Positions 1 through 51,263 of a stretch of 51,263 nucleotides of DNA are shown here, one piece after another (positions within the stretch are counted from its first letter, which is position 1; each line of letters opens with the position of its first letter). The notes under the pieces were generated by a model. That model was not told the origin of the DNA. It searched no databases and saw only the letters and a list, made by a program, of their open reading frames with translations. Where the stretch lies: the IMG/VR virus record IMGVR_UViG_3300010232_000005; one strand, 5' to 3'. Both the position numbers and the translations under genes were made by a program. The stretch is from a virus.

Positions 1-55
1 GTGTCGAATCTTAACGTCGCCCGTGTCGGGTTCAAGGTGCCCGACCCAATCGTCG
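1..55. repeat. 55-bp exact terminal duplication (1-55 = 51209-51263), a signature of a circular or terminally redundant genome
   Basis: Read directly: gtgtcgaatcttaacgtcgcccgtgtcgggttcaaggtgcccgacccaatcgtcg occurs at both window ends. Confidence 0.95.
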
Positions 56-384
56 GCGGCGGCTTCGGCGGGATCGTCGCCGCCGTCGGTTGCGACCGCG
101 TCGCCGACGGCGTCTTCGAAGGCGTCGACGGTGTCGCCGAAGTCACGTTCGGCGTCGGTCGGGTCGCGGTCGTCACCGGTAAGGTGGTCGTCGGCATGAA
201 GCCCGTACGGGTCGCGGTCCTTCAATTCGGCGACGGCCGCTTCGACGTTAGCGGTTAGCGTCGGGTCGGCGTATTCGCCGTCGGGAAGGTTCGCCGCGAC
301 CGGGGCCGTGCGGTCGATATATTCGATTAGCCCGTCGGTCGATTTGTTTGCCGCGTCGAAGTCGGCGTCGGTGTGTCGCACCAT
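1..384 (-). CDS. N-terminal 128 codons of a wrap-around gene (MVRHT-class start). It continues in frame into 51208..50045, for about 515 aa in total.
   Basis: ATG at 384 (ATGGTGCGACACACC = MVRHT). The minus frame has no stop down to position 1. The phase matches the open frame entering the window end once the 55-bp duplication is accounted for. It is absent from the ORF track because it runs off the edge. Confidence 0.75.
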   Translation of the reverse strand, partial: MVRHTDADFDAANKSTDGLIEYIDRTAPVAANLPDGEYADPTLTANVEAAVAELKDRDPYGLHADDHLTGDDRDPTDAERDFGDTVDAFEDAVGDAVATDGGDDPAEAAADDWVGHLEPDTGDVKIRH

Positions 385-422
385 ATCTATACAGTACACC
401 CCCACGTACATAAGTGTGTCGG
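370..422 (-). promoter_or_regulatory. MVRHT promoter/start module, copy 1 (BRE-like CCGACACAC + TTATGTAC + GGTGCGACACACC box)
   Basis: The plus strand reads ggtgtgtcgcacc(370-382)...gtacataagtgtgtcgg(406-422). The same block is seen at 7 other sites. Confidence 0.7.
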
Positions 423-456
423 CGCTTTACACCATTATCAGTTACCGGTGTCGTTT

Positions 457-472
457 ACCGACACGTTTTTAC
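457..472 (+). promoter_or_regulatory. Promoter (ACCGACACGTTTTTAC) for the TFB-like gene
   Basis: Matches the genome-wide consensus in plus orientation. The T-run starts 32 nt upstream of ATG 498. Confidence 0.55.
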
Positions 473-497
473 TACCGTTTGCCGTACAGTCCCACGT

Positions 498-1481
498 ATG
501 CCAAGCAATCAAACGCCGGGGAACCCCCGGCTAATCCGCGAATTGGCCGACGAAGTCGGCTTAGACGGATCGTTCGCCGACTTTGCGACCGACGTGTACG
601 GCGAAGTCGATAACGACGGTGGGTACGCGAAGGCGGGCGTTCCCGGTGCCGTGTATTCGGCGGTTCGGATTCGCGGCGAACCGATCAAACCGAAGGAAAT
701 TGCCGACGCCGCCGACGTCGACGTTAACCGTGTCATGTCTGATATGCGTCGCATGGTGCGGTCACTTCCGTTCGACGTGTCGGTCGGGGGCACCGAACGC
801 CGGTACGTCGAACGGTATGTCGACGCGCTAAACGCCGACGACGCCTTCCGTGAAACCGCGTTATCGCTTTGCGACGACGGAAAAGACGCCGACATTCATA
901 ACGGAAAGGCACCGTCGGCGTTCGCGGCGGCGGTCGTGTACGCCGCGTCGGTGGTCGACGAAGCCGGGTACGAACAGAAGCACGTCGCCGACGTCGCCGA
1001 CGTCACGACGACGATTATCCGCCGGTACTACCGCAACATTATCGCCACGTCGAACGACGCGACCGGGGCACCCGCCGACATTCCTGCCTTCGTCGATAGT
1101 GTCGTCGACGGAATCGGCGGCGACATTCCCGACGCCGTTCGCCAAGACGCGACGGAAATGGCACACGCTATCGACCCCGACGCCGGGTGGGTGCGGCGGT
1201 GCGACCCGAAGGCGATTGCGGCGGCGATTGTGTACGTCGCGGCGAAGCGCAACCGCGTCGACGTCACGCAAGCCGAAGCCGGCGAACCCGTCGGTATGTC
1301 TCGGCACGCCGTGAACGCGCGGTCGCAAGACGTGAAAGAATGGGATACGCGGCGGCGGCTTGAAGACGCAAATTACAACCGGCTGAAGGAACTTGCCGCC
1401 GAAAACGGGGCCGGTGTCGGGTCGACGCCCGAACGCGACCGCCTAATCGACGTCTTGGCGAATATGGGTGTCGAACCATAA
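498..1481 (+). CDS. TFB/TFIIB-like protein with cyclin-fold repeats only (no N-terminal zinc ribbon or B-reader)
   Basis: MPSNQTPGNPRLIRELADEVGL... followed by GKAPSAFAAAVVYAASVVDEAGYEQKHVADVADVTTTIIRRYYRNI, which resembles the TFB repeat-2 signature (sGk.P.g.AAAaiY.As...tQ.eva.vagVte.TiRnrY). Two further similar segments are present (GAVYSAVRIRGEPIKPKEIADAADV; DPKAIAAAIVYVAAKRNRVDVTQAE). The start was moved to ATG 498 because of promoter spacing and the basic junk N-terminus in the track ORF. Confidence 0.6.
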   Translation: MPSNQTPGNPRLIRELADEVGLDGSFADFATDVYGEVDNDGGYAKAGVPGAVYSAVRIRGEPIKPKEIADAADVDVNRVMSDMRRMVRSLPFDVSVGGTERRYVERYVDALNADDAFRETALSLCDDGKDADIHNGKAPSAFAAAVVYAASVVDEAGYEQKHVADVADVTTTIIRRYYRNIIATSNDATGAPADIPAFVDSVVDGIGGDIPDAVRQDATEMAHAIDPDAGWVRRCDPKAIAAAIVYVAAKRNRVDVTQAEAGEPVGMSRHAVNARSQDVKEWDTRRRLEDANYNRLKELAAENGAGVGSTPERDRLIDVLANMGVEP

Positions 1482-1966
1482 TGTTCGGGGGAAGCGACGC
1501 CGACGACCTTCCGTCGTCTATTGGCGAAGTAATCGACGACGTGACGACGCGGGGCGATATAGTGCCGCCCGACGTGCGGAAGCGCGCCGAACGGCAAGCG
1601 GTTCGGGCGGTTCGAAGCGACGCCGGACACCGATTCGAAAGTGACGGCTTCGACATGGATACGTGCGAAGACGCAGCACACGCCGTCGGATCGGCGGGCT
1701 TCCCCGAATCGGTTTGGTACACGTCGCCCGACGTCGTCGACGACATTCGGGAATGGTACGACCACCGTAACACCGTCGGCGACCACGAAGCGGACTTCGA
1801 TCCGGCCGTTATGGTCGCCAATCGGCACGTACGGCAAGCCCCCGACGGCGTCTTCGACCGCAACGTTATGCTTCTAATCGGCGACGGGGCGGTCGTGCCG
1901 GCACCCTTGTCGGTGTCGCGTGTCGTCGTTCGGAACCCCGACGGGGTTGCGGTGGTTCGGCTATGA
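1481..1966 (+). CDS. Hypothetical acidic protein
   Basis: 161-aa ORF with ATGA overlap to the upstream gene and GC3-rich codons. Confidence 0.6.
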   Translation: MFGGSDADDLPSSIGEVIDDVTTRGDIVPPDVRKRAERQAVRAVRSDAGHRFESDGFDMDTCEDAAHAVGSAGFPESVWYTSPDVVDDIREWYDHRNTVGDHEADFDPAVMVANRHVRQAPDGVFDRNVMLLIGDGAVVPAPLSVSRVVVRNPDGVAVVRL

Positions 1967-2484
1967 AGCAAGCACACCGAATGCGGGGCGTCGTGCGGGA
2001 ACTATCAGACGACGACCTTCAATTCGCGGTCGACTTGGGCCGGGAACGCGACGAATCCATGAATCACGCCGGGGTCGGCGTCGGTCCCGCCGAACGCAGC
2101 GACATACACGTTCGCGGTGCGAAGGCGGAAGTCGCCGTCGCCCGGTATTGGCAAATCGAACCACACGACCATGTCGGGTCGCCCGACGACGGATCGGATT
2201 ATTCGGTCGTCGTAAACGGCGTGCCCGCCGACGTCGACGTGAAGGCCAAGCCCGGCGACTATTGGGGAGACGAAGATATGTTCGTCGAACCCAAGCACGT
2301 CGCCCGAATCGACGTCTTCGTCTTAACGTGCGTCGACGGCCGACGGGTGCGGTTGATCGGCTACCTACCGGCGTCGGCCGTCACCGATTACGACACCGAA
2401 GAAACGAACGACAAAACACTATACCGGGTGCCGGGCGGCGACATGAACCCGCTACCGACGCCCGACGAAGTTACCCAACCATGA
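1963..2484 (+). CDS. Putative PD-(D/E)XK-type nuclease-fold protein
   Basis: GAKAEVAVARYW ... D ... DVDVKAK resembles the G.GE...D...(D/E)xK arrangement. ATGA overlaps on both sides. The call is weak. Confidence 0.35.
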   Translation: MKQAHRMRGVVRELSDDDLQFAVDLGRERDESMNHAGVGVGPAERSDIHVRGAKAEVAVARYWQIEPHDHVGSPDDGSDYSVVVNGVPADVDVKAKPGDYWGDEDMFVEPKHVARIDVFVLTCVDGRRVRLIGYLPASAVTDYDTEETNDKTLYRVPGGDMNPLPTPDEVTQP

Positions 2485-2882
2485 AACTACTATATCACAC
2501 CCGCGACTTATGGGAAGGCCGCGGCGGATACGTCGAAGACGAATGGCTAACAGATACCGACGGGCGGTACGCGTTCCGTGCCCGGCTTCAAGGCGACGCG
2601 TTCGTCGTGTGTGCCCTATCAGAAGCCGGCGACGACGGAAATATATCGTTCCGGTACGAAGTCGCTAAGACCGCCGCACAGGAAGACCGATACGTCGTCG
2701 TGCGGGTTCGTGACGACTTCTATATCTTCGACGGGGCGACGGCACTTGCGAAGGGAAACGTCGGCGACCCGTACGACGACGACCGTGCCGCAAAAGGCGA
2801 AGAATGGGTGTACGTGCCCCGGTCGATTGGGGCACGCTTCGAAGACTTCGTCGACGGAAGCGACGAACCCGTCGTCGTCTAA
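2481..2882 (+). CDS. Hypothetical protein (MKLLYHTRDLWEGRGGYVEDEW...)
   Basis: Acidic C-terminal part of track ORF 1920..2882. ATG 2481 overlaps the upstream stop. The upstream Arg-rich part was rejected. Confidence 0.55.
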   Translation: MKLLYHTRDLWEGRGGYVEDEWLTDTDGRYAFRARLQGDAFVVCALSEAGDDGNISFRYEVAKTAAQEDRYVVVRVRDDFYIFDGATALAKGNVGDPYDDDRAAKGEEWVYVPRSIGARFEDFVDGSDEPVVV

Positions 2883-3604
2883 ACGACGTCGGCGACGTCG
2901 GCACCTTCGACGTGCGTCCCGTGTTCGTTTTGCTTGACATACACCATTTCGACGTCGGAACCGTAATCGTCGATTCGGTCGTCGCGGTCGGATTCGGTTG
3001 CGGCGATTACGACTTCCCACGCGTCGTCGGCGTTGCGTTTTACCGCCTTCGCGTGGTACCGGTCGAAAACGCGGCGAAGAATGTCGTCGGCCGCCCGTTC
3101 CCCGAACGACCACGCGTCGTCGATCCACGACCGAAACGCCTTCGCCGGGGCGACGATTGGTAATTCTGGAACCACATGGTTCACGTACCATTTGACCTTG
3201 GCCGACTTCGGTGCCTTCGCGTGTGGTTTCTCGTCGTCTGAAGCGTCGTCGTCTTCGTCGTCGGTGTCGTCTTCGACGGTCGACGTGTGTGGGTCGTCGG
3301 TGTGTGTGTGCAACCGTCGGAAAAGGGTACCCCCACCCCCGTCGGATTCGGCACCTTCGACTTGCCGTTCGATCCGGTCGATTCGTTGAACAAGGTCGGC
3401 GACCGACGCGTTAATCGACGATACGTCGTCTTCGATTCGCTGCAAGGCGTCGGTGTCGTCGCCTTCTATGTAGTTCAAGATAGCGCGTTCCAATTCGCTA
3501 CCGACGACGCCGTGTGTTCGACCGTGGGTATCGTCGACGTGGCTAACGAACCGTTTCCATAAGTCTTCGTCAATTCGAACGCCGATTTTCTTGTTACTTC
3601 CCAT
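2879..3604 (-). CDS. Ribbon-helix-helix (CopG/MetJ-like) DNA-binding regulator with an acidic linker and a C-terminal domain
   Basis: The N-terminus KKIGVRIDEDLWKRFVSHV has a beta-strand/helix RHH pattern. The gene lies next to a divergent control region. Confidence 0.55.
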   Translation of the reverse strand: MGSNKKIGVRIDEDLWKRFVSHVDDTHGRTHGVVGSELERAILNYIEGDDTDALQRIEDDVSSINASVADLVQRIDRIERQVEGAESDGGGGTLFRRLHTHTDDPHTSTVEDDTDDEDDDASDDEKPHAKAPKSAKVKWYVNHVVPELPIVAPAKAFRSWIDDAWSFGERAADDILRRVFDRYHAKAVKRNADDAWEVVIAATESDRDDRIDDYGSDVEMVYVKQNEHGTHVEGADVADVV

Positions 3605-3619
3605 ACGGTGTCGGTTACG

Positions 3620-3673
3620 GATTGGGAACTAAAGCGTTCCGGTTCGCCCCCGATTGGGAACATAAGTCGGTGG
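3620..3673 (-). promoter_or_regulatory. Tandem duplicated promoter/operator units upstream of the RHH gene
   Basis: gattgggaac-taaagcg (3620-) and gattgggaac-ataagtcgg (3652-). On the gene strand these read CGCTTTAGTTCCCAATC and CCGACTTATGTTCCCAATC. The proximal TATA-like element starts 30 nt upstream of ATG 3604. Confidence 0.5.
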
Positions 3674-3703
3674 TTCGATTCGGTGTGTAACCATTCGGTT
3701 CCG

Positions 3704-3796
3704 ATTACTTACTTACTTTCTGTTACGTTTGCATAAGTAAGTAAGTAATAAGGGGTGGTCTTCGACCACCCCTTCGGGCGGCACTTCGTGCCGCCC
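3704..3796. repeat. AT-rich 13-bp inverted repeat followed by two GC-rich hairpins
   Basis: attacttacttac (3704-3716) pairs with gtaagtaagtaat (3737-3749). The hairpins are aaggggtggtc-ttc-gaccacccctt (3750-3774) and gggcggcac-ttc-gtgccgccc (3776-3796). Confidence 0.8.
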
Positions 3797-3904
3797 TTGT
3801 GCGATTAGTTGGTGTATATCCGCGAAGGCCGAAGGCGTTAGAAAGTCCCTAACCACGCCTTCGAAAATTCGTTGCACACACACACCGATCCCACCGGAAC
3901 GACT

Positions 3905-4447
3905 ATGTCGACGACCGTTGAACGTTCGCGTATGTCCAATTCGAAGGGGGATCGGTGGGAACGTAATTACGTTAACGCCCTATCAGCTAGCGACCCGGAA
4001 ACCGATAAGGGGGCGTATAACCGGGTCGGGATCGACGACTTTGCCTTCGTCGAACTTTTTACCGCTTTGCGTCTTCCGGCGTCGGGCGGTGGTCGTGACG
4101 CCGACCTTCCCGACCTTCATGTGTGGCTTCGTACGGGCGACGAAGTCTATCAATTCGCGGTCGAAGTCAAATCAGGGGCGGAACGCGTTAGCTTCGATAA
4201 CGACGAAATTTCGGCCCTTGAACGGTACGCACAAGCGACCGTGTCGACGGCCCTTGTGTTCGTACATATCGACAAGGATTCGCGTCACGACGATCTAGGC
4301 GGCGATTATGTGGTTCCTATCGACGACCTTCATTCGACCAACAAGGGGTATTCGTTCACGAAAATGCGTGACGGCGGGATCGACGTCGATCAATGTACTG
4401 GAATCCCGTTCGCGGAATGGGTGAAACGCCCGACGTCTTCGATTTAG
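3905..4447 (+). CDS. hjc: Holliday junction resolvase, archaeal Hjc family
   Basis: SKGDRWERNYVNAL ... LRLPASGGG..DLPDLHV ... FAVEVKSG ... ISALERYA, matching the Hjc motif order (KG..fEr, SG, D, E-x-K). The start is uncertain (3872, 3905 or 3932). Confidence 0.65.
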   Translation: MSTTVERSRMSNSKGDRWERNYVNALSASDPETDKGAYNRVGIDDFAFVELFTALRLPASGGGRDADLPDLHVWLRTGDEVYQFAVEVKSGAERVSFDNDEISALERYAQATVSTALVFVHIDKDSRHDDLGGDYVVPIDDLHSTNKGYSFTKMRDGGIDVDQCTGIPFAEWVKRPTSSI

Positions 4448-4812
4448 TCGTCTTCGCCCTTCTTTGTAGAATTAGTACCGCCAAATAGCAATCCGTCGAC
4501 GTCGGCTTTATCCGCCACTTTTTTCAAAAGTTCATAATTACGGTCGGTCTTGTCGTCGACGCGGTCGACCTTGTCTTCGACGCTTCGTACCCGGATTCGT
4601 AGGTCGGTATGCGATCCTTCTATTTCTTCGAATCGTTCGTCGGTACTTTGTAGGTGCCCGTCGTCTAATTCACCACCAGCAAGGGCTTCGTATGCGGGTT
4701 TTCCATACTGATAGTGTCGTATTGTTAAAAAGACCAACCATGAAAATATCGAACCGAATCCGAAGACAACAGCCCATACTAACACGTCGGCGACAACTTG
4801 ATCGGTAACCAT
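4444..4812 (-). CDS. Membrane-anchored coiled-coil protein
   Basis: The N-terminus has hydrophobic segments (VLVWAVVFGFGSIFSWLVFLTI), followed by heptad-like charged sequence. Confidence 0.55.
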   Translation of the reverse strand: MVTDQVVADVLVWAVVFGFGSIFSWLVFLTIRHYQYGKPAYEALAGGELDDGHLQSTDERFEEIEGSHTDLRIRVRSVEDKVDRVDDKTDRNYELLKKVADKADVDGLLFGGTNSTKKGEDD

Positions 4813-4882
4813 TCTAACTTTGCGTTCGTGCCAATGTGGTTTAATTTCTACCTTCCAACGTTTGGTTTTGCGCGTGCCCGTT

Positions 4883-6172
4883 TTATTCGAATTGTTCGTG
4901 CGGTAGTTCGAAGTCTATAACTTTGTTTCCGTTGTCGTCTTCGGCCCAAGCGTCATATGCCGACATTTCGACTTCGTCTTCGTTGTTCGTTGACGATTCG
5001 CACCCTATTCCCAAATAATAATACCCGGATTCGTCGCTAACGTCATAACTATCTACATTTTGGCCGAAGTTAGGGTCAATATATTCTATTCCAGTTCCGA
5101 CTTCGGCTTGTACGCCGGCCGGTTCGACGCCGCCAAGTGTTGGGTCTACTTTCGATTCGGCGGTCGGCCCGCCGCCTTCCGACGTTAGTGTATTCGCCGA
5201 CCATTCGACATAAATTCTGTCAGCTATATTTATTAAAAAGCGTTGCGTCGTGCGCGACCAAGCTAGTGCGTCTGTGCTTATCGAACTGGTTCCATCGGCT
5301 AATGCGTAATGGTACGTAGGTCCGTCGTTTGTAGTAAACGCGACCGATGTAGGTGGGTCAGAATCGTCACTTTCGTTGGGGTCTTCGAACGATTTTTCTA
5401 CCATATTAACGATTATCGGTTCGATTGCCTCATTCCATTGGACCAACAATCGAATTGTTCGACCCGATACGCCCGTTTCGACTTCGGTGATTCGGGCGGC
5501 GTATTCTTTGTCTATTTCTTCGTCTTTCGTAACGGAAGACGTGAATGTGTTTGTGCCGTCGCTTGGAATAGTGCCCGAAACAGTGTCGATAACCGTGCCG
5601 CTTGCACTTTCCGAGTCGGTCGGGTTAAATTCCAAAAACTCTATGTCGACGTCTATATCCCCATTCGACGTACCACTTAATACTAATTCCAATTGGCTGG
5701 CTTCGTCTATTTTGGGCGTGTATGGGTCGGCTTCCCATGAATCTACAATTATATTTAACCACGCTACCGGAACGATTCGACTATCGTTAGCTTGGTATTT
5801 AAAAGAACTTACGTCGTTTTTTGTCCTACTTTCTCTAAACGCGTATAAGCCCCCGGCTACAATAGTTTCCGTTTGTGTGCTAAACACCGAACCGTCTTCT
5901 TTCCATTCCGTCGTATAATCAATTCCTTCGCTGCTATTGTTTTGCACGTCCCAGCGCATATCGACCGATTTGCCGACTTCTAAAATCCTATCCGAAACCC
6001 ATAATTCCCCGACCGTCACACCCGACCCCAACCCATTCGTTTTTATGAATGCAAAATCCGAATCGTCGGTGTCATTTAGTAATTGGTTTTTTCCGTATGC
6101 AAATGTGTTTTGCGTCGGCAAACCGATCCCGACGGATTCGTCTTTGACAAATATAAAATCGCTTTCCGCCAT
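4883..6172 (-). CDS. Putative tail fibre / receptor-binding protein (low-GC cassette)
   Basis: 429-aa ORF at the distal end of the tail module, rich in S/T/N/G. Local GC is clearly lower than the genome average (about 42% in the line sampled at 5701-5760). Confidence 0.45.
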   Translation of the reverse strand: MAESDFIFVKDESVGIGLPTQNTFAYGKNQLLNDTDDSDFAFIKTNGLGSGVTVGELWVSDRILEVGKSVDMRWDVQNNSSEGIDYTTEWKEDGSVFSTQTETIVAGGLYAFRESRTKNDVSSFKYQANDSRIVPVAWLNIIVDSWEADPYTPKIDEASQLELVLSGTSNGDIDVDIEFLEFNPTDSESASGTVIDTVSGTIPSDGTNTFTSSVTKDEEIDKEYAARITEVETGVSGRTIRLLVQWNEAIEPIIVNMVEKSFEDPNESDDSDPPTSVAFTTNDGPTYHYALADGTSSISTDALAWSRTTQRFLINIADRIYVEWSANTLTSEGGGPTAESKVDPTLGGVEPAGVQAEVGTGIEYIDPNFGQNVDSYDVSDESGYYYLGIGCESSTNNEDEVEMSAYDAWAEDDNGNKVIDFELPHEQFE

Positions 6173-6173
6173 T

Positions 6174-6899
6174 TTAGTAACCGTAATACGACTTCGTTCT
6201 ATCGACCCAATTTTGTAAATCGTTTTTGGCTATGAAATTTTCCGAGATAAAGCACTGCCCTACGTCGATGTTCGCCACCCCACCATCGGAAGGGTGGCGG
6301 GCGAACTGGTGATCGTACGCTAAAGTATCATCTCGTAGTTCACTTGTGTCAACCGAGTCAGTCGCTACTTGGGAAAGGTTCGTCCCGATATACATGAGTG
6401 CATCCGTTCCGTCTGCGTGCCCGACAAAAGGTTGCCACGCACCAGTCGTGTAGTCGCTTTGACTCCAATTGCAGCCAAATACGGTCTGATTAGAGCTGGC
6501 ATTCGTGCCACAAACTACGAATTCGGTGTTATTGAGTCGCCAAGCATCCCCGTTTGAGGTGTCGTCACACCCAAAAATGGGCTTGTCGCTGTTGGCATTA
6601 TCTCGCACCCAGGCCCCAATTGTGAGCGTGGCTGTGTTTAGCGGAAAATTCAGGGTGCTTTTCGTGTCTGTGAGCGTGGTATACGAGTTAGTGGCCGAGT
6701 AATCAAGGTAATTTTTCCCCGAGGGTGTTGTGGCCCAGGAGGGGTTTGTTATATCACCATCAGCAGTGGACTCACTATCACTAAGTGTCAAGCCTGACCC
6801 TTCGCTGTGTTGCCAAACATAATCGGCGTCGTCCGGAACGGATATGTCAGTTACGTATTGAAGTCCGTTAGCCCTGAAACCCGCGTCATTAAGTCCCAT
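6174..6899 (-). CDS. LamG/concanavalin-A-like lectin-fold tail protein
   Basis: LTIGAWVRDNANSDKPIFG...GDAWRL...GAWQPFVGHADGTDALMYIGTN follows the Laminin_G_3-type pattern (f.t.saWv...; W.hv..v.dg....lY.dG). Confidence 0.55.
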   Translation of the reverse strand: MGLNDAGFRANGLQYVTDISVPDDADYVWQHSEGSGLTLSDSESTADGDITNPSWATTPSGKNYLDYSATNSYTTLTDTKSTLNFPLNTATLTIGAWVRDNANSDKPIFGCDDTSNGDAWRLNNTEFVVCGTNASSNQTVFGCNWSQSDYTTGAWQPFVGHADGTDALMYIGTNLSQVATDSVDTSELRDDTLAYDHQFARHPSDGGVANIDVGQCFISENFIAKNDLQNWVDRTKSYYGY

Positions 6900-6901
6900 A
6901 T

Positions 6902-7231
6902 TTATGCCTCGTCTACTTCTATTCCGACTGCATAGTAAAAGACTCCGGCGTTCCCACTGGTATTTTCAATTCGCAATCGGGTGTTTTTGACCGCACTTAT
7001 AATTAATTCATTTAATTGGCTGTGTGATTCGCCGGATAGACTATCAACTTGGACGCTTTGGTCGAATGTTCCGTCGTTGTTAGTGTCTATCTCCCTATAA
7101 ACCGTCGCGCTATCGCCGCCCCCTATTTCGACGATTTCGGCCGCACCCGTACCGCCGGTCGATCCTTCTATCGTAACACTATTTCCGTTGTCGGCTGTTC
7201 CCGACACGACGAAAGGGTCGTTTCGTGCCAT
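6902..7231 (-). CDS. Small tail-associated protein
   Basis: 109-aa ORF packed tightly between fibre genes. Confidence 0.5.
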   Translation of the reverse strand: MARNDPFVVSGTADNGNSVTIEGSTGGTGAAEIVEIGGGDSATVYREIDTNNDGTFDQSVQVDSLSGESHSQLNELIISAVKNTRLRIENTSGNAGVFYYAVGIEVDEA

Positions 7232-7232
7232 T

Positions 7233-7406
7233 CTATCGTCGTGACTTTGTTTTTTGCCGACGGTAATAATATTGTGCTTCCCTACCGCTTAGAAACGCTT
7301 CGGATTCGAAGTCGGCGGGCCGGTATGTTTTCTTCCGGCGTTGTAACATTTGTGCGACGTCTGACAAACTTACGACCGACGTTTCGGTTAGGGTTGTTAC
7401 GTACAT
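7233..7406 (-). CDS. Possible small basic ORF (57 aa), not in the track
   Basis: Hand translation from ATG 7406: MYVTTLTETSVVSLSDVAQMLQRRKKTYRPADFESEAFLSGREAQYYYRRQKTKSRR, with stop at 7233-7235. It fills the gap between two genes. Confidence 0.3.
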   Translation of the reverse strand: MYVTTLTETSVVSLSDVAQMLQRRKKTYRPADFESEAFLSGREAQYYYRRQKTKSRR

Positions 7407-7426
7407 GATTTTACTATCTTCTTGGT

Positions 7427-9178
7427 TTATGTATTAGTTTTCCCTTCGACGTGTGCGTTCCCTATGTCGATTGAGTTTCCGCTTCGGTTATCAACTAAAA
7501 CCGCAATCGTTTGGTCGCTTCCGCTCGTGTTTGTATAACTTGTGACCGGGTCGCCCGTGACGCGGTCCTGTATTGTTGTTCCGTCACCTTGTATAAGATA
7601 TTTGCGGGAATTGTACCCACCCGAATTATCCAATGTGACTAGTTTCATGTCGACGTCGGTTGGCATAGCTGAAAAACCCCCGTCGACCATTCCGCATTTG
7701 AATACTTCGACTGATTGCCCGTCGCCAATCGAATCGACAAGTAACACCGCTTGGCTTCCGTCCCCGACGCCCGAAGCACTACCTGAGGCGTCGAACGATT
7801 CTTTATAATCATAGGATATTTCGGCGGTAGTTCCGTCACCCGCGTCGGCCGCAGATAGCCCCGATATGAAATCGAATGTCGCAACGTCCGATATTACTTC
7901 GTTTCCGTCGTCGTCGGCGGCTGTGGGTCCACCCGATCCAGTAAAGTCGATTTTTGCCGTTCCATTATCGTCGGCCACTTCTAAATACGTATCGAAGTTT
8001 AGCGAACTCGTCGTCACGGTCGACGTGCCGCTATCTTTGATCGACACGTCGCTTCCACCGCCGCCGGACGTGTACCATTGGGTGTCGTCCGCGAAGACGA
8101 CGGTTGCCCCGTAGTCGGTAACAATCGTTTTCGACGACCCGCCGTCGATACCTTCGCCGCCTTCCGTGTCGATAGTGATATTATTCGATCCGGCACTTCC
8201 GCCGACGTCGACGACGATAACAAAGTTCGCACGGTCGGTCGTGCCTAAATCACTGGTTGCTAATGTCACTGTGACGGCACCGCCCGACGTATCGACGGGC
8301 ACGACTTCGTCGCCCGACGTCGTATAATTCGACGCTTTTGTCGACGAAAAGACGCGTTCGTCGTCGATTTTTAATCGGTTTATGGTCGTCAAAGTCGATA
8401 CTTTTGCGTCGGTAATAGCACCGCTGGCTAGTTGTGTGGTTCCGACGGCGGCGTCGGCTAATTCGTCGGAATCGACTGACCCCGATAGTATTTCCGCCGC
8501 TGTCACCGCGTCGGTTTGTATTTCGTTGGTGTCGACGGCGTCGGTTGCTATCTTGGCATTAGTGACGGAACCGTCGGCTAGTTCGTTTGTGCCGACCGCG
8601 TTCGTCGATATTTTCGCCGTCGTCACCGCACCGTCGGCTATTTTTACCGTCGTAATTGCTCCATCATTTACTTTTGCCTTCGTTATTGCGGAGTCGCTAA
8701 CTTCCGCCGTTTCTATTTGATAGTCGACCCCGGCGTGTGCCCGCCAATTTAAGATGTTGTCGTCGGTTAAGTCGCTAACGTCGTGTTCTATTAAACAAAC
8801 TGCCAAAAGCAATTGGTCGGCCGTTAGTGACGGCGTATCGGGCTTGGGATTAGGCGACCCTTCAATAACAGTATATCCCGGCACCGACGAATCAAACGCC
8901 ACGACGTCGACGCGGCGGTCGTCGTCGCCGTTTGTCGTGGTCGACGGCCCGTCGGATAATGTGAACGAGTTCGACGCGGGTGAATATGACGACCCACCAT
9001 ACCGAAGGTCGGTCGCCGACGCGACTGTAATTCCCATAGCGGTATTTCCGTCGGCCGTGACTTCGGCGTCGCCGTCGTTTTGTATCCCATTCCCGACGAA
9101 CGCTTCGGTGACCGCTTGTAGCAAGACGCCGTGAAACGTTTTCCCCGCCGGGGCTTCGAACGTATCGACTTCGGGCAT
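7427..9178 (-). CDS. Tail fibre protein with a 10 x 10-aa repeat shaft
   Basis: 583 aa. Residues about 161-263 read AITKAKVNDG/AITTVKIADG/AVTTAKISTN/AVGTNELADG/SVTNAKIATD/AVDTNEIQTD/AVTAAEILSG/SVDSDELADA/AVGTTQLASG/AITDAKVSTL. Confidence 0.6.
   Translation of the reverse strand: MPEVDTFEAPAGKTFHGVLLQAVTEAFVGNGIQNDGDAEVTADGNTAMGITVASATDLRYGGSSYSPASNSFTLSDGPSTTTNGDDDRRVDVVAFDSSVPGYTVIEGSPNPKPDTPSLTADQLLLAVCLIEHDVSDLTDDNILNWRAHAGVDYQIETAEVSDSAITKAKVNDGAITTVKIADGAVTTAKISTNAVGTNELADGSVTNAKIATDAVDTNEIQTDAVTAAEILSGSVDSDELADAAVGTTQLASGAITDAKVSTLTTINRLKIDDERVFSSTKASNYTTSGDEVVPVDTSGGAVTVTLATSDLGTTDRANFVIVVDVGGSAGSNNITIDTEGGEGIDGGSSKTIVTDYGATVVFADDTQWYTSGGGGSDVSIKDSGTSTVTTSSLNFDTYLEVADDNGTAKIDFTGSGGPTAADDDGNEVISDVATFDFISGLSAADAGDGTTAEISYDYKESFDASGSASGVGDGSQAVLLVDSIGDGQSVEVFKCGMVDGGFSAMPTDVDMKLVTLDNSGGYNSRKYLIQGDGTTIQDRVTGDPVTSYTNTSGSDQTIAVLVDNRSGNSIDIGNAHVEGKTNT
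8390..8698 (-). repeat. Coding tandem repeat (30-nt period) inside the fibre gene
   Basis: Decapeptide periodicity read from the translation. Confidence 0.7.
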
Positions 9179-9220
9179 GGGTTCGGGTTCGGCGTGCCCG
9201 GTCTTTAGCTTTGGCTACCG

Positions 9221-10216
9221 TTAGGATATTCGAAACTCACTTTCGGAATTAAACCCGACGTTCGACCGTTTCGTGAATTGGCTGAATGTGGTCGCCCATA
9301 GCATACGCCCGTCGCCGTCGAAAACGGCCAATTCGCTTAGGTCGACGGGTTGTATTCCCGATGGTTCCGACTCAAAAATATGCGTTCGCGTAATTATCCG
9401 GTCGCGGTCGATATTTCGCTCGCAATCTTTTCGAAATTGTTCGTCGGTAAGCGACGAATCCGTCTTATCGAAGTCGGTGTCGCCCGACCCGAATGCGAAT
9501 TCTACCGGCCCGGTGGCGGCGTATAGGTCGGCCATAGCGTCACGCACCGCCGTTTCGCCGTCGTTCGTGAATACGGAATTACCGACGCCGTCACCTTCGA
9601 ACGATAGCGTGACGTGCAACCGCACTTCGTCGGTTGGGTCTATATCCCATGTTCCATTAACCACCACACGCGCCAATAGCCGGTCGGATTCGTCGACGAT
9701 CCCATATTCGACCGGGTCGCCGACCCAAGAAACGGAATCATGGCGACCGATTGATTGTAATTCGTTTGACGACGGCTTGTCGTTTATCACGCGTGCGACG
9801 GCGAACACGTTCGTTAGGGCGTCGTCGCTTGTTTGCGGGTCGCTATCATTCGTCCCGGCTTTAGACTTAAATACGCGACCTTCTTGCCCGTCTAAGGCGC
9901 GGACGACGGCCCGACGCCCTTCTTTCGTAAATTCAGCGTCGACGGATACGTCGGAACCCGCTTCGACCCACCCGCCTTTATCGTCGCCAAACGTTCCCCG
10001 GTCAAATCCCTTTGATTCGTCGGGGTGCCCGAAGACGATTTGTGACCCCGTCGACCGCTTATATACCTTCGCGTCGAGGCCGACGTCGACGACTATTACC
10101 GTCGGCCCGAAAAACAAGTTGCGGTCGCGGTTCGAATCGACTTCGATAAATCGGTTACCGACCTTCCGTATTTGCTTGCGGTTTTCGGCGACAATTCGGT
10201 CTATATCACTTGTCAT
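9221..10216 (-). CDS. Tail/baseplate protein (assigned by position)
   Basis: 331-aa ORF within the contiguous tail gene block. Confidence 0.45.
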   Translation of the reverse strand: MTSDIDRIVAENRKQIRKVGNRFIEVDSNRDRNLFFGPTVIVVDVGLDAKVYKRSTGSQIVFGHPDESKGFDRGTFGDDKGGWVEAGSDVSVDAEFTKEGRRAVVRALDGQEGRVFKSKAGTNDSDPQTSDDALTNVFAVARVINDKPSSNELQSIGRHDSVSWVGDPVEYGIVDESDRLLARVVVNGTWDIDPTDEVRLHVTLSFEGDGVGNSVFTNDGETAVRDAMADLYAATGPVEFAFGSGDTDFDKTDSSLTDEQFRKDCERNIDRDRIITRTHIFESEPSGIQPVDLSELAVFDGDGRMLWATTFSQFTKRSNVGFNSESEFRIS

Positions 10217-10220
10217 GTTA

Positions 10221-11039
10221 TTATAGGCTGGGGTGAATTACCGTAATTGTTTTTGGCGATAGCGGGCCGATTGTAACCTCATATTGCCCGTATTCGGTAA
10301 AGTCTATTTCAAACGATACGGTCGCCCCTTGCCCGCTTCGCAATCGGCTTGCTTTTGCGTCGCGTACGATGTCGTCGATATATAGTTGTACTGTTTCTTG
10401 CCGGGTTTGCGAAGATATATTCTCAATATCACACTCGACGGTAAGCGTTTCGGCGACTTCGACCGCCGTATCCGACACCGTCAAATTCGAATACTGGAAT
10501 TCGAACGTGGTTTCGCCGTCGCTATCTCCGGGGTCGTCATTATCGGGGTCGGCGACTGATTCGGATATGTATACTTCTTTCCCCCATATTTCGGTCCCGC
10601 CTTGCGGTATTTCTTGCCCGTTGCGCCCAACCCCGGCCGACTCGTATACCTTTATTCCGGCGGCGGATCGGCCGACTTCATTTGTTATGTCGCTTCGAAA
10701 TTCGTTCGACGAAGTGTATTCGATATTAAATTCGTTATACGAATCAGTGTCTTTTATGAAAGAATCGAACTCAGAAAAAGAATCGAACTTATTTTCGAAG
10801 TTATTCCGGATTGTTTGGGCGCGTCTTTCCGATATTCCATTATCTATTAAGAATTGTTCGAATTCGTTGAAATTGCTTATATTGGCGTCTTCGTATGCGG
10901 ATAGAAAATCGTCCCAATCGCCGCCGAAGGCTTCTTGTAGGTCGATGGCTATCTGTTGACCGTCGAATTCTTGCTTAGTCGGTTGGCGAAGGCCCAACCA
11001 CACTAGTTTTTGTTCCTTTGTTAGTTGTGATTCCGTCAT
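10221..11039 (-). CDS. Tail/baseplate protein with a C-terminal CARDB/Ig-like domain
   Basis: The C-terminus VEVAETLTVECDIENISSQTRQETVQLYIDDIVRDAKASRLRSGQGATVSFEIDFTEYGQYEVTIG fits the CARDB-type beta-sandwich pattern. Confidence 0.4.
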   Translation of the reverse strand: MTESQLTKEQKLVWLGLRQPTKQEFDGQQIAIDLQEAFGGDWDDFLSAYEDANISNFNEFEQFLIDNGISERRAQTIRNNFENKFDSFSEFDSFIKDTDSYNEFNIEYTSSNEFRSDITNEVGRSAAGIKVYESAGVGRNGQEIPQGGTEIWGKEVYISESVADPDNDDPGDSDGETTFEFQYSNLTVSDTAVEVAETLTVECDIENISSQTRQETVQLYIDDIVRDAKASRLRSGQGATVSFEIDFTEYGQYEVTIGPLSPKTITVIHPSL

Positions 11040-11053
11040 AGGTGATTAACTGG

Positions 11054-12499
11054 TTAGGTGTTTATTTGTGTTTGCCCGCTAACGCCTATCGTCGTGTATC
11101 CTTCGGTGGTGCGTGACGTCTTGTCGATTGCGAACGTTCCCGATATGTCTTCTTTCGGCCAATCAATTAATACCGATTGCCCAACTTGAACATTCCGCCA
11201 TACCGACCCCGCAAGCACAAAAGTAATTGCCGAGTCTTGCCATGCGTTATCGTTCAAATAGCCCCGTGCCCGTGCCGCTAGCTGTTCGCGGGTTCGAAGC
11301 GACCCGTCATTGATCGGTTCGGATCGGGGCGCTTGTTCATTATAGAATTCTACCGATGCCGTATCTTCGTACGTTGCTTGTAGGTCGTCACGACCTTGTA
11401 TGGTGACGACATTCGTGACGTCGAAGTCGCGGTCGACGGTGACGTCGACGACTTGCGTGCCGGAATCGTCGCGTATTTCGTACAAAGCACCTTCGTCGCC
11501 GGCCGATTCGAAAATAAGTCGGTTGTTTTCGTCGGCAAAGACGGTAGCACCCGCTTCAATCGCTAACGAATCCGCTAACGATAGTATGGATTCGTTCACC
11601 GTTCGCGTGATTTGATCGTCGGTGTCGTCGATAACGTACGTTAGTGCCGTATTTCTATCATTCACTGTGAACGGTGTCGCCCGCGCCATGTCGATAGCCG
11701 CCGCCCTATGTTCCGGTAATGTCCCTTGCACTTCGAAACGATACCTTAGCGTGTGGGGCGTGTTCCCGGTGGTTATTTTGGCGTCTTCGACGTCGAATTG
11801 ATACGTTCGCCATGTCGCTATTCCGCGTATCGGTATTTCCCATTCGTACCCGATTCCGTCGCCGTCGACTAATTCGACATACACGTCGAAGACGTTACCC
11901 CGGTTATTTACGACCATTCGGGTTTCGAATTCGTATATTCGACGGCCCGGTGCCGCTTCCGACGGTACATTATCGAATGTGACTTCGTACGATCCCGATT
12001 CGCCTTCTAATATTCCGACGAAAATTGTATCACGACCGAAGTTATTGATTCCGGAAGAATCATTAGTTAATTCGAATATATCCGATTCCGACGACCAATT
12101 CGACGTATCATCGGCAAACGATATTTTCCGACTTGTGGTGTAATTTTCTATTTCTTTGTTGATTGCACGGCGGAGTATTTCGGCCCGCGACAACTCGATA
12201 AACGGGCGGTTTACCTTCCCGTGTTCGGCTTGCCCCGCTAACGTTTCCGCTTCGATTGTTAGCGTTAGGTTTCGCATTTGTTGGTTCGACGGCTTCCCAA
12301 TTATTTCGCCCGACCACTGTTTGTCGCCGCCTTCGAATATTTCGACGTCGGCACCGGATACGGCTAAGGATCGGTTCGACGAACTATTGGCGACGACTGT
12401 TTCGGCGGTTCCGATTGAATCACCCGACGGTTTTTCGTATTTTACGTCGATTATGTTGGTCGGTTCGGTGCCGTCAATTTCGACGATTGGTGTTACCAT
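11054..12499 (-). CDS. Tail tip/baseplate hub protein (Tal-like by position)
   Basis: 481 aa, second gene downstream of the tape measure. Confidence 0.45.
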   Translation of the reverse strand: MVTPIVEIDGTEPTNIIDVKYEKPSGDSIGTAETVVANSSSNRSLAVSGADVEIFEGGDKQWSGEIIGKPSNQQMRNLTLTIEAETLAGQAEHGKVNRPFIELSRAEILRRAINKEIENYTTSRKISFADDTSNWSSESDIFELTNDSSGINNFGRDTIFVGILEGESGSYEVTFDNVPSEAAPGRRIYEFETRMVVNNRGNVFDVYVELVDGDGIGYEWEIPIRGIATWRTYQFDVEDAKITTGNTPHTLRYRFEVQGTLPEHRAAAIDMARATPFTVNDRNTALTYVIDDTDDQITRTVNESILSLADSLAIEAGATVFADENNRLIFESAGDEGALYEIRDDSGTQVVDVTVDRDFDVTNVVTIQGRDDLQATYEDTASVEFYNEQAPRSEPINDGSLRTREQLAARARGYLNDNAWQDSAITFVLAGSVWRNVQVGQSVLIDWPKEDISGTFAIDKTSRTTEGYTTIGVSGQTQINT

Positions 12500-12500
12500 G

Positions 12501-12950
12501 TTATGACACCCATGCGTCTAAGAATGTCCATTCGACGGTACCCGAATAGGTTCGCGGCTTCGACGATTCCGTATCTTCGTCAACGCTAAGGTTCGTAATC
12601 ACACCGTTTATCGTTCGCCCGTCGTACGCAAACATGTCGAAGCCGTTCCCGGAGGTCCACCCCCATTCAAGGGCGGCACGTTCAAGTTCCCACCGGAAGC
12701 CGTAATCGTCGTCGCTATATGTCGACGAATTTGGGTAATCGCCCGAATCCATTCCCTGTATGTCGATTGTTATATCGTACGTTCGCAAATCCAAGACGAA
12801 CTTTCCCCCGACGACGGCACGCGACACCCCGGAAATAATCGAATCCGTCACTAACCCGTTCGATATTTCCGTTTCGACGCGGTTCGATTTTAGCTTGAAG
12901 ACTTCCGATCCGTCGTTCCGTCGTAATTCGACGCGTGTGTCGGTCGTCAT
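12501..12950 (-). CDS. Distal tail protein (Dit-like by position)
   Basis: 149 aa, immediately downstream of the tape measure. Confidence 0.4.
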   Translation of the reverse strand: MTTDTRVELRRNDGSEVFKLKSNRVETEISNGLVTDSIISGVSRAVVGGKFVLDLRTYDITIDIQGMDSGDYPNSSTYSDDDYGFRWELERAALEWGWTSGNGFDMFAYDGRTINGVITNLSVDEDTESSKPRTYSGTVEWTFLDAWVS

Positions 12951-12955
12951 ATATT

Positions 12956-14146
12956 CTACCGTGTACCCGCGACGTTAGTAGCCTTCTTGCCCATAGCCCG
13001 AACAAGCCGGTCGGCTAACGACTTCATTTCCCGGCGGTTCAATTCCGACGGGTCGAATTTCCCACTAATGTCGATTGTAATGTTTTCGACGTTAATGATT
13101 GTGCCGTCGTCGCCGCGTGAATCCCGTCGGGGTCGTTGTGCGGCTTCGACGATTGGTTGGGGTATGACGGCTTCGCCTTGATGTATTTCCGCCATGCCCG
13201 ACGATTCGACCATACCGCCGGATTGTGCCCCCGGAGCAGCCATGATTGTTTGGTCGCTTTCTTCTTGTATTTCCCGTCGAGTGCGTGCGGCCCGGTCGGA
13301 TTGCGACTCGGAACTTTCGTTAATTGAATCGAAGACGGGGCCGAATACCCGGTCTAACGTGCGTTCCCACGCCCCGACGAAGGTGTCGAAGACTTCGTCG
13401 GCTTCTTGAAGTCCCGACTTTATGCCCCCGACAATTCCTTCGTCGAAGACGTCGCGCATGAATCCGTTTACGAACCCGCCGAATATGGCGAAGGGGCCGA
13501 AGGCAATCGACGACGCGGCAAGTAACGCGTCGGATATACCGCCGCCTAACGATTCGCGTACGTTTGCGCCAAGCCCCCGTATCGCTTCCATAACACCCGC
13601 CGCTTGAAACCCTTTGACGACTAGCCCCCCAATCATTAGCCCTAACGCGGTCGCCCCAAGAAGTGCCGCCGGGGAAATGCTTAACGCCCGTGCAATGGTG
13701 CCGACTACTGTTCCGCTTAGTGCCGCATTAATCCCGCCGACGATCCACCCGCCGATACGACCGCCGATTGTTCGGGCTTTCCCCGCGACACGCTTCGCGG
13801 CTTCGAACGCTAACAAGTCTTCGAAGAAACTACCGCCCCCACCTCCGCCCTCGCCGCCCGATATTTCGCCGGATATGAACCCGCCGCTAAACATTCCTAA
13901 CAACCCGCTTGCGGTCGACCGTAATTGCCGCATATCATGGTCTAAAATCCCGACTTGCCGGCCCGCTTCCCCGCTATTGTCGGCGGTGGTGGTTAGCGTT
14001 CCGGCGAAATTGTTCATAGTGCCCGCCGACCGTTCCGTCGAATCCGCTAAGTCTTCTTGCGACGACTGCAAGGAATCAGTCTTTTCGCGGGCGTCGTCGG
14101 CACCCACGACACGGGCTTCGTATTCAATCTCCCCGATTTGAACCAT
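12956..14146 (-). CDS. Tail tape measure protein
   Basis: 396 aa with a helical N-terminus, then glycine-zipper hydrophobic segments (GGGGGGSFFEDLLAFEAAKRVAGKARTIGGRIGGWIVGGINAALSG...). It follows the G/GT chaperone pair. Confidence 0.7.
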   Translation of the reverse strand: MVQIGEIEYEARVVGADDAREKTDSLQSSQEDLADSTERSAGTMNNFAGTLTTTADNSGEAGRQVGILDHDMRQLRSTASGLLGMFSGGFISGEISGGEGGGGGGSFFEDLLAFEAAKRVAGKARTIGGRIGGWIVGGINAALSGTVVGTIARALSISPAALLGATALGLMIGGLVVKGFQAAGVMEAIRGLGANVRESLGGGISDALLAASSIAFGPFAIFGGFVNGFMRDVFDEGIVGGIKSGLQEADEVFDTFVGAWERTLDRVFGPVFDSINESSESQSDRAARTRREIQEESDQTIMAAPGAQSGGMVESSGMAEIHQGEAVIPQPIVEAAQRPRRDSRGDDGTIINVENITIDISGKFDPSELNRREMKSLADRLVRAMGKKATNVAGTR

Positions 14147-14194
14147 ATTCTTATGCGTCGTTCGCGGTGCCGGCCCTTATCGCTTCGTCACCGA

Positions 14195-14740
14195 TTAGCC
14201 CAAGCGGTTCATGCCGGTGGTGCTTCCGTTGTTCCCGTGCCGACGCCGTTCCCGTCGCCGCTGTTTTTCGATTTGTTCTTGCTTGTATTCGCCCCGTTCG
14301 TTCACTATCGCAAGCCGTTCGGCGACTTCCCGATCCGACATACCGTCGCTTCGTATCGACCCCTTCGACCATTCCATGCCCGGCCGTTCGAAGACGACGT
14401 CGGGGGCTTCGTGAACGGCGACGACCGCGATTGCGAAGGCGGCGGCGACCATAGCCACGACATACGACGCCGTGTACGCCGCGACAAGCGTTTGGGCGAT
14501 AGCCCCGACCGATAGGGCACGCCGAAGACGACGCCGACCACACGCCGCACACGCCCGTCTAACGGTCGCCGCAACGTCGTGTCGTTCGTGAACCGTGACG
14601 ACGTCCCGGTCGACGCCGTGTATATCGGTACGTGACACACCCTTTTCGGCTAAATACTGTTCGCTAACCGTTCGCTGTATCACCGCGTCGGCGGCGTCGC
14701 GGGCCGGCTTGCCGCGGACGGCCCGCCTTACACGTTTAAA
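14195..14740 (-). CDS. T-frame extension of the tail assembly chaperone (GT product made by -1 frameshift)
   Basis: Track ORF 14195..14785 lies in the -1 frame relative to the G ORF and overlaps its 3' end. The codons look genuine (…PDVVFERPGMEWSKGSIRSDGMSDREVAERLAIVNERGEYKQEQIEKQ…). Confidence 0.55.
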   Translation of the reverse strand, partial: FKRVRRAVRGKPARDAADAVIQRTVSEQYLAEKGVSRTDIHGVDRDVVTVHERHDVAATVRRACAACGRRRLRRALSVGAIAQTLVAAYTASYVVAMVAAAFAIAVVAVHEAPDVVFERPGMEWSKGSIRSDGMSDREVAERLAIVNERGEYKQEQIEKQRRRERRRHGNNGSTTGMNRLG

Positions 14741-15153
14741 TCGGCGTCGGAAACGTCGCCGAACGGCGGCGGCACTTCGTCCCACAAGTCTTCGAAAACG
14801 GGATTATCAATGTCGCTTCCCCGGTACGCCGACGTTAGGAATTCGCGGATCGACGGGGCGTCGGAATCGTCGGCACCCGACCAATCGACGATAAGGAATT
14901 CAAGCATATCGACGTAGTAATCGGAATTAATATTAACGCCGTCGGGCGTCGCCGTCACGTTTTCTTCGACGACCTTTTGCTTCCGTCGAACAGGAACCCG
15001 TTCGGATAGTTCGAACCACCACCGCTTTTCGCGGTCGTGGTCGGCAATCCATACAGTGCGGGTCGGCCCGTCGTCGACCAAGGCGTCGTGTGCCGATCCG
15101 GGGTCGTATTCTTTCAAGTCTTCCGGCGGTTCCGGGTCGTCGTCGCTTGCCAT
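14728..15153 (-). CDS. Tail assembly chaperone (G-like)
   Basis: An acidic protein of about 141 aa between the major tail protein and the tape measure. The start was moved to ATG 15153 (MASDDDPEPPE), which lies 30 nt downstream of the start of the CTTTT element at 15175-15191. Confidence 0.6.
   Translation of the reverse strand: MASDDDPEPPEDLKEYDPGSAHDALVDDGPTRTVWIADHDREKRWWFELSERVPVRRKQKVVEENVTATPDGVNINSDYYVDMLEFLIVDWSGADDSDAPSIREFLTSAYRGSDIDNPVFEDLWDEVPPPFGDVSDADLNV
14734..14740 (-). other. Slippery heptamer T_TTA_AAC for programmed -1 ribosomal frameshifting
   Basis: The G frame reads gat tta aac gtg taa, so X_XXY_YYZ is in the correct phase two codons before the stop. The -1 frame continues ttt aaa cgt gta agg... 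Confidence 0.6.
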
Positions 15154-15174
15154 GCCCGATACTTGCCCGAACGT

Positions 15175-15191
15175 GGGGAAAAGCGTGCCGC
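15175..15191 (-). promoter_or_regulatory. Consensus promoter (GCGGCACGCTTTTCCCC on the gene strand)
   Basis: It directly follows the major-tail-protein stop codon. The TATA-like element starts 30 nt upstream of ATG 15153. Confidence 0.5.
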
Positions 15192-16118
15192 TTAGACCGA
15201 CGACCACGTCACCCAAGCGTCATTTGGGATAAGCGACACCGTCGTCGTCGGTGCCCCTTCCTCGGGGTACGGGTACGGAGCGGATTCGATACCGACTTCG
15301 CGGAATTCGAACCCAAGCGTGTCGCCGTCACGCACGAAGTTAATGCTTGCACTACCCGCGTCGTCACGACCTAGTAGGTCTTGGAATAGGGAATCGTCGA
15401 CCGGCGTTACGTCGGCGGTGATAGCGTGCCCCGCGTTCCCGTAGTGCATTTCGTACGGGTCATCGGGCGAATTCGGTTGTATGTAGTACCGTGGGTCTAA
15501 GTTGTTCGAAAGTTCCCATTCGAAGTCTTCGACACGGGCGTAATCCGTCCCCTTTAGCGAAAGGTACGAATCGGCGTCGTGAAACATGAACGACCCGGCG
15601 GAAAGGTCGGAAATAGACGTCGCCGTCGATCCCGTCGTGACGCCTTGGGCTTGGAAATCCATGTCGACTTGAAGCTGGCTTTCGTTATCGACGCCGATTG
15701 TAGCCGTGTCGACGGCGTTCCCCGCGAAGGTGCGAACGAAGTCGGCGTCGGTGTCGTGCCCATAATACGCCGCTTCGACCGTCATGGTTCGGGGAACCGG
15801 GGCGTTTTCGACATTGATTTGCCCCGACGATAGGTCGTTCCCGAAGATTATTTCGAACGGGTATTCGTCGACGGGCAAGACGGTTAACGACCCACCGTCG
15901 TACGTGTTTCTCCCCGCTTCTTTCCCCGATAATTGCCGGCCCTGATTGTCGATATTGCGTTCTTCTTGCCAATCGACTTCGGGGTCGGGCATATCGCCCG
16001 AATCGGTGATAATACCTAACGGTCGTTGCGGCGTCGTTTCGGTTCCGTGGTCGGATTCTTTGGCGACACCGATTTGGGCGTCGTGTCGCACTAGCGGGTA
16101 ATCTCCCGTCGTCGACAT
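15192..16118 (-). CDS. Major tail protein (siphovirus type)
   Basis: 308 aa, positioned between the connector genes and the chaperones. No sheath gene is present. Confidence 0.6.
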   Translation of the reverse strand: MSTTGDYPLVRHDAQIGVAKESDHGTETTPQRPLGIITDSGDMPDPEVDWQEERNIDNQGRQLSGKEAGRNTYDGGSLTVLPVDEYPFEIIFGNDLSSGQINVENAPVPRTMTVEAAYYGHDTDADFVRTFAGNAVDTATIGVDNESQLQVDMDFQAQGVTTGSTATSISDLSAGSFMFHDADSYLSLKGTDYARVEDFEWELSNNLDPRYYIQPNSPDDPYEMHYGNAGHAITADVTPVDDSLFQDLLGRDDAGSASINFVRDGDTLGFEFREVGIESAPYPYPEEGAPTTTVSLIPNDAWVTWSSV

Positions 16119-16174
16119 AGGCGTCGGTACCCGGTCGACCGACTTAGTAGTTCGCTACCGGAAAAGAAGCCGCG

Positions 16175-17008
16175 TTAGGTGTCGAACACGGCGTCGTTAA
16201 AGACGTCGCGGCACCGGGGGCACATATCGTCGTACACGTTCACCCACGCCCCAAGCGTCACGGCGTCGTCGACGTCGTCGACGGGGTCGCCGGACGTGGT
16301 TAGCCCGCCGACAAGCGTTCCGCATAGGGCGACGTTTTCGGCGTCGGCCGTCGTAAGGTGTTTCGGTTCCCGGTCGGGGGAAACGTGCCGCACGTCTTTG
16401 AAGTCGAAGTCGGGGTCGGCGTGTTCGTGGTCGTGGTCGTGGTAACATTCCAGACACCGGTAGCCGTCGTGCGTTTCCCGCATTGATTCGCGGGGGCGGT
16501 TTACGCCGCACCACGCACAGTCGGTCGGCGTCGGATCGACCGACGACCGGGGTTGTTGGGTGTCGTCGTGTTCCGGCGGGTGCCCGCCGTCGGTGTAAAC
16601 GTCGGGGTCGTCGCCGTCGGCTTCGACGGTAATTCCGACGACCGTTCCCATTTCGCGGCGGTCGCCGCCGTCGCCGTGACGACCCGAAACGGCGGTGTAA
16701 AGCGTCGGGGCGTCACCGTTCCCGACCGTCGACGCGACTTGGTGATCGTTCTTGCCGTCGGCGTCGTAATCGACGCGGTAGTATGCGTTTTCGTTCACCC
16801 ACGTACGCGGTTCCGTGCCGTGCGTCGTACCCGATTCGACGGCTTCGGTGTTGGTGACGGTTCCGCGTTCGGTTTGCCGTTCGCCGTTCACGTCGACGTA
16901 TTCGACTTCGACCGTGTCGCCTTCCGCGACGTCGCCCGCGACGATAGCGTCGAAGGCTTGAAGGTCGTTTTCGAACCGTACGTCGTCGGTGGTGGTGTGT
17001 CGCACCAT
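16175..17008 (-). CDS. MVRHT-class protein with C-terminal Cys/His clusters (a moron inside the structural module)
   Basis: MVRHTTTDD... CAWCG...CLECYHDHDHEH...CPRC. It has its own promoter module at 16994-17050. Confidence 0.7.
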   Translation of the reverse strand: MVRHTTTDDVRFENDLQAFDAIVAGDVAEGDTVEVEYVDVNGERQTERGTVTNTEAVESGTTHGTEPRTWVNENAYYRVDYDADGKNDHQVASTVGNGDAPTLYTAVSGRHGDGGDRREMGTVVGITVEADGDDPDVYTDGGHPPEHDDTQQPRSSVDPTPTDCAWCGVNRPRESMRETHDGYRCLECYHDHDHEHADPDFDFKDVRHVSPDREPKHLTTADAENVALCGTLVGGLTTSGDPVDDVDDAVTLGAWVNVYDDMCPRCRDVFNDAVFDT

Positions 17009-17050
17009 ATCTACCTATTGGGGGTGGGGGTACATAAGTGTAACGGTGTC
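16994..17050 (-). promoter_or_regulatory. MVRHT promoter/start module, copy 2
   Basis: ggtgtgtcgcaccat...gtacataagtgtaacggtgtcc. Confidence 0.7.
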
Positions 17051-17059
17051 CGACAAGAT

Positions 17060-17500
17060 TTAGCCTTGAACCGTACGCGACCGGGATTCGAAGGCGACGG
17101 CTATTTCGTGAACGTACGCACCGAAGGCGTCGTCGTCTAACGGCGATATGTCTTGGAAAATCATGCGGTCGTGGTCCCCCGGCGTATCCGGCCGCTTCCG
17201 GTTTTCTTCGATTATCCGCCGGAATTCGTCGAACATGGCGTCGCGGCGGTCTTCCGTCGACGCCTTTAGTTCGATGAAAACCACGCTATCTATGTCTTGA
17301 CTTGCCATGAATAGGTCGGCGTAGTCGATCCCAAGCGGGTTCGTTATCGACATTTCGACGTAGTCGTACGTCCCCAAATCCCGCCCCTTGCCGATAGTGT
17401 CGCTTTTGGCGATTATCGTTCGGGTATCGTTAATCGACCATTCGGTATCGACAAGCGACACCAATTCGTCGGCCATGTTCGTTTCGGGTTGCGTCGACAT
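17060..17500 (-). CDS. Head-tail joining / tail terminator protein (by position)
   Basis: 146 aa in the connector block. Confidence 0.45.
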   Translation of the reverse strand: MSTQPETNMADELVSLVDTEWSINDTRTIIAKSDTIGKGRDLGTYDYVEMSITNPLGIDYADLFMASQDIDSVVFIELKASTEDRRDAMFDEFRRIIEENRKRPDTPGDHDRMIFQDISPLDDDAFGAYVHEIAVAFESRSRTVQG

Positions 17501-17502
17501 GG

Positions 17503-18066
17503 TTAAACATTCCCGTCGGCGAATGTAGTATCACCGGCCCGACTTACGAAGACAAAACCCGACTGTAACAAGTTCCCTTCGTCGGCGGCTTCGTCGGCGA
17601 CAATATCTTGCGACGTTTGAAACGCGAAGTCGAAGGTGTCTTCGAATATCTTCTGGGCGGCGTTTATGTCGTCGGTGCCTTCGTACGCCTCGGCGAATTG
17701 GCTTGCCGCTTGCTTCGCCGCTTCGAACCCCCGCCGAAGGAAGAATACGCCGTCGGTGCCGGTGTCGGCTATCGACATGACGACTACCCACGCGACGGCG
17801 TCTTTGTGTTCGTCGGAATTGGGGGCGAAGTCGGGGTCGCCTTCTAACGGGACTTGCTTCAAGCCTTGGTCTAGATCGGCCCATTTCCGACCGACCCATT
17901 CTCGAAGGGGATCGAACGGCGGCGACGTGCCGGCGTACGACGTCGGAAATTCCACATAGCCCGCATAATCCGCCGTGTACCCCACCTTGGCGACGACGTC
18001 TAAGTTTTCGAAAAGTTGGTCTAACTTCCCCGTGTCGAAATTGATCGTTACGTTCGCGTCGGCCAT
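17503..18066 (-). CDS. Head-tail adaptor/neck protein (by position)
   Basis: The start was moved to ATG 18066 (MADANVTINFD), just after the upstream stop at 18069. Confidence 0.45.
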   Translation of the reverse strand: MADANVTINFDTGKLDQLFENLDVVAKVGYTADYAGYVEFPTSYAGTSPPFDPLREWVGRKWADLDQGLKQVPLEGDPDFAPNSDEHKDAVAWVVVMSIADTGTDGVFFLRRGFEAAKQAASQFAEAYEGTDDINAAQKIFEDTFDFAFQTSQDIVADEAADEGNLLQSGFVFVSRAGDTTFADGNV

Positions 18067-18068
18067 TC

Positions 18069-18896
18069 TTACGGTCGTTCGTAATCCCGAAGGGTTTCCT
18101 TGGCTTCTTGCCGCCAATCCGACGCGGCTTCGGATAACGACGGCGTGTCGCCCGACTGGTTCGGCACTAACTCCCCGTATTGATCCGACCCGATCAACCG
18201 TGCGGCCGTCATTAGGGCGACGGCGTCGGTAATGTCGCCCGGCACCGCCGTCGATAGCTGATACGGGGCTAACAAATCCGGTTCCGACGACGGCTGCGGG
18301 TCGACGCCGAAGGTGTACGTGACGCGAACCCGTGCGTCTTCTATGTCCAACCCGCCCATTGATCCCGTTCCCGTCGGCACGAATAGGCTAACGTCGGGGC
18401 GAATGATTCCCTTGCGTTCGTCGACGATATACGACCCGTCTTCGCGCCCTTCGTCGGCTGAAATGTCGTTCGTCAACCGGGGATTAAGCACGACGGCCGA
18501 TTCGACGTCGACGACGTGATTGTGTGGAAGGTCGCCGAAGCCGCGACGCCCCGCGTGCGTTCGAACGCGGGGGATCGTGCCGTGCCCGGCCCGGCGGGAT
18601 CGGCGGCGGTGTCGGCCCCGCTTCGTTTCGTGGTCGAATTGTATCCGCACTTCGTAATCGGACACCCGGCGGCGTCGCCATGCCCGTTTCGTCGTCTTGT
18701 CGGCCCGTTCGCTAAACCGGGCGATAAGGTCGACGATTTGTTCCTTCGTCAAAATACCGGGTTCGTTCGCACCGACGTCGGAAGCGGTGTCGGGTAGGTC
18801 GGAATACCGCTTGTTACGAATATGAGTGAAAACGTCGTTCGCCGTCGCATACACGACGTCGGTATCGACTAATTCGGATTCGATAGCCTTCGCCAT
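18069..18896 (-). CDS. Head-tail connector protein (by position)
   Basis: 275 aa downstream of the capsid gene. Confidence 0.45.
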   Translation of the reverse strand: MAKAIESELVDTDVVYATANDVFTHIRNKRYSDLPDTASDVGANEPGILTKEQIVDLIARFSERADKTTKRAWRRRRVSDYEVRIQFDHETKRGRHRRRSRRAGHGTIPRVRTHAGRRGFGDLPHNHVVDVESAVVLNPRLTNDISADEGREDGSYIVDERKGIIRPDVSLFVPTGTGSMGGLDIEDARVRVTYTFGVDPQPSSEPDLLAPYQLSTAVPGDITDAVALMTAARLIGSDQYGELVPNQSGDTPSLSEAASDWRQEAKETLRDYERP

Positions 18897-18992
18897 ACAC
18901 GCCGGTCGGTCGTGTGGGTACTTAGTGATTCCCGTCGGGAAAACGAAGGTGCGGGTCGTCGGTTTTCTTAGTCTTCGAAGGCGATTCCCCGA

Positions 18993-19232
18993 CTATTGGC
19001 CGATTACAAGCACGAAGACGGTGTCGCCACCCGTGCCCGTGATCGTCGCTTGCGACGTGCCGCGTGCCGACCACCCGGCGTCGCCCGATTCGCCCGATAC
19101 GATTAGGACGGGGGCGGTGTCGTACGTTTCGTCGTACGATAGTGTGGTCGACCCGCCGTCGGTCGTCACTTCGTGGTATTCGACGTTTCCCCCTTCGTGG
19201 GTGGGGTCGCCGAACGCATTTTTCAGTTCCAT
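18993..19232 (-). CDS. Small head-associated protein (possible decoration protein)
   Basis: 79-aa acidic ORF immediately downstream of the capsid gene. Confidence 0.45.
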   Translation of the reverse strand: MELKNAFGDPTHEGGNVEYHEVTTDGGSTTLSYDETYDTAPVLIVSGESGDAGWSARGTSQATITGTGGDTVFVLVIGQ

Positions 19233-19238
19233 GCTTTG

Positions 19239-20459
19239 CTAGTTCAGGTTGTACTGATAGCGGATTCGTTCGGTAGACGACACGGCGAGCGTGCCGTACG
19301 AATCGACCGCGACGTCTTCCTCCGGTGCGGTTCGCGCAAGCGGGTGAAGCGTCGCGTCTTGAAGCATGGGCATGACGACTTCGGACATGTCGACCGTCGC
19401 CATTAGGCGGTTGTTGTCCGTGTTCGGGCACCCGTGCGTTTCGACAACCGGCGTGCCGTCGATGTTCAGTGCTTGGAACCCGAAGTTAAGTTCGTCACCC
19501 GGCGATTCGTACCGAAGCACGTCGTCGACGGCGTCTTTCAGGTTCCCGAAAGACGTGTGATCCGTAAGGGTCACAATGTCGTCGTATTGTGCCCCCCGCC
19601 GACGAAGGAATTCGATGTTTTCGCGGACCATTGCGGTCGACGCGTCGTTCCCCGCTTCGTCGATTAGCTGGTCGCCTTCGTTCCGCACAAGGTCGGGAAG
19701 CCCCGACCACCCTTCGGTATCGAAGCCGCCGAAGTTGGTCGCCGACCCGTCGCCGCGAATCGCTTGGTTTTCTTCGTAGTACCGTTGCGACCGCATGAGG
19801 GCTTCCTCGGTAATCGCTTGCGACGACCGAAGGGTTTGGGCCGAAAGTTGCAGGAAGTCGGTGACGGACGTTTGGCGACCGTACGGAAGCACGTTGTACG
19901 TGTGCGTGTCGTACGTGTCGTCTTTTTCCGCCCACGTTTCCTTATTGCCGGCGTTCGTCCCCGGTTCGTAGAACCGTTCCGACGCCCCGTGGTCGGTTTG
20001 TTCGTCGACCTTGTAGGTTTCTTCTTGAATTGCGACGCGGGCGACCATGTCGGCGAACGGCGTTTGTCGTTCGTCGGTGATCGTCACGTCGGGCGACACG
20101 AAGATGGGAAGGCTAAACGACGACCGGCCGATAGCCTTCGACACTTCTTGCGACGCCTTCCAGATCGACGCACCTTGCCGGATTTGTTCGTTGAACGCCG
20201 AAAACGCGGCACCCCACACTTCGTCGTACATTCCTTTCCGAAGGTCGACCGGCTTGCCCCCGGTTTGGAATCCCATTGGGTCGGCGTATAACACTTCGTC
20301 ACCCGGAAGGTCGGTCTTTTCGGCGACGTCTTGCATGAAGCCACCGAACGCGGCTTCGTGTGCTTCGGTTTGTTCCTTCTTGCTGATTGTTTGGCCCTTC
20401 GACGTCGACGCACGGGCGGCCGTCGACTTCGTTCGCGTCTCCGGGTAGTCGTCACGCAT
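19239..20459 (-). CDS. Major capsid protein (HK97-fold by synteny)
   Basis: 406 aa with a TAATG overlap to the protease/scaffold gene. It sits in the canonical portal-protease-capsid order. Confidence 0.7.
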   Translation of the reverse strand: MRDDYPETRTKSTAARASTSKGQTISKKEQTEAHEAAFGGFMQDVAEKTDLPGDEVLYADPMGFQTGGKPVDLRKGMYDEVWGAAFSAFNEQIRQGASIWKASQEVSKAIGRSSFSLPIFVSPDVTITDERQTPFADMVARVAIQEETYKVDEQTDHGASERFYEPGTNAGNKETWAEKDDTYDTHTYNVLPYGRQTSVTDFLQLSAQTLRSSQAITEEALMRSQRYYEENQAIRGDGSATNFGGFDTEGWSGLPDLVRNEGDQLIDEAGNDASTAMVRENIEFLRRRGAQYDDIVTLTDHTSFGNLKDAVDDVLRYESPGDELNFGFQALNIDGTPVVETHGCPNTDNNRLMATVDMSEVVMPMLQDATLHPLARTAPEEDVAVDSYGTLAVSSTERIRYQYNLN

Positions 20460-22216
20460 TAGCTACCACCACCCGAAAGCCGCACGTTTCCTTCGACGCC
20501 CGTGCCTTCCGACTTCGACACGCCGGTATCGTTCGCGTCGTCGACGACACCGGAATAGTCTTCGTCGGGAAGGTCGGCGTCGACACCGGATTCGGCGTCA
20601 CCGGCACCGACCTGTTCACGAAGTCCCTTCCGCACGACTTCGGGGTCGTCGGCGTCGTCGACGCCCGCGACCGCCGCGACCGCTTCGTTCGCGGCTTCCT
20701 TGGCGACCGACTTCATGCGCTCGTTTTCCGGTACGTCGTCGTCGACGTCGCCGTCGTCGATCCGGTCGTTCGGCACGTCGTCGCCGACGGCCGATTTAAG
20801 CGCGTCGACTTCGTCTTCGACGTCCGTTAGCCGGTCGTCGAAGTCGTCGACCTTTTCGTCGACGCCTTTCACCATGCTTTTCAGTTCGTCGATACCGTCG
20901 GCGACGTCGTCGCCGCCGTCGGCACCGTCGTTCGATCCGCCGTCATTCGTGCCCCCGTCGTCGGGGGTGTCGTCGTTCGTCATGTTTTCGTTTGTGTCGT
21001 CGGGTTGGTCTTTCGTCGATTCTTCGACGTCGTCTTCGTCGTCACCGTCGTTTTCGTCGGCTTCGGGTTCCGGCGGTTCGTCACCGCCGCCGTCGCCCAT
21101 GCTTTCCTCAAGCATAGACGCCGTATCCCGAAGCACGTCGACGACCATAGCCGCGTCTTCGTCGGGGATTTCCGCCTTCGATACCCCGTCTTGAACCCGG
21201 TCGGCAAGGGTCGCGGTCGGCGTGTCCGACTTATACGCGGCTTGTAATGCGTTCTTCATGTCGCTGTTCCGTTCCGACCCCGTCGCGTCGACGCCCTTTG
21301 CCGTCGCCGAAAGTTCGGCTTTCAATTCGCCGACGTCGACGGCGTTTGCCCCGCCGTAAATGGAAAACCCGGACAGTTCGCCGGCTTTCACGCGTTCCCA
21401 TTCGTCGTCGACGAACCGTTTGCCGATTACCCATGTGCCTTCGGGGTAGGTGACGGTGCCGCCGTCGGGTAAGTCGAATTCCTGTTCCTCTTTAAGAATC
21501 CAACTTTCGACGGGCACGCCCGCGCCGTCTTCTAAATCATGGTCGGAATCCATTTTCCGGTATTCCGCCATGTATTCGTGTGCGGCACGTTCGACGACGT
21601 ACGGCGGGATAACGTCACCCTGCTTATCGACGTCGTTCGGGATAAGCACGGCCGCGTATGCGATTTGCCGTTCGCCGTCGTCGTTTTCTTCCCGCACGTC
21701 GACGTCGGCGGCTTTCGACCGATTCCGCCATTCGTCGGCGTCGAAGTCGTCGGGTAGCCCGGCCAATTCCGATTCGATATTGGGCGGATCGTCGACGTCG
21801 TCTTCGGGTACACAATCGGGCACTTCGCCGGACCCGTTTGGGTTCGGCTTCGTGCCGACCATTACCCACCCGTCTTCGCACGGGTCTTCGCCTTTCACAC
21901 ACGAACCACACGGTGCCCCGTCGGTCGGAAACACGTACGGGCGTTCGGCTTCCGCCGCCTTCCGGCGGGGTGTATCGGCGTCTTTGAACAGTAACCATTC
22001 CGAATCTTGCGCCGGTCGGTCGACCGACGACACGAATTCGGTGGTTAATCCCGTTAGTACCGTTTCAGCGTTCGGGTCGCTAAGGGCGTCTTTGGCATGG
22101 TCTTCCAACCACGCGCAAAATGCTTCGGGGTCTTCCTTATCCTGATTTTCCCGTACGCAACCGTCGAAGTCGTCGAACCCCGCGAACGGCTTGCTTACGG
22201 GTTGTGCTTTACTCAT
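20459..22216 (-). CDS. Prohead protease (XkdF-like) fused to an acidic scaffold-like C-terminus
   Basis: AAVLIPNDVDKQGDVIPPYVVERAAHEYM...DSDHD...GTWVIGKRFVDDEWERVKAGELSGFSIYG matches the XkdF pattern. The C-terminal 250 aa are D/E-rich and coiled-coil-like. Confidence 0.65.
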   Translation of the reverse strand: MSKAQPVSKPFAGFDDFDGCVRENQDKEDPEAFCAWLEDHAKDALSDPNAETVLTGLTTEFVSSVDRPAQDSEWLLFKDADTPRRKAAEAERPYVFPTDGAPCGSCVKGEDPCEDGWVMVGTKPNPNGSGEVPDCVPEDDVDDPPNIESELAGLPDDFDADEWRNRSKAADVDVREENDDGERQIAYAAVLIPNDVDKQGDVIPPYVVERAAHEYMAEYRKMDSDHDLEDGAGVPVESWILKEEQEFDLPDGGTVTYPEGTWVIGKRFVDDEWERVKAGELSGFSIYGGANAVDVGELKAELSATAKGVDATGSERNSDMKNALQAAYKSDTPTATLADRVQDGVSKAEIPDEDAAMVVDVLRDTASMLEESMGDGGGDEPPEPEADENDGDDEDDVEESTKDQPDDTNENMTNDDTPDDGGTNDGGSNDGADGGDDVADGIDELKSMVKGVDEKVDDFDDRLTDVEDEVDALKSAVGDDVPNDRIDDGDVDDDVPENERMKSVAKEAANEAVAAVAGVDDADDPEVVRKGLREQVGAGDAESGVDADLPDEDYSGVVDDANDTGVSKSEGTGVEGNVRLSGGGS

Positions 22217-22506
22217 GCGACCCTACAATCGTTAAAAAACACCTACTGGCATTAATGTATACTTGCGTTTACCGTTCGTAGTTGGGTAAACGGTACACGT
22301 CGAAAGGGAATGTGGAAAGGTGGGGTGGGGGTGGATTGCCGCGTACCTCTGACATTCCCGCAAGGGAAGCGACACCGACGTCGTGCCGGTGAAAGCGACC
22401 GTGTGGGGAGAACGGAATTAAGGGCGACACACCTAACCCGTTCCCGGTCGCGGCGGCGGTATGCCGCCGGGTGATTTTTCCAATCGAATATGTAAAAGCG
22501 TGCCGC
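22217..22506 (-). other. 290-nt non-coding spacer between portal and protease genes (promoter plus structured leader or ncRNA candidate)
   Basis: No credible ORF. A consensus promoter lies at 22492-22506. An 8-bp stem pairs gggaatgt (22306-22313) with acattccc (22352-22359). A hairpin cggcgg-tatg-ccgccg (22454-22469) lies next to a T5/A5 run (22475-22479). Confidence 0.5.
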
Positions 22507-25080
22507 TTAGAGAACGCCGTCTAATCGGTCTTCGTATTTATTCCGGTAGCGGTATAACGTCGGCTTCGATAGTAACCCGTTCGCTTTGTGGTCGTAATTC
22601 GGCGACGCTTTAAGCCGTCGGTCTATCGCACGCTTCGCCCCTTCGACCGCACCGTCGGATTCGTCGAACGCCCGGCGAAGCACTTGTCGAATGTCTTCAC
22701 CTAATGCTTGTTCGATTTCCCGTTCCCGTGACGACCGACTTTTGATGTATTCGCCGATCCCGCCGACGACGTCGGCGTACGATTCGGCGTCGGCGTCGTG
22801 GTCGGACTTACACGACGCTTTGTTGAATTCGTTGGCACCGGGGACGTCGACGTCTATATCGACGTCGGCGGCTGCGTCGCGCACGAAGGTCTTCCGACAA
22901 TTGATGTGCGGGACGTGCCGGCGGAATTGAAGGTCGGGGAAGTGATAGTTAGACGCTTCCCGTTCAAGGCGCACAAGCGTCTTCATGTCGACGCTTTCGC
23001 CGGGGTAATTGTCGAAGGCTTCCGGCGTCCCCGACGCCGACCCCGTCGCTATCATTAGGTCTTCGCATAGTTGGGTCGTACGCGAATCTTCGGACCCTTG
23101 CCAATAGAATCGGAAGCGGTCGGCGTCTTCGCGGCTTTCGTACCCGACTTCGCGGGCTTCGTTAAGCACCGACGTCGTTTCCGTCCGGGCGACTGTTTCG
23201 AGGGCTTCGTCGTCGACGCCGGGGAACGCGTCGGAAAGACGGTCGGTAATAGAATCAAGCGACCACCCTTGCGGTTGGGTAAGCGAATCCCGCAAGGTGT
23301 CTTCTAAGGTTTCCCGAAGCGTTCCGGGGACCGATTGTATTTGATCGAATATCGCACCCCGGTCTATGGATTCTAAGACACCTTCGCGCACGTATTCCGG
23401 CACTTCGTCGTCGCGGTTCCATGCCCGCTTTTCTATGTCGTCGACGGAATCGGGTTGGATTTGCGACTTGTGTGCGTCGATTAGCGACCGTTCGTATGCC
23501 GCCCATTCGTCGTCGGATAGTGCCGCGACGACGCCGTCGCCACTATTCCCGTTTCCCGTATCACCCGCACCGTCGGCGGTTTGAAGGTCGGCCATTTGGT
23601 CAACGTCGGCTTCGTCGACGGGGACGAACGTGCCGGTGTTCGTGTTCTTGAAGCCTTCGACGCCGTCTTCGACCGCAAGTTCCCAGTGGGACGCCTTGTC
23701 GACCGACGCGAATATCCCACCCATATCGCCCCCGTCGTCTTCCGACGGTGTAATTTCGCCGTCTTCGACGACTAACCGACCGTCGCGGAACGACACCGTT
23801 GCTTCGGAATCTTCTAACGCCGTCGCCATTTCTTGCCCGGCTTCGGCTTGTTCGCGGATTAGCGACGCCCGCGTTTCCCGTTCTTCGGGGGTTTGTTCGC
23901 GTTCGAATTCGAAGACGACGTCGTCGCTAATGTCCGTCCATACCAATTGCCGGTTAAGCGATTCTTCTAACTGTTGCAGGGTGACGCGGAAGCCCCGTTG
24001 CTTGAACGCTTCCCTTTGGGATTTGTCGGTCGCCCGATTCACGTTTTCGAAGTCGAATCCTGCGTACGACGGATTGACTTTGAAGACCGACCCCAAGACC
24101 GTTACCCAATACTTCGACCGTTGTAATATCTGTAATTCCTGATAGTTCGCGGTGATCGGTTCGAACGCGACCGGGATTTTCGAATAGCCGACGCGGTGCC
24201 GTTCGCCTTCGTCTAGCTGCATTTGTTCGACGAAGGTATCCCAATCTTCGTCGGGGACCGTGCCACCGAATTCGTCGTTATAGTCGGGGGAAATGACGCC
24301 GGGATTCGAACCGGCGATAAGGTCTAAGCGTTCTTTTTCGGCAAGTTCTTCGACTAATTCGACTTCGTTTTGTGACTTTTCTAACGGGCCTTGCCCGTAA
24401 TGGCGGTCGGGGCGAATCGACCATGAAAACCACACGACTTCGTCGGTGTCGAATTTGTTAGCGACGTCCCGGTTCCGACGGCTAGCCTGAATGTACGAAT
24501 CGGTGATACCGAAGTCGTCGACTTGCTTAAACATGGTCGACGAATCGACGACGACGGCTTCGGCAAGGTCGTTCGTCCCTTCGTAATAGTGCTTTACCCA
24601 TGTCGCGTCGCCCAATTCTAACAGTATCCGGGACGTTCCTTCTAAGACGTCGTGAAATGGCAATTCCGGGTGTATGCTTCTAAGGTCGCGTTCGTATTCC
24701 GCTAACTTCGCGTCTGAAATAGTCGCGTCTTCGTCGCGTGCCCTTAGCGTCCATGACGCCGACGCGACGTCTTGGGAAAGGGTGTCGATATAGGCTTGAA
24801 CGACGGCGTTTGCCGACAAGTCCCGAAGGAATAGCGGGTCGTACGGCTTTCGCATACCGCCGGCTTCGACGACGGATTGTTGAATTGCGGCGAAGGCTTG
24901 TGCCCGGCGGTCGACTGATTGCTTTTCGACCACGCCGTCGCCGGAATTGTATCGACGACGACGGTGTCGCCATTCCGACCGTCGCCGCGAATCGCCCGCC
25001 GTTTCGTCGGGGGATCGGTCGACACCGCCTTTCGTGACGGGCGACGCAAGCGACCGAATAAAGTTGTCAAGACGCGACAT
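22507..25080 (-). CDS. Portal protein fused to a MuF/SPP1-gp7-like head morphogenesis domain
   Basis: 857 aa. The C-terminal half contains ETVARTETTSVLNEAREVGYE...FRFYWQGSEDSRTTQLCEDL, typical of the Phage_Mu_F domain. It lies upstream of protease and capsid. Confidence 0.7.
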   Translation of the reverse strand: MSRLDNFIRSLASPVTKGGVDRSPDETAGDSRRRSEWRHRRRRYNSGDGVVEKQSVDRRAQAFAAIQQSVVEAGGMRKPYDPLFLRDLSANAVVQAYIDTLSQDVASASWTLRARDEDATISDAKLAEYERDLRSIHPELPFHDVLEGTSRILLELGDATWVKHYYEGTNDLAEAVVVDSSTMFKQVDDFGITDSYIQASRRNRDVANKFDTDEVVWFSWSIRPDRHYGQGPLEKSQNEVELVEELAEKERLDLIAGSNPGVISPDYNDEFGGTVPDEDWDTFVEQMQLDEGERHRVGYSKIPVAFEPITANYQELQILQRSKYWVTVLGSVFKVNPSYAGFDFENVNRATDKSQREAFKQRGFRVTLQQLEESLNRQLVWTDISDDVVFEFEREQTPEERETRASLIREQAEAGQEMATALEDSEATVSFRDGRLVVEDGEITPSEDDGGDMGGIFASVDKASHWELAVEDGVEGFKNTNTGTFVPVDEADVDQMADLQTADGAGDTGNGNSGDGVVAALSDDEWAAYERSLIDAHKSQIQPDSVDDIEKRAWNRDDEVPEYVREGVLESIDRGAIFDQIQSVPGTLRETLEDTLRDSLTQPQGWSLDSITDRLSDAFPGVDDEALETVARTETTSVLNEAREVGYESREDADRFRFYWQGSEDSRTTQLCEDLMIATGSASGTPEAFDNYPGESVDMKTLVRLEREASNYHFPDLQFRRHVPHINCRKTFVRDAAADVDIDVDVPGANEFNKASCKSDHDADAESYADVVGGIGEYIKSRSSREREIEQALGEDIRQVLRRAFDESDGAVEGAKRAIDRRLKASPNYDHKANGLLSKPTLYRYRNKYEDRLDGVL

Positions 25081-25121
25081 TCGTTACTCCCCTATCGAAA
25101 GGCGTCATTCATTAACCTTTG

Positions 25122-26105
25122 TCACCGCCGTTTCGCGGCGTCTTCGTCGGCGTCGCAGTCACACCGCCCGAAAATATGATAGTCGGCGGTTGGCCGGGTG
25201 GTGTCATGGTCGCGGGCGACGCGGGCGACGACGGCACGGGGGTCGCGGTTGTAATCCCGCCGCATACCCGCACACGTTTCGGCCGTTATTTCGACCGGCG
25301 GGATCGGATCGGCGTCGACGTCGTGGTCGCACTTATCCCGAAGGTGCTTGTGTGCCGTCGACGACGATATTCCATACGCTGCGGCCAGGTTGTGTACGGA
25401 AACCGTTTCGTTCCGTCGGTATGCTTCCCGCAAGTGGGCACATTCGGCCGTCTTCATGCGTTCGGTAACGGGGTTCCCACGCCGAAGCGGGTGGTCGCAC
25501 CGGCCGAAAAGGTGCTTATTGACGGCGTTCGCGGATCGGGAAAAGTCGGACATGACGTCGCGTTTCGTCGCGCCCTTTCGAAACGCCCGTCTCATATCTA
25601 AACATTCGTCGGCTTGCACACGGGGCGACGTCGTGGGATCGACGTCGGTATCGCACGCACACCTCCCTTCGGCGTGCCGGAATATCGCCGACGGGTGCTT
25701 GTCGGGGTAATCTTCGATCACTTCCGCCGTGCGGTCGGCGGCACGCATACGCTTCCGAACGGTACGACAAAATTGCAGAGTTTTCCCGGCCGAATTCGTC
25801 CCTGATTCGGGCGTGTCGCCGGCCGTGGGAAGGTCGACGACGTCGGCCGACCCATTCGACGTCGCCGATCCCGAACCACTTGTACCGTCGCGTGACGCCT
25901 TAGAATCGACGTGTGATAAGCGAAGCATAGACGGGTCGCGCCTGCCGCGTGGTACCCGCGCGAATCTAACAATCCGTTCGGCTTCGTCGTCGGATAGTCC
26001 CGACGATTCCCGCGACAAGTAGTCGACGCGGGCGGCGTCGGCGTCGGTTAGGTCGACGTCGTCAATAGCCGGCGGTATGGTCGAATCGTCGGGTTCCCCG
26101 CCCAT
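25122..26105 (-). CDS. DNA-binding protein with four tandem Cys/His-containing HTH-like repeats
   Basis: Repeats of about 52 aa: ..C..(M/L/V)R...[helix-turn-helix-like]...H(L/I/A).(G/D)(R/K)C(A/D)(C/H), x4. The start was moved to ATG 26105 (MGGEPDD), just after the upstream stop. Confidence 0.55.
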   Translation of the reverse strand: MGGEPDDSTIPPAIDDVDLTDADAARVDYLSRESSGLSDDEAERIVRFARVPRGRRDPSMLRLSHVDSKASRDGTSGSGSATSNGSADVVDLPTAGDTPESGTNSAGKTLQFCRTVRKRMRAADRTAEVIEDYPDKHPSAIFRHAEGRCACDTDVDPTTSPRVQADECLDMRRAFRKGATKRDVMSDFSRSANAVNKHLFGRCDHPLRRGNPVTERMKTAECAHLREAYRRNETVSVHNLAAAYGISSSTAHKHLRDKCDHDVDADPIPPVEITAETCAGMRRDYNRDPRAVVARVARDHDTTRPTADYHIFGRCDCDADEDAAKRR

Positions 26106-26109
26106 ACTT

Positions 26110-26397
26110 CTATAGGTCGCAATCCGGGCACGTACCGTCGATAATATCAAGGCGGTCGGCCGGCGTCATTTTCAGACATACCGAACATACTTCCGCCTTC
26201 GGGTGGTCTTCGTCGGTGCCGTCTTCGTCGAAACGGTCGACTTCCGCCGCGTGTTCGGGGCACAAGTACCGCCGCACGCCCTTCGGTAGTTCGACGAAGG
26301 TGGTCGCGTCGGCCCCGCACCGTGCCCGGTCGGTATCCGATCCCCTATCGGGTGCGAAGCAATTCGATTCTAAGTCGTCTCCTAACTCGGTAAGCAT
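26110..26397 (-). CDS. Small Cys-rich zinc-binding protein
   Basis: 95 aa with CPEH...CSVC...CPDC. A consensus promoter lies at 26420-26437. Confidence 0.55.
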   Translation of the reverse strand: MLTELGDDLESNCFAPDRGSDTDRARCGADATTFVELPKGVRRYLCPEHAAEVDRFDEDGTDEDHPKAEVCSVCLKMTPADRLDIIDGTCPDCDL

Positions 26398-26440
26398 GTC
26401 CTACCCTACAAACTGAATCGGGAAAGGCGTACCGGGGCCG

Positions 26441-26692
26441 TTACGACCCGCTGCACGATCCGCACAAACCGTCGTTGAGAACCGTGTTCGCCGCTAACCA
26501 TTTCGCGGGGTTGCGGTCGGGCGTGTCGTGAAACGCGCCACATGACGGGCATCGAAGGTCGTCGCCCGTGATATATACCGGCCGTCGGTGGTCGCCGATA
26601 TAAACGGGAACACGCGGGTCGTGGTCGCCCGACGTCGACGTTAGGAATACCGCAAGGCCCGCCTTGCTAAATATCCGGTCGGCCCGTGTCAT
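26441..26692 (-). CDS. Small zinc-ribbon protein (MTRADRIFSK...CPSCG...CGSC)
   Basis: The acidic/neutral C-terminal part of track ORF 26441..26962. The Arg-rich upstream part was rejected. Confidence 0.5.
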   Translation of the reverse strand: MTRADRIFSKAGLAVFLTSTSGDHDPRVPVYIGDHRRPVYITGDDLRCPSCGAFHDTPDRNPAKWLAANTVLNDGLCGSCSGS

Positions 26693-26697
26693 GGTCG

Positions 26698-27111
26698 TTA
26701 GTCGTCGCCCCAATCGCCGCCATATCGAAGCCTGCGGGCGGGCGTCATGTTCCCCGACCCCTTTGCGGGGTCGCCGTTCGTGCCGGTGCAATACGAACAC
26801 GGCGGGCGGTGTGACACGTCGCGGGTCGTCGATAACATGAAGTCGACGGCGGATTCGTCGCCGCCGCGAAGGGCACACACGGGGCGGGGTTCCGCGTCGT
26901 CGTGGTCGGCGTCGACCACCTTGCACGGCCCCGGTTCGTCGGGTTCGGTGTCGGCGTACCACACGACGTCGCCGTCGGCGTCGGTAACGGGTTCATGTGC
27001 CGCCCGCCCATGCGTCGACCGTGCCCGGCACGCGACTTCGTCGCCGTCGTGGTACACGTCGGTCGTTATACAGTTCCTACCGTCGTCGTCGGAAGTGCTT
27101 GCTTTCGCCAT
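26698..27111 (-). CDS. Hypothetical Cys-containing protein
   Basis: 137 aa, preceded by the GGTGCGACACACC box in its 5'UTR. Confidence 0.55.
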   Translation of the reverse strand: MAKASTSDDDGRNCITTDVYHDGDEVACRARSTHGRAAHEPVTDADGDVVWYADTEPDEPGPCKVVDADHDDAEPRPVCALRGGDESAVDFMLSTTRDVSHRPPCSYCTGTNGDPAKGSGNMTPARRLRYGGDWGDD

Positions 27112-27112
27112 A

Positions 27113-27167
27113 GGTGTGTCGCACCGTACACGCTACAATACCCCCACTGGGTATAAATATATACTGG
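27113..27167 (-). promoter_or_regulatory. Variant module: TATA (TTTATAC) plus the GGTGCGACACACC box used as a 5'UTR
   Basis: Gene strand: atatatttatacccagtgggggtattgtagcgtgtacGGTGCGACACACCtATGgcg. Confidence 0.55.
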
Positions 27168-27303
27168 TCGTGAACAAGACCGGCGTTAGCCATAGCCTGC
27201 GGCCCGCATATTCGGCGTGTACTACGTCGTGACGGCTTCGACTGTTCCGCGTCGTATGGGTCGTGGATCGAAAAGAGTCGTCGCGTGGCGTGCGTCGGGC
27301 CGC

Positions 27304-27483
27304 CTATTGGGTGGGGAAGCCCGACGTACGTTCTAAGCCACATTCCCGACACCCGGCTTCAAGGATAAAGGCCGGCAAGCCGTCGGCGTCGAAGGTAAAG
27401 GCGATATTGAATGCGACGCGGTCACTTCCGCACGACGGGCATTCCGCCCTACCGGTAAAGTCGAATTCGTCGTTTCCCGTCAT
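27304..27483 (-). CDS. Zinc-ribbon protein (CPSCG...CRECG)
   Basis: Start at ATG 27483 (MTGNDEFDF) with ATGA overlap to the upstream stop. Confidence 0.55.
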   Translation of the reverse strand: MTGNDEFDFTGRAECPSCGSDRVAFNIAFTFDADGLPAFILEAGCRECGLERTSGFPTQ

Positions 27484-28094
27484 TCGTCGGCCCCGTTCCA
27501 TGCGATACTGGAACGGTCTACCGCGTCGTTAACGACGGCGTCGCCGAAGCACGACCGGGCGACGACTTCGACCGCCGCCGTGTTCCGGTCTTCCCGTTCC
27601 GATTGGGCAAACATGGCCGCTAATATGGCGGCTTTGGTGTCGTCTTGCGGTCGCGTCTTCGAATCGTACAGGTATTCGACCGGCACCCGCATTAGCCGAC
27701 CCGCCGGGAAGTCGTACGTCTTGTCGGCGGGGTCGTGCCGCACGTCCCCCGGCTTCGTCGGAAGGTACACGCATTCGAAGACGGTGTCGTCGGGCGTCAC
27801 CGGAAGGTACGGGTGTGCCTTGTACGTCGTTAGGTCGAAGTCTTCGCGGTCTTCCCAATACGCGACACACGTTTCGGCGACCGACCGCCGCACGAAGACG
27901 GGCCGGTGGTACACTAAGTCGATAGCGACGTCGCGGCCTTCGACCGTGCGGTTATGTTCCGCAAGTTGGTCGGCGATTTGTTCGCGGCCGTCGCGTTCGG
28001 CGTCGTCGAAGTCGTGGTCGACCGCCCCGGACGGGGCGTCGGACGGTTGGTTAGACATAGTTTTCCGTGGGGTAATCGTCGTTTGCTTCGACAC
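27480..28094 (-). CDS. Hypothetical acidic protein
   Basis: 204-aa ORF. An alternative start is at 28058 (MSNQPS). Confidence 0.55.
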   Translation of the reverse strand: MSKQTTITPRKTMSNQPSDAPSGAVDHDFDDAERDGREQIADQLAEHNRTVEGRDVAIDLVYHRPVFVRRSVAETCVAYWEDREDFDLTTYKAHPYLPVTPDDTVFECVYLPTKPGDVRHDPADKTYDFPAGRLMRVPVEYLYDSKTRPQDDTKAAILAAMFAQSEREDRNTAAVEVVARSCFGDAVVNDAVDRSSIAWNGADE

Positions 28095-28641
28095 CGCTAA
28101 ACAGAATTACGGTGACGTGCGTTTCCGCGTCGATTGTATCGTCACCGTACAATTCCCGGAGGGTTAGCACAAGGTCGGCGACGTTATCGTCGCCGGGTTC
28201 GTGCCGACCGATTCCGAAGTCGCACACCTGTTCGACGGGAAGGTCGATATACGCTTCGACCGTCGCTTCGGCGAACTTGTCGCCGGCTTCGTCGACTAAC
28301 GCGACTTCGGTACCGGGGTCGAACGTTCGTTCGAACCCGTATCGCACGGTCGCCGTCTTGTTATTCGTTAGAATCAGGGCGATATAGCGGTCGGCGAACC
28401 GAAGGTATCCGTCGGTCGCGTACCGCACCATGTCGACGACGTCTTCGTATTCGTGCGACGCGTGGTACCGAAGCGAAAACTCGAATTCCGCAAGGTCTTC
28501 CGCGTCGGGAATGTCGTTCGTCGTCGACGCCGCCGTGATAGCGACGTCGTCCGATTCAAGCCCGTCGGCAAGCCGCCGAAGGGCGTCGGCCATGCGGTCG
28601 GTATCGACGTCGATACCGCCAATATACTTTCGTCGTGTCAT
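28051..28641 (-). CDS. Hypothetical acidic protein
   Basis: 196-aa ORF downstream of the promoter at 28689-28705. Confidence 0.55.
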   Translation of the reverse strand: MTRRKYIGGIDVDTDRMADALRRLADGLESDDVAITAASTTNDIPDAEDLAEFEFSLRYHASHEYEDVVDMVRYATDGYLRFADRYIALILTNNKTATVRYGFERTFDPGTEVALVDEAGDKFAEATVEAYIDLPVEQVCDFGIGRHEPGDDNVADLVLTLRELYGDDTIDAETHVTVILFSGVEANDDYPTENYV

Positions 28642-28688
28642 GTGTTCGGTGCCGCTTCCCGCGACACACGAAATACTATCGGGGGGTT

Positions 28689-28705
28689 GGTAAAAGCGTG
28701 CCGGT
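28689..28705 (-). promoter_or_regulatory. Consensus promoter ACCGGCACGCTTTTACC
   Basis: The plus strand reads ggtaaaagcgtgccggt. Confidence 0.5.
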
Positions 28706-28727
28706 AAATATCTGTTTAGTAGCGGGT

Positions 28728-29570
28728 TTAGAAATCGCTTAGTTCGGGTGTGTTTCTAACGGATTTGGGGTCGTAATTCATTATCAATCGTTCTTTTCCC
28801 TCAAACTGGCTTTCGCCGTTTTGGGACAGTCGAAGGGAATAGTTTTGTTCCCGGTCAATACAAGCAAAGCCTTCGAAGCCGTCGGGTATCTGCTCACCGT
28901 ACGAAACCGCCCAGTCACCGTCTAAGTCGGACAATTCCGACGCGAAATAATCATGGTCGAAGTCGTCACCGTCGCCGTCGGTGTCGTAATAATTTCCCGT
29001 GACTTCCGGGTACGGCGGGTCGAAATAGAATACGGTCGTGTCGCGGTCGTATTTGTCGACCAATCCTTCCCAATCCATACATTCAATATTGACGCCCCGA
29101 AGCCGTTCGGCGAATTCTTCTAACCCTTCGACGGCACGTTCAAACCGATCCGAACGGCACGACCCCGACGACGGGGATATAGCGACCGCATACGACACTT
29201 TTCTTTGAATGCGGGCACCCCACGCCGTATAGCGAAGGTAAAAGAATTTGCCCGCACGTTCGACGTCGTCGTCCGGTCGCGTGCCGGAATACCATTCTTC
29301 CGCTATGTCTTCGTACAATTCGCGGGAATAAGGTGTTAGACGAAGCCAATTAAGCAATTCTTCGGTATCGTCGCGTAATATCTTAAAGAAATGCGGTATG
29401 TCCCCATTCAAATCATTATAGACTTCTATCTTAGAACGCGTTTTTGAAAATAGAACCGCACCTGAACCGCCGAATACTTCGACGTAACAGTCCGCTTCGG
29501 GAAGGTGGTCGATAATCCATTGTGTATATTTTGACTTTCCGCCGGGGTACGGAAACGGTGTCTTACCCAT
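28728..29570 (-). CDS. N6-adenine DNA methyltransferase, D12/Dam class
   Basis: FPYPGGKSKY, YVEVFGGSGAVLF (AdoMet-binding) and FYFDPPY (catalytic DPPY). Local GC is lower (about 47% in the line sampled). Confidence 0.85.
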   Translation of the reverse strand: MGKTPFPYPGGKSKYTQWIIDHLPEADCYVEVFGGSGAVLFSKTRSKIEVYNDLNGDIPHFFKILRDDTEELLNWLRLTPYSRELYEDIAEEWYSGTRPDDDVERAGKFFYLRYTAWGARIQRKVSYAVAISPSSGSCRSDRFERAVEGLEEFAERLRGVNIECMDWEGLVDKYDRDTTVFYFDPPYPEVTGNYYDTDGDGDDFDHDYFASELSDLDGDWAVSYGEQIPDGFEGFACIDREQNYSLRLSQNGESQFEGKERLIMNYDPKSVRNTPELSDF

Positions 29571-29590
29571 GCGGTTTGATAGGTATGAGG

Positions 29591-29608
29591 TTACAAAAGC
29601 GTGCCGGT
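29591..29608 (-). promoter_or_regulatory. Consensus promoter ACCGGCACGCTTTTGTAA, with its CTTTT element starting 27 nt upstream of the methyltransferase ATG
   Basis: The plus strand reads ttacaaaagcgtgccggt. Confidence 0.5.
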
Positions 29609-29630
29609 AGATTTCTGAAAAGTAGCGTCG

Positions 29631-29957
29631 TTAGTCGTCGCGTTCGGGAACGAAGACGACGGCACCGTCGTCGTCGCGGTATTCGGCGGGTTCAAGGTCG
29701 AACCAGTCGGCGACGTCTTGAAGTGCTTCGTGCGTCGCTTCGTCGAAGGCGTCGGGGTCGTGTACGTCGACGTCACGCCCGAAATACACCGTCACGGCGT
29801 CGACCTTCCGCCCGTCGTCGAAGCGGTGGGTGCCGACGCGTGCGGTTTCGGTCGCTTCGGTGACGCGTTTCCGTTCGGGCATGGATTGATAGGGGTGCCC
29901 GCATTTGAAGGCGGAACGGGCGTCGACGACGACGTCGTCGAATTGGTCGTCGAACAT
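29631..29957 (-). CDS. Hypothetical acidic protein (MFDDQFDDVVVD...)
   Basis: The acidic part of track ORF 29631..30074. The ATG lies 2 nt after the upstream stop. Confidence 0.55.
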   Translation of the reverse strand: MFDDQFDDVVVDARSAFKCGHPYQSMPERKRVTEATETARVGTHRFDDGRKVDAVTVYFGRDVDVHDPDAFDEATHEALQDVADWFDLEPAEYRDDDGAVVFVPERDD

Positions 29958-29959
29958 GA

Positions 29960-30160
29960 TTACCGCCCCCCGTCGCGGCGTGCCTTCATGTCGCGGGCTT
30001 CGGCGTCGTGAACCGACTTTTCGCGTCGGGCGTGAATGTCTTCCGGGCCGTCGTTCATCCGGTCGTACGCCCATGCGACGGCGGAATTATTTGCCCGCTT
30101 GTAATCGTCGTCTTGTTCGGCGATTCGGTCTTCAATCGTTCGGTCGGTGTGTCGCACCAT
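29960..30160 (-). CDS. MVRHT-class small protein (66 aa)
   Basis: MVRHTDRTIEDRIAEQDDDYKR... Confidence 0.6.
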   Translation of the reverse strand: MVRHTDRTIEDRIAEQDDDYKRANNSAVAWAYDRMNDGPEDIHARREKSVHDAEARDMKARRDGGR

Positions 30161-30234
30161 ACCCTATCTTACGTTCCCAGGTACATAAGTGTATCGTTGT
30201 ATATCGGTGTGTAATCCACCGACACATTTATTAC
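30146..30234. promoter_or_regulatory. Divergent promoter region: MVRHT module copy 3 (minus) and CACCGACACATTTATTAC (plus)
   Basis: ggtgtgtcgcaccat...ggtacataagtg on one side and caccgacacatttattac (30217-30234) on the other. Confidence 0.6.
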
Positions 30235-30334
30235 TACCCGGTGCGTATTACAAATGTGGTCGGGGCGACCGACCCCGGCGGCTTGCCCGGCACGTTCCCG
30301 GTGCTTGTCGTCGACACGTTCCGCAAGGGAAAGC

Positions 30335-31171
30335 ATGAACGAACACACCGATACCCCCGACGACCCGGGGAACGACGAAGGTGTATCGCTTACGAAAGTA
30401 GACGTCGAATACCTAACCGACTTCGAACGACGGCACACCATACCGTCGTGTGATTTCGTCACTATCGGGTACGATTCGTCGTATTCCGACGACGACGTGT
30501 CTACGAAGCGAGTTGAAAACCCGAACCACCGGAAGACGACCGGCACGGGTGACAGCCCACGTATGCGGTCGAACCTTGTCGGCAAAGACGCCGACGGCGA
30601 CCGCTATATCGGCTTGTCGGGGTCGACTGTTCGAACCGACAAATCGTCGGGCCGGATTGGTACCCTTCTATGGGTCGCGTATCCGGCACCCGAACCGCCG
30701 AAGACGACGTACCGCGTCACCTTCCGGGCGTTAGCTCGTGGGGTTCCCAGAAACGTCGACGTCGACGCCGCGACCGAATACGTGGTCGATGCGTACCATC
30801 ACGACGACGTCGAAGCCCCGCCCGAAGACGAACGGCGGGTCGAAGACGTGCCGGAAAAGCCGGCACTAAACAACGGCGGCGTTCAAACGCGGCGACGGGC
30901 ACTAATCGACGTGCCGGTCGTACGCACGTTCGCCGACGAACGCTTCGACGACGTCGACGAAATGGTCGAACACGTGCGGTCGACCTTCGGGTCGTCTTCG
31001 TCGTCGTGGTACGACACGCTTGCGTACCGCGACGAACTACCCGACGCCGATTCCGACGCGAACAAACGCGACCGAGGCATGGGTTCGCCGTCGTACGTTC
31101 GGGAAAACACCCGGTACATGGTCGAAGACGTCGAAGTCGACGTCGTCGACACCCACGGGGGCGAAGCATGA
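30335..31171 (+). CDS. Hypothetical acidic protein
   Basis: MNEHTDTPDDPGNDEG... The alternative leaderless start at ATG 30254 lies 27 nt after the start of the TTTATTAC element but adds 27 basic/Cys residues. Confidence 0.55.
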   Translation: MNEHTDTPDDPGNDEGVSLTKVDVEYLTDFERRHTIPSCDFVTIGYDSSYSDDDVSTKRVENPNHRKTTGTGDSPRMRSNLVGKDADGDRYIGLSGSTVRTDKSSGRIGTLLWVAYPAPEPPKTTYRVTFRALARGVPRNVDVDAATEYVVDAYHHDDVEAPPEDERRVEDVPEKPALNNGGVQTRRRALIDVPVVRTFADERFDDVDEMVEHVRSTFGSSSSSWYDTLAYRDELPDADSDANKRDRGMGSPSYVRENTRYMVEDVEVDVVDTHGGEA

Positions 31172-31617
31172 CGGACGACGAAGTCGAATTCGTCGACGAA
31201 GTGCCCGGCACTATCATGTCGAAGGTGGGAGTCGTTACCCGTAAAACACCGAAAGACGACCCCGGCTTCGCCGTGAATATTCTTCCCGCCGGGGCACCGC
31301 CCGGATTCACCGAAAAAGTAATCCAGTGGTTCGAAGACCGATACGACGTCGACCGCTTCGAAGACCGCGAAACAATCGGCGTGGTAATCGTCGACGCCGA
31401 CGACCCGTCGACCGTCTTCCCGGTCGGGCGGTGGGATACGGTCGCGTTCCGAACCGATTCGGTCGCCCCCGACGTCGGGAACGACGACGAAGTCGTCCAA
31501 GGCGGCGTCGCTATGGTCGGGCGTTCCGGCACGCTTCGCGTTCGGGGCGTCGGTGCCGTCGACGTCGAACCCACCGACGTCGTCAAAGTCACGAAGCGAT
31601 ACGCTGACAAGGAATAG
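31168..31617 (+). CDS. Hypothetical acidic protein (MTDDEVEFVDEVPG...)
   Basis: ATGA overlap with the upstream gene. It is the acidic tail of track ORF 30670..31617. Confidence 0.55.
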   Translation: MTDDEVEFVDEVPGTIMSKVGVVTRKTPKDDPGFAVNILPAGAPPGFTEKVIQWFEDRYDVDRFEDRETIGVVIVDADDPSTVFPVGRWDTVAFRTDSVAPDVGNDDEVVQGGVAMVGRSGTLRVRGVGAVDVEPTDVVKVTKRYADKE

Positions 31618-31631
31618 ATGGTAAAATAGGG

Positions 31632-31682
31632 CCTATCGGACCTTTTTCGAACGAGCGAATAGCCGGAGGGCTTTCCGATAGG
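31632..31682 (+). terminator. Oligo-T run (31643-31647) inside a 9-bp inverted repeat, a candidate terminator of the plus-strand operon
   Basis: cctatcgga (31632-31640) pairs with tccgatagg (31674-31682). ccttttt begins 24 nt after the stop codon. Confidence 0.35.
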
Positions 31683-31705
31683 GTAATTATTCCGGCTTGT
31701 AAGGT

Positions 31706-31757
31706 ACCGACACACTTTTGTACCCATGTTCCGTACGGGTTCACATGGTGCGACACC
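31706..31757 (+). promoter_or_regulatory. MVRHT-type module, plus-strand variant (copy 8)
   Basis: ACCGACACACTTTTGTACCCatgttccgtacgggttcacATGGTGCGACACC. Confidence 0.6.
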
Positions 31758-32161
31758 ATGACGACATCGACGAATCTACCTTCGCGGTCGGCGTGACGTG
31801 CCGGCGGTGCTATGCGTCTTCGACCATTCCCGTCGACGACGTCGAACACTTCGGCCCCGCCTTCGTATGGGCGTGCCCGGCGTGTTACACCGACGACGCC
31901 GACGGGTACGACTATACTATCGCCGACACGTACGAAGTCGACGGCGTAGTCGTAGCGACCGACGGCGTCGAACCTGTTCATTCCGTCGACGATCACTCCG
32001 ACGACGGCGACTTGCTTACCGACACCGAACGCGGCGACGTCGTCGCCGTCGAAGTCGAAGGGGCGTCATGTGCCGACCGTGCCCGCGAACGCGGCGTCGC
32101 CCGTGGCACCGTGACGAAGACGGTCGCCCGTGCCCGGCGGAAGATTCGGGGCGACGCCTAA
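31745..32161 (+). CDS. Zn-finger plus sigma-70-region-4-like HTH protein (MVRHH start)
   Basis: CRRC...CPAC, then the C-terminus CADRARERGVARGTVTKTVARARRKI, similar to the ECF sigma region 4 / small-terminase HTH pattern (GxS.GTVKSRL.RAR.KL). It is convergent with terL and the stop codons overlap. Confidence 0.5.
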   Translation: MVRHHDDIDESTFAVGVTCRRCYASSTIPVDDVEHFGPAFVWACPACYTDDADGYDYTIADTYEVDGVVVATDGVEPVHSVDDHSDDGDLLTDTERGDVVAVEVEGASCADRARERGVARGTVTKTVARARRKIRGDA

Positions 32162-33663
32162 CGCTTTTCGACCGTCGTCCCCGACGATTCGCCCGACCCG
32201 CCGGAAGCACCCGTTACCGATTCGGTATAAATAGCGTATCGTAGGCCGTCGAGTGCGTGGTCGTCGACATTTGATCCGCCGACGTCGTCTTCCGTGTACG
32301 ATAGGAATTCGCCGATTAGGTTTTCGCACCGTTCGGCGACAAGTAAGCCGTACCGGTCGTCGTGATCGGCCCGAAGCCGGTGTCGCACTTCGTCGATCCC
32401 TGCGTCTAAGTCCTTGTCGGCTTTCCCCGCACGGTAGCCCGACGGCGGGTCGTCGATATTGGTTAGTTCGGGCCGGCGGAATTTCCGAATGTCCCCCGGT
32501 TCGTGTTCACAGTAGATTACCCCCCGCGGCTTATCCGTATCAGCTAGCCAGCGAATAGCGTCGGCGACGTGCGTTCCCGATTCGTACCATTCGTCGACGA
32601 CGATAAATTGGCCGTAATCGGTGCGTGCGACTTCGACAAGCACGCGGGGATTGTCCCACCCCGCGTCATACCCAAATATCCGCCAATCGCTTGATACCGA
32701 CACACGGGCGTCGTCGACGCCTTCATAGCCGCCGTCGGTGCGGCGTAGTTCGACCGTGTGCGCTTGCTTCGAAAACGGGTACACTTGCCCTTCGGCCGCT
32801 TCGAAGGCACCGTGTAACGCTTGCCGGGATTGCTTCGACGCCCCGTGGGTGCGTTCTAATCGACTTCGGTCGTCGGGCGTCAAAAACGGATTTTCTAATG
32901 ACGACGCCGTCACCGTGTAAATCCGCGACCCTAACGGATTCCCGTTTTCGTCGACTTCGGATTCTAATATCTCTTGGGCGGGGTTGTGCCCGTTCCCGGT
33001 CGTCGTTATCAGCATACACGCGGGCGGGCCGAAGTCGAAGCGTTCGGTTATCGTCTTGCGGATTCCGTGAATTCGATTCGACTTGTAATGGGCGAATTCG
33101 TCGCACCACGCAAGCGAAAACTTGCCCCCCTTGTACCGGTCGGGCTTGTCGGCCGACGCAAGTACAACCACGCTATTGTTGTATAGCGTTATCGTGCCGT
33201 CTTGCTTCGAAAATTTCTTGACGATTGGCGAATTTTCGGGGTCGCCGTCGTACAGGAACGGGTCTAATTCTTCGTGCCGGGCACCCGGTAGTTCTTCGAA
33301 TAGTACCGGGTACGTCGTCTTCTTGGCTTCGGCGTACGACGTGCCCATAGCAAGCGACCGCGTCGGTGCGAATTTCGGGTCTAACGCGGTTTGCCATACG
33401 GTGCGGGCACCCGTCACCGACTTCCCCGACCGGTAGCCGGCGACGATCCCCACAATGTCGTATTCGCCGGAATAGACGCGCCGAATCGCTTCCCGTTGCG
33501 GTTTCCAAAATCCCCATGTGATAGATAGCGACCCGTCGTCGAAGTCGACGACCCGTCCAGTGCGTCGAAGGGCGTCGACGTCGTCGTCGTCGGATAGGTG
33601 GTCGACGCCGCCGGGAACGTACAAGGGCGTACCGTCGGTCGCCGTTATCGTTGATACACTCAT
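32158..33663 (-). CDS. terL: Terminase large subunit
   Basis: Walker A GIVAGYRSGKSVTG, Walker B-like AWCDEFAHY, and a C-terminal nuclease-like half. The start was moved to ATG 33663 (MSVSTITATDG). Confidence 0.85.
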   Translation of the reverse strand: MSVSTITATDGTPLYVPGGVDHLSDDDDVDALRRTGRVVDFDDGSLSITWGFWKPQREAIRRVYSGEYDIVGIVAGYRSGKSVTGARTVWQTALDPKFAPTRSLAMGTSYAEAKKTTYPVLFEELPGARHEELDPFLYDGDPENSPIVKKFSKQDGTITLYNNSVVVLASADKPDRYKGGKFSLAWCDEFAHYKSNRIHGIRKTITERFDFGPPACMLITTTGNGHNPAQEILESEVDENGNPLGSRIYTVTASSLENPFLTPDDRSRLERTHGASKQSRQALHGAFEAAEGQVYPFSKQAHTVELRRTDGGYEGVDDARVSVSSDWRIFGYDAGWDNPRVLVEVARTDYGQFIVVDEWYESGTHVADAIRWLADTDKPRGVIYCEHEPGDIRKFRRPELTNIDDPPSGYRAGKADKDLDAGIDEVRHRLRADHDDRYGLLVAERCENLIGEFLSYTEDDVGGSNVDDHALDGLRYAIYTESVTGASGGSGESSGTTVEKR

Positions 33664-34063
33664 ACAGGTAGTTATCACACCATCCTGAAAAAGAATTCCC
33701 GACCCGGAACGACGACCGGATTCCGACCGCCGCACACACGCAATCGCCACTTTGGTCCGCTTTACCGGGTGTGTGCCGATTCATTATACGGATTTTACAC
33801 CGGGTTTGCACCCCGGCAATTCCGCACATGGCTCGCTTTCCTTACGGGCACGGTCGACACAGTAACCTCTTAACACCGACCGCATGGGTTGCGTGCATTT
33901 TCGTCGTCGGGAACCTCACCAAAGCAAATGCCACGCACCGTGGATACCGCGAAGATGTAATGCCGAACCATGAACAGATTCAACGACTATCTTCGCGGCG
34001 ATTGTGAGATTGGTCCCGTTCGGTATAACTGTGTCGGTGATTTTACAATTTTTATAATTCGTA
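33664..34063 (-). other. 400-nt non-coding region upstream of terL (promoter plus a perfect 10-bp inverted repeat)
   Basis: The promoter-like element CACCGACACAGTTATACC is the reverse complement of 34021-34040. ccgcgaagat (33947-33956) pairs with atcttcgcgg (33989-33998). Only Arg-rich junk ORFs are present. Confidence 0.5.
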
Positions 34064-34261
34064 TTAGTATGGGCGTTCGATTAGATTTCCGGCTTCGTCA
34101 CGGCGGAAAGACCGGTGCGGGTCGACCATGAACACGGAATCAGTCGAATGACGTTTGCCGCACCCGTCGCACCGCACGACGGTATTGGGGTCGCCGTCGT
34201 TCCGGTGGTACCTTGTGAACGATCCGCACCGATTGCAGTTAAGACGCAATTCCTGATACAT
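34064..34261 (-). CDS. Zinc-ribbon protein (CNRCG...CDGCG)
   Basis: 65 aa. The CTTTCC element of the consensus promoter at 34284-34300 starts 30 nt upstream of the ATG. Confidence 0.6.
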   Translation of the reverse strand: MYQELRLNCNRCGSFTRYHRNDGDPNTVVRCDGCGKRHSTDSVFMVDPHRSFRRDEAGNLIERPY

Positions 34262-34302
34262 AGGGTGCGTTTAATGTTCGTGTATGGAAAGCGTGCCGGT
34301 CC

Positions 34303-34554
34303 CTACAACGCGTTCAAGAATACATCGTATAGGAACGCGAACACGACCAACAGTTGCGTGATCGTGCCGATAAAGTACCCGCCTTTGTAGTAGTGCGGTT
34401 CCTTTTGCACGTCCTTGTTATCCGGCAAGTCGCCGGGGAAGGCGTGACGGTTACGCATACCCGCGTATAGCCCATGTGCCAAGGCGTGCGCTTCGGCGTG
34501 CGTCGACATGAAGCCGTCGCGGGGGCTATCGTCTTCGTCTTCCCCGATAATCAT
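34303..34554 (-). CDS. Small protein with a C-terminal transmembrane helix
   Basis: MIIGEDEDD...YFIGTITQLLVVFAFLYDVFLNAL. It begins 3 nt after the protease stop. Confidence 0.5.
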   Translation of the reverse strand: MIIGEDEDDSPRDGFMSTHAEAHALAHGLYAGMRNRHAFPGDLPDNKDVQKEPHYYKGGYFIGTITQLLVVFAFLYDVFLNAL

Positions 34555-34556
34555 GC

Positions 34557-35567
34557 TTACAACCACCCGAACAGGAAGCGCAAAAGCCGGTCGATAAGCC
34601 CCGGTTCCTTCGTGTCGTTCGGACCGTCGTTTGGTTCGATCCGAACGCCGAAGTCGGCTTCGATATTCGCCGCCTTAACCACAATCGTCGACGACGACGA
34701 CCCCGCGAATAGCGTCGCCACGTATTCGCCCGTTTCTTCGACGAAGACGTCGCTTCCCGAATCGCCGCCCCGCGACATACTTGTCGTGATAATCGTATCC
34801 CGGATTTTCACTTGGCCGTCGGGGAACCGCACATTTACCGTCGCCGACGTCGCCATGACGCGACCCGTCGACACGCCGGTCGTGCGGCCGGTCTTCCGCA
34901 GCCCCTTGCCGTCTAGATCGGCGTAATTGTCCCGGCGTACCGACGTGCCGAAGCGGTCGGGAAGATTGTGCTTGTCGGGCGTGTCTTCGCTAACGGACCG
35001 GGCGGCTATGTCGACCCGCACGCCGTCTTCGATTGGGACGTACCCAAGCAACCGGCCGACAAGGTCGTCTTCTGTACCGCCGTCGCGGGGCGACGGTTGC
35101 ATTATAGCTTCGCCTAGATCGGCTTCGTTCGACCGGGCATACACATGGTTGTTCGATAGTCGAACCGTGTCGCCGGCTTCGACGTCGCCGACCCATTTCG
35201 CCGCCGCCGGATCGGTGACGGTCGCTTTGTACCACCCGGCGGTTGCGGCGGTCGACTTGGCATTAATTTCCGATACGCCGTCGGGAATCGGCCGGTGTCG
35301 ATCCTTTCGGTCGGCCGATTCGACGCTAAGTTCGGCGTCGTGCCGCTTGTCTAATAGTTCGACGCGGGGTTCGCCGCCGACGGGAATCACGTCGACGTCG
35401 ACGTCGAACGGCGACGCGGCGATTACGTTCGCCAATAGGTCGTCGTCGGCTAACTCTGATTCGGGAACCTTTTCGGTGACGAATACGCGAAGCGTGCCGT
35501 CCCGGTAGTCCCACCCGACCACGTTCGGAACGTGTTCGACGACGTCGTCGAAGTCTTCGGTGTGCAT
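34557..35567 (-). CDS. Trypsin/chymotrypsin-like serine protease with a hydrophobic C-terminal tail
   Basis: The candidate triad is NNHVYA (His), VDIAA (Asp) and SRGGDSGSDVF (GDSG Ser motif). The C-terminus is GLIDRLLRFLFGWL. A GTG start at 35582 is also possible. Confidence 0.6.
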   Translation of the reverse strand: MHTEDFDDVVEHVPNVVGWDYRDGTLRVFVTEKVPESELADDDLLANVIAASPFDVDVDVIPVGGEPRVELLDKRHDAELSVESADRKDRHRPIPDGVSEINAKSTAATAGWYKATVTDPAAAKWVGDVEAGDTVRLSNNHVYARSNEADLGEAIMQPSPRDGGTEDDLVGRLLGYVPIEDGVRVDIAARSVSEDTPDKHNLPDRFGTSVRRDNYADLDGKGLRKTGRTTGVSTGRVMATSATVNVRFPDGQVKIRDTIITTSMSRGGDSGSDVFVEETGEYVATLFAGSSSSTIVVKAANIEADFGVRIEPNDGPNDTKEPGLIDRLLRFLFGWL

Positions 35568-35704
35568 ACGTACGACGTACACGCCGGTCGACGACTAAGG
35601 GGTTTGGTGCCCGTCGAAACGAAGTCGCGTGACGCCGCACACGCGGCCGTCTAAGCGGTCGCATATCTGTCCGGGTGGACGGTGGGAAAAGGAAACGGCG
35701 ACGT

Positions 35705-36118
35705 CTATTCGCTGGCCGGCATTTCGGGAAGGTCGACCGTTTCGAAGCCAATACTGTCGACGAAGTGTGCGTCGCCGTCGACGACGATAATGTCGCCCGT
35801 CGCCATGCTTCGGGTGCTCCCGGGGTCGTGCCCCTTGCCCGCTTCCCACGCTTTGTAAGCGGCGGCTTCGGGCGACCGTGACGCGGGCACGTCGACTTCA
35901 ACGGTGCCGGCTTCGACGTACGCGGCGTCGAAGACGTCGGTTCGAACTTCGCGGTGAATGATACGCCCGTGGTTGACCGCCCATTCATACCCCATGCGAA
36001 TGTCGCGGGTAAGTTCGAACGCGTCGTCGTCTTCGTCGACGAAACGCGTGTGGTAAACCGTCGCTTCGTGGGTGGTCGTGGTCGATCCGTCGTCGTTCGC
36101 TTCGGTGTGTCGCACCAT
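35705..36118 (-). CDS. MVRHT-class protein (137 aa)
   Basis: MVRHTEANDDGSTTTTHEATVYH... Confidence 0.65.
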   Translation of the reverse strand: MVRHTEANDDGSTTTTHEATVYHTRFVDEDDDAFELTRDIRMGYEWAVNHGRIIHREVRTDVFDAAYVEAGTVEVDVPASRSPEAAAYKAWEAGKGHDPGSTRSMATGDIIVVDGDAHFVDSIGFETVDLPEMPASE

Positions 36119-36158
36119 ATCTACCTATTAGGCACCGGGGTACATAAGTGTGTCGGTG
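36104..36158 (-). promoter_or_regulatory. MVRHT promoter/start module, copy 4 (reference copy)
   Basis: Gene strand: CACCGACACACTTATGTACCCCGGTGCCTAATAGGTAGATATGGTGCGACACACC. Confidence 0.7.
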
Positions 36159-36220
36159 TAATACAATGCACCATTTAAGTTAGCGGAAGTGTGGTAAAAG
36201 CGGCGTTCGTATAGGGAAGC

Positions 36221-36718
36221 ATGGTGAGGTTGAACGGCGATTACGTCGACGACGACGAAGCGTTACTTAGCCTTATAGAATCGTTAGAAAAGACCCACCC
36301 CGGACTAGCCGACGCTGTGCGTGCCGTACGCCGTGCCCGTCGAATCAAAACGTCGGAATTGGTCGGCGGCGACAATATGATCGGTGCCCGCGTTACGTTC
36401 GTCGACAATGACGGCGACCCGCACCGGGGCGTCGTGATTGAACCGGAAGTTTCCAGTATGCCCGGCGGCGAAGCGTACGATCCGAACCGCGACGAATTCG
36501 TCGACCCGTCGGATTACCCAATGGGTACCGTTCAATTAGTGCGGGGCGACGGGTGGGAATTCGGAATCGACGGGTTCTTCGACCGGATCAAATCAGAAAA
36601 AGACGGTCGGGGGCTTCGGGCTGAAACGTCGGTGACGCCGGCACGGGAACCGGATTCGGCGTATTGTTACTTCGCCGGGTGGGATTACTTCGACGAACAC
36701 GCCGACGTCGACGGCTAG
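36221..36718 (+). CDS. Hypothetical acidic protein
   Basis: 165-aa ORF (MVRLNGDYVDDDE...), divergent from the 36118 gene. Confidence 0.6.
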   Translation: MVRLNGDYVDDDEALLSLIESLEKTHPGLADAVRAVRRARRIKTSELVGGDNMIGARVTFVDNDGDPHRGVVIEPEVSSMPGGEAYDPNRDEFVDPSDYPMGTVQLVRGDGWEFGIDGFFDRIKSEKDGRGLRAETSVTPAREPDSAYCYFAGWDYFDEHADVDG

Positions 36719-36840
36719 TCGTCGCTGCACCCGACGCACTGCACGTCGTCGGTGTCGTGGTTCGTAATGACGCCTTTCCCACATTCGACACAATCAATGC
36801 GTTCTAACCCTCCCGGAAGGTCGTCGCCGCTCCCCGTCAT
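36715..36840 (-). CDS. 41-aa zinc-ribbon mini-protein (not in the track)
   Basis: Hand translation: MTGSGDDLPGGLERIDCVECGKGVITNHDTDDVQCVGCSDD. The start has an ATGA overlap with the upstream stop. Confidence 0.45.
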   Translation of the reverse strand: MTGSGDDLPGGLERIDCVECGKGVITNHDTDDVQCVGCSDD

Positions 36841-37091
36841 TCGCCGGCCCCGTCGCCTTCGTTCAATTCCGACACCTTCGCGTTTAGCATGGCGATTAGG
36901 CGCTTCCGGGCGTCGCGGTCGTTCCGGTTGGCTAGATCGACTTCGGCTTCGATGTACGCCCGTGCCCGGTCGACGTCGTCGATCCCTTTCACCACCGCCT
37001 TTATCGTCGCTTCGCTCTTGGTGGATAGGATTTTGTACGGTTCCCCCCGATACGAGTCGGTCGCCGATCTCGGTTGGTTGCGGATTGGCAT
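36837..37091 (-). CDS. Hypothetical small protein
   Basis: 84-aa helical/charged ORF. Confidence 0.55.
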   Translation of the reverse strand: MPIRNQPRSATDSYRGEPYKILSTKSEATIKAVVKGIDDVDRARAYIEAEVDLANRNDRDARKRLIAMLNAKVSELNEGDGAGE

Positions 37092-37093
37092 GG

Positions 37094-37276
37094 TTATCGC
37101 TTGCTAACGTAGTTCCCCGACGGCGGGTCGTCGGCCGGATCGACCGCCCCGCACGCCGGGCATTTGTAGACCATTCGCGGGCCGTCGCGCCCCGGTGCCT
37201 TCTGTTTCTTCATGCCGGCGTTTCCGCACGCCGAACATTCGCGGTCGAACGTGTCGGGTTTGTCGTCGATTGGCAT
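37094..37276 (-). CDS. Zinc-ribbon protein (CSACG...CPACG)
   Basis: The start was moved to ATG 37276 (MPIDDKPDTF), just after the upstream stop at 37281. Confidence 0.55.
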   Translation of the reverse strand: MPIDDKPDTFDRECSACGNAGMKKQKAPGRDGPRMVYKCPACGAVDPADDPPSGNYVSKR

Positions 37277-37280
37277 GGTG

Positions 37281-37499
37281 TTACTGGTATTCCGGGCGGT
37301 TTGTGTCTTCGCACCCGGTCGATTCGACCGCTTGGTCGAACCGTTCTTCGGCGACGGCTTCAATATCGCCGACCGTTTCGCCTTCCCCGCCTTCGACCGT
37401 TACTTCAACTTCGTTCCCGTCGAAGCCGTTCGCCGCCGACGTTTTCATGTGAATGCGGGCTTGATTCGACGCCGGTTCTTCGTCGCCGTTATCACTCAT
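37281..37499 (-). CDS. Small acidic protein (MSDNGDEEP...)
   Basis: ATG 37499 overlaps the upstream stop (ATGA). Confidence 0.5.
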   Translation of the reverse strand: MSDNGDEEPASNQARIHMKTSAANGFDGNEVEVTVEGGEGETVGDIEAVAEERFDQAVESTGCEDTNRPEYQ

Positions 37500-37696
37500 A
37501 GCGCGGCCCCCACGCACAGCCATAGAAGCATGACGATAATCGTCGCTTGGAACGACGCGAAGCCGACGGCCCACGCGACGGCCACGATTAGCGGGGCGAT
37601 AAGTGCGGCGACGGCGGCGGTGACAAAGACGGCCCCGGCAAGTAGACCCGTCGCCACAAGCCCGCCGCGTGCCACGTTCCGAAGCGTCGACGTCAT
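37496..37696 (-). CDS. Small membrane protein with two transmembrane helices
   Basis: MTSTLRNVARGGLVATGLLAGAVFVTAAVAALIAPLIVAVAWAVGFASFQATIIVMLLWLCVGAAL. ATGA overlap. Confidence 0.55.
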   Translation of the reverse strand: MTSTLRNVARGGLVATGLLAGAVFVTAAVAALIAPLIVAVAWAVGFASFQATIIVMLLWLCVGAAL

Positions 37697-38913
37697 TCGT
37701 GCGGTTCCCAGGATTCCCACGACCTCCGGCGCGTCACGGTTCCGGGCTTCGAATCGGTTTCAACGTCTTCGACCCCTTCCCGAACGTCTTCGTCGGTTGC
37801 CCCGTCGGGGATAAACCCGTCTTCGTCGGATTCCGGCGCGTCGTCCGGGTCGGGTTCGTACGTTTCAATCCGGTCGGCGATTTGTTCGGCTATGTCGGTA
37901 CACGTTTCGCCTTCTATATCGGCGTCGATTAGGGCGTCTTTGTGTTCTATAACCCATTCCCGAATTGGTTCGACCGGGGGTCGGCCCGTCGGCGGGTGCG
38001 TTCCGCGTTCGTCGTACGGGAACCCGGCGTACGGGTCGCCATGAAGTGAGTGCCAAGCGGCGTCGATAGCGTCTTTCACGTCGTCTATGTCGCCGTGTGT
38101 GATTGGTTCGCCGTCGACGACCCGACCGTCGGGGTCGCGTATCGCCTCGACGACTTCGGCGGTGCGTTCGTCTTCCGGCCCTTCGAACGCGAAGCCGTCG
38201 ACCGTCGGCCGGATTGAACCGCATTCCTTGCTATCGGGGTCAACGCCCGCACGCCGCCACAGTTCGCGGTGTGCGGCATTCGGGGCGGCGTCGGCGGTAT
38301 CGACACGGTCTTCCCACCGGTCGGGGTCGGCGGTGTAAACGACCGTCGCAAGGGCATGGGCGGCGGCGTTTGCCCGGTCGGAATCCGGGCCGTGTTCGTC
38401 GACGACCAACCGAAGCGTACGGGTGGCGTCGTGTTCGACGTCGACGACGTCGACAAACCGGTCGGGAATGTCGGCGTACCGCACTTCGACGGGTTCGACA
38501 CGGGTTTCGACCGGTCGAAGGTGGACGGTTATCTGGTCGACCGCGTCGACGCCGTCGTACCGGGTACCGCCGTACGCTTTCGTGATTGCGACGTCGTCGC
38601 GGTCGATCATGTCGTCGATTACGGTATCGCCCGTCGACGGTTCGCCGGCCCCGGCGTTTTCAAGCGTAAGCCCAACGTGGTACCGGGGTTCGTGCGGGCG
38701 TTCGCCGGGGGCGTGCGACGCCATTAGGTTCACCCACGCCCGGTCGTCGTCTTTGGTGACGGCCCGAAGTGCCGAATGCAGGGCGGCGTTCGGGGCGTGG
38801 TCGTCGCGTACACGGCGTCGGAACCGGTCGTCGGTGTGTATGGGTTCGAAGATTTCGTCGCGGTCGTGCGGCGCGTGTGCGTCCGATTCGTCGGGGTGTG
38901 TGTCGTCGGGCAT
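37693..38913 (-). CDS. Large acidic protein of unknown function
   Basis: Start at ATG 38913 (MPDDTHPDE), 32 nt downstream of the start of the CTTTTT element in the consensus promoter at 38939-38955. The track start at GTG 38937 is possible. Confidence 0.6.
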   Translation of the reverse strand: MPDDTHPDESDAHAPHDRDEIFEPIHTDDRFRRRVRDDHAPNAALHSALRAVTKDDDRAWVNLMASHAPGERPHEPRYHVGLTLENAGAGEPSTGDTVIDDMIDRDDVAITKAYGGTRYDGVDAVDQITVHLRPVETRVEPVEVRYADIPDRFVDVVDVEHDATRTLRLVVDEHGPDSDRANAAAHALATVVYTADPDRWEDRVDTADAAPNAAHRELWRRAGVDPDSKECGSIRPTVDGFAFEGPEDERTAEVVEAIRDPDGRVVDGEPITHGDIDDVKDAIDAAWHSLHGDPYAGFPYDERGTHPPTGRPPVEPIREWVIEHKDALIDADIEGETCTDIAEQIADRIETYEPDPDDAPESDEDGFIPDGATDEDVREGVEDVETDSKPGTVTRRRSWESWEPHE

Positions 38914-38991
38914 GACACCCGTACGGTGGTCGAACACAGGAAAAAGCGTGCCGGTGGCTGGCTGAGTGATAGGGTTGGTGGAGGTCGGTTC

Positions 38992-40227
38992 TTACCACCC
39001 TTCGACGACCGACGCCATAGCGACGTCGACGGTCGTATCCCCGGTCGTTCGCTTTTGGGCGGCTATCGTCACCGGCCGGTCGCGGCGAAGTTCGGTGTCG
39101 ACGCCGTCACGCCCCGCGACGTCTACGCTAATCCCGCTGCCTCCGGTGATAATATCCTGAAATCGCCATGCCCCGTCGTTAACACCGAACGCCGACGCGT
39201 GGTCGGTGCGAAGCCATTCGCATGCCGTTTCGCTTGCGTCGACGTTTTGCGGGGGATTCCACGATAGCGAATCCGGGTCGGTAAGCGAATCGCCCCGTAT
39301 TTGAAGGATTATGTCGTCTTGCGGTGCGATACGGTAACTTTGAAGATTTACCGTGACGCCGTCGTACCCGTCTTTTTGTCGAACCGAAAGAAGCGGTTCC
39401 CACCCCGTGTCGGATACGGTGATACCTTGTCGGCGGTCGCCCTTTGTCCGGTCACTTGCTGAAAAGTTCCCCCGTCGGGCGGCTTGTCGGTCTTGTACGT
39501 ACACGTCGAAGGGTTCCGCCGTCGCCCCGTTTGCGACTTCTATACGAATCGGGTTCGACTGTCTTGCCCATGTCGACGTTCCGTCGGGGTCGAAGCGGTG
39601 TATCGTTCGGGATACTAACCGGCCGTCGTCGTTTGATTCGTATATTTCGACGTCGACCGTCCCCGAATTGTATAGATACGGCTTGATTCGAACGATACAG
39701 CCGTCTTTCAGTAATTGGGTGACGTCGGTTTGCGTGCCTTCGCCGTTCCACCCCTCGGGTCTAACCACCCCTTGTCGGGTTCCGTTTCGAAGCATTTCGA
39801 CGTACGGCCCAGTTTCGTCTAATCCGACGTATGCCCCTGATTCGCCGGCTTCCCATACGCCGGCCCGTACCTCTTGTTCGCCGGTCGGGTCGCCGGGGAT
39901 TCGAACCGAAAGCGCACCTTCGAAGGCGTATCCCGACACGACGCGTATCCGGTCGACGGTTTCGAAGCCGGTGGTTTCGCCCGCCGTCGCCGTCGTGTAG
40001 ACGTGATATTCCGATTCCGACGGGACGTGGTCGACGCGGGCGTCGGGGTATATCGACCGTTCGTTTGATAGCGGGAAATCGCTATTTATGTCGATTAGGC
40101 TTTGCCGGTCGACGACGGTTAAGTCGTCGAATGACGTTATCGCCTTGTTGAAGCGCCGAAGAATAGCGGTTTGTTCGTCGACGGATTCCGACTGTGTCGT
40201 GGGTAATTCGTCGGGGTTATCGTTCAT
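38992..40227 (-). CDS. Unknown protein, 411 aa, probably beta-rich
   Basis: Long ORF. The promoter-like element CGCTTTTAC starts 29 nt upstream (40249-40268). Confidence 0.6.
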   Translation of the reverse strand: MNDNPDELPTTQSESVDEQTAILRRFNKAITSFDDLTVVDRQSLIDINSDFPLSNERSIYPDARVDHVPSESEYHVYTTATAGETTGFETVDRIRVVSGYAFEGALSVRIPGDPTGEQEVRAGVWEAGESGAYVGLDETGPYVEMLRNGTRQGVVRPEGWNGEGTQTDVTQLLKDGCIVRIKPYLYNSGTVDVEIYESNDDGRLVSRTIHRFDPDGTSTWARQSNPIRIEVANGATAEPFDVYVQDRQAARRGNFSASDRTKGDRRQGITVSDTGWEPLLSVRQKDGYDGVTVNLQSYRIAPQDDIILQIRGDSLTDPDSLSWNPPQNVDASETACEWLRTDHASAFGVNDGAWRFQDIITGGSGISVDVAGRDGVDTELRRDRPVTIAAQKRTTGDTTVDVAMASVVEGW

Positions 40228-40297
40228 GGCCGACCCACGTTCCGGGGAAGTAAAAGCGTTCGTCGCCCGCCTTCGAAGTCGGTTGTGCCGGCGTGTG

Positions 40298-41110
40298 TTA
40301 GTCGTCGATACGCCCGTCGTGGGCGACGTCGACGTCGACGTCGTCGGGAAGCCGTTCGGCGACTACGTCTTGAATCGCGTCGGCGGTCGATTGAACCGTA
40401 TTGTGCGGGAATTCGTCGACGGCGTCGTCGGCAAGCCCATACGCGTCGACCGTGAACGAATGTCCGGGGGGGAAGTCGATACGGGCGCACTTCCCGACTT
40501 CGCGGTCGCCGCCCCGGTACGACTTCGACACGACCGACCGTTCGAACACGGCTTCGACTTCGACCGTGCGGTCGCGGCGGGCGTGGTACCCCCGAACACG
40601 GTCGCCTTCCCAATCGACCGACACGTCGTCTAAGCGAATCGTCTTCATGTTCCCCGACCGGTTCGACCGATAGTGAACCGTGACAGAAACGTCGTCTTGA
40701 ACGGCCCCGGTGACGGGTGCCGGATCGGGTAGTTCAACCATGAAGACGTCGACGTCTTCGGCGACCTTGCGGTACGTGTGGTCGTCGCCGTACCGGTACA
40801 GGTTCATGTTATCGGTGACGGCGAACCCTTGGTCGTCGTCGTGAAACGTGTACGACGACCGGTCGTCGGGAAGTCCCCGGTCGCGGTCGCGGTCGGTCGC
40901 CCGCGTCCCTTGTATCGACCGCACGGTCTTCGTGTTCCCGTGCGACGTCGTGTATTCGAATTCTAACGCCGTGCGGCGGGTCGAAACGGCACGGGCGTCG
41001 GAAGACACGGTAAGCCCGCCGAAGCGGGTGTACGTGACGTCGTCGCGGTCGATTGGTTCGCGGTGTTCGCGGTACGGTTTGGCGTATTCGGCGTCGGTGT
41101 GTCGCACCAT
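40298..41110 (-). CDS. MVRHT-class protein (270 aa)
   Basis: MVRHTDAEYAKPYREHREPIDRDD... Confidence 0.65.
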   Translation of the reverse strand: MVRHTDAEYAKPYREHREPIDRDDVTYTRFGGLTVSSDARAVSTRRTALEFEYTTSHGNTKTVRSIQGTRATDRDRDRGLPDDRSSYTFHDDDQGFAVTDNMNLYRYGDDHTYRKVAEDVDVFMVELPDPAPVTGAVQDDVSVTVHYRSNRSGNMKTIRLDDVSVDWEGDRVRGYHARRDRTVEVEAVFERSVVSKSYRGGDREVGKCARIDFPPGHSFTVDAYGLADDAVDEFPHNTVQSTADAIQDVVAERLPDDVDVDVAHDGRIDD

Positions 41111-41150
41111 ATCTACCTATTAGGTGCGGGGGTACATAACTGTGTCGGTG
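41096..41150 (-). promoter_or_regulatory. MVRHT promoter/start module, copy 5
   Basis: ggtgtgtcgcaccatatctacctattaggtgcgggggtacataactgtgtcggtg. Confidence 0.7.
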
Positions 41151-41208
41151 TTCGACAAGTAGAAATGTACGTTCACCCGATGGGTTAGATTCCCCGGCGT
41201 TTGTTTTG

Positions 41209-41328
41209 CTATTCGGCCGACTGCGGCGTTTGGTGGTTGCGTGATATATCCACAAACCGATACCCGCACGCTTCGCACCGGAAGGGTTTGTCCGCGTATT
41301 GGACGAAGCACACCGGACACGCCGTCAT
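41209..41328 (-). CDS. 39-aa zinc-ribbon mini-protein
   Basis: MTACPVCFVQYADKPFRCEACGYRFVDISRNHQTPQSAE. ATGA overlap with the upstream stop. Confidence 0.5.
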   Translation of the reverse strand: MTACPVCFVQYADKPFRCEACGYRFVDISRNHQTPQSAE

Positions 41329-42158
41329 TCGTCGCCCCCGTCGTCTTCGTCGACGGGTTCCGGTTCGTCGACGTCGTCGGGTAGGTCGACCCCGACGTGA
41401 TTTATTTCGACTTCGACCGGTTCGTCGGCGTCGCCCCGTACCGTGTGGTCGCCGTCGACCGTTAGGTCGGCGACGTCGGCGACTTGCTTCAACGATAAGA
41501 CCAAGTTGGCGATATGCGATTCCTTCCGTTCTAACGCTTTGTCGGCCGTGTCGACGAAGGATTTGCCCGTCGGTTCGAAGTCGCCCCGCGTCGACGGACA
41601 CGGTTCGTAGACGCCTTGGGACACTTGTATCGACCCGGTGCATTGGTCGGGTGCCGGCGACGATTCCGACCCCTTGTACTTGGTCCCGCACCGGGGGCAC
41701 CGGTAGGTATCGACCCGTTCGACGTCGGGAGATTCTTCGACCGCCCGCACTAACCGGGTTTGTTCCCACCCGATCATATTCCGAAGCATATCGGCGGCGT
41801 CTTCAAGCCGCAGCAATTCGTCGTCGTCTTCGGGGTGCCGTACGACGGCTTCGAATATCTCGGCGTCGTCGTCGTCCATGCGTTCGCTATACAGTAAGTG
41901 CCGGGCATTCCCATTCGCCCACCCCGTCGGCCCGCCGGGACTTCCGCCGTGATGTTTCGTACACGCCCCGGTTTGACGGTCGGTTCCCCACCCGGCGGAA
42001 AGAAGGCACCCGTCGCCTTCGCCCCCGCGCTTGCGCCCGTTCTTGTCGACGGCGTCGGTCTTCGGGTACCCACAAACGGCGTGCCCCCGGTCGGGGTGCC
42101 GGGGAATCCCGTCGCCGTCGACGTCGACGCCGTCGCCGAATTCGTAATCCCATGCCAT
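41325..42158 (-). CDS. Cys-containing protein with a GGPTGWANGNARHLLYS motif (possible small-terminase-like or DNA-binding protein)
   Basis: From memory, the motif resembles the G.P.GN.NA.KHG.YS motif of some phage small-terminase-like proteins. CPRCG is present. The C-terminus is acidic. Confidence 0.3.
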   Translation of the reverse strand: MAWDYEFGDGVDVDGDGIPRHPDRGHAVCGYPKTDAVDKNGRKRGGEGDGCLLSAGWGTDRQTGACTKHHGGSPGGPTGWANGNARHLLYSERMDDDDAEIFEAVVRHPEDDDELLRLEDAADMLRNMIGWEQTRLVRAVEESPDVERVDTYRCPRCGTKYKGSESSPAPDQCTGSIQVSQGVYEPCPSTRGDFEPTGKSFVDTADKALERKESHIANLVLSLKQVADVADLTVDGDHTVRGDADEPVEVEINHVGVDLPDDVDEPEPVDEDDGGDE

Positions 42159-42247
42159 AGTTGAATGCTAAGTCGACCGGGTGAACGGTCGGGTATGCTA
42201 CATGATAGTACCGGCCGGTAGGTGAAAGGCGTGTCGGGCCGACCGCG

Positions 42248-42478
42248 TCAAATCATCGACCGAACGGCGTCGGGATCGACGTCGTCGGCGTACCGTGCGT
42301 CGGCGAACGCCCCGGCGGATTCGCCGGATACGTCGAACCACCGTGACCGGCACGCGGCGGAACAGAAGATTAGCACGACGCCGTCGCGGGCAAGTAGATA
42401 CACGCCGTCGGTTCCGTTCCCACGCGGTCCGGTGTACGTGGCGTCTTCGTCGCAATAGTGGCAAACGAAGCGCGTCAT
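42248..42478 (-). CDS. Small zinc-finger protein (CHYC...CSAAC, TRASH/MYM-like)
   Basis: MTRFVCHYCDEDATYTG...LIFCSAACRSRW. ATGA overlap. Confidence 0.5.
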   Translation of the reverse strand: MTRFVCHYCDEDATYTGPRGNGTDGVYLLARDGVVLIFCSAACRSRWFDVSGESAGAFADARYADDVDPDAVRSMI

Positions 42479-42984
42479 AACAGGAATGCGACGGTGATTA
42501 CGATAATGATTAGAAGCCCGACGGCGACTTCGACCCACGGGAAGTCGTGGTCGGGACGGTCGGGGCCTGCGTCGACGTGTTCGCGGAATTGTTCGACGTC
42601 TTCGTTTTCCCAGTCGTCGTATTCGGCTTCGGGAACCGCTTCGTCGACGGTCGAATCCCACCCTTCGGGCACGGAAAGCGGGTCGAAATAGTCGACGGCG
42701 TCGGATTCCATGATTAGACGCACGAAGTCGCGGGGCGATAGCGTGCCGTCTTCGTATTTTTCGACGACGGTTCGAAGCCGTTGGCGTTCGATTGCGTCGT
42801 CGACGGCGTCGATTTGGGTGCGAAGGTCTTCGGGAACATGGTGCTTGGAATACGGCGACACGGGATTGTTCACCCACACGGCGAAGGATTCGAACGGTTT
42901 GTCGCGGTCGCCGTGCCCGATTACGGCCGTGCCGTCGTCGGTGTCGGCGTCGGGGTCGTTTAGGCGGTCGTTCCCGTTCGTCAT
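42475..42984 (-). CDS. Acidic protein with a C-terminal membrane anchor
   Basis: 169 aa, ending in VEVAVGLLIIIVITVAFLL. Confidence 0.55.
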   Translation of the reverse strand: MTNGNDRLNDPDADTDDGTAVIGHGDRDKPFESFAVWVNNPVSPYSKHHVPEDLRTQIDAVDDAIERQRLRTVVEKYEDGTLSPRDFVRLIMESDAVDYFDPLSVPEGWDSTVDEAVPEAEYDDWENEDVEQFREHVDAGPDRPDHDFPWVEVAVGLLIIIVITVAFLL

Positions 42985-43157
42985 GGGTCGATAGGTTCCC
43001 GTTCGACGTTAGCCCCGGCGGTTACGTGATTCCCGCTTTTCCATGCGTTCGCACACGGTTCACACCGATTCCTGGGCTTCGGAACGGCACCGTATTTCGC
43101 CCGGATAACGACGTCGGCGTCGCGGTCACACCCGTGGGTTTGGCATTTCGGCGTCAT
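42981..43157 (-). CDS. 58-aa Cys/His mini-protein (not in the track)
   Basis: Hand translation: MTPKCQTHGCDRDADVVIRAKYGAVPKPRNRCEPCANAWKSGNH... ATGA overlaps at both ends. Confidence 0.45.
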   Translation of the reverse strand: MTPKCQTHGCDRDADVVIRAKYGAVPKPRNRCEPCANAWKSGNHVTAGANVEREPIDP

Positions 43158-43516
43158 GGTTCGGGTATGTCGTCTTTCGGGTCGGATAGCGTGACGTCTT
43201 CGACGGCGGGCACGGCCCGGTCGTCGAACGTATCGGCGTCGTTCACCTTCGCGGCGTACGTTTGGGCGGCGTTCCCGGTGACGAAGGCGTATCGGGCGGT
43301 GGTCGCCCCGCGTGCGTCGCCGTATCGTTCGAAGGGGACAAACACGGTTTCGTCGCCCGCGTCGACAAGGGCTTCTAGCTGATTGGCGAAGTCGTTCGGC
43401 CCCCGGTCGTCGACGTACGCGACGCTATGGGCGTTGGCGTCGTCGATCCGTTCGGCCGTGCGGCGAAGGACTTGCGCGACGTTTTCGGCTTCGGCGTCGG
43501 ACAGGATTACGACCAT
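43154..43516 (-). CDS. Hypothetical acidic protein
   Basis: 120 aa. The CTTTAGC element of the consensus promoter at 43540-43555 starts 30 nt upstream of the ATG. Confidence 0.6.
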   Translation of the reverse strand: MVVILSDAEAENVAQVLRRTAERIDDANAHSVAYVDDRGPNDFANQLEALVDAGDETVFVPFERYGDARGATTARYAFVTGNAAQTYAAKVNDADTFDDRAVPAVEDVTLSDPKDDIPEP

Positions 43517-43653
43517 GCTATCGTGGTCGTGCGGGGGGAGCTAAAGCGTGCCGGTGATCGACGTGTGGCGTATAAACTGTATGTTGGGATATAGAACGTT
43601 AGCCGGTGGCAAAGTCGAAGTCGTCACGAACCGACCGTTTCCTAGGCGGGTGA

Positions 43654-44724
43654 TTATAGCCCGCGCCGGTCGGTTAGCGGTATGTCGTGGTGCGCGTCGG
43701 GGTTGGGGTCGTCGCACTTGGCTTCGACTTCGTCGGCTAGTTCCCGCAATTTTTCGGCAAGGTCGGTTACTTCGTCGTACCCCGGCGGCGTCGATAAGAA
43801 CGTATCTTCGACTTCCTCGGCGATTGCACGGGCGTCGTCGGGTGATAGTAGTCGGCGGGGGTTGTTCCCAAGCGTGAACCACACGCCGCCGTCGCGGTAG
43901 TTGGCGGCGACCGACACGTCTTCGCCCGGCGGCTTCCCCCCGTCGGTGCGTATGTCCGGGTCGGCCCCGGCTTCTAGTGGCGACATTAGGGCGTCGTACA
44001 CGCCGTCGACGCGGTCGTCGTCGACGTCGGGGTTTTTGATCCTGTTTGCCGACGACGCTATCAGTAGGCCGATAAAGCCCGATTCGTGTTCGGTTAGCCG
44101 GACGACTTCTTTGCCGCCGCCGTGCATGACGGTTAGGGTGACGTGGTACGTGTCGGTTCCGCCGTCGGATAGTATTTCGACGCCTTCGTCGTCGGGGTGT
44201 GCGTCGTTGTCGCCCCAAACGTGCCGGGGTTCGGGGTCGGGTCGCCGTGCGGCGTCGGCGGGGAATCCCGCCGCGTGGGGGCCGGCGTGTCCGTCGTCAC
44301 GTTTGCACCGTTCGCCGTTCGGCCCGCGTTCGCCGCACTTGCCGTCGATTATCACGCCTTCGTCGCCCGCGACGATTATGTCGTCGCCGCCGTCGGTCGC
44401 GGGTTCGCGTCGAAGGGTCGAATCCCGTGCGATAGTGGCGTGAAAGCCGTCGTCGTCGACGACCGATAGCGTGCCGGTACCGTTCCGCACGTACAGGGTT
44501 CCGGTGTCAGACCGCACTTTCACCGATTGGCTGACTTCGTCGCCGTTCATGGTATGAATTGTCGATTCGACGACTTCCCCGGTAACGCGGCCCGCTTCGT
44601 CGGCCCCCATAGGGACCGCTTTGACTTCGACACGGTCGCCTTCGGCAAGGTCGTGTGCGTCGACTGTTTCGTCGGTCGTGGCTTCGATACGGTCGCCGGT
44701 CGTGGTGTCGGTGTGTCGCACCAT
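43654..44724 (-). CDS. MVRHT-class protein (356 aa)
   Basis: The start was moved to the MVRHT ATG at 44724 (the track started 16 codons upstream, inside the promoter). Confidence 0.65.
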   Translation of the reverse strand: MVRHTDTTTGDRIEATTDETVDAHDLAEGDRVEVKAVPMGADEAGRVTGEVVESTIHTMNGDEVSQSVKVRSDTGTLYVRNGTGTLSVVDDDGFHATIARDSTLRREPATDGGDDIIVAGDEGVIIDGKCGERGPNGERCKRDDGHAGPHAAGFPADAARRPDPEPRHVWGDNDAHPDDEGVEILSDGGTDTYHVTLTVMHGGGKEVVRLTEHESGFIGLLIASSANRIKNPDVDDDRVDGVYDALMSPLEAGADPDIRTDGGKPPGEDVSVAANYRDGGVWFTLGNNPRRLLSPDDARAIAEEVEDTFLSTPPGYDEVTDLAEKLRELADEVEAKCDDPNPDAHHDIPLTDRRGL

Positions 44725-44762
44725 GTCTACCTGTTCACAACGGGGGTACGTAAATGTGGCGA
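44710..44762 (-). promoter_or_regulatory. MVRHT promoter/start module, copy 6
   Basis: ggtgtgtcgcaccatgtctacctgttcacaacgggggtacgtaaatgtggcga. Confidence 0.65.
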
Positions 44763-44782
44763 TAGTTAACAACCAAGACGGG

Positions 44783-45253
44783 TTATACCGGAAGGTGCGA
44801 TTTGCGGTCGTATTCGCCCGCTATCTTGTAATACGGGGAAAAGTAAGGCGACCCCGTGCCGAAGTCGGTTAGTGTCGATTGCGGCGTATCGAAGAATTTG
44901 CATTCGTCGGGATCGGCGGCTTCGATTACCCTAAAGTCCCATGTATTTAGGTGGTATGTCCGGTCGGCGTGTGGGATCGGCGTCACGTCGGCCTTGTTTG
45001 GGTCGCCGTCGCCGTTCGTCGTCGACGTTACGTCGGCCCGGTACACGTCGGAACCGTTCACGACCGGCGTGTGCCCTCGTTGAAACGCCGCTATTTCGTC
45101 GTCGTTTGATTCCCATGTCGGTGATTCCGTTTCCAAGACGATTAGCGATTCGTCGTTTAGGTTCGGAAGTATCGCTGCGGCGGTTAGTGCGACTCGTTCG
45201 GATAGTCCGATAGCGACCCGCAAGTCGTCGAAGGTGGTGGGTTTTAGTGCCAT
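44783..45253 (-). CDS. Hypothetical protein
   Basis: 156-aa ORF. Confidence 0.55.
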   Translation of the reverse strand: MALKPTTFDDLRVAIGLSERVALTAAAILPNLNDESLIVLETESPTWESNDDEIAAFQRGHTPVVNGSDVYRADVTSTTNGDGDPNKADVTPIPHADRTYHLNTWDFRVIEAADPDECKFFDTPQSTLTDFGTGSPYFSPYYKIAGEYDRKSHLPV

Positions 45254-45255
45254 GT

Positions 45256-45555
45256 TTAGGTGGGTTCGTGTTCCGCTAAGACGTCGCCGACCCTAGCTAG
45301 CAGGTCGGCCCGGTCGCCGAACGTATCGACGTCGATTACGTCGACTGTGTCGCCGCCGACTTCGACCCGCACTTCGTGGACCGATCCGAATGGGTTGTGT
45401 GTAATGAAGGCGTGTGCGGTCGGCCCGTCATGTATCCGGGCGTCTTCGTCGGGGTCGTGTCGCCATGATATTACGTCGCCTTCGATCCAATTTAGCACCC
45501 ATTTGCCCGGCGTCGGGTATTCCTGACCGTCGCGGGTGGTTGTGTCGTGGTTCAT
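45256..45555 (-). CDS. Hypothetical acidic protein (MNHDTTTRDGQEYP...)
   Basis: ATGA overlap with the upstream gene. The Arg-rich N-terminal extension in the track was rejected. Confidence 0.55.
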   Translation of the reverse strand: MNHDTTTRDGQEYPTPGKWVLNWIEGDVISWRHDPDEDARIHDGPTAHAFITHNPFGSVHEVRVEVGGDTVDVIDVDTFGDRADLLARVGDVLAEHEPT

Positions 45556-45923
45556 GGTTGGGTCGCCGCGTCGACGAAGCGGATTCCAGCGTATCCGTAT
45601 GCGAAGGTGAACACGCCGCCGACGATTAGTGCCGTGTGAACGTCGCCGTACGCCGCCGCAAGCGACGTCGCACCGTACGCGACCGATAGGGCACCGACGC
45701 CGACGAACAGGTACAGCCCCGCCATGACGCCCGCGACGACGCGTATGGACATGGTGGGGATCGACGCCCGCCGAAGCCGGTCGCGCAAGCCCTTGGCCCC
45801 GTCGCGGAACGTGTCGAAATGGTCCCAATCGGGGCGAAGGTCTTCGCTTGGCGGGCCGTCGGCGTTGGTCGGGTCGCCCGTCGTGTCGACTTTGCGGTCG
45901 ATTGATCGGTCGTCGGTCGCCAT
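45552..45923 (-). CDS. Membrane protein with two predicted transmembrane helices
   Basis: MATDDRSIDRK...IRVVAGVMAGLYLFVGVGALSVAYG...ALIVGGVFTFAYGYAGI. TAATG overlap with PCNA. Confidence 0.55.
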   Translation of the reverse strand: MATDDRSIDRKVDTTGDPTNADGPPSEDLRPDWDHFDTFRDGAKGLRDRLRRASIPTMSIRVVAGVMAGLYLFVGVGALSVAYGATSLAAAYGDVHTALIVGGVFTFAYGYAGIRFVDAATQP

Positions 45924-46720
45924 TATCGTGTATCTATGCGGGGGGCTTGAACAATTTTGGTGTCGACGACGTCGTTCCGGGTTGTCCAAATAAAGTATGG
46001 CATTTCCGGCCCGGACACGAATCGCACCGTGTCTTTGTCCAATAGGTCGACGACTTCCGATATGTAATCGTTCGATTGGCGGCACACGACGGCGTCCTCG
46101 GGGGGGTCTTCGTTCCATGCGAAGGCGTCGGATTCATGAACGCGAACGGTGCCGGCGTCGTCGTCTCCGTGCCCTTCGATTATGAACGTGCCGTCGTCGC
46201 CGCCCATGCGAAAGGTTGCGACCGTCGTGTTCATCTCGACGATTTGCGACGCCCGGTCGAACTTGTCGACCGGCATTGTGACGTCGATAACAAACGGTTT
46301 ATCGTCGTCGACGTCGGGCACGTCGGCCGGCGACCCTTTCACGCCGTCGGGTGTGATCCCCGCCATTTCGTAATCGACGTCGTCGGCCGTGAACGACCAT
46401 TTGTATGCTTCCCAATCCCACCCGAAGTCGACCGGCACGTCGTCGATTGCAGCCAATAGGTCGTCGAAGCGTTCGGTATTGATCCCCGACTCGAAAGTAT
46501 CGTCGACTTCGTAAATGTCGAACGCGTCGGGGTCGATGTTTTGCCGGATTAGCGCAACGTTTGCGGCGTCTTTGGTCGTCGTGCGGAAGCCCGCCGGCCC
46601 GAATTCGAAGACGGATTCGGTGATACTACTAAGCCCGTTCACACCGTCGACGACCGTTTGCCATAGGTCGGCGTCGGCGATTGTGTCGACCGTCGGTTCT
46701 TGTGACTGTGATTGTGACAT
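45923..46720 (-). CDS. pcn: PCNA sliding clamp
   Basis: 265 aa starting MSQSQSQEPTVDTIAD. The C-terminal IVQAPRIDTR matches the archaeal PCNA (M/V)LAPRI motif. Length and domain periodicity fit PCNA. The track's 409-aa version runs through the tRNA genes and was rejected. Confidence 0.8.
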   Translation of the reverse strand: MSQSQSQEPTVDTIADADLWQTVVDGVNGLSSITESVFEFGPAGFRTTTKDAANVALIRQNIDPDAFDIYEVDDTFESGINTERFDDLLAAIDDVPVDFGWDWEAYKWSFTADDVDYEMAGITPDGVKGSPADVPDVDDDKPFVIDVTMPVDKFDRASQIVEMNTTVATFRMGGDDGTFIIEGHGDDDAGTVRVHESDAFAWNEDPPEDAVVCRQSNDYISEVVDLLDKDTVRFVSGPEMPYFIWTTRNDVVDTKIVQAPRIDTR

Positions 46721-46781
46721 AGTTCGGTGTCGCTTTTGGTGTCGGGTCGCGTCGACCCGCCGACCCCTTGCGGGTCGGGAA

Positions 46782-46884
46782 CCGGGAAACGCGGATTCGA
46801 ACCGCGTCGGGTGTACCATATTCCCGTGGTCGTGGGTATTTGTGGGTCGCCCCGTTGCTGGCGACTTCCGCCATGATTTTCCCG
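46782..46884 (-). ncRNA. 103-nt tRNA-like element with a canonical T-arm and 7-bp acceptor stem but an aberrant body
   Basis: T-arm cgcgg-ttcgaat-ccgcg. The acceptor stem pairs cgggaaa with tttcccg. The middle contains only a 6-bp hairpin with an 8-nt loop (gtcgcc-agcaacgg-ggcgac). I could not fold a D-arm or a 7-nt anticodon loop by eye. Confidence 0.35.
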
Positions 46885-46957
46885 CCCCATTCGGGTCGGT
46901 ACCTAACGGCGGCGGCAAACCGTCGGCGGGGTGGGGGTCAAACCCATTTCCCGCGAA

Positions 46958-47040
46958 TGACACGGGCCGGATTCGAACCGGCGAAGCCCTTCGGCAAGCG
47001 GTCTTAAGCCGCACGCGTTCGGCCGCTTTGCTACCGTGTC
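46958..47040 (-). tRNA. tRNA-Leu (anticodon UAA), type II with a long variable arm
   Basis: gacacgg-ta-gca..gcg-tgcgg-CTTAAGA-ccgct-tgccgaagggcttc-gccgg-ttcgaat-ccggc-ccgtgtc-a. The acceptor and T-arm are perfect. The D stem and the first anticodon-stem pair are imperfect. Confidence 0.6.
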
Positions 47041-47103
47041 GAAAGGGGGGCGGATATACGGGGTCCAGACACCGACGCCCCGCCCCTAAGACGCCGCCCC
47101 CGA

Positions 47104-47176
47104 TAGTCGGGCACGGATTCGAACCGTGGTCGCCGGTTCCAAAGACCGACATGATTGGCCGCTACACCACCCGACT
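47104..47176 (-). tRNA. tRNA-Gln (anticodon UUG)
   Basis: agtcggg-tg-gtgt-agcggccaa-tcat-g-tcggt-CTTTGGA-accgg-cgac-cacgg-ttcgaat-ccgtg-cccgact-a. From memory, the 5' AGUC... and GGCCAAUC D-loop resemble haloarchaeal tRNA-Gln. Confidence 0.7.
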
Positions 47177-47200
47177 TCGCTTTATTTGGCGTGCGGGGCA

Positions 47201-47220
47201 GGTAAAGGCGTGTCGGTGGT
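47201..47220 (-). promoter_or_regulatory. Consensus promoter (ACCACCGACACGCCTTTACC) driving the tRNA-PCNA operon
   Basis: The CTTTACC element starts about 30 nt upstream of the tRNA-Gln 5' end. Confidence 0.5.
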
Positions 47221-47490
47221 CTATTCAGACCCGGACGGCGGCGTGGTGCGTTCCGATCCGAAGACCGCTAATACGTCGTTCACGCAATCGTCGCACAGTG
47301 TCGCCGTCGACCGTGACGGCGGCGGCGAATTCGTATTCGCCCCGGCGTTCCCGTCGTAATGCTTTACTTCGACGTCATGGGCGTTATCGTTTTTCAGAAG
47401 GAAGGCGTCGCACCCTTCCCCGTCGCATAGTTCGCCGCGTTCGACTTTCGATTCGTCGATTATCGTACCGTCGGGTAGGAGTAGCGTCAT
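47221..47490 (-). CDS. Small Cys-containing protein
   Basis: 89-aa ORF (…CDGEGC…CDDC…). Confidence 0.5.
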   Translation of the reverse strand: MTLLLPDGTIIDESKVERGELCDGEGCDAFLLKNDNAHDVEVKHYDGNAGANTNSPPPSRSTATLCDDCVNDVLAVFGSERTTPPSGSE

Positions 47491-47491
47491 G

Positions 47492-48115
47492 TTATTCCCC
47501 GTTTGCTGAGTTTTCCGCGTCGTGGTGGGTTAGCGATTCCATTTCGTCGGCGTCGCAACCGTCGTCGGTGTCGACGCCGATTAGGTTGCTGATAATCGAC
47601 GTCTTCTTGCGGTACGAACCATTTTCCGAATTGGCGATTAGGTACACCGCGTCGACCAAATCGTCGTCGGGTAGCCCGACCATGTGATCGGCCCCCGATA
47701 GTGCGTCTTCGATTTGGCGAAGTCGGTGCCGGGCGTCTTCGCGTTCGACATTCGCTTCCCCGACCACTTGTTCTAACCCGCGAATTCGGTCGGCAAGGTC
47801 GTCGGTCGCTTCCGGGTCTTCGTCGCCGAATAGCGCGTCGATCCCGGCGTCGCCGTTATCGCCGTCGTCGGATAGATCGGTCGCGGCGGCTTGGCCTTTC
47901 GGCGTTAGTTCGTACCGGTATGGGTCGCCGCGTACGCCTTCGCCCTTCCGAATGACGTAATTTTCTTCGTACAGGTTCGACATTACCGCAGTCTGATCGG
48001 ACGGGCGGGTCACTACGCGGCGGCCAACTTCCGACGACGTCATAGGCAAGTCGCCTTCGTCGGCGTCGTGCAGGGTGATTAGCGCGTCGGCTTTGTAGGT
48101 ATCAGGTTGCACCAT
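47492..48115 (-). CDS. Winged-helix DNA-binding protein with a coiled-coil C-terminus
   Basis: The N-terminus LHDADEGDLPMTSSEVGRRV...QTAVMSNLYEENYVIRKGE...PYRYELTPKG has a wHTH (MarR/PadR-like) pattern. Confidence 0.45.
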   Translation of the reverse strand: MVQPDTYKADALITLHDADEGDLPMTSSEVGRRVVTRPSDQTAVMSNLYEENYVIRKGEGVRGDPYRYELTPKGQAAATDLSDDGDNGDAGIDALFGDEDPEATDDLADRIRGLEQVVGEANVEREDARHRLRQIEDALSGADHMVGLPDDDLVDAVYLIANSENGSYRKKTSIISNLIGVDTDDGCDADEMESLTHHDAENSANGE

Positions 48116-49239
48116 TATTCGGCCCCGGCGTCTAGTATCTTCGCGTCGTTATACGCCGGTACGACGGCGTCGGCGTCGTCGACTAACCCGTGAATAATGT
48201 CGTCTTCCGACGGCGTCGACCCGACGTCGACGTCGTCACGTTGCGACGCAATCACCTTTAGCGCGTTATAGGGAAGTGCGTCGTCGGTCGCCTTGTTGAA
48301 CGACTTTAGCCGGTGTTCGGTCGGAATATCGTCACGGCCGAATTCGACTTCGATCCCGCTAACGTCGCCCGCCCCGTCGTCGTCGGCGACGGTGACGGTA
48401 GCGACGTCACGGTCGTCTTGGGCCTTGCCGTCGGCCCCGGTTACGGCTTCGACGTCGTCGACGTCGCCTATGTCGAAGTCCTCTAACGTGGTCGACGGTT
48501 GATCGTCGTCGTCGGGGATCGGTTCGCCCCGGTCGACGACGTCGAATTTCCCTGCGGCGGCGTAATTGGCCGCCCATGCCGGAATGTCGGCGTCGTCTTG
48601 GGACGCTTTGGTGCCCGTCGTGTAGACCGTGCGCGTTAGGTAGGAATACCCGATTATGCCCGGCCGGTCTTCGCCGCACCCGTGCGGGTGAATTACCCAA
48701 CACCGGGTACGTAGCGGTTCGACGGTCGGCGGTTCTTGCCGATCCGACACCGGGATTTTCAGGTTAAGACCGCGTTCCCGACATTCCTGTATGAAGTCGT
48801 CGGGCGTTTCCCAATGTGTCTTACCGACCGACATTAGTAAGTCGGTCGCTTGGGCCGACGTTATATCCCCGTAATGCACACCGTCGAAACCGAAGCGCAA
48901 AAGCCGGTTATGGTGTGCGTCGATTTCTTCGGCGGGCGTCGTCGACCGACCGTCGGCGACGTAATGCTTATCGAAGGAATTGCCGGGGAAGCCAAGGTAG
49001 CCGGGGATAATCGCCCCCTTGCCCGTGTGTTCCCTGTATTCGACCGGTTCGTCTAGTTCGACAAAGGGGGGAATTTCGCCGTCGGGGGCGGATAGTGCCG
49101 CGACGTCACACCGAACGTAACACGCGTTTGGCTTTAGATGGCCGCAACCACGCCGTTTGTTATCAATCGTTTCCCGCCCGTTGTCGGGTCGCCCTTCGTC
49201 TAGCTGTTCGTTCACCGCTTCGATTAGTGGGTTTGCCAT
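48115..49239 (-). CDS. Unknown protein, 374 aa (N-terminal Cys/His cluster, acidic C-terminus)
   Basis: RRGCGHLKPNACYVRCD...CWVIHPHGCG. No family recognised. Confidence 0.55.
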   Translation of the reverse strand: MANPLIEAVNEQLDEGRPDNGRETIDNKRRGCGHLKPNACYVRCDVAALSAPDGEIPPFVELDEPVEYREHTGKGAIIPGYLGFPGNSFDKHYVADGRSTTPAEEIDAHHNRLLRFGFDGVHYGDITSAQATDLLMSVGKTHWETPDDFIQECRERGLNLKIPVSDRQEPPTVEPLRTRCWVIHPHGCGEDRPGIIGYSYLTRTVYTTGTKASQDDADIPAWAANYAAAGKFDVVDRGEPIPDDDDQPSTTLEDFDIGDVDDVEAVTGADGKAQDDRDVATVTVADDDGAGDVSGIEVEFGRDDIPTEHRLKSFNKATDDALPYNALKVIASQRDDVDVGSTPSEDDIIHGLVDDADAVVPAYNDAKILDAGAE

Positions 49240-49300
49240 GTAGGTGTCGCCCCTATCCGTCGGCTATACCGGCAAGTGGTAAAACCGTGTCGGTGTCTCA

Positions 49301-49888
49301 TTAGCTTGTAGATTCTTGTTTATCCTGTTTCCTCCCAGGCTCCCCCGGTGGTAGGTCGTGCCGCTTCCGCCATTTGGTGATTGTTCGGGGCGCACACCCC
49401 CACACTTCTGCAAGACGGTTACCCGACATTTTCTTTAATCCTTCCCGCATTTCGTCGGGGTCGCGCCAAGGTGCTTCGCCCCACATATCGTCGCCGTGAC
49501 GTCGAGCGTGGTCGGCTATATTTACAACTTCAATATTTGACGGTCGGTTATCCCACCGTATCCCGTTCTTGTGATGTATTTGTTTTGGTCCGCCGAATAA
49601 CTGATATGGATCGGCACCGTCGGCGATAGCGACCAATTGGTGTAAAAATAGACGGTCGTGTGTTCCGAACCCGGTTGACTCTATTTCGACATAGCCGTCG
49701 GTTCGTGTTCGATACATGGTTCGATTCACCCGTCGCGCTTCGACCGCGTGTTCCCACGGTTCTTTTCCCATGCCAAAGTACCCGCACCATTCGGGGTTAA
49801 GGCTGTCGGCCCTTGCAGCTTCGTGTGTTCGGGCTGTTCGACGAATATCAGATACCGGAATAGTTATTACCGATTTGCTGTTTTTCAA
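49301..49888 (-). CDS. HNH homing endonuclease with a C-terminal HTH
   Basis: LHQLVAIADG...QIHHKNGIRWDNRPSNIEVVNIADHARRH (HNH_3 pattern) and LAEVWGCAPRTITKWRKRH. GC is low. The only available in-frame start is TTG 49888. Confidence 0.75.
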   Translation of the reverse strand: MKNSKSVITIPVSDIRRTARTHEAARADSLNPEWCGYFGMGKEPWEHAVEARRVNRTMYRTRTDGYVEIESTGFGTHDRLFLHQLVAIADGADPYQLFGGPKQIHHKNGIRWDNRPSNIEVVNIADHARRHGDDMWGEAPWRDPDEMREGLKKMSGNRLAEVWGCAPRTITKWRKRHDLPPGEPGRKQDKQESTS

Positions 49889-50060
49889 AATAGAAAACCC
49901 ACATAGGAATTGAAACTTCGATTCGCTATGCCGGTCGGGGGCGTTGTCGTGTCACAACGGACAGAAAACCCTCGTAGGGATTGAAACACGTGTCGAAGGG
50001 TGTCGACGACACCGCCCCCGACCGTCACAACGGACAGAAAACCCTCATAGAGATTGTAAC
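49880..50060 (+). CRISPR. Mini-CRISPR array: 3 repeats (37 nt) and 2 spacers (34 and 36 nt), with no cas genes
   Basis: R2 (49951-49987) is gtcacaacggacagaaaaccctcgtagggattgaaac. R3 (50024-50060) matches R2 at 34/37. R1 (49880-49916) is repeat-like only in its 3' 25 nt (22/25). The spacers are 49917-49950 and 49988-50023. The strand was inferred from the ATTGAAAC 3' end. Confidence 0.8.
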
Positions 50061-51263
50061 GACCCGCGAAGGTCGGTGCGACACCGGTCGGGGCACGCGA
50101 CGATTAGGTCGACGTTTTCGGTCGTGTTCCACCGGCTAAGTTTCACGGTGTATTTGTTCCGGTACGCATGAAGCCGCTTCCCGCACCACACGCACCGGGC
50201 AAGTTCGTCGAAGACCGCGTCGCCCTTGTCGGTCGCTTCCCACCGGGCGGCGGGGTCGTCGAAATCGGCGTCGTCTTCGTCGTCGACACGTCGGATTAGC
50301 CCGGCGTCGCGGGCTTCCCGAAGCACGACACGCCAATTCGAATCGTTGTGTGCGACGCCGTCGGGCCGGCGAAGCCCGGTGCCGGGCGACCCGTGCCCCT
50401 TCACGCGGCGTTCGCCTTGTTTCCCCGTCGGGCACGCCGGGGCGTCGTCGACGTCGGTGTCGTCGTCGCCCGACGCGATCCATGCGGGGTAATATTTGAC
50501 GTCACGAAGCAAGTCGCGGAACTTGCCGGCGGTGACGGAAGCGAAGTCGTCGAACAGGTCTTCGACGTCGTCGGGAAGGTCGGCGTCGGCGACCGACCAT
50601 TCGGGGTCGTCTTCGCACGCGTCGCACACGGGGTCGTCTTCCGCCGGGTGCGACCGTTCGGCACCGACGTCGCGTTCGGCACCGCACCGGGCACATTCGA
50701 ACGTGTCGATATAGGCGTCGGCGACTTTTTCGGCGTCGTCGTCTTCGTACGGGTCGCCGTCGTATTCCGCCGGAACGTGTGCGTCGTCGCGCACGCCGAC
50801 TACGAACCGTGAAAGGGCAAGTCGGCGAACGATTCGGGCGGTGTCGGCCTTGTCGTCTTCGTCGGCGTCGTCGACCCATTCGTCGGGGTCGAAGTCGTCG
50901 TCGTCGACGCCATGTTCGAAGACCGTGTCGTGCGGAACGGTGACGCGGTACCACGACGGCGTTTTGTGGTTCGGCTTGTCGTCGGGCGTCGGGCGGTATC
51001 CGACCGCCGCTTCGAACGGGCACCCGTCGCCGTCGCAGGTGTGCCGAATGACGTCGCCGTCGTAATCGGTCGTAAGGTCGTGATCGGGGTGGGGGCACGT
51101 ATAGCCGCCCGTGAATCCAAGCGAATCGGCGTCGGCGGTGTCGTCGTATTGTTCGACGACCTTGTGAACGACGACGCCGTCTTCGACGACTGTGCGGATT
51201 GATTGGTCGTGTCGAATCTTAACGTCGCCCGTGTCGGGTTCAAGGTGCCCGACCCAATCGTCG
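50045..51263 (-). CDS. C-terminal part of the wrap-around MVRHT-class multi-zinc-finger protein
   Basis: The frame of track ORF 50045..50794 is open upstream all the way to the window end (…DDWVGHLEPDTGDVKIRHDQSIRTVVEDG…CPHPDH…CDGDGC…). CARCG/CDAC and CVWCG/CPDRC pairs are present. The last 5 codons overlap CRISPR repeat R3. Confidence 0.7.
   Translation of the reverse strand, partial: DDWVGHLEPDTGDVKIRHDQSIRTVVEDGVVVHKVVEQYDDTADADSLGFTGGYTCPHPDHDLTTDYDGDVIRHTCDGDGCPFEAAVGYRPTPDDKPNHKTPSWYRVTVPHDTVFEHGVDDDDFDPDEWVDDADEDDKADTARIVRRLALSRFVVGVRDDAHVPAEYDGDPYEDDDAEKVADAYIDTFECARCGAERDVGAERSHPAEDDPVCDACEDDPEWSVADADLPDDVEDLFDDFASVTAGKFRDLLRDVKYYPAWIASGDDDTDVDDAPACPTGKQGERRVKGHGSPGTGLRRPDGVAHNDSNWRVVLREARDAGLIRRVDDEDDADFDDPAARWEATDKGDAVFDELARCVWCGKRLHAYRNKYTVKLSRWNTTENVDLIVACPDRCRTDLRGSLQSL

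Follow-up and report, generated by a model that had tools for sequence, protein, structure and literature searches.

Why does a virus encode what looks like the core of a basal transcription factor, and none of the parts by which such a factor brings RNA polymerase to a promoter? In the current view, archaeal viruses make use of the TBP and TFB of their hosts, with small repressors or activators on top (PMC5569661). In TFB, RNA polymerase is recruited through the zinc ribbon, opening depends on the linker, and the contact at the BRE position is made by the second cyclin fold (PMC7289017). The question is raised by a gene in a stretch of 51,263 nucleotides (the window), which is the complete genome of a tailed virus of salt-loving archaea and assembles as a free circle; the gene is virus-encoded, as a first-pass annotation of the DNA had stated.

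The gene runs from an ATG at 498 to a TAA at 1479-1481 on the plus strand and encodes an acidic protein of 327 residues (Table 1). The TFIIB repeat family PF00382 matches this protein in three stretches with an E value of 2e-18 and a score of 66.6 bits (cut-off 23.6), and the best stretch, residues 101-182, is the segment that the first-pass annotation had quoted as the strongest. The NCBIfam TFIIB model PRK00423 gives E 2.7e-21 and 76 bits, below its full-length cut-off of 384. In a PDB sequence search the TFB core of P. woesei (1ais_B/1d3u_B) is found at E 1e-12, and residues 121-298 of the human TFIIB core correspond to residues 13-187 of the query. The AF2 model, with a pLDDT of 84.7, superposes on TFB/TFIIB cores bound to TBP and DNA, with a TM score of 0.69 to 1ais_B (Foldseek) and an rmsd of 2.9 Å over 178 columns to human TFIIB in pre-initiation complexes. 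In the model, the two repeats are placed relative to each other as in the TBP-DNA-bound cores (P. woesei 1AIS, 1D3U; human 1VOL, 1C9B): the deviation is 2.9 Å from the bound form of TFIIB versus 12.9 Å from the apo form. By sequence and predicted fold, the gene product is a TFB/TFIIB core homologue with no detectable ribbon or B-reader.

Table 1. Features of the locus and viral-type promoters across the window (positions are those of the window)
Feature	Position	Strand	Basis
5' part of divergent gene for a 515-residue acidic multi-Cys protein	1..384	-	starts MVRHT at 384
Divergent promoter CCGACACA + CTTATGTAC, upstream of the MVRHT gene	406..422	-	motif scan
Additional copy of the element, inverted, CCGGTGTCG	445..453		motif inspection
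BRE-position element tACCGACACG, own promoter	456..465	+	motif scan
TATA-like box TTTTTAC, own promoter	466..472	+	motif scan
CDS, TFB-like protein, 327 aa	498..1481	+	ORF, Pfam, PDB search, AF2 model
TFIIB-type cyclin repeat 1 (aa 9-95)	522..782	+	PDB search, alignment, model
TFIIB-type cyclin repeat 2 (aa 96-186), recognition helix TTTIIRRYYRNI	783..1055	+	Pfam, PDB search, alignment
Third, extra TFIIB-type cyclin repeat (aa 187-290), HTH SRHAVNARSQDV	1056..1367	+	hhalign, profile search
Conserved C-terminal tail, putative helix-extended loop-helix, YNxLKxLA...GVxVGxxPxRxxLIxxL..GV	1368..1478	+	alignment, model, weak profiles
Downstream ORF, 161 aa	1481..1966	+	ATG overlaps stop codon (TAATG)
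Viral-type promoter aagCGGCACGCTTTTCC, before tail-region operon	15177..15193	-	motif scan
Viral-type promoter aagCGGCACGCTTTTAC, ahead of the protease and major capsid genes	22492..22508	-	motif scan
Viral-type promoter taCCGGCACGCTTTTAC	28690..28706	-	motif scan
Viral-type promoter, before D12 N6-adenine methyltransferase gene	29593..29609	-	motif scan
Viral-type promoter caCCGACACATTTATTAC	30217..30233	+	motif scan
Viral-type promoter, before MVRHH gene (zinc ribbon + HTH protein)	31705..31721	+	motif scan
Viral-type promoter, before 65-aa zinc-ribbon protein	34285..34301	-	motif scan
Viral-type promoter, MVRHT class	36142..36158	-	motif scan
Viral-type promoter caCCGGCACGCTTTTTC	38940..38956	-	motif scan
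Viral-type promoter, MVRHT class	41134..41150	-	motif scan
Viral-type promoter caCCGGCACGCTTTAGC	43540..43556	-	motif scan
Viral-type promoter, directly upstream of tRNA-Gln	47202..47218	-	motif scan
Viral-type promoter caCCGACACGGTTTTAC	49279..49295	-	motif scan

Three cyclin-repeat segments had been noticed in the first reading of the sequence, and the third of them is a true and complete TFIIB-type repeat with a helix-turn-helix of its own: hhalign aligns it with repeat 2 at 97% probability and E 1e-10, and its profile matches 1ais_B at E 1.5e-10. In repeat 1, R57 aligns with R169 of human TFIIB and is invariant in the close family as well as in the wider alignment, and the KGR recognition loop is replaced by a 'DGGY' loop; the recognition-loop arginine (R154 in human TFIIB) gives way to Y or F. 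Repeat 2 contains the helix-turn-helix equivalent to the one by which TFB reads the BRE, and R175 in it, the counterpart of human R286, is kept throughout the close family and nearly so in the wider alignment. The recognition helix reads TTTIIRRYY in the viral family versus VTEVTIRNRY in the host-type TFB P0187, and the position equivalent to V283 varies between T, V, A and R. In the helix-turn-helix of repeat 3, R275 is invariant; invariant arginines are thus kept in both HTH recognition helices of an otherwise acidic protein. Beyond the repeats, the model places tail helices at 293-302 and 313-323, with a connector of ten residues. Of 15 family members, the Pfam profile Ish1 matches 7 (best E 0.0067) and SAP matches 2, all below curated thresholds, and a profile search of the PDB gave no match; the tail is tentatively HeH/SAP-like.

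The N-terminal parts of TFB are lacking altogether. Only residues 1-12 precede the first cyclin helix, and since residue 13 corresponds to residue 121 of human TFIIB, where the core starts, there is no B-reader or B-linker. The zinc ribbon PF08271, which needs four Cys or His ligands, has no Pfam match in a protein whose only cysteines are Cys125 and Cys235, and the alignment shows it to be absent from all 20 of 20 close homologues. A ribbon supplied by an upstream in-frame exon or start can be dismissed: the only possible extension, from a GTG at 414, adds 28 residues without any CxxC and overlaps the promoter, an in-frame stop closes the frame upstream of the ATG at 498, and the N-termini of the homologues agree with that ATG. 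A split TFB, with its ribbon encoded elsewhere in the virus, is not detectable either. The six small viral zinc-ribbon ORFs give generic sub-threshold profile matches only, the divergent 515-residue multi-Cys protein has no Pfam match, and a TFB N-terminal-domain profile, built from six seed sequences of which one (the N-terminus of P. furiosus TFB) was entered by hand, has no match when the whole genome is translated in six frames (best E 0.52). The first-pass description of a TFB-like protein without zinc ribbon and B-reader is thereby borne out by family profile, PDB match, fold, cysteine count and six-frame search. A captured host gene in decay is ruled out as well, by identities of 38-78% between homologues, which share unchanging residues in each of the three repeats and in the tail, and by the fixed genomic position of the gene.

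What might such a core act on? The consensus aCCGrCACGc directly abuts a TTTTA box, and the ATG follows 37 nt downstream, as expected for leaderless transcripts. The sequence CCGRCACR occurs 51 times in the genome versus 19.6 ± 4.3 expected, and the composite CGRCACRNTTW 16 times versus 1.7 expected, with a maximum of 5 in dinucleotide shuffles. The most enriched hexamers within 60 nt upstream of ORFs are those of the motif, and CGRCAC is most frequent at position -37 relative to the ATG. This ORF-upstream analysis took the place of a k-mer comparison of intergenic regions, which, with genes called crudely, was uninformative. The element holds about 13 bits over 10 bp, a value that is inflated because sites were picked by the core pattern, and that still exceeds the information in the usual BRE. 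It is found on nearly every viral promoter, those of the tRNA and of the structural operons included, with no split into early and late genes, and promoter subclasses are distinguished by their R positions and by the triplet just upstream (ACC or AAG). The element first described as CCGrCACrC is hence real and stands at the BRE position before most viral TATA boxes, with its consensus corrected to aCCGrCACGc-TTTTA. Haloarchaea have a BRE that resembles CGAAA (PMC10123103), and the viral element is therefore not the usual host tag; relative to haloarchaeal BREs and those of cultured relatives it appears virus-specific.

The gene is itself driven by a promoter of this type, as had been proposed. 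From the C of CGACAC to the ATG the distance is 39 nt, which makes the mRNA leaderless or nearly so. An inverted copy of the element forms, together with the promoter copy, the arrangement GTGTCG-N5-CGACAC (448-464); it is also present upstream of the orthologues in two related contigs (L001 and L006), and is possibly an autoregulatory site. The 161-residue ORF downstream, for which no family match was found, is probably co-transcribed with the TFB-like gene. On the other side, the divergent gene crosses the circular junction and continues at 50045-51208. The first-pass annotation had placed an MVRHT module there; the divergent layout stands, and the module is DNA, not protein. MVRHT reflects a DNA element at the 5' end of the transcript that is common to seven unrelated genes, where a second CGACAC-like copy lies at the transcript start (GGTGCGACAC). 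A protein module is ruled out, because the seven proteins are unrelated past their first residues and one relative (L094) has the same DNA in a 5' leader. To call the surroundings of the gene an early control region is a guess.

The distribution of gene and element among viruses can be followed further. About 20 close homologues are known, all of them metagenomic and ribbon-less, and in the 8 homologue contigs inspected the gene has the same position in related tailed-virus genomes of roughly 50 kb; it stands beside the divergent promoter pair also when the relatives are 38-70% identical. All nine contigs that encode the protein (the window, L001, L003, L005, L006, L008, L009, L010 and L094) have the element, and so has L076, a partial contig from this lineage in which the part retrieved lacks the gene. 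The ten contigs contain 2-16 strict sites each and no canonical GAAA-TATA sites, and the CGRCAC core is identical in all relatives. The nearest cultured relatives, HHTV-2 and HCTV-2 (Saparoviridae), lack the gene and have BREs of GGGAAAC type, with 0-1 sites of the viral type. Their major capsid proteins are 45-47% identical to that of the present virus over 94-95% of the length, and their tail and head modules are arranged alike, with no match at the nucleotide level. Among 2.9 million IMG/VR contigs, multiple copies of ACCGRCACGCTTTTA occur in this lineage only, with the exception of one contig, whose two copies sit in its terminal repeat. When 185,579 species genomes were searched with two peptide patterns, no proviral or cellular copy of the close family was found. 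The phage and archaeal-virus records of GenBank contain nothing that matches the gene, either as DNA or as protein (tblastn included), and a CRISPR-like repeat searched as a clue to the host gave only six isolated chance matches, each in a bacterial MAG.

The loss of the polymerase-recruiting part, taken together with a private promoter tag, suggests a viral redirection of host transcription. The reading that we tentatively prefer, at somewhat less than an even chance, is that the protein, as a TFB core specific to the virus, binds the TBP of the host on the private promoters of the lineage; with similar reserve, the gene may be regarded as a virus-specific paralogue of archaeal TFB that kept the core and added a third repeat and a HeH-like tail. 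The TFB-like protein and host TBP would then assemble on the private promoters, where repeat 2, and perhaps repeat 3, would read the 10-bp aCCGrCACGc at the BRE position upstream of the TTTTA box. Viral promoters would thereby be tagged, and limiting TBP, and through TBP the host machinery, would be drawn to them. The gene's own promoter is of this type too, and must therefore respond, at least weakly, to host factors without the viral protein. When infection starts, host TFB would therefore fire the viral promoters at a low rate, and the TFB-like factor would later act as a feed-forward amplifier or a selector, with polymerase perhaps recruited by repeat 3, by the tail, or by the N-terminal domain of a host TFB captured in trans. 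Binding to TBP, reading of the element and a positive outcome are here what we infer. The reading is favoured by the placement of the element where the HTH of TFB repeat 2 binds, abutting the TATA box, and by the conservation of R175 and R57 in the DNA-reading parts, to which repeat 3 adds a conserved HTH. Since gene and element occur together, and both are absent from HHTV-2 and HCTV-2, a marking of viral promoters, one of two roles first proposed for the protein, is favoured over pure host shut-off, the other. Several observations speak against our preferred reading. By what is known of ribbon and linker (PMC7289017), a TFB reduced to its core should block initiation rather than promote it, and ribbon or B-reader are found nowhere else in the genome. 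The V283-equivalent varies while the promoters keep their CGRCAC core. All viral promoters, the gene's own included, bear the element, so that recognition by host factors must be possible without help, and the early/late split that a switch factor predicts is absent. The association of gene and element could also reflect the common descent of one viral lineage, not functional coupling. A stronger form, a private initiation pathway in which the three-repeat core and host TBP nucleate complexes on a virus-only BRE and recruit polymerase with neither ribbon nor B-reader of their own, by way of repeat 3 and the tail or of a borrowed N-terminal domain from a host TFB, is unlikely.

When the expectation that a core alone blocks initiation is followed to its end, the protein may be a dominant-negative decoy, which occupies host TBP-TATA(-BRE) and excludes host TFB, while viral promoters escape through a divergent BRE-position element that the decoy binds poorly and that a host TFB can still use. 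Ribbon, B-reader and B-linker are completely and conservedly lost, and because the missing parts recruit polymerase, competitive inhibition is the default expectation (PMC7289017). Global repression by an archaeal virus has a precedent in RIP/ORF145 of ATV (PMC5123050), and the decoy, too, predicts that the gene co-occurs with non-canonical viral promoters. But avoidance should diversify the sequences at the BRE position, and the 10-bp element is strictly kept across proteins that are 38-45% identical; a mimic of host TFB should have retained VTEVTIRNRY as in P0187, and the family has TTTIIRRYY, variable at base-contacting positions; and neither the extra HTH-bearing repeat nor the tail is necessary for a decoy, to which we therefore assign little probability. 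The same blocking could instead be directed at the virus, in that TFB-like protein and TBP on the element shut out polymerase from viral promoters, either as negative autoregulation with temporal control or as a silencer of carrier-state or lysogeny type. The core-only architecture predicts such blocking, and the gene's place at a divergent promoter pair, the inverted copy kept in L001 and L006, the second copy at seven transcript starts, and promoter subclasses that could allow graded control would all fit. Known repressors have few operators, however, and the element is on nearly every promoter; silencing everything fits a latent state only, against which stand the absence of an integrase among the viral proteins scanned, the lack of relatives in the species genomes, and the free circle. 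We regard a repressor or timer as quite unlikely.

The element may also be read by a host TFB or TBP paralogue, or by another viral DNA-binding protein, with the TFB-like protein otherwise employed; its cyclin folds would then be scaffolds for protein binding that, for instance, sequester TBP or a host factor without promoter specificity. Haloarchaea have many TFB and TBP paralogues, some with promoter preference (PMC7289017), and the first viral promoters must in any case be fired by host factors. No covariation of recognition helix and motif is visible, the core being constant while the helix varies, and some of the wider relatives with three repeats and no ribbon lack the viral motif, for instance two genes on a contig of Halosimplex carlsbadense. 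Against another reader stand the invariant arginines in both HTH helices, the element exactly at the TFB contact site, and the joint presence of gene and element in every contig examined, and we regard it as rather improbable.

If the dedicated-factor reading holds, then a viral basal factor and a BRE rewritten throughout a lineage would constitute a new route of takeover or shut-off for archaeal, eukaryote-like transcription, and if even the private pathway holds, the protein would be the first virus-encoded basal factor for promoter specificity in Archaea, a counterpart of the sigma factors of phages. It would also be a natural separation-of-function TFB, informative about what a core can do alone, how BRE specificity is coded, and alternative ways to recruit polymerase. 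The protein is small, the element short and sharply defined, and HHTV-2 and HCTV-2 provide controls with canonical BREs, which makes the system testable.

A viral promoter-recognition factor that redirects polymerase to private promoters is familiar from phage sigma factors, from MotA/AsiA of T4 and from the TBP-like late-gene factors of herpesviruses. These are not homologous to the present protein, and their polymerase contacts have been shown, whereas here the contacting domain is missing. Within Archaea, TFB3 of Sulfolobus has the complementary truncation, with the ribbon kept and the cyclin core absent, and is cellular and DNA-damage-induced, not viral. Like the present protein, TFB3 is a shortened paralogue and no substitute for TFB; it activates in trans together with canonical TFB, so that TFB parts can act separately in archaea (PMC7289017). 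RIP of ATV interferes with the basal machinery from the DNA channel of the polymerase; unlike the viral TFB-like protein, it has an unrelated fold and is not promoter-bound (PMC5123050). From TFB/TFIIB itself the viral protein differs in lacking zinc ribbon, B-reader and B-linker, by which TFB docks on the polymerase and fixes where transcription starts, and in its third repeat and HeH-like tail.

Other viruses that encode the TFIIB fold are the rudiviruses MRV1, ARV3 and SSRV1 (10.1101/2020.01.16.907410), Asgard wyrdviruses (10.1101/2021.07.29.453957) and giant viruses, which pair TFIIB with their own polymerase; all belong to other virus realms and have other hosts than the virus studied here. 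In the literature searched, neither a three-repeat ribbon-less architecture nor a BRE replaced throughout a lineage is reported for these viral TFBs, no ribbon-less or three-repeat TFB is described for haloarchaeal viruses, and TFB goes unmentioned in the main survey of tailed viruses of archaea. The best BFVD matches of the TFB-like protein are the TFB/TFIIB homologues of other viruses.

The open reading frame at 498-1481 (+) encodes the 327-aa protein first described from sequence, which belongs to the TFIIB cyclin-repeat superfamily. The claim of cyclin repeats held in Pfam, where the TFIIB-repeat threshold was passed and three stretches matched (E 2e-18), and among PDB sequences the protein matches the P. 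woesei TFB core (E 1e-12) and the human TFIIB core (E 3e-7), its residue 13 pairing with human TFIIB residue 121, where the core begins. The AlphaFold2 model, made from 20 homologues, is of high confidence (pLDDT 84.7); it consists of three bundles of five helices each and, after them, two short helices, and its fold matches TFB/TFIIB cores. The top Foldseek PDB matches are such cores within TBP-DNA complexes and full pre-initiation complexes, with a TM of 0.69 to 1ais_B and an rmsd to human TFIIB of 2.9 Å over 178 columns, versus 12.9 Å to the apo form. The third bundle is itself a true TFIIB-type repeat: it matches repeat 2 in hhalign (97% probability, E 1e-10), and its profile matches 1ais_B at 1.5e-10 and aligns with both TFB repeats, helix-turn-helix included. 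Conservation among homologues is strong in the 37-residue tail (YNxLKxLA...GVxVG..P.R..LI..L..GV), which has weak profile matches only, to Ish1/SAP; we tentatively regard it as HeH-like.

TFB recruits RNA polymerase through its ribbon, places its linker in the cleft of the active site, where it acts, and reads the BRE with its second cyclin fold (PMC7289017). In the viral protein the only cysteines are Cys125 and Cys235, and twelve variable residues come ahead of the first cyclin helix. That it lacks a ribbon, as the first-pass annotation stated, is borne out by the upstream sequence, where the sole in-frame extension is 28 residues long, contains no CxxC and overlaps the promoter. The start point is the same in 20 of 20 close homologues (38-78% identical, 297-360 aa), a TFB N-terminal-domain profile found no match in the six-frame translation of the genome, and the small zinc-ribbon proteins of the virus gave only generic, sub-threshold matches. 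From the cysteine count, the closed start, the homologue starts and the profile result it follows that ribbon, B-reader and B-linker are absent, and that this is a conserved trait of the family. Since ribbon and linker are missing and the score against the full-length NCBIfam family PRK00423 is 76 bits with a cut-off of 384, the protein is not a TFB functionally.

The BRE-like element said to precede the viral TATA boxes is indeed enriched, CCGRCACR occurring 51 times in the window versus 19.6 expected, and the composite CGRCACR-N-TTW is a sharper signal (16 sites versus 1.7 expected from dinucleotide shuffles). In an analysis without a preset motif, run on 60 nt of sequence ahead of each of 64 acidic ORFs, the top enriched hexamers were fragments of the element, and CGRCAC peaked at -37 from the ATG. 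The 68 sites aligned from nine contigs read A-C-C-G-R-C-A-C-G-c, followed without gap by TTTTa, with a weak A-rich position about 10 nt ahead of the start; in eight promoters of the window the ATG follows at +37. With the element placed as a BRE, this arrangement is the standard leaderless one of haloarchaea. It precedes the TFB-like gene itself, as claimed (456-472), and also the divergent gene, the methyltransferase gene, structural operons and one tRNA. Timing may be encoded in the two R positions and in the base triplet that precedes CG, which differ between promoter subclasses (table). The TFB-like gene's own promoter also holds an extra, inverted copy of the element (445-465; GTGTCG-N4/5-C(C)GRCAC), kept upstream of the orthologues in the closer relatives L001 and L006 and not in L003 and L005.

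The MVRHT module proposed earlier dissolves into DNA: the seven proteins are otherwise unrelated, and what they have in common is a DNA element, GGTGCGACA(C), at the 5' end of the transcript. In L094, a related virus, it lies within the 5' leader, just ahead of the ATG. This sequence contains a GGTG-N5-CACC inverted repeat and another CGACAC-like copy, which follows the one in the BRE position at a distance of about 43 bp; it could be an initiator-like element or operator.

Coordinates of features in the window and in related contigs
Feature	Coordinates	Strand	Remarks
MVRH(T/H) loci	357-433, 16981-17057, 30121-30160, 31707-31760, 36091-36167, 41083-41159, 44697-44773		seven genes
GGTGCGACA(C) element, L094	upstream of genes ending 9868, 9213, 4378 and gene starting 10983
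Promoter subclass cACCGACACA-yTTATGTAC			MVRHT genes
Promoter subclass yACCGGCACG-CTTTTAC			most other promoters
Promoter subclass tctAAGCGGCACG-CTTTT	15190, 22505, 5600	minus	before structural operons
tRNA-Leu(TAA)	46958-47040	minus	virus-encoded
tRNA-Gln(TTG)	47104-47176	minus	virus-encoded
HNH endonuclease gene	49301-49888
Three 37-nt direct repeats	49880-50060		consensus GTCACAACGGACAGAAAACCCTCGTAGGGATTGAAAC; spacers 34 and 36 nt
Ribbon-less TFB-like genes (300, 292 aa), L095 (Halosimplex carlsbadense AOIU01000020.1)	10001-10903, 11928-12806		close together

Gene and element occur together. Each of nine gene-bearing contigs (the window, L001, L003, L005, L006, L008, L009, L010 and L094) has 2-16 strict sites, including the more distant relative L094, where the protein is 42% identical and tail-less. 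The same holds for L076, which is a fragment from this lineage and stops about 1.1 kb before the expected gene position, and canonical GAAA-TATA sites were found in none of these contigs. HHTV-2 and HCTV-2 have neither gene nor element; their promoters read GGGAAAC-cTTTATA or GGGAAAC-TTAG, in agreement with the CGAAA-type BRE reported for haloarchaea (PMC10123103). Among 2.9 million IMG/VR contigs, multiple copies of ACCGRCACGCTTTTA occur only in this viral lineage, except for one contig with both copies within its terminal repeat.

An exhaustive homologue search of 1.84 billion representatives gave 573 matches, only 10 of them below 1e-30 (each about 260-355 aa). The close relatives are metagenomic without exception, with none found in 185,579 species genomes by two peptide patterns and none found in GenBank phage and archaeal-virus records. 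The contigs of eight homologues were examined: all are syntenic tailed-virus contigs, up to about 52 kb long, in which the gene usually diverges from a neighbour of 460-535 aa and lies ahead of Hjc and tail genes. There is also a looser set of three-repeat proteins, ribbon-less and tail-less and about 290-310 aa long. Two such genes lie on a Halosimplex carlsbadense contig, and the wider three-repeat family therefore reaches beyond the viral lineage; their neighbours are toxin-antitoxin, AAA and methyltransferase genes, and the contig looks like a mobile element.

It is secure that a TFB core paralogue with an extra helix-turn-helix-bearing repeat and no polymerase-recruiting domain is fixed in this viral lineage, and equally that the lineage's promoters all bear a private tag of 10 bp at precisely the site of TFB-core contact with DNA. 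The sequence features seen in the first-pass annotation are confirmed and its interpretation is supported in part: the core-only paralogue and the BRE-position element stand, while the functions it proposed are putative. We favour, with some reserve, the reading in which the protein together with host TBP would recognise the tag, because strict conservation over 10 bp implies that some specific factor positively recognises the element, because tag and protein are both lineage-specific, and because both recognition-helix arginines (R175 and R275) are invariant in the close family in a protein that is otherwise acidic.

Several points speak against tag recognition. A core-only TFB is expected to block initiation. 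The residue equivalent to V283 of the human recognition helix varies while the motif is constant. Because the promoter of the TFB-like gene itself belongs to this type, host factors must fire it unaided. Common descent by itself could yield the association of gene and element. Of the other readings, each of which we think unlikely, a decoy that shuts off host promoters while viral promoters escape is slightly more probable than a repressor or timer of viral promoters, or than an unrelated role for the protein, with another factor reading the element.

Sulfolobus TFB3, which has the ribbon and lacks the core, is the mirror-image truncation of the viral protein, which has the core and lacks the ribbon. 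TFB3 acts in trans alongside canonical TFB (PMC7289017). Viral TFB/TFIIB homologues have been reported from rudiviruses (10.1101/2020.01.16.907410) and Asgard wyrdviruses (10.1101/2021.07.29.453957), and are likewise on record for giant viruses; TFB goes unmentioned in the main survey of tailed viruses of archaea, and no report of a ribbon-less three-repeat architecture or a replaced BRE was found in the literature searched. A core-only viral TFB of putative function, paired with a private promoter tag, is of real interest for archaeal transcription and virology.

The window is the genome of a tailed virus of a haloarchaeon. Its ends are identical over 55 nt (1-55 = 51209-51263). It therefore represents a closed genome of 51,208 bp, in which the minus-strand gene starting at 384 runs on across the circular junction to 50045. 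Its products include a terminase large subunit, portal, prohead protease, major capsid protein, tape measure and baseplate proteins, as well as an Hjc resolvase, a D12 adenine methyltransferase, an HNH endonuclease and two tRNAs; GC is ~58% and the proteins are acidic. The nearest cultured viruses are the Haloarcula siphoviruses HHTV-2 and HCTV-2 (Saparoviridae), with a capsid identity of only 45-47% and no nucleotide match. A viral-type promoter precedes tRNA-Gln, an arrangement repeated in L001, L006 and L076. The 37-nt repeats look like a mini-CRISPR array and adjoin the HNH gene; their core was not found in GTDB haloarchaeal genomes, and the syntenic L076 is without the entire ~750-bp block of repeats and HNH gene. 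The distal tail and baseplate region (4000-13000) has 49-50% GC versus about 60% elsewhere. This suggests that the host-recognition module is mosaic or was exchanged recently.

Follow-up and report, generated by a model that had tools for sequence, protein, structure and literature searches.

Repeated promoter units are already established in haloviruses, where HF2, Hardycor1, and HGTV-1 provide the described cases. The intergenic repeats of HF2 fall into class I and class II, have measured promoter activity, and share a conserved motif that spans the transcription start; when this conserved gamma motif around the mapped start was mutated, activity was abolished in uninfected Haloferax (Russ, Pfeiffer, Dyall-Smith 2021, PMC8707807). 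In Hardycor1, a repeat extends over the starts of three coding sequences and gives their products identical MNANT N-termini, a point that was made in a one-sentence remark (Dyall-Smith et al. 2021, PMC7911831). T4-type phages carry small repeated cassettes of a promoter and a stem-loop, known as PeSLs (Arbiol et al. 2010, PMC2839356), and in HGTV-1 a motif composed of a TATA element and an inverted repeat precedes most ORFs of the left arm and has been likened to the T4 PeSLs and connected with genome shuffling (PMC3950731). In Sulfolobus viruses, a single regulatory sequence is common to the early and the anti-defence genes, and Aca8 is thought to repress it (PMC11065993).

The module described here, built around a 13-nt box that overlaps the start codon, is a clean new example of a repeated promoter unit. 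What is new is the nucleotide-level invariance of the box across a clade of metagenomic viruses and a variant in which the box is untranslated. Also new are the layout in two promoter classes, the shuffling of cassettes between relatives, and two candidate factors.

The window, by which we mean the whole 51,263-nt stretch of DNA that was analysed, has ends that are identical over 55 bp (the last 55 equal the first 55), so that the genome closes into a circle of about 51,208 bp. Its G+C content is about 60%, the encoded proteins are very acidic, and nearly all genes are on the minus strand. The gene content includes a portal, an S78 protease, a large terminase, an Hjc resolvase, a DNA methyltransferase, an HNH nuclease, and two tRNAs. 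The portal shares 45% identity with its counterpart in Haloarcula virus HCTV-2 and 43% with the one in HHTV-2, both Saparoviridae, and judged from these identities the source is an uncultured haloarchaeal siphovirus, a tailed virus. The kinship with both isolates is distant and detectable at the protein level only, and megablast with 12 kb of the window found no DNA-level relatives among phage isolates. Contigs of related viruses from IMG/VR, ENA, JGI, and Logan, with terminases 62 to 86% identical, each hold several boxes; the clade includes contigs of 42 to 50 kb. An Rfam scan of the window returned the two tRNAs and nothing else, and a scan for bacterial-type promoters and terminators stayed at background level, as expected for an archaeal virus.

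The first-pass annotation had reported a module of promoter and start codon that is repeated eight times, and our searches found all eight. With up to 2 mismatches allowed, ATGGTGCGACACACC has 7 matches in the window, all on the minus strand, of which 6 are exact and 1 is an ACG variant that reads ACGGTGCGACACACC; shuffles gave a chance expectation of 0.04 matches, and 0 shuffles reached 7. The 13-mer GGTGCGACACACC, which is the box itself, is exact at 7 of the 7 minus-strand sites. The eighth copy lies on the plus strand and has the variant ATGGTGCGACACCATG, with its start at 31745 and the N-terminus MVRHH. On the 5' side of all eight sites there is a block similar to CGACACACTTATGTAC (0 to 3 mismatches), for which a scan gave 8 matches against 0.3 expected, the match at 31012 being probably due to chance. 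The spacing seen directly in the modules is TTATGTAC, then 21 nt, then ATG, and every copy of the box lies 29 nt past the TATA-like TTATGTAC. All exact boxes of the window are within modules, at constant spacing from the TATA box, and each of the eight copies directly precedes a gene and is oriented with it (Table 1).

Table 1. Boxed modules, the genes behind them, box-less promoter cores, and candidate factors in the window.
Feature	Position	Strand	Remarks
Class-I module	370..424	-	exact ATGGTGCGACACACC at 370-384; BRE-like/TATA 406-421, spacer, ATG 384, box 370-382
Class-I module	16994..17048	-	exact ATGGTGCGACACACC at 16994-17008; ATG 17008
Untranslated-box module (ACGGTGCGACACACC)	27113..27167	-	ACG variant at 27113-27127; gene ATG 27111; arrangement kept in L005, L006, L022
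Class-I module	30146..30200	-	exact ATGGTGCGACACACC at 30146-30160; ATG 30160
Variant module	31705..31759	+	start box ATGGTGcgaCACCAT, a perfect 6-3-6 palindrome; kept in L022 orthologue
Class-I module	36104..36158	-	exact ATGGTGCGACACACC at 36104-36118; ATG 36118
Class-I module	41096..41150	-	exact ATGGTGCGACACACC at 41096-41110; ATG 41110
Class-I module, BRE/TATA most diverged of the set	44710..44764	-	exact ATGGTGCGACACACC at 44710-44724; ATG 44724
MVRHT gene, 515 aa, 5' part	1..384	-	runs on across circular junction to 50045
MVRHT gene, 515 aa, 3' part	50045..51263	-	window-end overlap of 55 bp
MVRHT gene, 277 aa	16175..17008	-	ORFan amid head and tail genes
MVRHT gene, 66 aa	29960..30160	-	plausible; stop overlaps start of next gene (~29957)
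MVRHT gene, 137 aa	35705..36118	-	ATG in module 36104..36158
MVRHT gene, 270 aa	40298..41110	-	ATG in module 41096..41150
MVRHT gene, 356 aa	43654..44724	-	ATG in module 44710..44764
Gene behind untranslated box, 137 aa	26698..27111	-	module 27113..27167
MVRHH gene, 138 aa, candidate regulator	31745..32161	+	Zn ribbon and sigma-region-4/KorA-like HTH
TFB/TFIIB-core paralogue, 327 aa	498..1481	+	divergent from module at 384; own promoter class-II-like
Class-II core ACCGGCACGCTTT, exact copy	43543..43555	-	without box
Class-II core ACCGGCACGCTTT, other exact copies	38943-38955, 34288-34300, 29596-29608, 28693-28705		five exact in total

The short core motifs of the module are too frequent to carry information. 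When 185,579 genomes were scanned for the TATA-plus-box pattern, one chance match was obtained, in a Planctomycetota MAG, and no provirus; the same pattern scan of metagenome contigs gave no match. Two IMG/VR matches, L019 and L020, were set aside as chance, with the 16-mer present but without the promoter.

We derived promoter statistics from 37 distinct modules with an exact 13-nt box, taken from this genome and about 10 related metagenomic contigs. The haloarchaeal consensus has a TATA element TTWT centred at -27/-28 and WW at -10/-11, and the transcripts are mostly leaderless (Brenneis et al. 2007, PMC2151090). With the A of the ATG as +1, the 37 modules have A/T at -28 to -26 in 95 to 97% of cases (TTAT at -29 to -26), W at -10 in 89% and at -11 in 78%, and T at -1 in 86%. 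The BRE position is occupied by a conserved ACCGRYACAC block, which differs from the haloarchaeal consensus CGAAA; an upstream block of the CCGAC.CAC type is also present in the class-II promoters of this genome (see below) and in HGTV-1. Since this geometry coincides with the measured features of haloarchaeal promoters, the predicted transcription start is the A of the ATG, and the proposal of a basal promoter for leaderless mRNA in the first-pass annotation agrees with the position statistics. Very probably, then, every one of the copies is an entire archaeal promoter, in which the BRE-like ACCGRYACAC, the TATA-like TTATGTAC centred at -27/-28, WW at -10/-11, and a T/A initiator would together direct transcription of a leaderless mRNA whose first base is the A of the start codon.

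Like the HF2 repeats, these modules are repeated units of about 30 to 58 bp with a BRE (here a BRE-like block) and a TATA element at the right distance, belong to two sequence classes per genome, are conserved in related viruses, and have a conserved motif at the (here predicted) transcription start. In the viruses related to the one studied here, the modules sit in the same slots on a collinear backbone. The alpha, beta, and gamma motifs of HF2 have 0 matches in the window, which indicates the same kind of element from another sequence family. HF2 is a myovirus, whereas the virus described here is a siphovirus, and the promoter activity of HF2 was measured, whereas that of the modules described here is predicted. 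A further difference is that the best-conserved block of our modules lies inside the coding sequence of predicted leaderless genes. The Hardycor1 promoter, CCGATATACTTATGTAC..AATAG, resembles the TTATGTAC..AATAG of the boxed modules, but in Hardycor1 the ATG follows a leader of about 35 nt that contains a GCGA-loop hairpin, in contrast to the leaderless mRNAs predicted here, and the box sequences of the two viruses are unlike. The nearest isolate, HCTV-2, has four modules of the form CCTTTATGGTG-N21-ATGGCGCAGCAGAC (MAQQ), with the same architecture as the modules described here. Its start box differs from ours, with matches at 11 of 15 positions, and the ATGGCGCGACACACC of the related virus L025 is intermediate between the two. 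We found no description of the HCTV-2 modules in the accessible literature, and no comparable start module was found in HHTV-2.

As the first-pass annotation had stated, six genes start with MVRHT, and their products range from 66 to 515 aa; the individual lengths are 515, 277, 66, 137, 270, and 356 aa. The 515-aa ORF depends on the circular junction formed by the overlapping ends of the window. Identical N-termini could reflect conservation at the protein level, either as an N-terminal MVRHT signal or through paralogy of the proteins. In favour of this are the six common starts and one weak local match (E = 0.004, against a very small database) of the 277-aa protein to the 356-aa protein. Apart from this match, pairwise comparison found no similarity among the module-led proteins past the first residues, in agreement with the earlier statement that they are unrelated beyond residue 5. 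No Pfam family was found in the module-led MVRHT proteins, and no Pfam or PHROG family was common to any two of the module-led proteins. The PHROG search gave one weak match of unknown function, for a 137-aa protein, and matches of the MVRHH protein to HTH-related entries. With no pairwise similarity beyond this one match and no common families, paralogy of the module-led products was rejected.

The nucleotide sequence tells against a protein-level explanation in several ways. GGTGCGACACACC is identical at 13 of 13 positions in all 37 modules, every synonymous site included, and an MVRHT peptide encoded according to the genome's own codon usage would have exactly these codons with a probability of 0.0095. 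Ungapped comparison of orthologous modules gave 97% identity in the box and 33 to 46% in the flanks on its two sides. The BRE, the TATA element, and the -10 region exist in at least three clade-specific flavours, such as TTATGTAC..AATAGGTAGAT and TTTATACAC..CAAGTAGGGGT, all of which stand before the same box. Moreover, in one conserved 137-aa gene (ATG at 27111 in the window) the box is untranslated, 0 to 1 nt 5' of the ATG, and this is the case in four viruses, namely, that of the window, L005, L006, and L022. Because the synonymous sites are invariant, the flanks diverge, and the 5'UTR copy is kept, we are confident that the box is under selection as nucleic acid and not as the peptide VRHT. 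The view that its conservation is not simply that of a protein was therefore correct, and a peptide signal or paralogy can be regarded as effectively excluded.

The invariance of all 13 nucleotides, as judged from the contigs compared, is limited to the main clade. In more distant relatives the start variants are ATGGTGCGAAGCACTACC, ..AGCAATACC, and ..AAGACC in L007; ATGGTGCGAACCACTACC in L023 and L024; ATGGCGCGACACACC in L025; and ATGGTGCGAAGCACGACC, ..CAAGCGACC, and ..AACAACACC in L027 to L029, which also have the untranslated form AAGGTGCGATACAATG. The core common to all clades is GGTGCGA, at +3 to +9, and the right half of the box varies in the deeper clades.

We considered whether the box acts in RNA, as a 5'-terminal tag or hairpin GGUG(CGACA)CACC on every class-I mRNA, which would steer stability, leaderless translation, or processivity; a viral nuclease or RNA-binding protein might mediate this. 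The element is invariably part of the predicted transcript, in a single orientation and right at its 5' end, and the dyad GGTG(CGACA)CACC allows a possible 4-bp hairpin of -3 kcal/mol that is predicted in most of the mRNAs. Pairing is kept or extended in the variants at 31745, in L007, and in L023, and a change of C15 to U leaves a G-U pair; the notable pairing-keeping variant is ATGGTGcgaCACCAT, found at 31745 and in the L022 orthologue. The Hardycor1 modules also have a conserved hairpin, CCGGG-GCGA-CCCGG, in the 5' leader. In addition, the GGUG of the untranslated variants lies 7 to 10 nt 5' of the AUG, where it resembles a partial Shine-Dalgarno sequence. Of the box, GGUG alone would pair with the 3' end of 16S rRNA.

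However, the stem has just 4 bp, Rfam matches nothing at the box, and no compensatory double change was found in the dyad among the variants compared. The changes are one-sided, with one pair lost uncompensated in L025 (U5 to C) and a 3' half that is free to vary in L027 to L029, so covariation of the hairpin or palindrome was rejected as support. A stem that takes in the G of the start codon should also hinder leaderless initiation. The predicted hairpin structure of the box is thus unproven, and we consider action in RNA unlikely. The imperfect palindrome pointed out in the first-pass annotation is present as a dyad, but it shows no compensatory change, and GGTGCGA alone survives in the deeper clades. 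The additional suggestion that the box repeats the core of the BRE did not hold up, since an exact upstream CGACACAC is present in only 3 of 8 modules and relatives read CGGTACAC; as the CGACACAC direct repeat between BRE and box is not conserved, it was dropped.

The genome has a second promoter family, ACCGGCACGCTTTTAC, with no box after the start. The class-II motif, ACCGGCACGCTTT(T/A), is located 25 to 28 nt before many other ATGs, with 16 matches against 2 expected, and is conserved in related viruses. With this box-less family in the same genome, the analysis supports the earlier proposal in so far as the box marks one of two promoter classes; that the genes behind it form a temporal class is a hypothesis. 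The usual order is a boxed module, one or two ORFans, and then a class-II promoter with conserved genes.

A box at this position could be an extended initiator, or an initially transcribed core-promoter element, that the host polymerase would need for strong initiation or for escape from the promoter. No dedicated regulator would take part, and in a variant of this explanation the TFB-core paralogue of the virus would act jointly with the box. The distance of the box from the predicted start is fixed to about 2 nt, in the untranslated variants too, and its GGTGCGA core (+3 to +9) has approximately the length of the first RNA-DNA hybrid. The gamma motif of HF2 spans the mapped start, and its mutation killed activity with no viral protein in the cell, which favours a core-promoter role over an operator. 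However, 13 invariant bases are more than an initiation optimum needs, and the class-II promoters of the same genome lack the box. To our knowledge, no sequence-specific downstream core element has been described for archaeal promoters, which also counts against an initiator. Taken together, a core-promoter function seems to us rather unlikely.

The reading that we favour, tentatively, is that the box is a class-specific operator, shared by the promoter class and read by one DNA-binding protein. Such a sequence-specific protein would switch the whole class; bound at +3 to +15, it would block the recruitment or the escape of RNA polymerase and so would shut off the accessory, probably early, gene set. 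The division of the promoters into a boxed class and a box-less second family is consistent with an operator. For HF2, too, virus-encoded regulatory factors were suggested to act at the repeated promoters (PMC8707807). The Aca8-associated set of Sulfolobus viruses offers a second parallel, with one closely similar regulatory sequence before many small, unrelated, fast-evolving genes and a viral HTH protein as their presumed repressor (PMC11065993), but it concerns crenarchaeal viruses, with no haloviruses covered, and its motif lies upstream and not within the coding sequence. As to an anti-defence function, the module-led proteins gave no informative Pfam or PHROG match.

Short, near-invariant, oriented sites at many promoters or starts are also found as the KorA operators of plasmid RK2, the stoperators of mycobacteriophage L5, and the start-associated sequences of cluster K, and in each of these one regulator reads all copies in a mobile genome. 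These systems are bacterial and their sites are not inside start codons, which leaves them as an analogy only. Other features fit an operator less well. Operator sets are normally somewhat degenerate, yet 13 positions are invariant here. The locked position relative to the predicted start, in the noncoding copies too, fits an initiator or a 5'-RNA tag equally well or better, and the retention of GGTGCGA alone in the deeper clades means that a symmetric dimer site is not conserved.

We infer that the best candidate for the box binder is the 138-aa MVRHH protein. It has a CxxC..CPxC Zn ribbon in its N-terminal part, and in members of its family the C-terminal domain matches Sigma70_r4 models (best E = 6.9e-6). 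In the AlphaFold model (pLDDT 82), the C-terminal ~45 aa superpose on region 4 of SigR (rmsd 0.8 A) and also on KorA, which is a global plasmid repressor whose operators are identical at many promoters. Owing to the shortness of the domain, its Foldseek E-values are weak (0.09 to 0.6), which counts against the operator reading. The gene for this regulator-like protein has the palindromic ATGGTGcgaCACCAT as its own start box, as does its L022 orthologue; however, the L014 orthologue has no box, though L014 keeps the invariant box elsewhere.

A second candidate factor is the TFB-core paralogue, which matches Pfam TFIIB (3e-18), can be aligned with Pyrococcus TFBc beginning at residue 13, and has a Foldseek match to 1AIS_B with a TM-score of 0.81. 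It has neither the Zn ribbon nor the B-reader, the parts that reach the start site, which speaks against an initiator function exerted with it, and its C-terminus bears an additional helical domain. Members of its family occur in virus-sized contigs only, always beside the boxed gene of about 500 aa, and it belongs to the conserved core genes of just this virus group, co-conserved with the box, which would suit an initiator. The phage isolate collection yielded no homologue of the TFB-like protein, and HCTV-2 has analogous modules; because of this, a link between the TFB paralogue and the boxed promoters is possible but unproven, and the same observation argues against the variant of the initiator that includes it.

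If the box is an operator, the common N-terminus would be a by-product, in that each first gene would gain MVRHT. Such identical N-termini, now explained, could mislead annotation and homology clustering. As a second by-product, the identical cassettes would be portable expression units, at which accessory genes would be exchanged between related viruses. The box and its candidate reader would give a concrete cis element and a candidate regulator pair for temporal control in haloarchaeal tailed viruses, a field that is nearly blank, and the box may flag co-regulated fast-evolving genes, possibly early or anti-defence genes, in metagenomic haloviruses, as has been done for Sulfolobus viruses. 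In haloarchaeal genetics the cassette could serve as a strong leaderless expression signal.

A more far-reaching interpretation, to which we give only a small chance, is that a virus-specific system for the expression of exchangeable accessory genes has the 13-nt tag as its handle, and that a viral factor would read a coding-embedded operator or a 5'-RNA tag. That reader would be either the Zn-ribbon/HTH protein or the TFB-core paralogue that lacks the Zn ribbon. Insertion of any gene after the cassette would then suffice for its immediate expression and co-regulation, with an MVRHT N-terminus as the cost, and the modules would be archaeal plug-and-play cassettes with a coding-embedded operator and possibly a viral mimic of a general transcription factor.

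The first-pass annotation had also raised the possibility that the repeats shuffle gene cassettes, and the contents of the cassettes are indeed shuffled between relatives. Here the modules are comparable to the PeSLs and to the HGTV-1 motif, which likewise are repeated promoter cassettes that flank variable-region ORFans, with indels and replacements between relatives at the cassettes. PeSLs, in contrast, are sigma-70 promoters with a terminator stem-loop, whereas the promoter here is archaeal, only a 4-bp dyad lies 3' of the start, and the bacterial-type terminator scan remained at background. Recombination as the primary function, with the identical cassettes as PeSL-like homology patches that would shuffle gene cassettes, would account for the turnover, but homology patches would be evenly conserved, whereas the spacer and BRE diverge around 13 invariant nucleotides. 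Moreover, 13 to 55 bp is short for homologous exchange, and no box-reading recombinase was identified. We regard such a primary role as improbable and the shuffling as better taken as a consequence of repeated regulatory DNA, as the operator reading would have it.

The turnover itself shows that genes are exchanged cassette by cassette while the backbone stays conserved. Among the 32 distinct module-led proteins of relatives, 17 have no homologue anywhere in the genome of the window, and several others are domain chimeras. In a comparison with L022, a 20-kb locus, the backbone genes are collinear while the boxed cassettes in the same slots differ. From this pattern of turnover on a collinear backbone, the boxed cassettes appear to head a fast-evolving accessory gene set and to mark sites of gene exchange. 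In L022, three tandem single-gene cassettes stand ahead of the terminase.

The boxed modules, in which a BRE-like/TATA promoter is followed by a 13-nt start box within the first five codons, are also found in L022, a 20-kb locus of a related virus. There, three boxed cassettes of one gene each (237, 252, and 174 amino acids [aa]) lie in tandem at 9173-11357, directly upstream of the terminase region, and two of the three encoded proteins have no homologue in the window. Also kept in L022 is ATGGTGcgaCACCAT, a perfect palindrome that forms the start box of the window gene for a 138-aa protein, itself convergent with the terminase gene. Divergent from the module at 36118 is a gene whose start, ATGGTGAGG, may be related to the box in degenerate form or may resemble it by coincidence; its TATA-like element, GTAAAAG, is unlike that of the boxed modules.

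A second promoter family, ACCGGCACGCTTT(T/A), lacks the start box, lies 25 to 28 nt upstream of predicted leaderless ATGs, and is kept in relatives.

Positions of promoter motifs, modules, and genes in the window and in three other haloviruses
Genome	Feature	Position	Strand	Remark
Window	ACCGGCACGCTTT(T/A), class II promoter copies	28693-28705, 29596-29608, 34288-34300, 38943-38955, 43543-43555	-	Repeated motif
Window	Near copies of ACCGGCACGCTTT(T/A)	3631, 15180, 22495		Repeated motif
Window	138-aa protein	31745-32161	+	Predicted Zn ribbon and sigma-region-4/KorA-like HTH
Window	Gene with start ATGGTGAGG	36221-36718	+	MVR..; divergent from 36118 module
Window	TFB/TFIIB-core paralogue	498-1481	+	Virus-encoded; two cyclin repeats
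Window	Two tRNA genes	46958-47040, 47104-47176	-	Rfam, 47.5 and 56.4 bits
HCTV-2 (NC_021319)	Four modules	16116(+), 47030(+), 34135(-), 31185(-)		CCTTTATGGTG-N21-ATGGCGCAGCAGAC
Hardycor1 (MT152698)	Six repeats	Upstream of 7479, 15266, 25290, 35321, 37079, 40968
HGTV-1 (NC_021328)	CCGACGCACRTTAGATATAAATG	Near 930, 5820, 8760		Recurrent, before genes

Comparable modules were found in other haloviruses. The proteins behind the four HCTV-2 modules share the N terminus MAQQ, and the module at 47030 lies 27 nt within the annotated coding sequence 47003-47266, which suggests that the start of the latter was mis-called. All six Hardycor1 repeats have the promoter TTATGTAC..AATAG, followed by a conserved leader of ~35 nt, which contains a CCGGG-GCGA-CCCGG hairpin with a GNRA loop, and then by ATGAACGCGAACACC. 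The HGTV-1 motif has a CCGAC.CAC block in the BRE position, similar to both promoter classes of the window.

The TFB-core paralogue has neither the Zn ribbon nor the B-reader and carries an additional helical domain of ~135 aa at its C-terminal end. It is divergent from the ~500-aa boxed gene (515 aa in the window) in all six related loci checked. Its homologues form ~20 clusters, each of 297 to 360 aa and every one on contigs of at most 50 kb; none was found in the phage isolates searched. The protein could be a decoy for host transcription initiation or could redirect it.

Positions 1-55 of the window are identical to 51209-51263, and this terminal overlap of 55 bp therefore identifies the contig as a complete, circularly closed genome of ~51,208 bp. 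Both tRNA genes overlap a 409-aa open reading frame (45923-47152); the true gene is therefore probably shorter, or there is no gene at all.

Follow-up and report, generated by a model that had tools for sequence, protein, structure and literature searches.

By its sequence, the locus described here is a genuine mini-CRISPR array of the type I-D repeat family, carried without cas genes by a tailed archaeal virus. While its most likely function is the production of guide RNAs that depends on host Cas proteins, an RNA decoy and a decaying relic are serious rivals. The window, meaning the whole 51,263-nt stretch of DNA that was analyzed (IMG/VR record IMGVR_UViG_3300010232_000005), is circular and complete, with contig ends identical over 55 nt. 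Its assignment to a tailed archaeal virus in the initial annotation agrees with a TerL protein 41% identical to that of Halorubrum virus Humcor1; genes for a portal, an XkdF protease, a tail tube, TFIIB, and Hjc are also present. The observation that the virus has no cas gene likewise holds, with none found among the 62 ORFs by PADLOC and Pfam.

Array architecture and genomic setting

The array consists of three 37-nt direct repeats, correctly placed in the initial annotation, and two spacers of the lengths first given for them (Table 1). Agreement with R2 is, as claimed, 34/37 for R3 and 22/25 across the 3ʹ 25 nt of R1; across its full length, R1 matches R2 at 25/37 positions, and its 5ʹ 12 nt are lost. 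The small internal hairpin described for the repeat is evident in R2, which folds into a CCCT/AGGG stem followed by ATTGAAAC. A G-to-A change in each of R1 and R3 weakens this stem. In R1, the stem is down to 2 bp and the ATTGAAAC handle is intact, and in R3, all three changes relative to R2 fall in the 3ʹ 14 nt, among them the stem G to A and a handle reading ATTGTAAC. The changes are thus unevenly distributed, with 0/23 in the 5ʹ part common to R2 and R3. The repeats start 71 and 73 nt apart, and natural I-D arrays have a spacing of 71-75 nt.

These repeats stand out from the rest of the genome. Dinucleotide shuffles gave 0 matches to the repeat at ≤3 mismatches, and the next-best 37-mer in the whole 51 kb matches R2 at only 21/37 positions. 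Against the Rfam family CRISPR-DR60, the scores are 35 bits for R2 (E = 7.6e-5) and 29.5 bits for R3, both below the gathering score of 45, and against DR56, R2 scores 23 bits relative to a gathering score of 35; the CRISPR-DR matches of R2 and R3 are therefore significant, yet under the curated cut-off. The proposed placement of the array on the plus strand, antisense to the neighboring genes, is supported. Its polarity is that of natural arrays, with the leader side 5ʹ of GT… and the last repeats degenerate, and terminal-repeat decay like that of R3 is also seen in two natural arrays from metagenomes (L102 and L099). A third spacer after R3 was considered and rejected: the sequence there is ordinary coding sequence, part of a gene end conserved in relatives, and it does not resemble S2 significantly (p = 0.09).

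Table 1. Features of the mini-array locus, with positions in the window
Feature	Position	Strand	Description
HNH endonuclease gene	49301-49771	-	156 aa; Pfam HNH_3, PHROG HNH endonuclease
Insertion	49304-50070		767 bp, strain-specific; HNH gene, divergent promoter region, and mini-array
Non-coding stretch	49772-49879		HNH start to R1; no similarity to haloarchaeal I-D leader
Candidate archaeal TATA box	49864-49869	+	TTATTA; predicted, for array transcription
Repeat 1 (R1)	49880-49916	+	degenerate repeat; conserved part only 49892-49916 (AGAAAACCCACATAGGAATTGAAAC)
Spacer 1 (S1)	49917-49950	+	34 nt; imperfect reverse complement of 50006-50039 (27/34)
Repeat 2 (R2)	49951-49987	+	GTCACAACGGACAGAAAACCCTCGTAGGGATTGAAAC; sole intact repeat; 4-bp hairpin and ATTGAAAC handle
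Spacer 2 (S2)	49988-50023	+	36 nt; no target found
Putative source/target of S1	50006-50042	+	3ʹ 18 nt of S2, 5ʹ 16 nt of R3, and AAC
Repeat 3 (R3)	50024-50060	+	terminal repeat; overlaps last codons and stop of upstream gene
C-terminal half of ~515-aa gene	50045-50794	-	homologues in relatives 421-567 aa
TTTT tract	50115-50118	+	possible archaeal terminator of array transcript, predicted; 55 nt past R3

The array lies in an insertion that is specific to this strain, and relatives carry a 159-nt intergenic and gene-end stretch in its place. In BLASTN comparisons with two related contigs (L106 and L108), homology ends at 49303 and restarts at 50071. Of the related contigs, six extend across the junction, and these have neither an HNH gene nor an array at the locus, where a short intergenic region is found instead, and nine related contigs contain no I-D or I-B repeat. 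All related contigs examined lack the array. It is a single copy without relatives and so gives no sign of selection or of spacer turnover. Neither an exact-protein look-up of the virus's own genes nor single-protein IMG/VR searches for relatives gave a match, and no second copy of the virus was retrieved. An origin of the array from ancestral intergenic sequence was rejected on alignment scores at noise level.

At its two sides, the array adjoins minus-strand genes. The start of the HNH gene had been placed inside R1, a position now corrected to the ATG at 49771 on the basis of the 156-aa JGI gene call (P0004, 100% identical to the HNH protein) and of homologues of 155-157 aa; the sequence from 49772 to 49879 is therefore non-coding. 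Joint mobility of the HNH gene and the array was considered and dropped, as HNH homologues in three other contigs (L114-L116) have no adjoining repeats. On the other side, the upstream gene, which starts at 384 and crosses the circular junction, takes its last five codons and its stop (…GSLQSL, stop) from the last 16 nt of R3. Transcription starting approximately 25 nt downstream of the candidate TTATTA box would, we infer, begin where conservation of R1 begins.

The type I-D repeat family

Reviews list two CRISPR types for haloarchaea, one of which is type I-D. The repeat was initially guessed to be of a I-D/III-associated class, and for type I-D, this is borne out: published haloarchaeal repeats of 37 nt form an …AAACCC-N-GGGATTGAAAC class, and the 3ʹ module of R2, GAAAACCC-N5-GGGATTGAAAC, is identical to theirs, with one mismatch in R1 and two in R3. 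Defined from published repeats together with arrays adjoining I-D cas genes, the family spans haloarchaeal and cyanobacterial type I-D. Over its full length, R2 matches the repeats of Hqr. walsbyi C23, Nmn. pharaonis, and Hrr. lacusprofundi at 30/37, 28/37, and 26/37 positions and those of the metagenomic arrays L102 and L095 at 32/37 and 30/37; the L095 array, of 52 repeats, lies directly after genes for Cas6, Csc2, Csc1, I-D Cas3ʹ, Cas4, and Cas1d.

The search for a host array with the same repeat, suggested in the initial annotation, succeeded in part: related haloarchaeal I-D repeats were found, but an identical repeat was not found in 185,579 species-representative genomes and JGI metagenomes, where the best match was 32/37. 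The repeat patterns of 21-31 nt that were used matched neither a haloarchaeal genome nor the metagenomes. A scan of GTDB representative genomes with AACCCTCNNAGGGATTGAAAC returned 74 loci, in which all arrays are cyanobacterial (up to 31/37 to R2) and the remaining loci, few in number, are single matches in other bacteria; haloarchaea are not represented. This seeming cross-domain oddity was dropped, given that published haloarchaeal I-D repeats have the same module with a different loop. Near-exact copies of R2 were absent from the metagenomes, in which a broader family scan gave 13 loci (best, 32/37); the 3ʹ 25-mer of R2 had no match in IMG/VR, and plasmid and phage collections yielded no useful repeat matches.

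Host I-D arrays also have a conserved leader of approximately 140 nt that ends in CACCCCCT. No such canonical leader precedes the viral array: alignment of 49772-49879 with the leaders of three host arrays (L095, L100, and L099) scored 8-9, which is noise, whereas local alignments of these leaders with one another scored 33-46. The viral array therefore resembles haloarchaeal host I-D arrays (Hqr. walsbyi C23, Nmn. pharaonis, Hrr. lacusprofundi, L095, L099, L100, and L102) in repeat length, period, 3ʹ module, 8-nt handle, orientation, and terminal-repeat decay. What the viral array lacks, relative to these host arrays, are their tens of identical repeats, the cas genes beside them, and the conserved leader.

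Spacers, proposed function, and rival readings

Spacer searches of virus sequences, suggested in the initial annotation, revealed no related or competing virus as target. No protospacer for S1 or S2 was found in the window, GenBank phages, related contigs, or IMG/VR. The last was searched with exact 18-20-mers and a single codon-degenerate pattern; as the collection searches require exact words, they could overlook diverged targets. The 5ʹ 20-mers of both spacers and the codon-degenerate S2 pattern had no match, the 18-nt core common to S1 and S2 gave chance matches only, and BLAST of the spacers against all fetched loci was likewise negative.

Although described at first as unique, the two spacers are not independent. 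S1 is complementary at 27/34 positions to the last 18 nt of S2 plus the first 16 nt of R3, with an alignment score of 20 that was reached by 0/4000 random genome windows (p < 1/4000). This inverted homology ends exactly at both ends of S1 and is thus exactly as long as a spacer. The AAC that flanks the matching segment reads 5ʹ-GTT on the spacer-sense strand, which fits the I-D PAM, 5ʹ-GTN-3ʹ (PMC11640852). Six of the seven mismatches fall in the PAM-proximal 16 nt, so that the S1/S2 overlap has 1/18 and the seed-side half 6/16, and seed positions 4, 5, and 7 of S1 mismatch its only partial target. A shared origin of S1 and S2 in one coding target ("VSKGVDD…APDRHSES") was rejected, since half of S1 aligns with the repeat and not with a gene. 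Instead, S1 looks like a spacer taken from the spacer 2-repeat junction of the array itself, or of a sibling array, beside a GTT PAM, and the seed mismatches would since have disabled it against self.

A bolder extension of this reading, which is improbable, is that the host I-D adaptation complex once used the viral array as a live integration site. The prespacer would have come from the array's own or a sibling's S2-repeat junction by the GTT PAM, through array-against-array targeting or self-primed acquisition, and the virus would have survived by way of the seed mutations in S1. If true, cas-less arrays of haloarchaeal viruses would not be passive cargo; they would join in adaptation and could target the equivalent cassette of a competitor.

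The best explanation for the array as a whole, held tentatively, is that it serves as a fixed guide cassette that borrows the host I-D Cascade for superinfection exclusion and in which S1 is a disabled, self-derived spacer. A viral promoter inside R1 or just before it would drive plus-strand transcription of the array. Host Cas6d would then cut 8 nt before the repeat end; cleavage would be certain at R2, which is intact, and less sure at R1 and R3, which are weakened. The processed plus-strand RNA would be approximately 60-75 nt long and start with AUUGAAAC. The crRNA, chiefly ATTGAAAC-spacer 2, would be loaded into the host's own type I-D Cascade, and the infected cell would thereby be armed against a competing virus or mobile element that carries a matching sequence by a GTN PAM. 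Because it has no canonical leader and its first repeat is truncated, the array is probably a fixed cassette that no longer takes up spacers. With the stems of R1 and R3 broken and the handle of R3 mutated, at most one guide, that of S2, would clearly be makeable. Additionally, an 18-bp pairing between S1 and S2 is possible in the precursor RNA and could hinder its processing or loading.

Several of these features are also those of a relic, that is, a fragment of an I-D array from a host or other element that was gained by recombination, perhaps with the HNH gene, and is now drifting to loss without function. Such a relic would account for an array in which only one repeat in three is intact and R1 is without its 5ʹ 12 nt, for which neither a leader nor a spacer target was found, and which occurs in a single genome among all related contigs examined; moreover, its related pieces diverge to a similar degree (3/25, 3/37, and 7/34), as neutral decay would give. 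This reading is nonetheless somewhat doubtful, as the changes are uneven (6/16 on the seed side of S1, against 1/18 where S1 overlaps S2 and 0/23 in the 5ʹ part that R2 and R3 share) and R1 retains exactly the Cas6 and handle module, from the same AGAAAACCC as an independent solitary element in the tailed-virus contig L110. Useless DNA is, furthermore, soon shed by compact viral genomes. Another reading keeps a function for the repeats and makes the spacers irrelevant: acting as an RNA anti-CRISPR decoy, the repeat RNA, mainly R2 and the 3ʹ module of R1, would soak up host Cas6d and Cascade subunits in useless complexes and so shield the virus against type I-D immunity. The precise mimicry of the host family's conserved 3ʹ module and handle by repeats without cas genes would suit a decoy, as would the degenerate flanking repeats and the lack of a spacer target, and the combined I-B and I-D mimics of L110 are hard to explain as a guide cassette. 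Yet the three repeats are in register and regularly spaced, with spacers of normal length, rather than solitary, and S1 resembles a real adaptation product. No recognizable acr gene lies near the array (62 ORFs, PADLOC and Pfam), and 0 of the 187 spacers of fetched I-D arrays match this virus, so I-D pressure is not evident; a decoy is, on this evidence, unlikely.

Two further readings question the locus itself. Repetitive arrays are prone to chimeric assembly, and the array of one IMG/VR contig (L111) sits at a contig end, as might be expected if a host-chromosome array had been misjoined to viral DNA or a provirus adjoined a host array. In the present case, however, such an artefact is very improbable: the contig closes on itself by its 55-nt overlap and all recognizable genes are viral, the array is internal, related viral contigs share homology with both of its flanks, the end of a viral gene runs in frame into R3, and the degenerate repeats do not resemble those of an active host array. 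Alternatively, the locus might not be CRISPR at all: its repeats might be iterons bound by a protein, or it might form a structured element that regulates the flanking minus-strand genes or terminates their transcription. R2 is indeed enclosed by an imperfect inverted repeat of 34 nt, folding of the region surpasses that of shuffles for either strand (z = -2.5 and -3.0), and the region is positioned between a gene end and the HNH promoter. This reading can scarcely be credited in view of the agreement of R2 with bona fide I-D repeats (30-32/37), which extends to the invariant 3ʹ module, the length of 37 nt, and the period of ~72 nt, and the region is missing from relatives that have the same flanking genes.

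Relation to known arrays and significance

Claims of novelty for a cas-less array in such a virus were overstated, as a cas-less cassette in halophage eHP-16 was published in 2012 and a cas-less I-D-type array in cyanophage N-1 in 2016. The N-1 array has five 37-bp type I-D (DR5) repeats and no cas genes, is transcribed, and has a proposed origin in the host (Chénard et al. 2016, PMC4916379). Both viruses are tailed, with 37-bp I-D repeats that end in GGGATTGAAAC, no cas genes, and no spacer matches. Unlike the present array, that of N-1 belongs to a virus with a bacterial host and has five good repeats, four spacers, an AT-rich leader, and experimentally shown transcription, whereas the array described here is found in an archaeal virus and has three repeats (one intact) and no canonical leader. 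In the eHP-16 fosmid, as far as the published description of the cassette goes, five repeats and four spacers are present (Garcia-Heredia et al. 2012, PMC3316494). This fragment of a haloarchaeal virus from a saltern is similar in its cas-less cassette, haloarchaeal-related repeats, and matchless spacers and different in its numbers of repeats and spacers. The TerL sequence does not link the present virus to the eHP viruses, and no halovirus was among the matches when GenBank phages were searched with an I-D repeat and an I-B repeat.

Among archaeal viruses without cas genes, the Sulfolobales portogloboviruses SPV1 and SPV2 likewise carry mini-arrays, of one to two spacers, which use host Cas proteins and have a proposed role in heterotypic superinfection exclusion (Medvedeva et al. 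2019, PMC6858448). Their repeats are identical to those of the host, their leaders are recognizable, and their spacers vary among strains and match a rival virus; none of these four features is seen here, and the hosts (thermoacidophilic Sulfolobales) and virus morphotype also differ. Superinfection exclusion, invoked here for the present array, is also the proposal for the arrays of SPV1/SPV2 and cyanophage N-1. A different role was described in 2023 by Camara-Wilpert and colleagues, who reportedly showed that phage Racrs, or solitary repeat units, are RNA anti-CRISPRs whose single repeats bind Cas proteins. These, too, are virus-encoded mimics of a host CRISPR repeat without cas genes, but they are single repeats without regular spacers, in contrast to the regularly spaced array considered here. 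The CreA and CreR elements of haloarchaea are located within the cas operons of CRISPR systems, type I-B among them, and repress a toxin or cas promoter by means of a perfect seed match (PMC9458426; bioRxiv 10.1101/2023.03.10.532045). Like these elements, the present locus has degenerate repeats around a spacer-like segment that partly matches a nearby PAM-flanked site; unlike them, it is viral, has no cas operon, and includes an S1 that mismatches its partial target within the seed.

The array is consequently a good further example and not a new principle, being preceded by eHP-16, N-1, and SPV1/2, and the general picture drawn from those viruses is left unchanged. Two tailed-virus contigs from the family scans add to it: L110 has a solitary full I-B repeat directly fused to an I-D 3ʹ half-repeat, and L111, from IMG/VR, has at least four I-D repeats. 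Taken with the present array, they suggest that repeat capture by tailed haloviruses recurs. Other contigs from the IMG/VR family scan (L109 and L112/L113, the last two being the same sequence) proved to be chance matches inside coding sequence. Almost nothing is known of how haloviruses deal with type I-D, and the present genome offers a concrete construct for testing: it is viral and complete and carries a Cas6 and handle module that mimics the I-D one exactly. It raises the questions of whether such a virus borrows the host I-D Cascade against rivals, whether it jams that machinery with decoy RNA, and whether a viral array can be a substrate for host adaptation.

An I-D-family array without cas genes in a viral genome

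The window begins and ends with the same 55 nt (1-55 and 51209-51263), which closes the contig into a circle of about 51.2 kb (about 51,208 bp), presumably a complete genome. With a G+C content of 58%, it encodes the large terminase (TerL), portal, XkdF-type protease, tail tube, tape measure and baseplate protein as well as the archaeal markers TFIIB and Hjc, and its nearest TerL relatives belong to Halorubrum and Haloarcula tailed viruses (37-41% identity). None of the 62 ORFs scanned matched a cas family in PADLOC or Pfam. The initial annotation, which described an array without cas genes in an archaeal tailed virus, is borne out by these features, and all three direct repeats (R1, R2 and R3) lie where it placed them. 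This complete viral genome carries a cas-less repeat-spacer cassette of the I-D family.

Start-to-start distances of 71 and 73 nt leave spacers (S1 and S2) of 34 and 36 nt. Shuffling the window produced no match to R2, the only intact repeat, at three or fewer mismatches, and the best other 37-mer across the whole 51 kb agrees with R2 at merely 21/37 positions. R1 and R3 each carry one G-to-A change in the stem; additionally, R1 is missing the family's 5ʹ 12 nt, and R3 has ATTGTAAC in place of the 8-nt crRNA 5ʹ handle. Rfam CRISPR-DR60 matched R2 (E=7.6e-5) and R3 (E=0.0022), as did DR56 (Natronomonas-type), although all Rfam matches fall under the curated gathering scores.

Coordinates of the repeats, neighbouring genes and comparison elements
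Feature	Location	Strand	Details
R1	49880-49916	plus	25/37 vs R2 overall; 22/25 across the 3ʹ 25 nt
R2	49951-49987	plus	reference repeat; 4-bp CCCT/AGGG hairpin, then ATTGAAAC
R3	50024-50060	plus	34/37 vs R2
TTATTA	49864-49869		candidate promoter element, read from sequence
HNH endonuclease gene	ATG 49771		beside R1; 156 aa; start per JGI call and homologues
~515-aa gene	384 to 1, then 51208 to 50045	minus	spans circular junction
Shared-start genes	384, 17008, 30160, 36118, 41110, 44724	minus	start positions
Shared-start gene	31745	plus	start position
L110 repeat element	3955-4097		between portal/Mu-F and XkdF protease genes
L111 repeats	5-259		contig end; at least four perfect Halorubrum lacusprofundi-type I-D repeats; 35-36-nt spacers
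I-D leader, L095	10582-10721
I-D leader, L100	1056-1195
I-D leader, L099	1654-1793	minus
I-D leader, L099	about 12260-12400

The start of the HNH gene leaves 49772-49879 non-coding. On the other side of the array, an ORF listed at 50045-50794 (249 aa) corresponds to the C-terminal half of the ~515-aa gene, whose homologues measure 421-567 aa. The last five codons and stop of this gene lie inside R3; since the insertion of the array has displaced the original end, the C-terminus differs from those of the relatives. Its product, which holds several CxxC pairs, had no match in Pfam or PHROG. Of the related contigs, the closest are L106 (Lake Tyrrell) and L108; both are homologous to the window up to 49303 and again from 50071, and between these points they have 159 nt where the window has 767 bp comprising the HNH gene and array. 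The same short intergenic region, with no repeat, is present in L117-L121; an HNH homologue occupies the equivalent site in L114 without an array, L115 and L116 have HNH homologues but no repeats, and the array does not resemble the ancestral intergenic sequence. The homology breaks and array-free relatives thus identify a strain-specific accessory insertion at a variable locus, rather than the conserved ordinary sequence that the initial annotation had allowed for.

Elsewhere in the genome, seven genes open with the same ATGGTGCGACAC(A/C)C (MVRHT/MVRHH), each behind a conserved ~45-nt module (…CCGACACACTTATGTACCCC…AATAGGTAGAT); the start motif has 9 matches, against 0.08 expected from mononucleotide shuffles. 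This module looks like a repeated promoter plus leaderless-start cassette whose conservation continues into codons 1 to 5; related motifs are also present upstream of genes in L106, L107 and L114.

Repeat family and related elements

A scan for AACCCTCNNAGGGATTGAAAC across 185,579 species-representative genomes returned 74 loci, with no haloarchaeon among them; every array was cyanobacterial (including Leptolyngbya, Phormidesmis and Nodosilinea-type cyanobacteria), with 37-nt repeats matching R2 at up to 31/37 positions, and other bacteria contributed a few isolated matches. Published 37-nt repeats of three haloarchaea (PMC5228507, Table S4) match R2 at 30/37 (Haloquadratum walsbyi C23, GTTGCAACGAAGAGAAAACCCGCTAAGGGATTGAAAC), 28/37 (Natronomonas pharaonis, GTCGAGACGGACTGAAAACCCAGAACGGGATTGAAAC) and 26/37 (Halorubrum lacusprofundi, GTCGAGACACTCAGAAAACCCAGCACGGGATTGAAAC). 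All three share with R2 the module GAAAACCC-N5-GGGATTGAAAC but differ in the loop bases, which explains their absence from the scan. Judged by these identities, the cyanobacterial repeats are as close as the haloarchaeal ones, underlining the similarity of I-D repeats between the two domains.

A metagenome scan for the I-D repeat family gave 13 loci. L102 holds at least seven copies of GTTGCAACGGACAGAAAACCCGACTAGGGATTGAAAC (32/37 vs R2), the final one degenerate, and L095 holds 52 copies of a repeat matching R2 at 30/37, directly downstream of Cas6, a large unassigned protein, Csc2, Csc1, I-D Cas3ʹ, Cas4 and Cas1d (the Csc2, Cas3ʹ, Cas4 and Cas1d matches exceed NCBIfam cut-offs). Strain C23 has two CRISPR systems, one of subtype I-D (PMC3316494). 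Together with the module in the published haloarchaeal repeats and the L095 operon, this supports type I-D, as had been guessed from the repeat. No array bearing R2 itself was found with a 31-mer pattern in metagenomes or a 25-mer in IMG/VR. Two host contigs carry repeats that may be stand-alone or regulatory: two I-D repeats 740 nt apart and not arrayed in L098 (719-755 and 1459-1495), and two I-D repeat variants facing each other on opposite strands in L101 (10405-11741).

Repeats also occur in other viral contigs. In L110 (IMGVR_UViG_3300031732_000004), a related tailed-halovirus contig encoding portal/Mu-F and XkdF protease, a full 30-nt type I-B-like repeat (GTTCCAGATGAACCCTTGTAGGGTTGAAGC) is followed directly by an I-D 3ʹ half-repeat (AGAAAACCCAAACCGGGATTGAAAC), with GGTTGAAAC ~70 nt beyond; mimicking both haloarchaeal CRISPR types side by side, this element is a candidate RNA decoy. 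L111 (IMGVR_UViG_3300011185_000289), a 5.4-kb tailed-virus contig encoding TerL, portal and Mu-F, has no leader-like sequence ahead of its repeats, which could be either a second I-D array carried by a virus or the boundary between a provirus and its host.

Leader, promoter and spacers

Four haloarchaeal I-D arrays (L095, L100 and two in L099) have a common leader of ~140 nt ending CACCCCCT; its pattern, …CCCTTATTAAGT…CTGTACAGCCC…GAGAAA…TATAACCGTATTTTCACCCCCT, abuts the first repeat and is well conserved between different metagenomes. The sequence upstream of the viral array has no similarity to this leader. TTATTA would put the transcription start at ~49890-49895, precisely at the onset of R1 conservation (49892). 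The R1 truncation point, beginning AGAAAACCC, recurs in the independent solitary element of L110. Given the missing leader, the loss of the R1 5ʹ end and the placement of TTATTA, the viral array looks like a fixed cassette under a viral promoter rather than a locus capable of adaptation.

The two spacers had been described as unique. Their lengths stand, but their independence does not: S1 is an imperfect reverse complement (27/34) of the last 18 nt of S2 plus the first 16 nt of R3, with an alignment score reached by 0 of 4000 random genome windows. No spacer target emerged, neither spacer matching elsewhere in the window, GenBank phages, IMG/VR (exact 18-20-mers and one codon-degenerate pattern) or related contigs. 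On the spacer-sense strand the S1 homology is flanked by 5ʹ-GTT; the I-D PAM is GTN or GTH (PMC11640852), and the flank fits the older H. walsbyi inference, NGC on the target strand (PMC3316494), in part only. Six of the seven mismatches fall within the PAM-proximal 16 nt. On the simplest reading, S1 would once have been acquired from the S2-repeat junction of its own or a sibling array and later disabled against self. Alternatively, S1 could stem from an inverted duplication, although one would hardly expect such an event to end, as the homology does, exactly at both S1 borders. In a precursor RNA, S1 and S2 could pair as an 18-bp stem around R2.

Possible roles and precedents

Our tentative proposal is a guide that depends on the host I-D system: the array would be transcribed from the plus strand, host Cas6d would cut the repeat RNA, at R2 at least, and the S2 guide would be loaded into host I-D Cascade, excluding a competitor. 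That the array is instead a decaying relic is somewhat less likely, but a serious rival: the single intact repeat, the lack of a leader and of a spacer target, and the one occurrence are all in keeping with it. A decoy RNA is less likely again; the exact mimicry of handle and hairpin speaks for it, as does L110, with its full I-B repeat fused to an I-D half-repeat. Misassembly and a non-CRISPR element are both unlikely: the contig is circular, viral sequence lies on either side of the array, and the end of a viral gene is fused with R3.

Viral arrays without cas genes are already known. Cyanophage N-1 has five 37-bp I-D-type repeats, no cas genes and a transcribed array (PMC4916379), and SPV1 and SPV2 carry arrays aimed at each other (PMC6858448). 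Nor are haloviruses free of precedent, as had been assumed, since the environmental halophage fosmid eHP-16 has a published cassette of five repeats and four spacers, with repeats related to haloarchaeal ones (PMC3316494). The present array is a further case; particular to it are a confident subtype assignment, a complete viral genome, defined insertion borders and one spacer that is apparently self-derived.

Follow-up and report, generated by a model that had tools for sequence, protein, structure and literature searches.

Viral genomes are known to carry mini-arrays whose one or two spacers are aimed at related viruses, an established class of element (Medvedeva et al. 2019, PMC6858448; PMC11656645), and in the portogloboviruses SPV1 and SPV2 their spacers match the sister virus (Medvedeva et al. 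2019, PMC6858448). Also described are the Racrs (RNA anti-CRISPRs), viral mimics of host repeats that come without cas genes and mainly as solitary repeats, and that inhibit interference by way of aberrant Cas subcomplexes (Camara-Wilpert et al. 2023, PMC10651486), and the Cracrs (crRNA-like regulators), short viral arrays with degenerate repeats, some of them with two or three spacers, whose spacers agree with cas or creT promoters at 9 or more PAM-proximal nt (Liu et al., bioRxiv 10.1101/2024.10.29.618823). Reports of Cracrs concern types V-A, I-B, I-C, I-E and I-F in bacteria, and neither type I-D nor archaeal viruses; crRNA-like RNAs of cellular origin are known as CreA and CreR (bioRxiv 10.1101/2024.10.29.618823).

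To which of these does the short array in the haloarchaeal virus considered here come closest? It is most probably a genuine virus-borne mini-CRISPR array, without cas genes of its own and with repeats of a haloarchaeal type I-D family, and it represents a known viral weapon in unusual form rather than a new kind of system. With the mini-arrays of SPV1, SPV2 and phages (PMC6858448; PMC11656645) it has in common one or two spacers set between repeats of a cellular family in a cas-less viral genome, a carrier in which no matching protospacer is present, and a position in a region that is variable among close relatives. What is unusual, and in each respect unlike those mini-arrays, is the presence of type I-D family repeats in a tailed virus of haloarchaea, the convergent, overlapping arrangement of the two spacers on opposite strands, the linkage to an HNH insertion, and the fusion with a viral gene at the 3′ end of the latter. 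Further differences are that the repeats match no known cellular array exactly (best 32/37), that no host-like leader was found, that the outer repeats are degenerate and that, where the SPV spacers match a sister virus, no target was found. Like a Racr (PMC10651486), the array is a viral mimic of host repeats that could bind Cas6 and Cas7, though with three repeats and two spacer-sized inserts in place of a lone repeat, and with a central repeat that, judged from its sequence, looks competent for ordinary crRNA production. The likeness to Cracrs (bioRxiv 10.1101/2024.10.29.618823) lies in the shortness of the array and the degeneracy of its repeats, and the difference in the promoter matches, which are absent here from the one type I-D locus compared, perhaps not a cognate one.

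The virus and its array

The window, by which is meant the whole stretch of DNA analysed (51,263 nucleotides), is a complete circular assembly of about 51.2 kb, as its first 55 nt are the same as its last 55 nt and a 524-aa protein (P0001) crosses the ends. It is the genome of a tailed virus of haloarchaea, encoding terminase, portal, prohead protease, major capsid protein and tail genes together with two tRNAs and a TFIIB-like protein; the major capsid protein has 47% identity to its counterparts in HHTV-2 and HCTV-2, tailed viruses of Haloarcula, and no relative at the nucleotide level was found among GenBank phages. The closest relatives, reached via the 524-aa protein, are L020 (90% identity) and L021/L022 (76%). 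Nearly all viral genes are on the minus strand and the array is on the plus strand (Table 1). The ten largest ORFs of the window fall only into virion or unknown PHROG families, the small ones having been only partly profile-scanned, and tblastn of Cas6, Cas10d, Csc2, Csc1, Cas3′, Cas4 and Cas1d from the type I-D locus L026 against the viral genome gave noise (E >= 0.09). Outside the array the viral genome has no further repeat copy.

Table 1. Coordinates of the array, its parts and the neighbouring features in the window (R, repeat; S, spacer)
Feature	Position	Strand	Remarks
HNH_3 endonuclease gene	49301..49771	-	Pfam HNH_3, E 2.3e-8; divergent from the array; inside the 765-nt insertion
Stretch upstream of R1, 69 nt	49811..49879	+	AT-richer (GC 0.46, genome 0.58); unique
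Array R1-S1-R2-S2-R3	49880-50060	+	Three 37-nt repeats, two spacers
R1	49880-49916	+	Degenerate/truncated first repeat; 25/37 to R2
S1, 34 nt	49917-49950	+	3′ 18 nt (49933-49950) form complementarity arm A
R2	49951-49987	+	Canonical 37-nt repeat, by sequence of the type I-D family; all family-invariant positions kept but position 4
S2, 36 nt	49988-50023	+	3′ 18 nt (50006-50023) form arm B
R3	50024-50060	+	Terminal-repeat look; 34/37 to R2, with 3 changes including G28A and A34T
Gene of the 524-aa acidic protein, conserved; 3′ part	50048..51262, continuing to 411..1	-	C-terminus altered by the R3 insertion

The family to which the repeats belong by sequence, R1 and R3 being degenerate copies, can be written as the 37-nt pattern GT.G..AC.G...GAAAACCC-N5-GGGATTGAAAC, and a metagenome scan found such repeats in five contigs of 49-67% G+C. 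Its tie to type I-D comes from L026, where 53 family repeats lie immediately downstream of cas6-cas10d-csc2-csc1-cas3′-cas4-cas1d. R2 is closest among cellular repeats to that of L029 (32/37) and has 30/37 identity to that of L026. A repeat identical to GTCACAACGGACAGAAAACCCTCGTAGGGATTGAAAC was found neither in plasmids nor in JGI metagenomes, the similarity to cellular repeats being at the family level only; a search of 185,579 species genomes with a pattern of the 3′ 25 nt had only a cyanobacterium, and no identical repeat, among the matches listed; and IMG/VR yielded no other array or repeat of this I-D family. On the three repeats Rfam CRISPR-DR60 scored below threshold, at 35, 29.5 and 21 bits, the highest value being that of R2 (E 5e-5) and the lowest that of R1.

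In R1 the 5′ 13 nt are unlike the repeat, and the 3′ 24 nt agree with R2 at 21/24 and keep the ATTGAAAC handle intact; of the family-invariant positions, 4, 7, 8, 10 and 29 are broken. The G28A change of R3 is also present in the terminal repeat of the L026 array. Since it is the last repeat that is degenerate in cellular arrays of the family, the plus strand can be taken as the crRNA strand and the left end as the promoter side. Both R1 and R3 are mutated in the invariant GGG of the hairpin, and given these mutations the processing of the S1 unit in particular is doubtful. R2, having all but one of the invariant positions, suggests in contrast a usable crRNA unit rather than a pure decoy.

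An insertion that includes an HNH gene

In the closest relatives (L020, L021/L022) about 190 nt of intergenic sequence stand where this virus has about 800 nt. The pairwise alignment breaks at 50060/50061 and at 49294/49295, and a 765-nt block (49295-50059) replaces 158 nt. The block is itself composite. Some relatives have a homologue of its HNH gene (55-68% identity) at this locus but no repeats, the shared sequence stopping at 49810, and other relatives are without both HNH gene and array. What is unique to this virus is thus a 250-nt module, the 69-nt upstream stretch and then the array. That stretch may hold a promoter or leader for the array, to judge from its TATA-like AT-rich motifs, and it has no likeness to any fetched locus or to the L026 leader.

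At its other end the array has become part of a gene. Read on the minus strand, R3 encodes the final five residues of the 524-aa protein together with its stop codon (50045-50047), and the protein here ends in ...RGSLQSL*, compared with ...RGSTTDLTTDE* in relatives. As a protein P0001 with the R3-encoded ...SLQSL end is on record from a second contig (46,099 nt), the junction between R3 and viral sequence is not an assembly artefact; viral sequence flanks the array on both sides. Did a host spacer recombine with the viral sequence that now adjoins R3 on the right, so that the array was captured? The triplet 5′ of the junction in the relatives, GTC (1 chance in 16), is only suggestive of this, and R3 looks more like a terminal repeat. 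None of the relatives reached via the 524-aa, HNH or 79-aa proteins carries an array or a repeat.

Two spacers that match on opposite strands

The feature that drew attention to the array is that the last 18 nt of S1 (ggtcgggggcgttgtcgt) are the reverse complement of the last 18 nt of S2 at 17/18 positions, the exception being a T in S1 where G would be expected. This, noted from the letters alone by an earlier reader, was borne out at its coordinates, and so was the more general claim of a two-spacer array, borne by a virus, with complementarity that is not random. Among the 1275 pairs of real type I-D spacers from L026 the best reverse-complementary 18-nt window is 14/18, and a simple random-sequence estimate is below 1e-5: the complementarity of S1 and S2 is not chance. 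It ends, moreover, exactly at the 3′ boundaries of both spacers, the inner pairing stopping at the S1/R2 boundary. An 18-nt stem or duplication placed at random would reach both boundaries in about 0.3% of cases (1/17 x 1/19), i.e., about once in 300.

Two lesser claims of the earlier note concern the same region. The perfect 7-1-7 palindrome of S2, GGTGTCG-A-CGACACC, is real (49999-50013); the genome has 20 such palindromes, which corresponds to a chance of about 0.9% per 36-nt segment, and the S2 copy is moderately unusual. A further copy of ccggtcgggg downstream also exists, at 50084-50093 and so one base away from where it had been placed, but its significance did not hold up: it lies inside conserved coding sequence (...CPDRC...), the 10-mer occurs 7 times in the genome, and the copy is therefore uninformative and treated as chance.

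How could the complementarity have come to end where both spacers end? The explanation that we favour, as it fits the evidence best among the readings considered, though we would give it no better than an even chance, is that the two spacers derive from two convergent, opposite-strand protospacers of one locus of about 52 bp. That source locus would be TTCGATTCGCTATGCCGGTCGGGGGCG[T/G]TGTCGTCGACACCCTTCGACACGT, with the protospacers overlapping over their PAM-distal 18 bp, and since convergent overlapping protospacers share their PAM-distal ends, the complementarity would run to the 3′ boundary of each spacer. Such an origin from one locus of about 52 nt, sampled on both strands and with one SNP, had already been put forward in the earlier note. 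The boundary geometry is in accord with it, as are the spacer lengths of 34 and 36 nt, the 51 spacers of L026 measuring 33-38 nt, and precedent within the family; the protospacer itself was not found. The precedent is in the L026 array, which has two pairs of same-register spacers that are identical at 31/37 and 32/37, so that in this I-D family one protospacer has been resampled from diverged variants of a target. The reconstructed 52-mer has frames that are free of stops and rich in GC3, as read directly from its letters and as in coding DNA of a haloarchaeal element, and the target would most plausibly be a competing virus or plasmid.

Primed or hot-spot adaptation in types I-B, I-E and I-F gives rise to clusters of spacers that derive from one region of a target, and we know of no demonstration of priming for type I-D. 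The present array resembles such clusters, and L026, in having several spacers per locus in one array that differ as if taken from diverged variants; unlike the L026 pairs, which are from the same strand and in the same register, its spacers are from opposite strands and offset. Hot-spot or primed, interference-driven adaptation could be the source of the pattern. Because the promoter side is on the left, S2, which is farther from it, would be the older spacer and S1 the newer. From that polarity and the one difference in the overlap, we infer that S1 was taken from a variant of the target, changed at one base, to which S2 was by then an imperfect match. Later this unit, or the end of a host array in which it lay, would have been placed in the viral genome beside the homing-type HNH endonuclease gene. 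There the Cas6 and Cascade of a type I-D host would make at least the S2 crRNA, lying as it does between the intact R2 and the near-intact R3, and this crRNA would attack the competitor. Each of the two guides would have its own PAM and seed, one pair at either end of the locus.

The search for a target

No protospacer emerged, either for the 52-nt locus or for the spacers singly, from viral, metagenome, phage, plasmid and protein collections. The 18-mer core matched 18 contigs in IMG/VR with flanks that were random (22-32 of 52 positions), i.e., by chance, and the 5′ spacer-specific parts of S1 and S2 had no match there; BLAST of the spacers against GenBank phages and plasmids gave noise only; in fetched stretches (partial genomes) of related viruses the best agreement was 23/34 for S1 and 26/36 for S2; and the complete genome of the carrier has no protospacer for either. 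The candidate peptides VSKGVDD[T/N]APDRHSES and FDSLCRSGAVSSTPFDT had no match in 5.8 billion proteins, a comparison in which a 16-residue match may exceed the E-value limit. The protospacer negatives are weak, as even this virus's own contig is missing from the collections.

Three leads within the viral genome were pursued and rejected. A stretch matching the core at 17/18 (19106-19123) lies in the 79-aa gene that follows the capsid gene (18993-19232, minus strand); it is a chance match of common codons, as 17/17 homologues read YD..D.AP.LIVSGES, unlike the peptide encoded by the spacers. In the portal gene S2 matches 23007-23042 at 26/36, a level that 1-2% of random GC-rich 36-mers equal; the amino acids fail to align, and the closest relative has 25/36 at the same site. 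As to a regulatory role, at a cas promoter or at viral genes, a single match stands out, an 11-nt S1 seed after GTC (3428-3441); it lies in a coding region and is treated as chance. Beyond the virus, L025-L029, among them L026 with the only type I-D cas locus examined, yielded no seed of at least 10/12 that follows GTN.

The 24-mer across the junction of the reconstructed locus (GTCGACGACAMCGCCCCCGACCGG) had no match in JGI metagenomes. This may be set to the credit of a different origin, in which both spacers come from the same strand of a target that is inverted-repeated, imperfectly, over 18 bp; the repeat could belong to a terminator or a regulatory hairpin, or be a pair of terminal inverted repeats. 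The single mismatch would then be natural with no second variant of the target needed, and S2 already has its palindrome. Both spacers would nevertheless have to end by coincidence at the ends of the arms, an 18-bp inverted repeat is needed on top of the palindrome, and such a target was not found either; we regard this origin as very improbable.

Could S1 not be an acquired spacer at all? It might be a rearrangement scar, a local inverted copy made by template switching from the 3′ end of S2 and the adjoining repeat, the array as a whole being a remnant, without function, of captured host-array DNA. The reverse complement of S1 agrees with S2[19-36]+R3[1-16] at 27/34, the 5′ end of S1 comes close to the 3′ end of the repeat in inverted form (12 bp), the 5′ part of R1 is unlike the repeat and both outer repeats are degenerate, and the lack of targets found would be in keeping. 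The identity is uneven, though, at 17/18 in one part and 10/16 in the adjoining one, which is unlike a single duplication event; S1 is exactly of spacer size and ends exactly at R2; and its 5′ end aligns about equally well to the 5′ end and to the 3′ end of the repeat, which suggests that at least one of these resemblances arose by chance. A scar seems, on balance, quite unlikely.

The predicted fold and what it might do

The other reading in the earlier note was structural, namely that the transcript might fold into an 18-bp stem, alter or block crRNA maturation and so suit a decoy function. Folding of 49880-50100 (221 nt) gave -81.4 kcal/mol with z = -3.3, and the stem between S1 and S2 was recovered in the prediction. 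In the array alone it consists of 11 + 6 bp around a U-C mismatch and belongs to the minimum-free-energy structure, its pair probabilities being 0.94-1.0. The stem is thus robustly predicted, as 17 bp and a mismatch; the evidence for the decoy function is an in-silico fold.

A second predicted helix, of 12 bp and probability 0.98, joins R1[23-34] to S1[2-14], and the hairpin of R2 has a rival in a pairing that involves the S2 5′ part (probability ~0.5). The S1 5′ end pairs with the repeat 3′ end more strongly than do 99.5-99.9% of random genomic 34-mers. Natural spacers of L026 and L029 (56 in all) pair with the 3′ end of their own repeat down to -20.7 kcal/mol, and because they reach equal or stronger pairing the R1/S1 helix is only a modest oddity. 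Pairing of the 5′ 14 nt of S1 with the repeat 3′ end is not something that the single-locus model predicts.

In other CRISPR types pairing between spacer and repeat reduces processing. The predicted fold may well affect the amount of crRNA made. Was the transcript selected for it? In one version it would be a structured decoy or regulatory RNA like a Racr or a Cracr, with S1 as an antisense lid on the handle region of R1 (12 bp) and on the PAM-distal half of S2 (17 bp), an RNA that would soak up Cas6 or Cas7, or free the S2 crRNA conditionally, and so weaken the type I-D immunity of the host. The two helices at pair probabilities of 0.94-1.0, the z of -3.3, the near-complete pairing of S1 in the predicted fold and its place in the 0.1-0.5% tail of random 34-mers for pairing with the repeat are all in line with that, and so are the restriction of intactness to R2 between degenerate outer repeats and the lack of a found target for either spacer. 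Viral repeat mimics (Racr, PMC10651486) and crRNA-like regulators (Cracr, bioRxiv 10.1101/2024.10.29.618823) are, besides, known strategies. Against it, the long stem has a U-C mismatch that is uncompensated, and its ends coincide exactly with spacer boundaries, which adaptation explains and a selected stem does not require. The R1/S1 hairpin is unexceptional beside cellular spacers (-20.7 kcal/mol minimum, 56 spacers), the one type I-D cas locus examined gave no seed of at least 10/12 after GTN, no second copy of the array was found from which covariation might be judged, and known Racrs are typically solitary. We consider a decoy or regulatory RNA unlikely.

A stricter proposal is that the array is not a pair of guides at all but an RNA device against type I-D immunity, in which S1 is antisense to the handle region of the defective R1 and to the PAM-distal half of S2. 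R2, the one intact Cas6 site, would be presented inside a closed 17-bp stem, and Cas6, Cas5 and Cas7 would be trapped in dead-end complexes, or the S2 guide would be masked until processing. This is less likely again. The favoured single-locus origin would make the S1:S2 stem a by-product of the way in which the spacers arose rather than a selected feature.

Implications

Should the two spacers indeed come from a single locus, mini-arrays, so far shown to work in viruses of Sulfolobales, would extend to haloarchaeal tailed viruses and to the type I-D family. The array would be a natural case of attack by two guides, each with a PAM and a seed of its own, on the two strands of one 52-bp site, a design from which a target could hardly escape by a single mutation, and the SNP where the guides overlap would record, like a fossil, that variants of one competitor were met twice in succession. 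The adjoining HNH gene would then suggest a small locus for competition with related viruses, which co-conversion in mixed infection could spread. If instead the structural reading were true, the array would represent a new RNA-based counter-defence in archaea; were it a dedicated device, neither archaeal viruses nor type I-D would have had an RNA anti-CRISPR or self-masked crRNA described before, and its place beside a homing endonuclease gene could make it part of a small locus for competition with related viruses.

Genome ends and partial matches to the spacers

All 55 nt at the two ends of the window are identical and, when those ends are joined, the gene for the 524-aa protein runs across the junction. 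The sequence is therefore a complete viral genome of ~51.2 kb, circular or terminally redundant. It also codes for two tRNAs, Leu-TAA and Gln-TTG, and for a transcription factor that resembles TFIIB (Pfam TFIIB, E 3e-18).

Does the virus carry targets of its own spacers? Within a 241-aa gene, and on the other strand from it, GTC precedes an 11-nt stretch that is identical to S1 at its 5′ (seed) end (TTCGATTCGCT); only 18/34 positions agree when the full spacer is considered, the remainder being unmatched, and the seed match is probably due to chance. Two further candidates, one matching the spacer core (the complementary 3′ stretch shared by S1 and S2) at 17/18 positions in the 79-aa gene after the capsid gene, and the other matching S2 at 26/36 in the portal gene, were judged to be chance products of common GC-rich codons.

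Features and their coordinates
Sequence	Position	Strand	Feature
Window	1-55 and 51209-51263		Identical ends
Window	414-1481 and 46958-47176		TFIIB-like factor and two tRNAs
Window	3428-3441		GTC and S1 seed match
Window	19106-19123		Spacer core match, rejected
Window	23007-23042		S2 match, rejected
Window	49295-50059		Insertion
Window	49902-49930		Predicted R1/S1 hairpin
Window	50045-50060	minus	R3 as end of 524-aa gene
Window	50058-50064		R3 junction
L020 (close viral relative)	2530-2545		Site of the R3 junction, GTC
L026 (cellular contig)	10722-14560		Type I-D array
L027 (cellular contig)	719-1495		Insertion between repeats
L028 (cellular contig)	about 157-1366	minus	Insertion between repeats

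Repeat and spacer features in virus and cell

The 3′ end of R1 (CATAGGAATTGA) is predicted to form a 12-bp hairpin with the first 14 nt of S1, at a pair probability of 0.98. Among random 34-mers this lies in the 0.1-0.5% tail, yet it is inside the range of real spacers.

In the cellular type I-D array of L026, two pairs of spacers in the same register are 31/37 and 32/37 identical, and therefore one protospacer was sampled from diverged variants of the target. Elsewhere, in L027 and L028, two type I-D repeats are separated not by a spacer but by an insertion of ~0.7-1.1 kb. That of L028 codes for an antitoxin, VapB, and for VapC, a toxin with a PIN domain; toxin-antitoxin cassettes are therefore located within or between CRISPR repeats.

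Possible array capture and the insertion site

Read on its minus strand, R3 provides the end of the conserved 524-aa protein, its final five residues, together with the stop codon. That protein ends ...SLQSL* in this virus as against ...STTDLTTDE* in relatives. The sequence next after R3 in this virus is also present in relatives, where the triplet directly on its 5′ side is GTC. The PAM reported for type I-D is GTN, which this triplet fits, though GTN is expected by chance at 1 in 16. The triplet at that junction is compatible with a scenario in which the virus captured the array when a host spacer recombined with its viral protospacer.

The array and an HNH endonuclease gene together make up a 765-nt insertion in place of 158 nt of the closest relatives; at the same site some relatives have the HNH gene alone and others neither it nor an array. 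This site, a hot spot of polymorphism, is possibly a locus for competition among related viruses.
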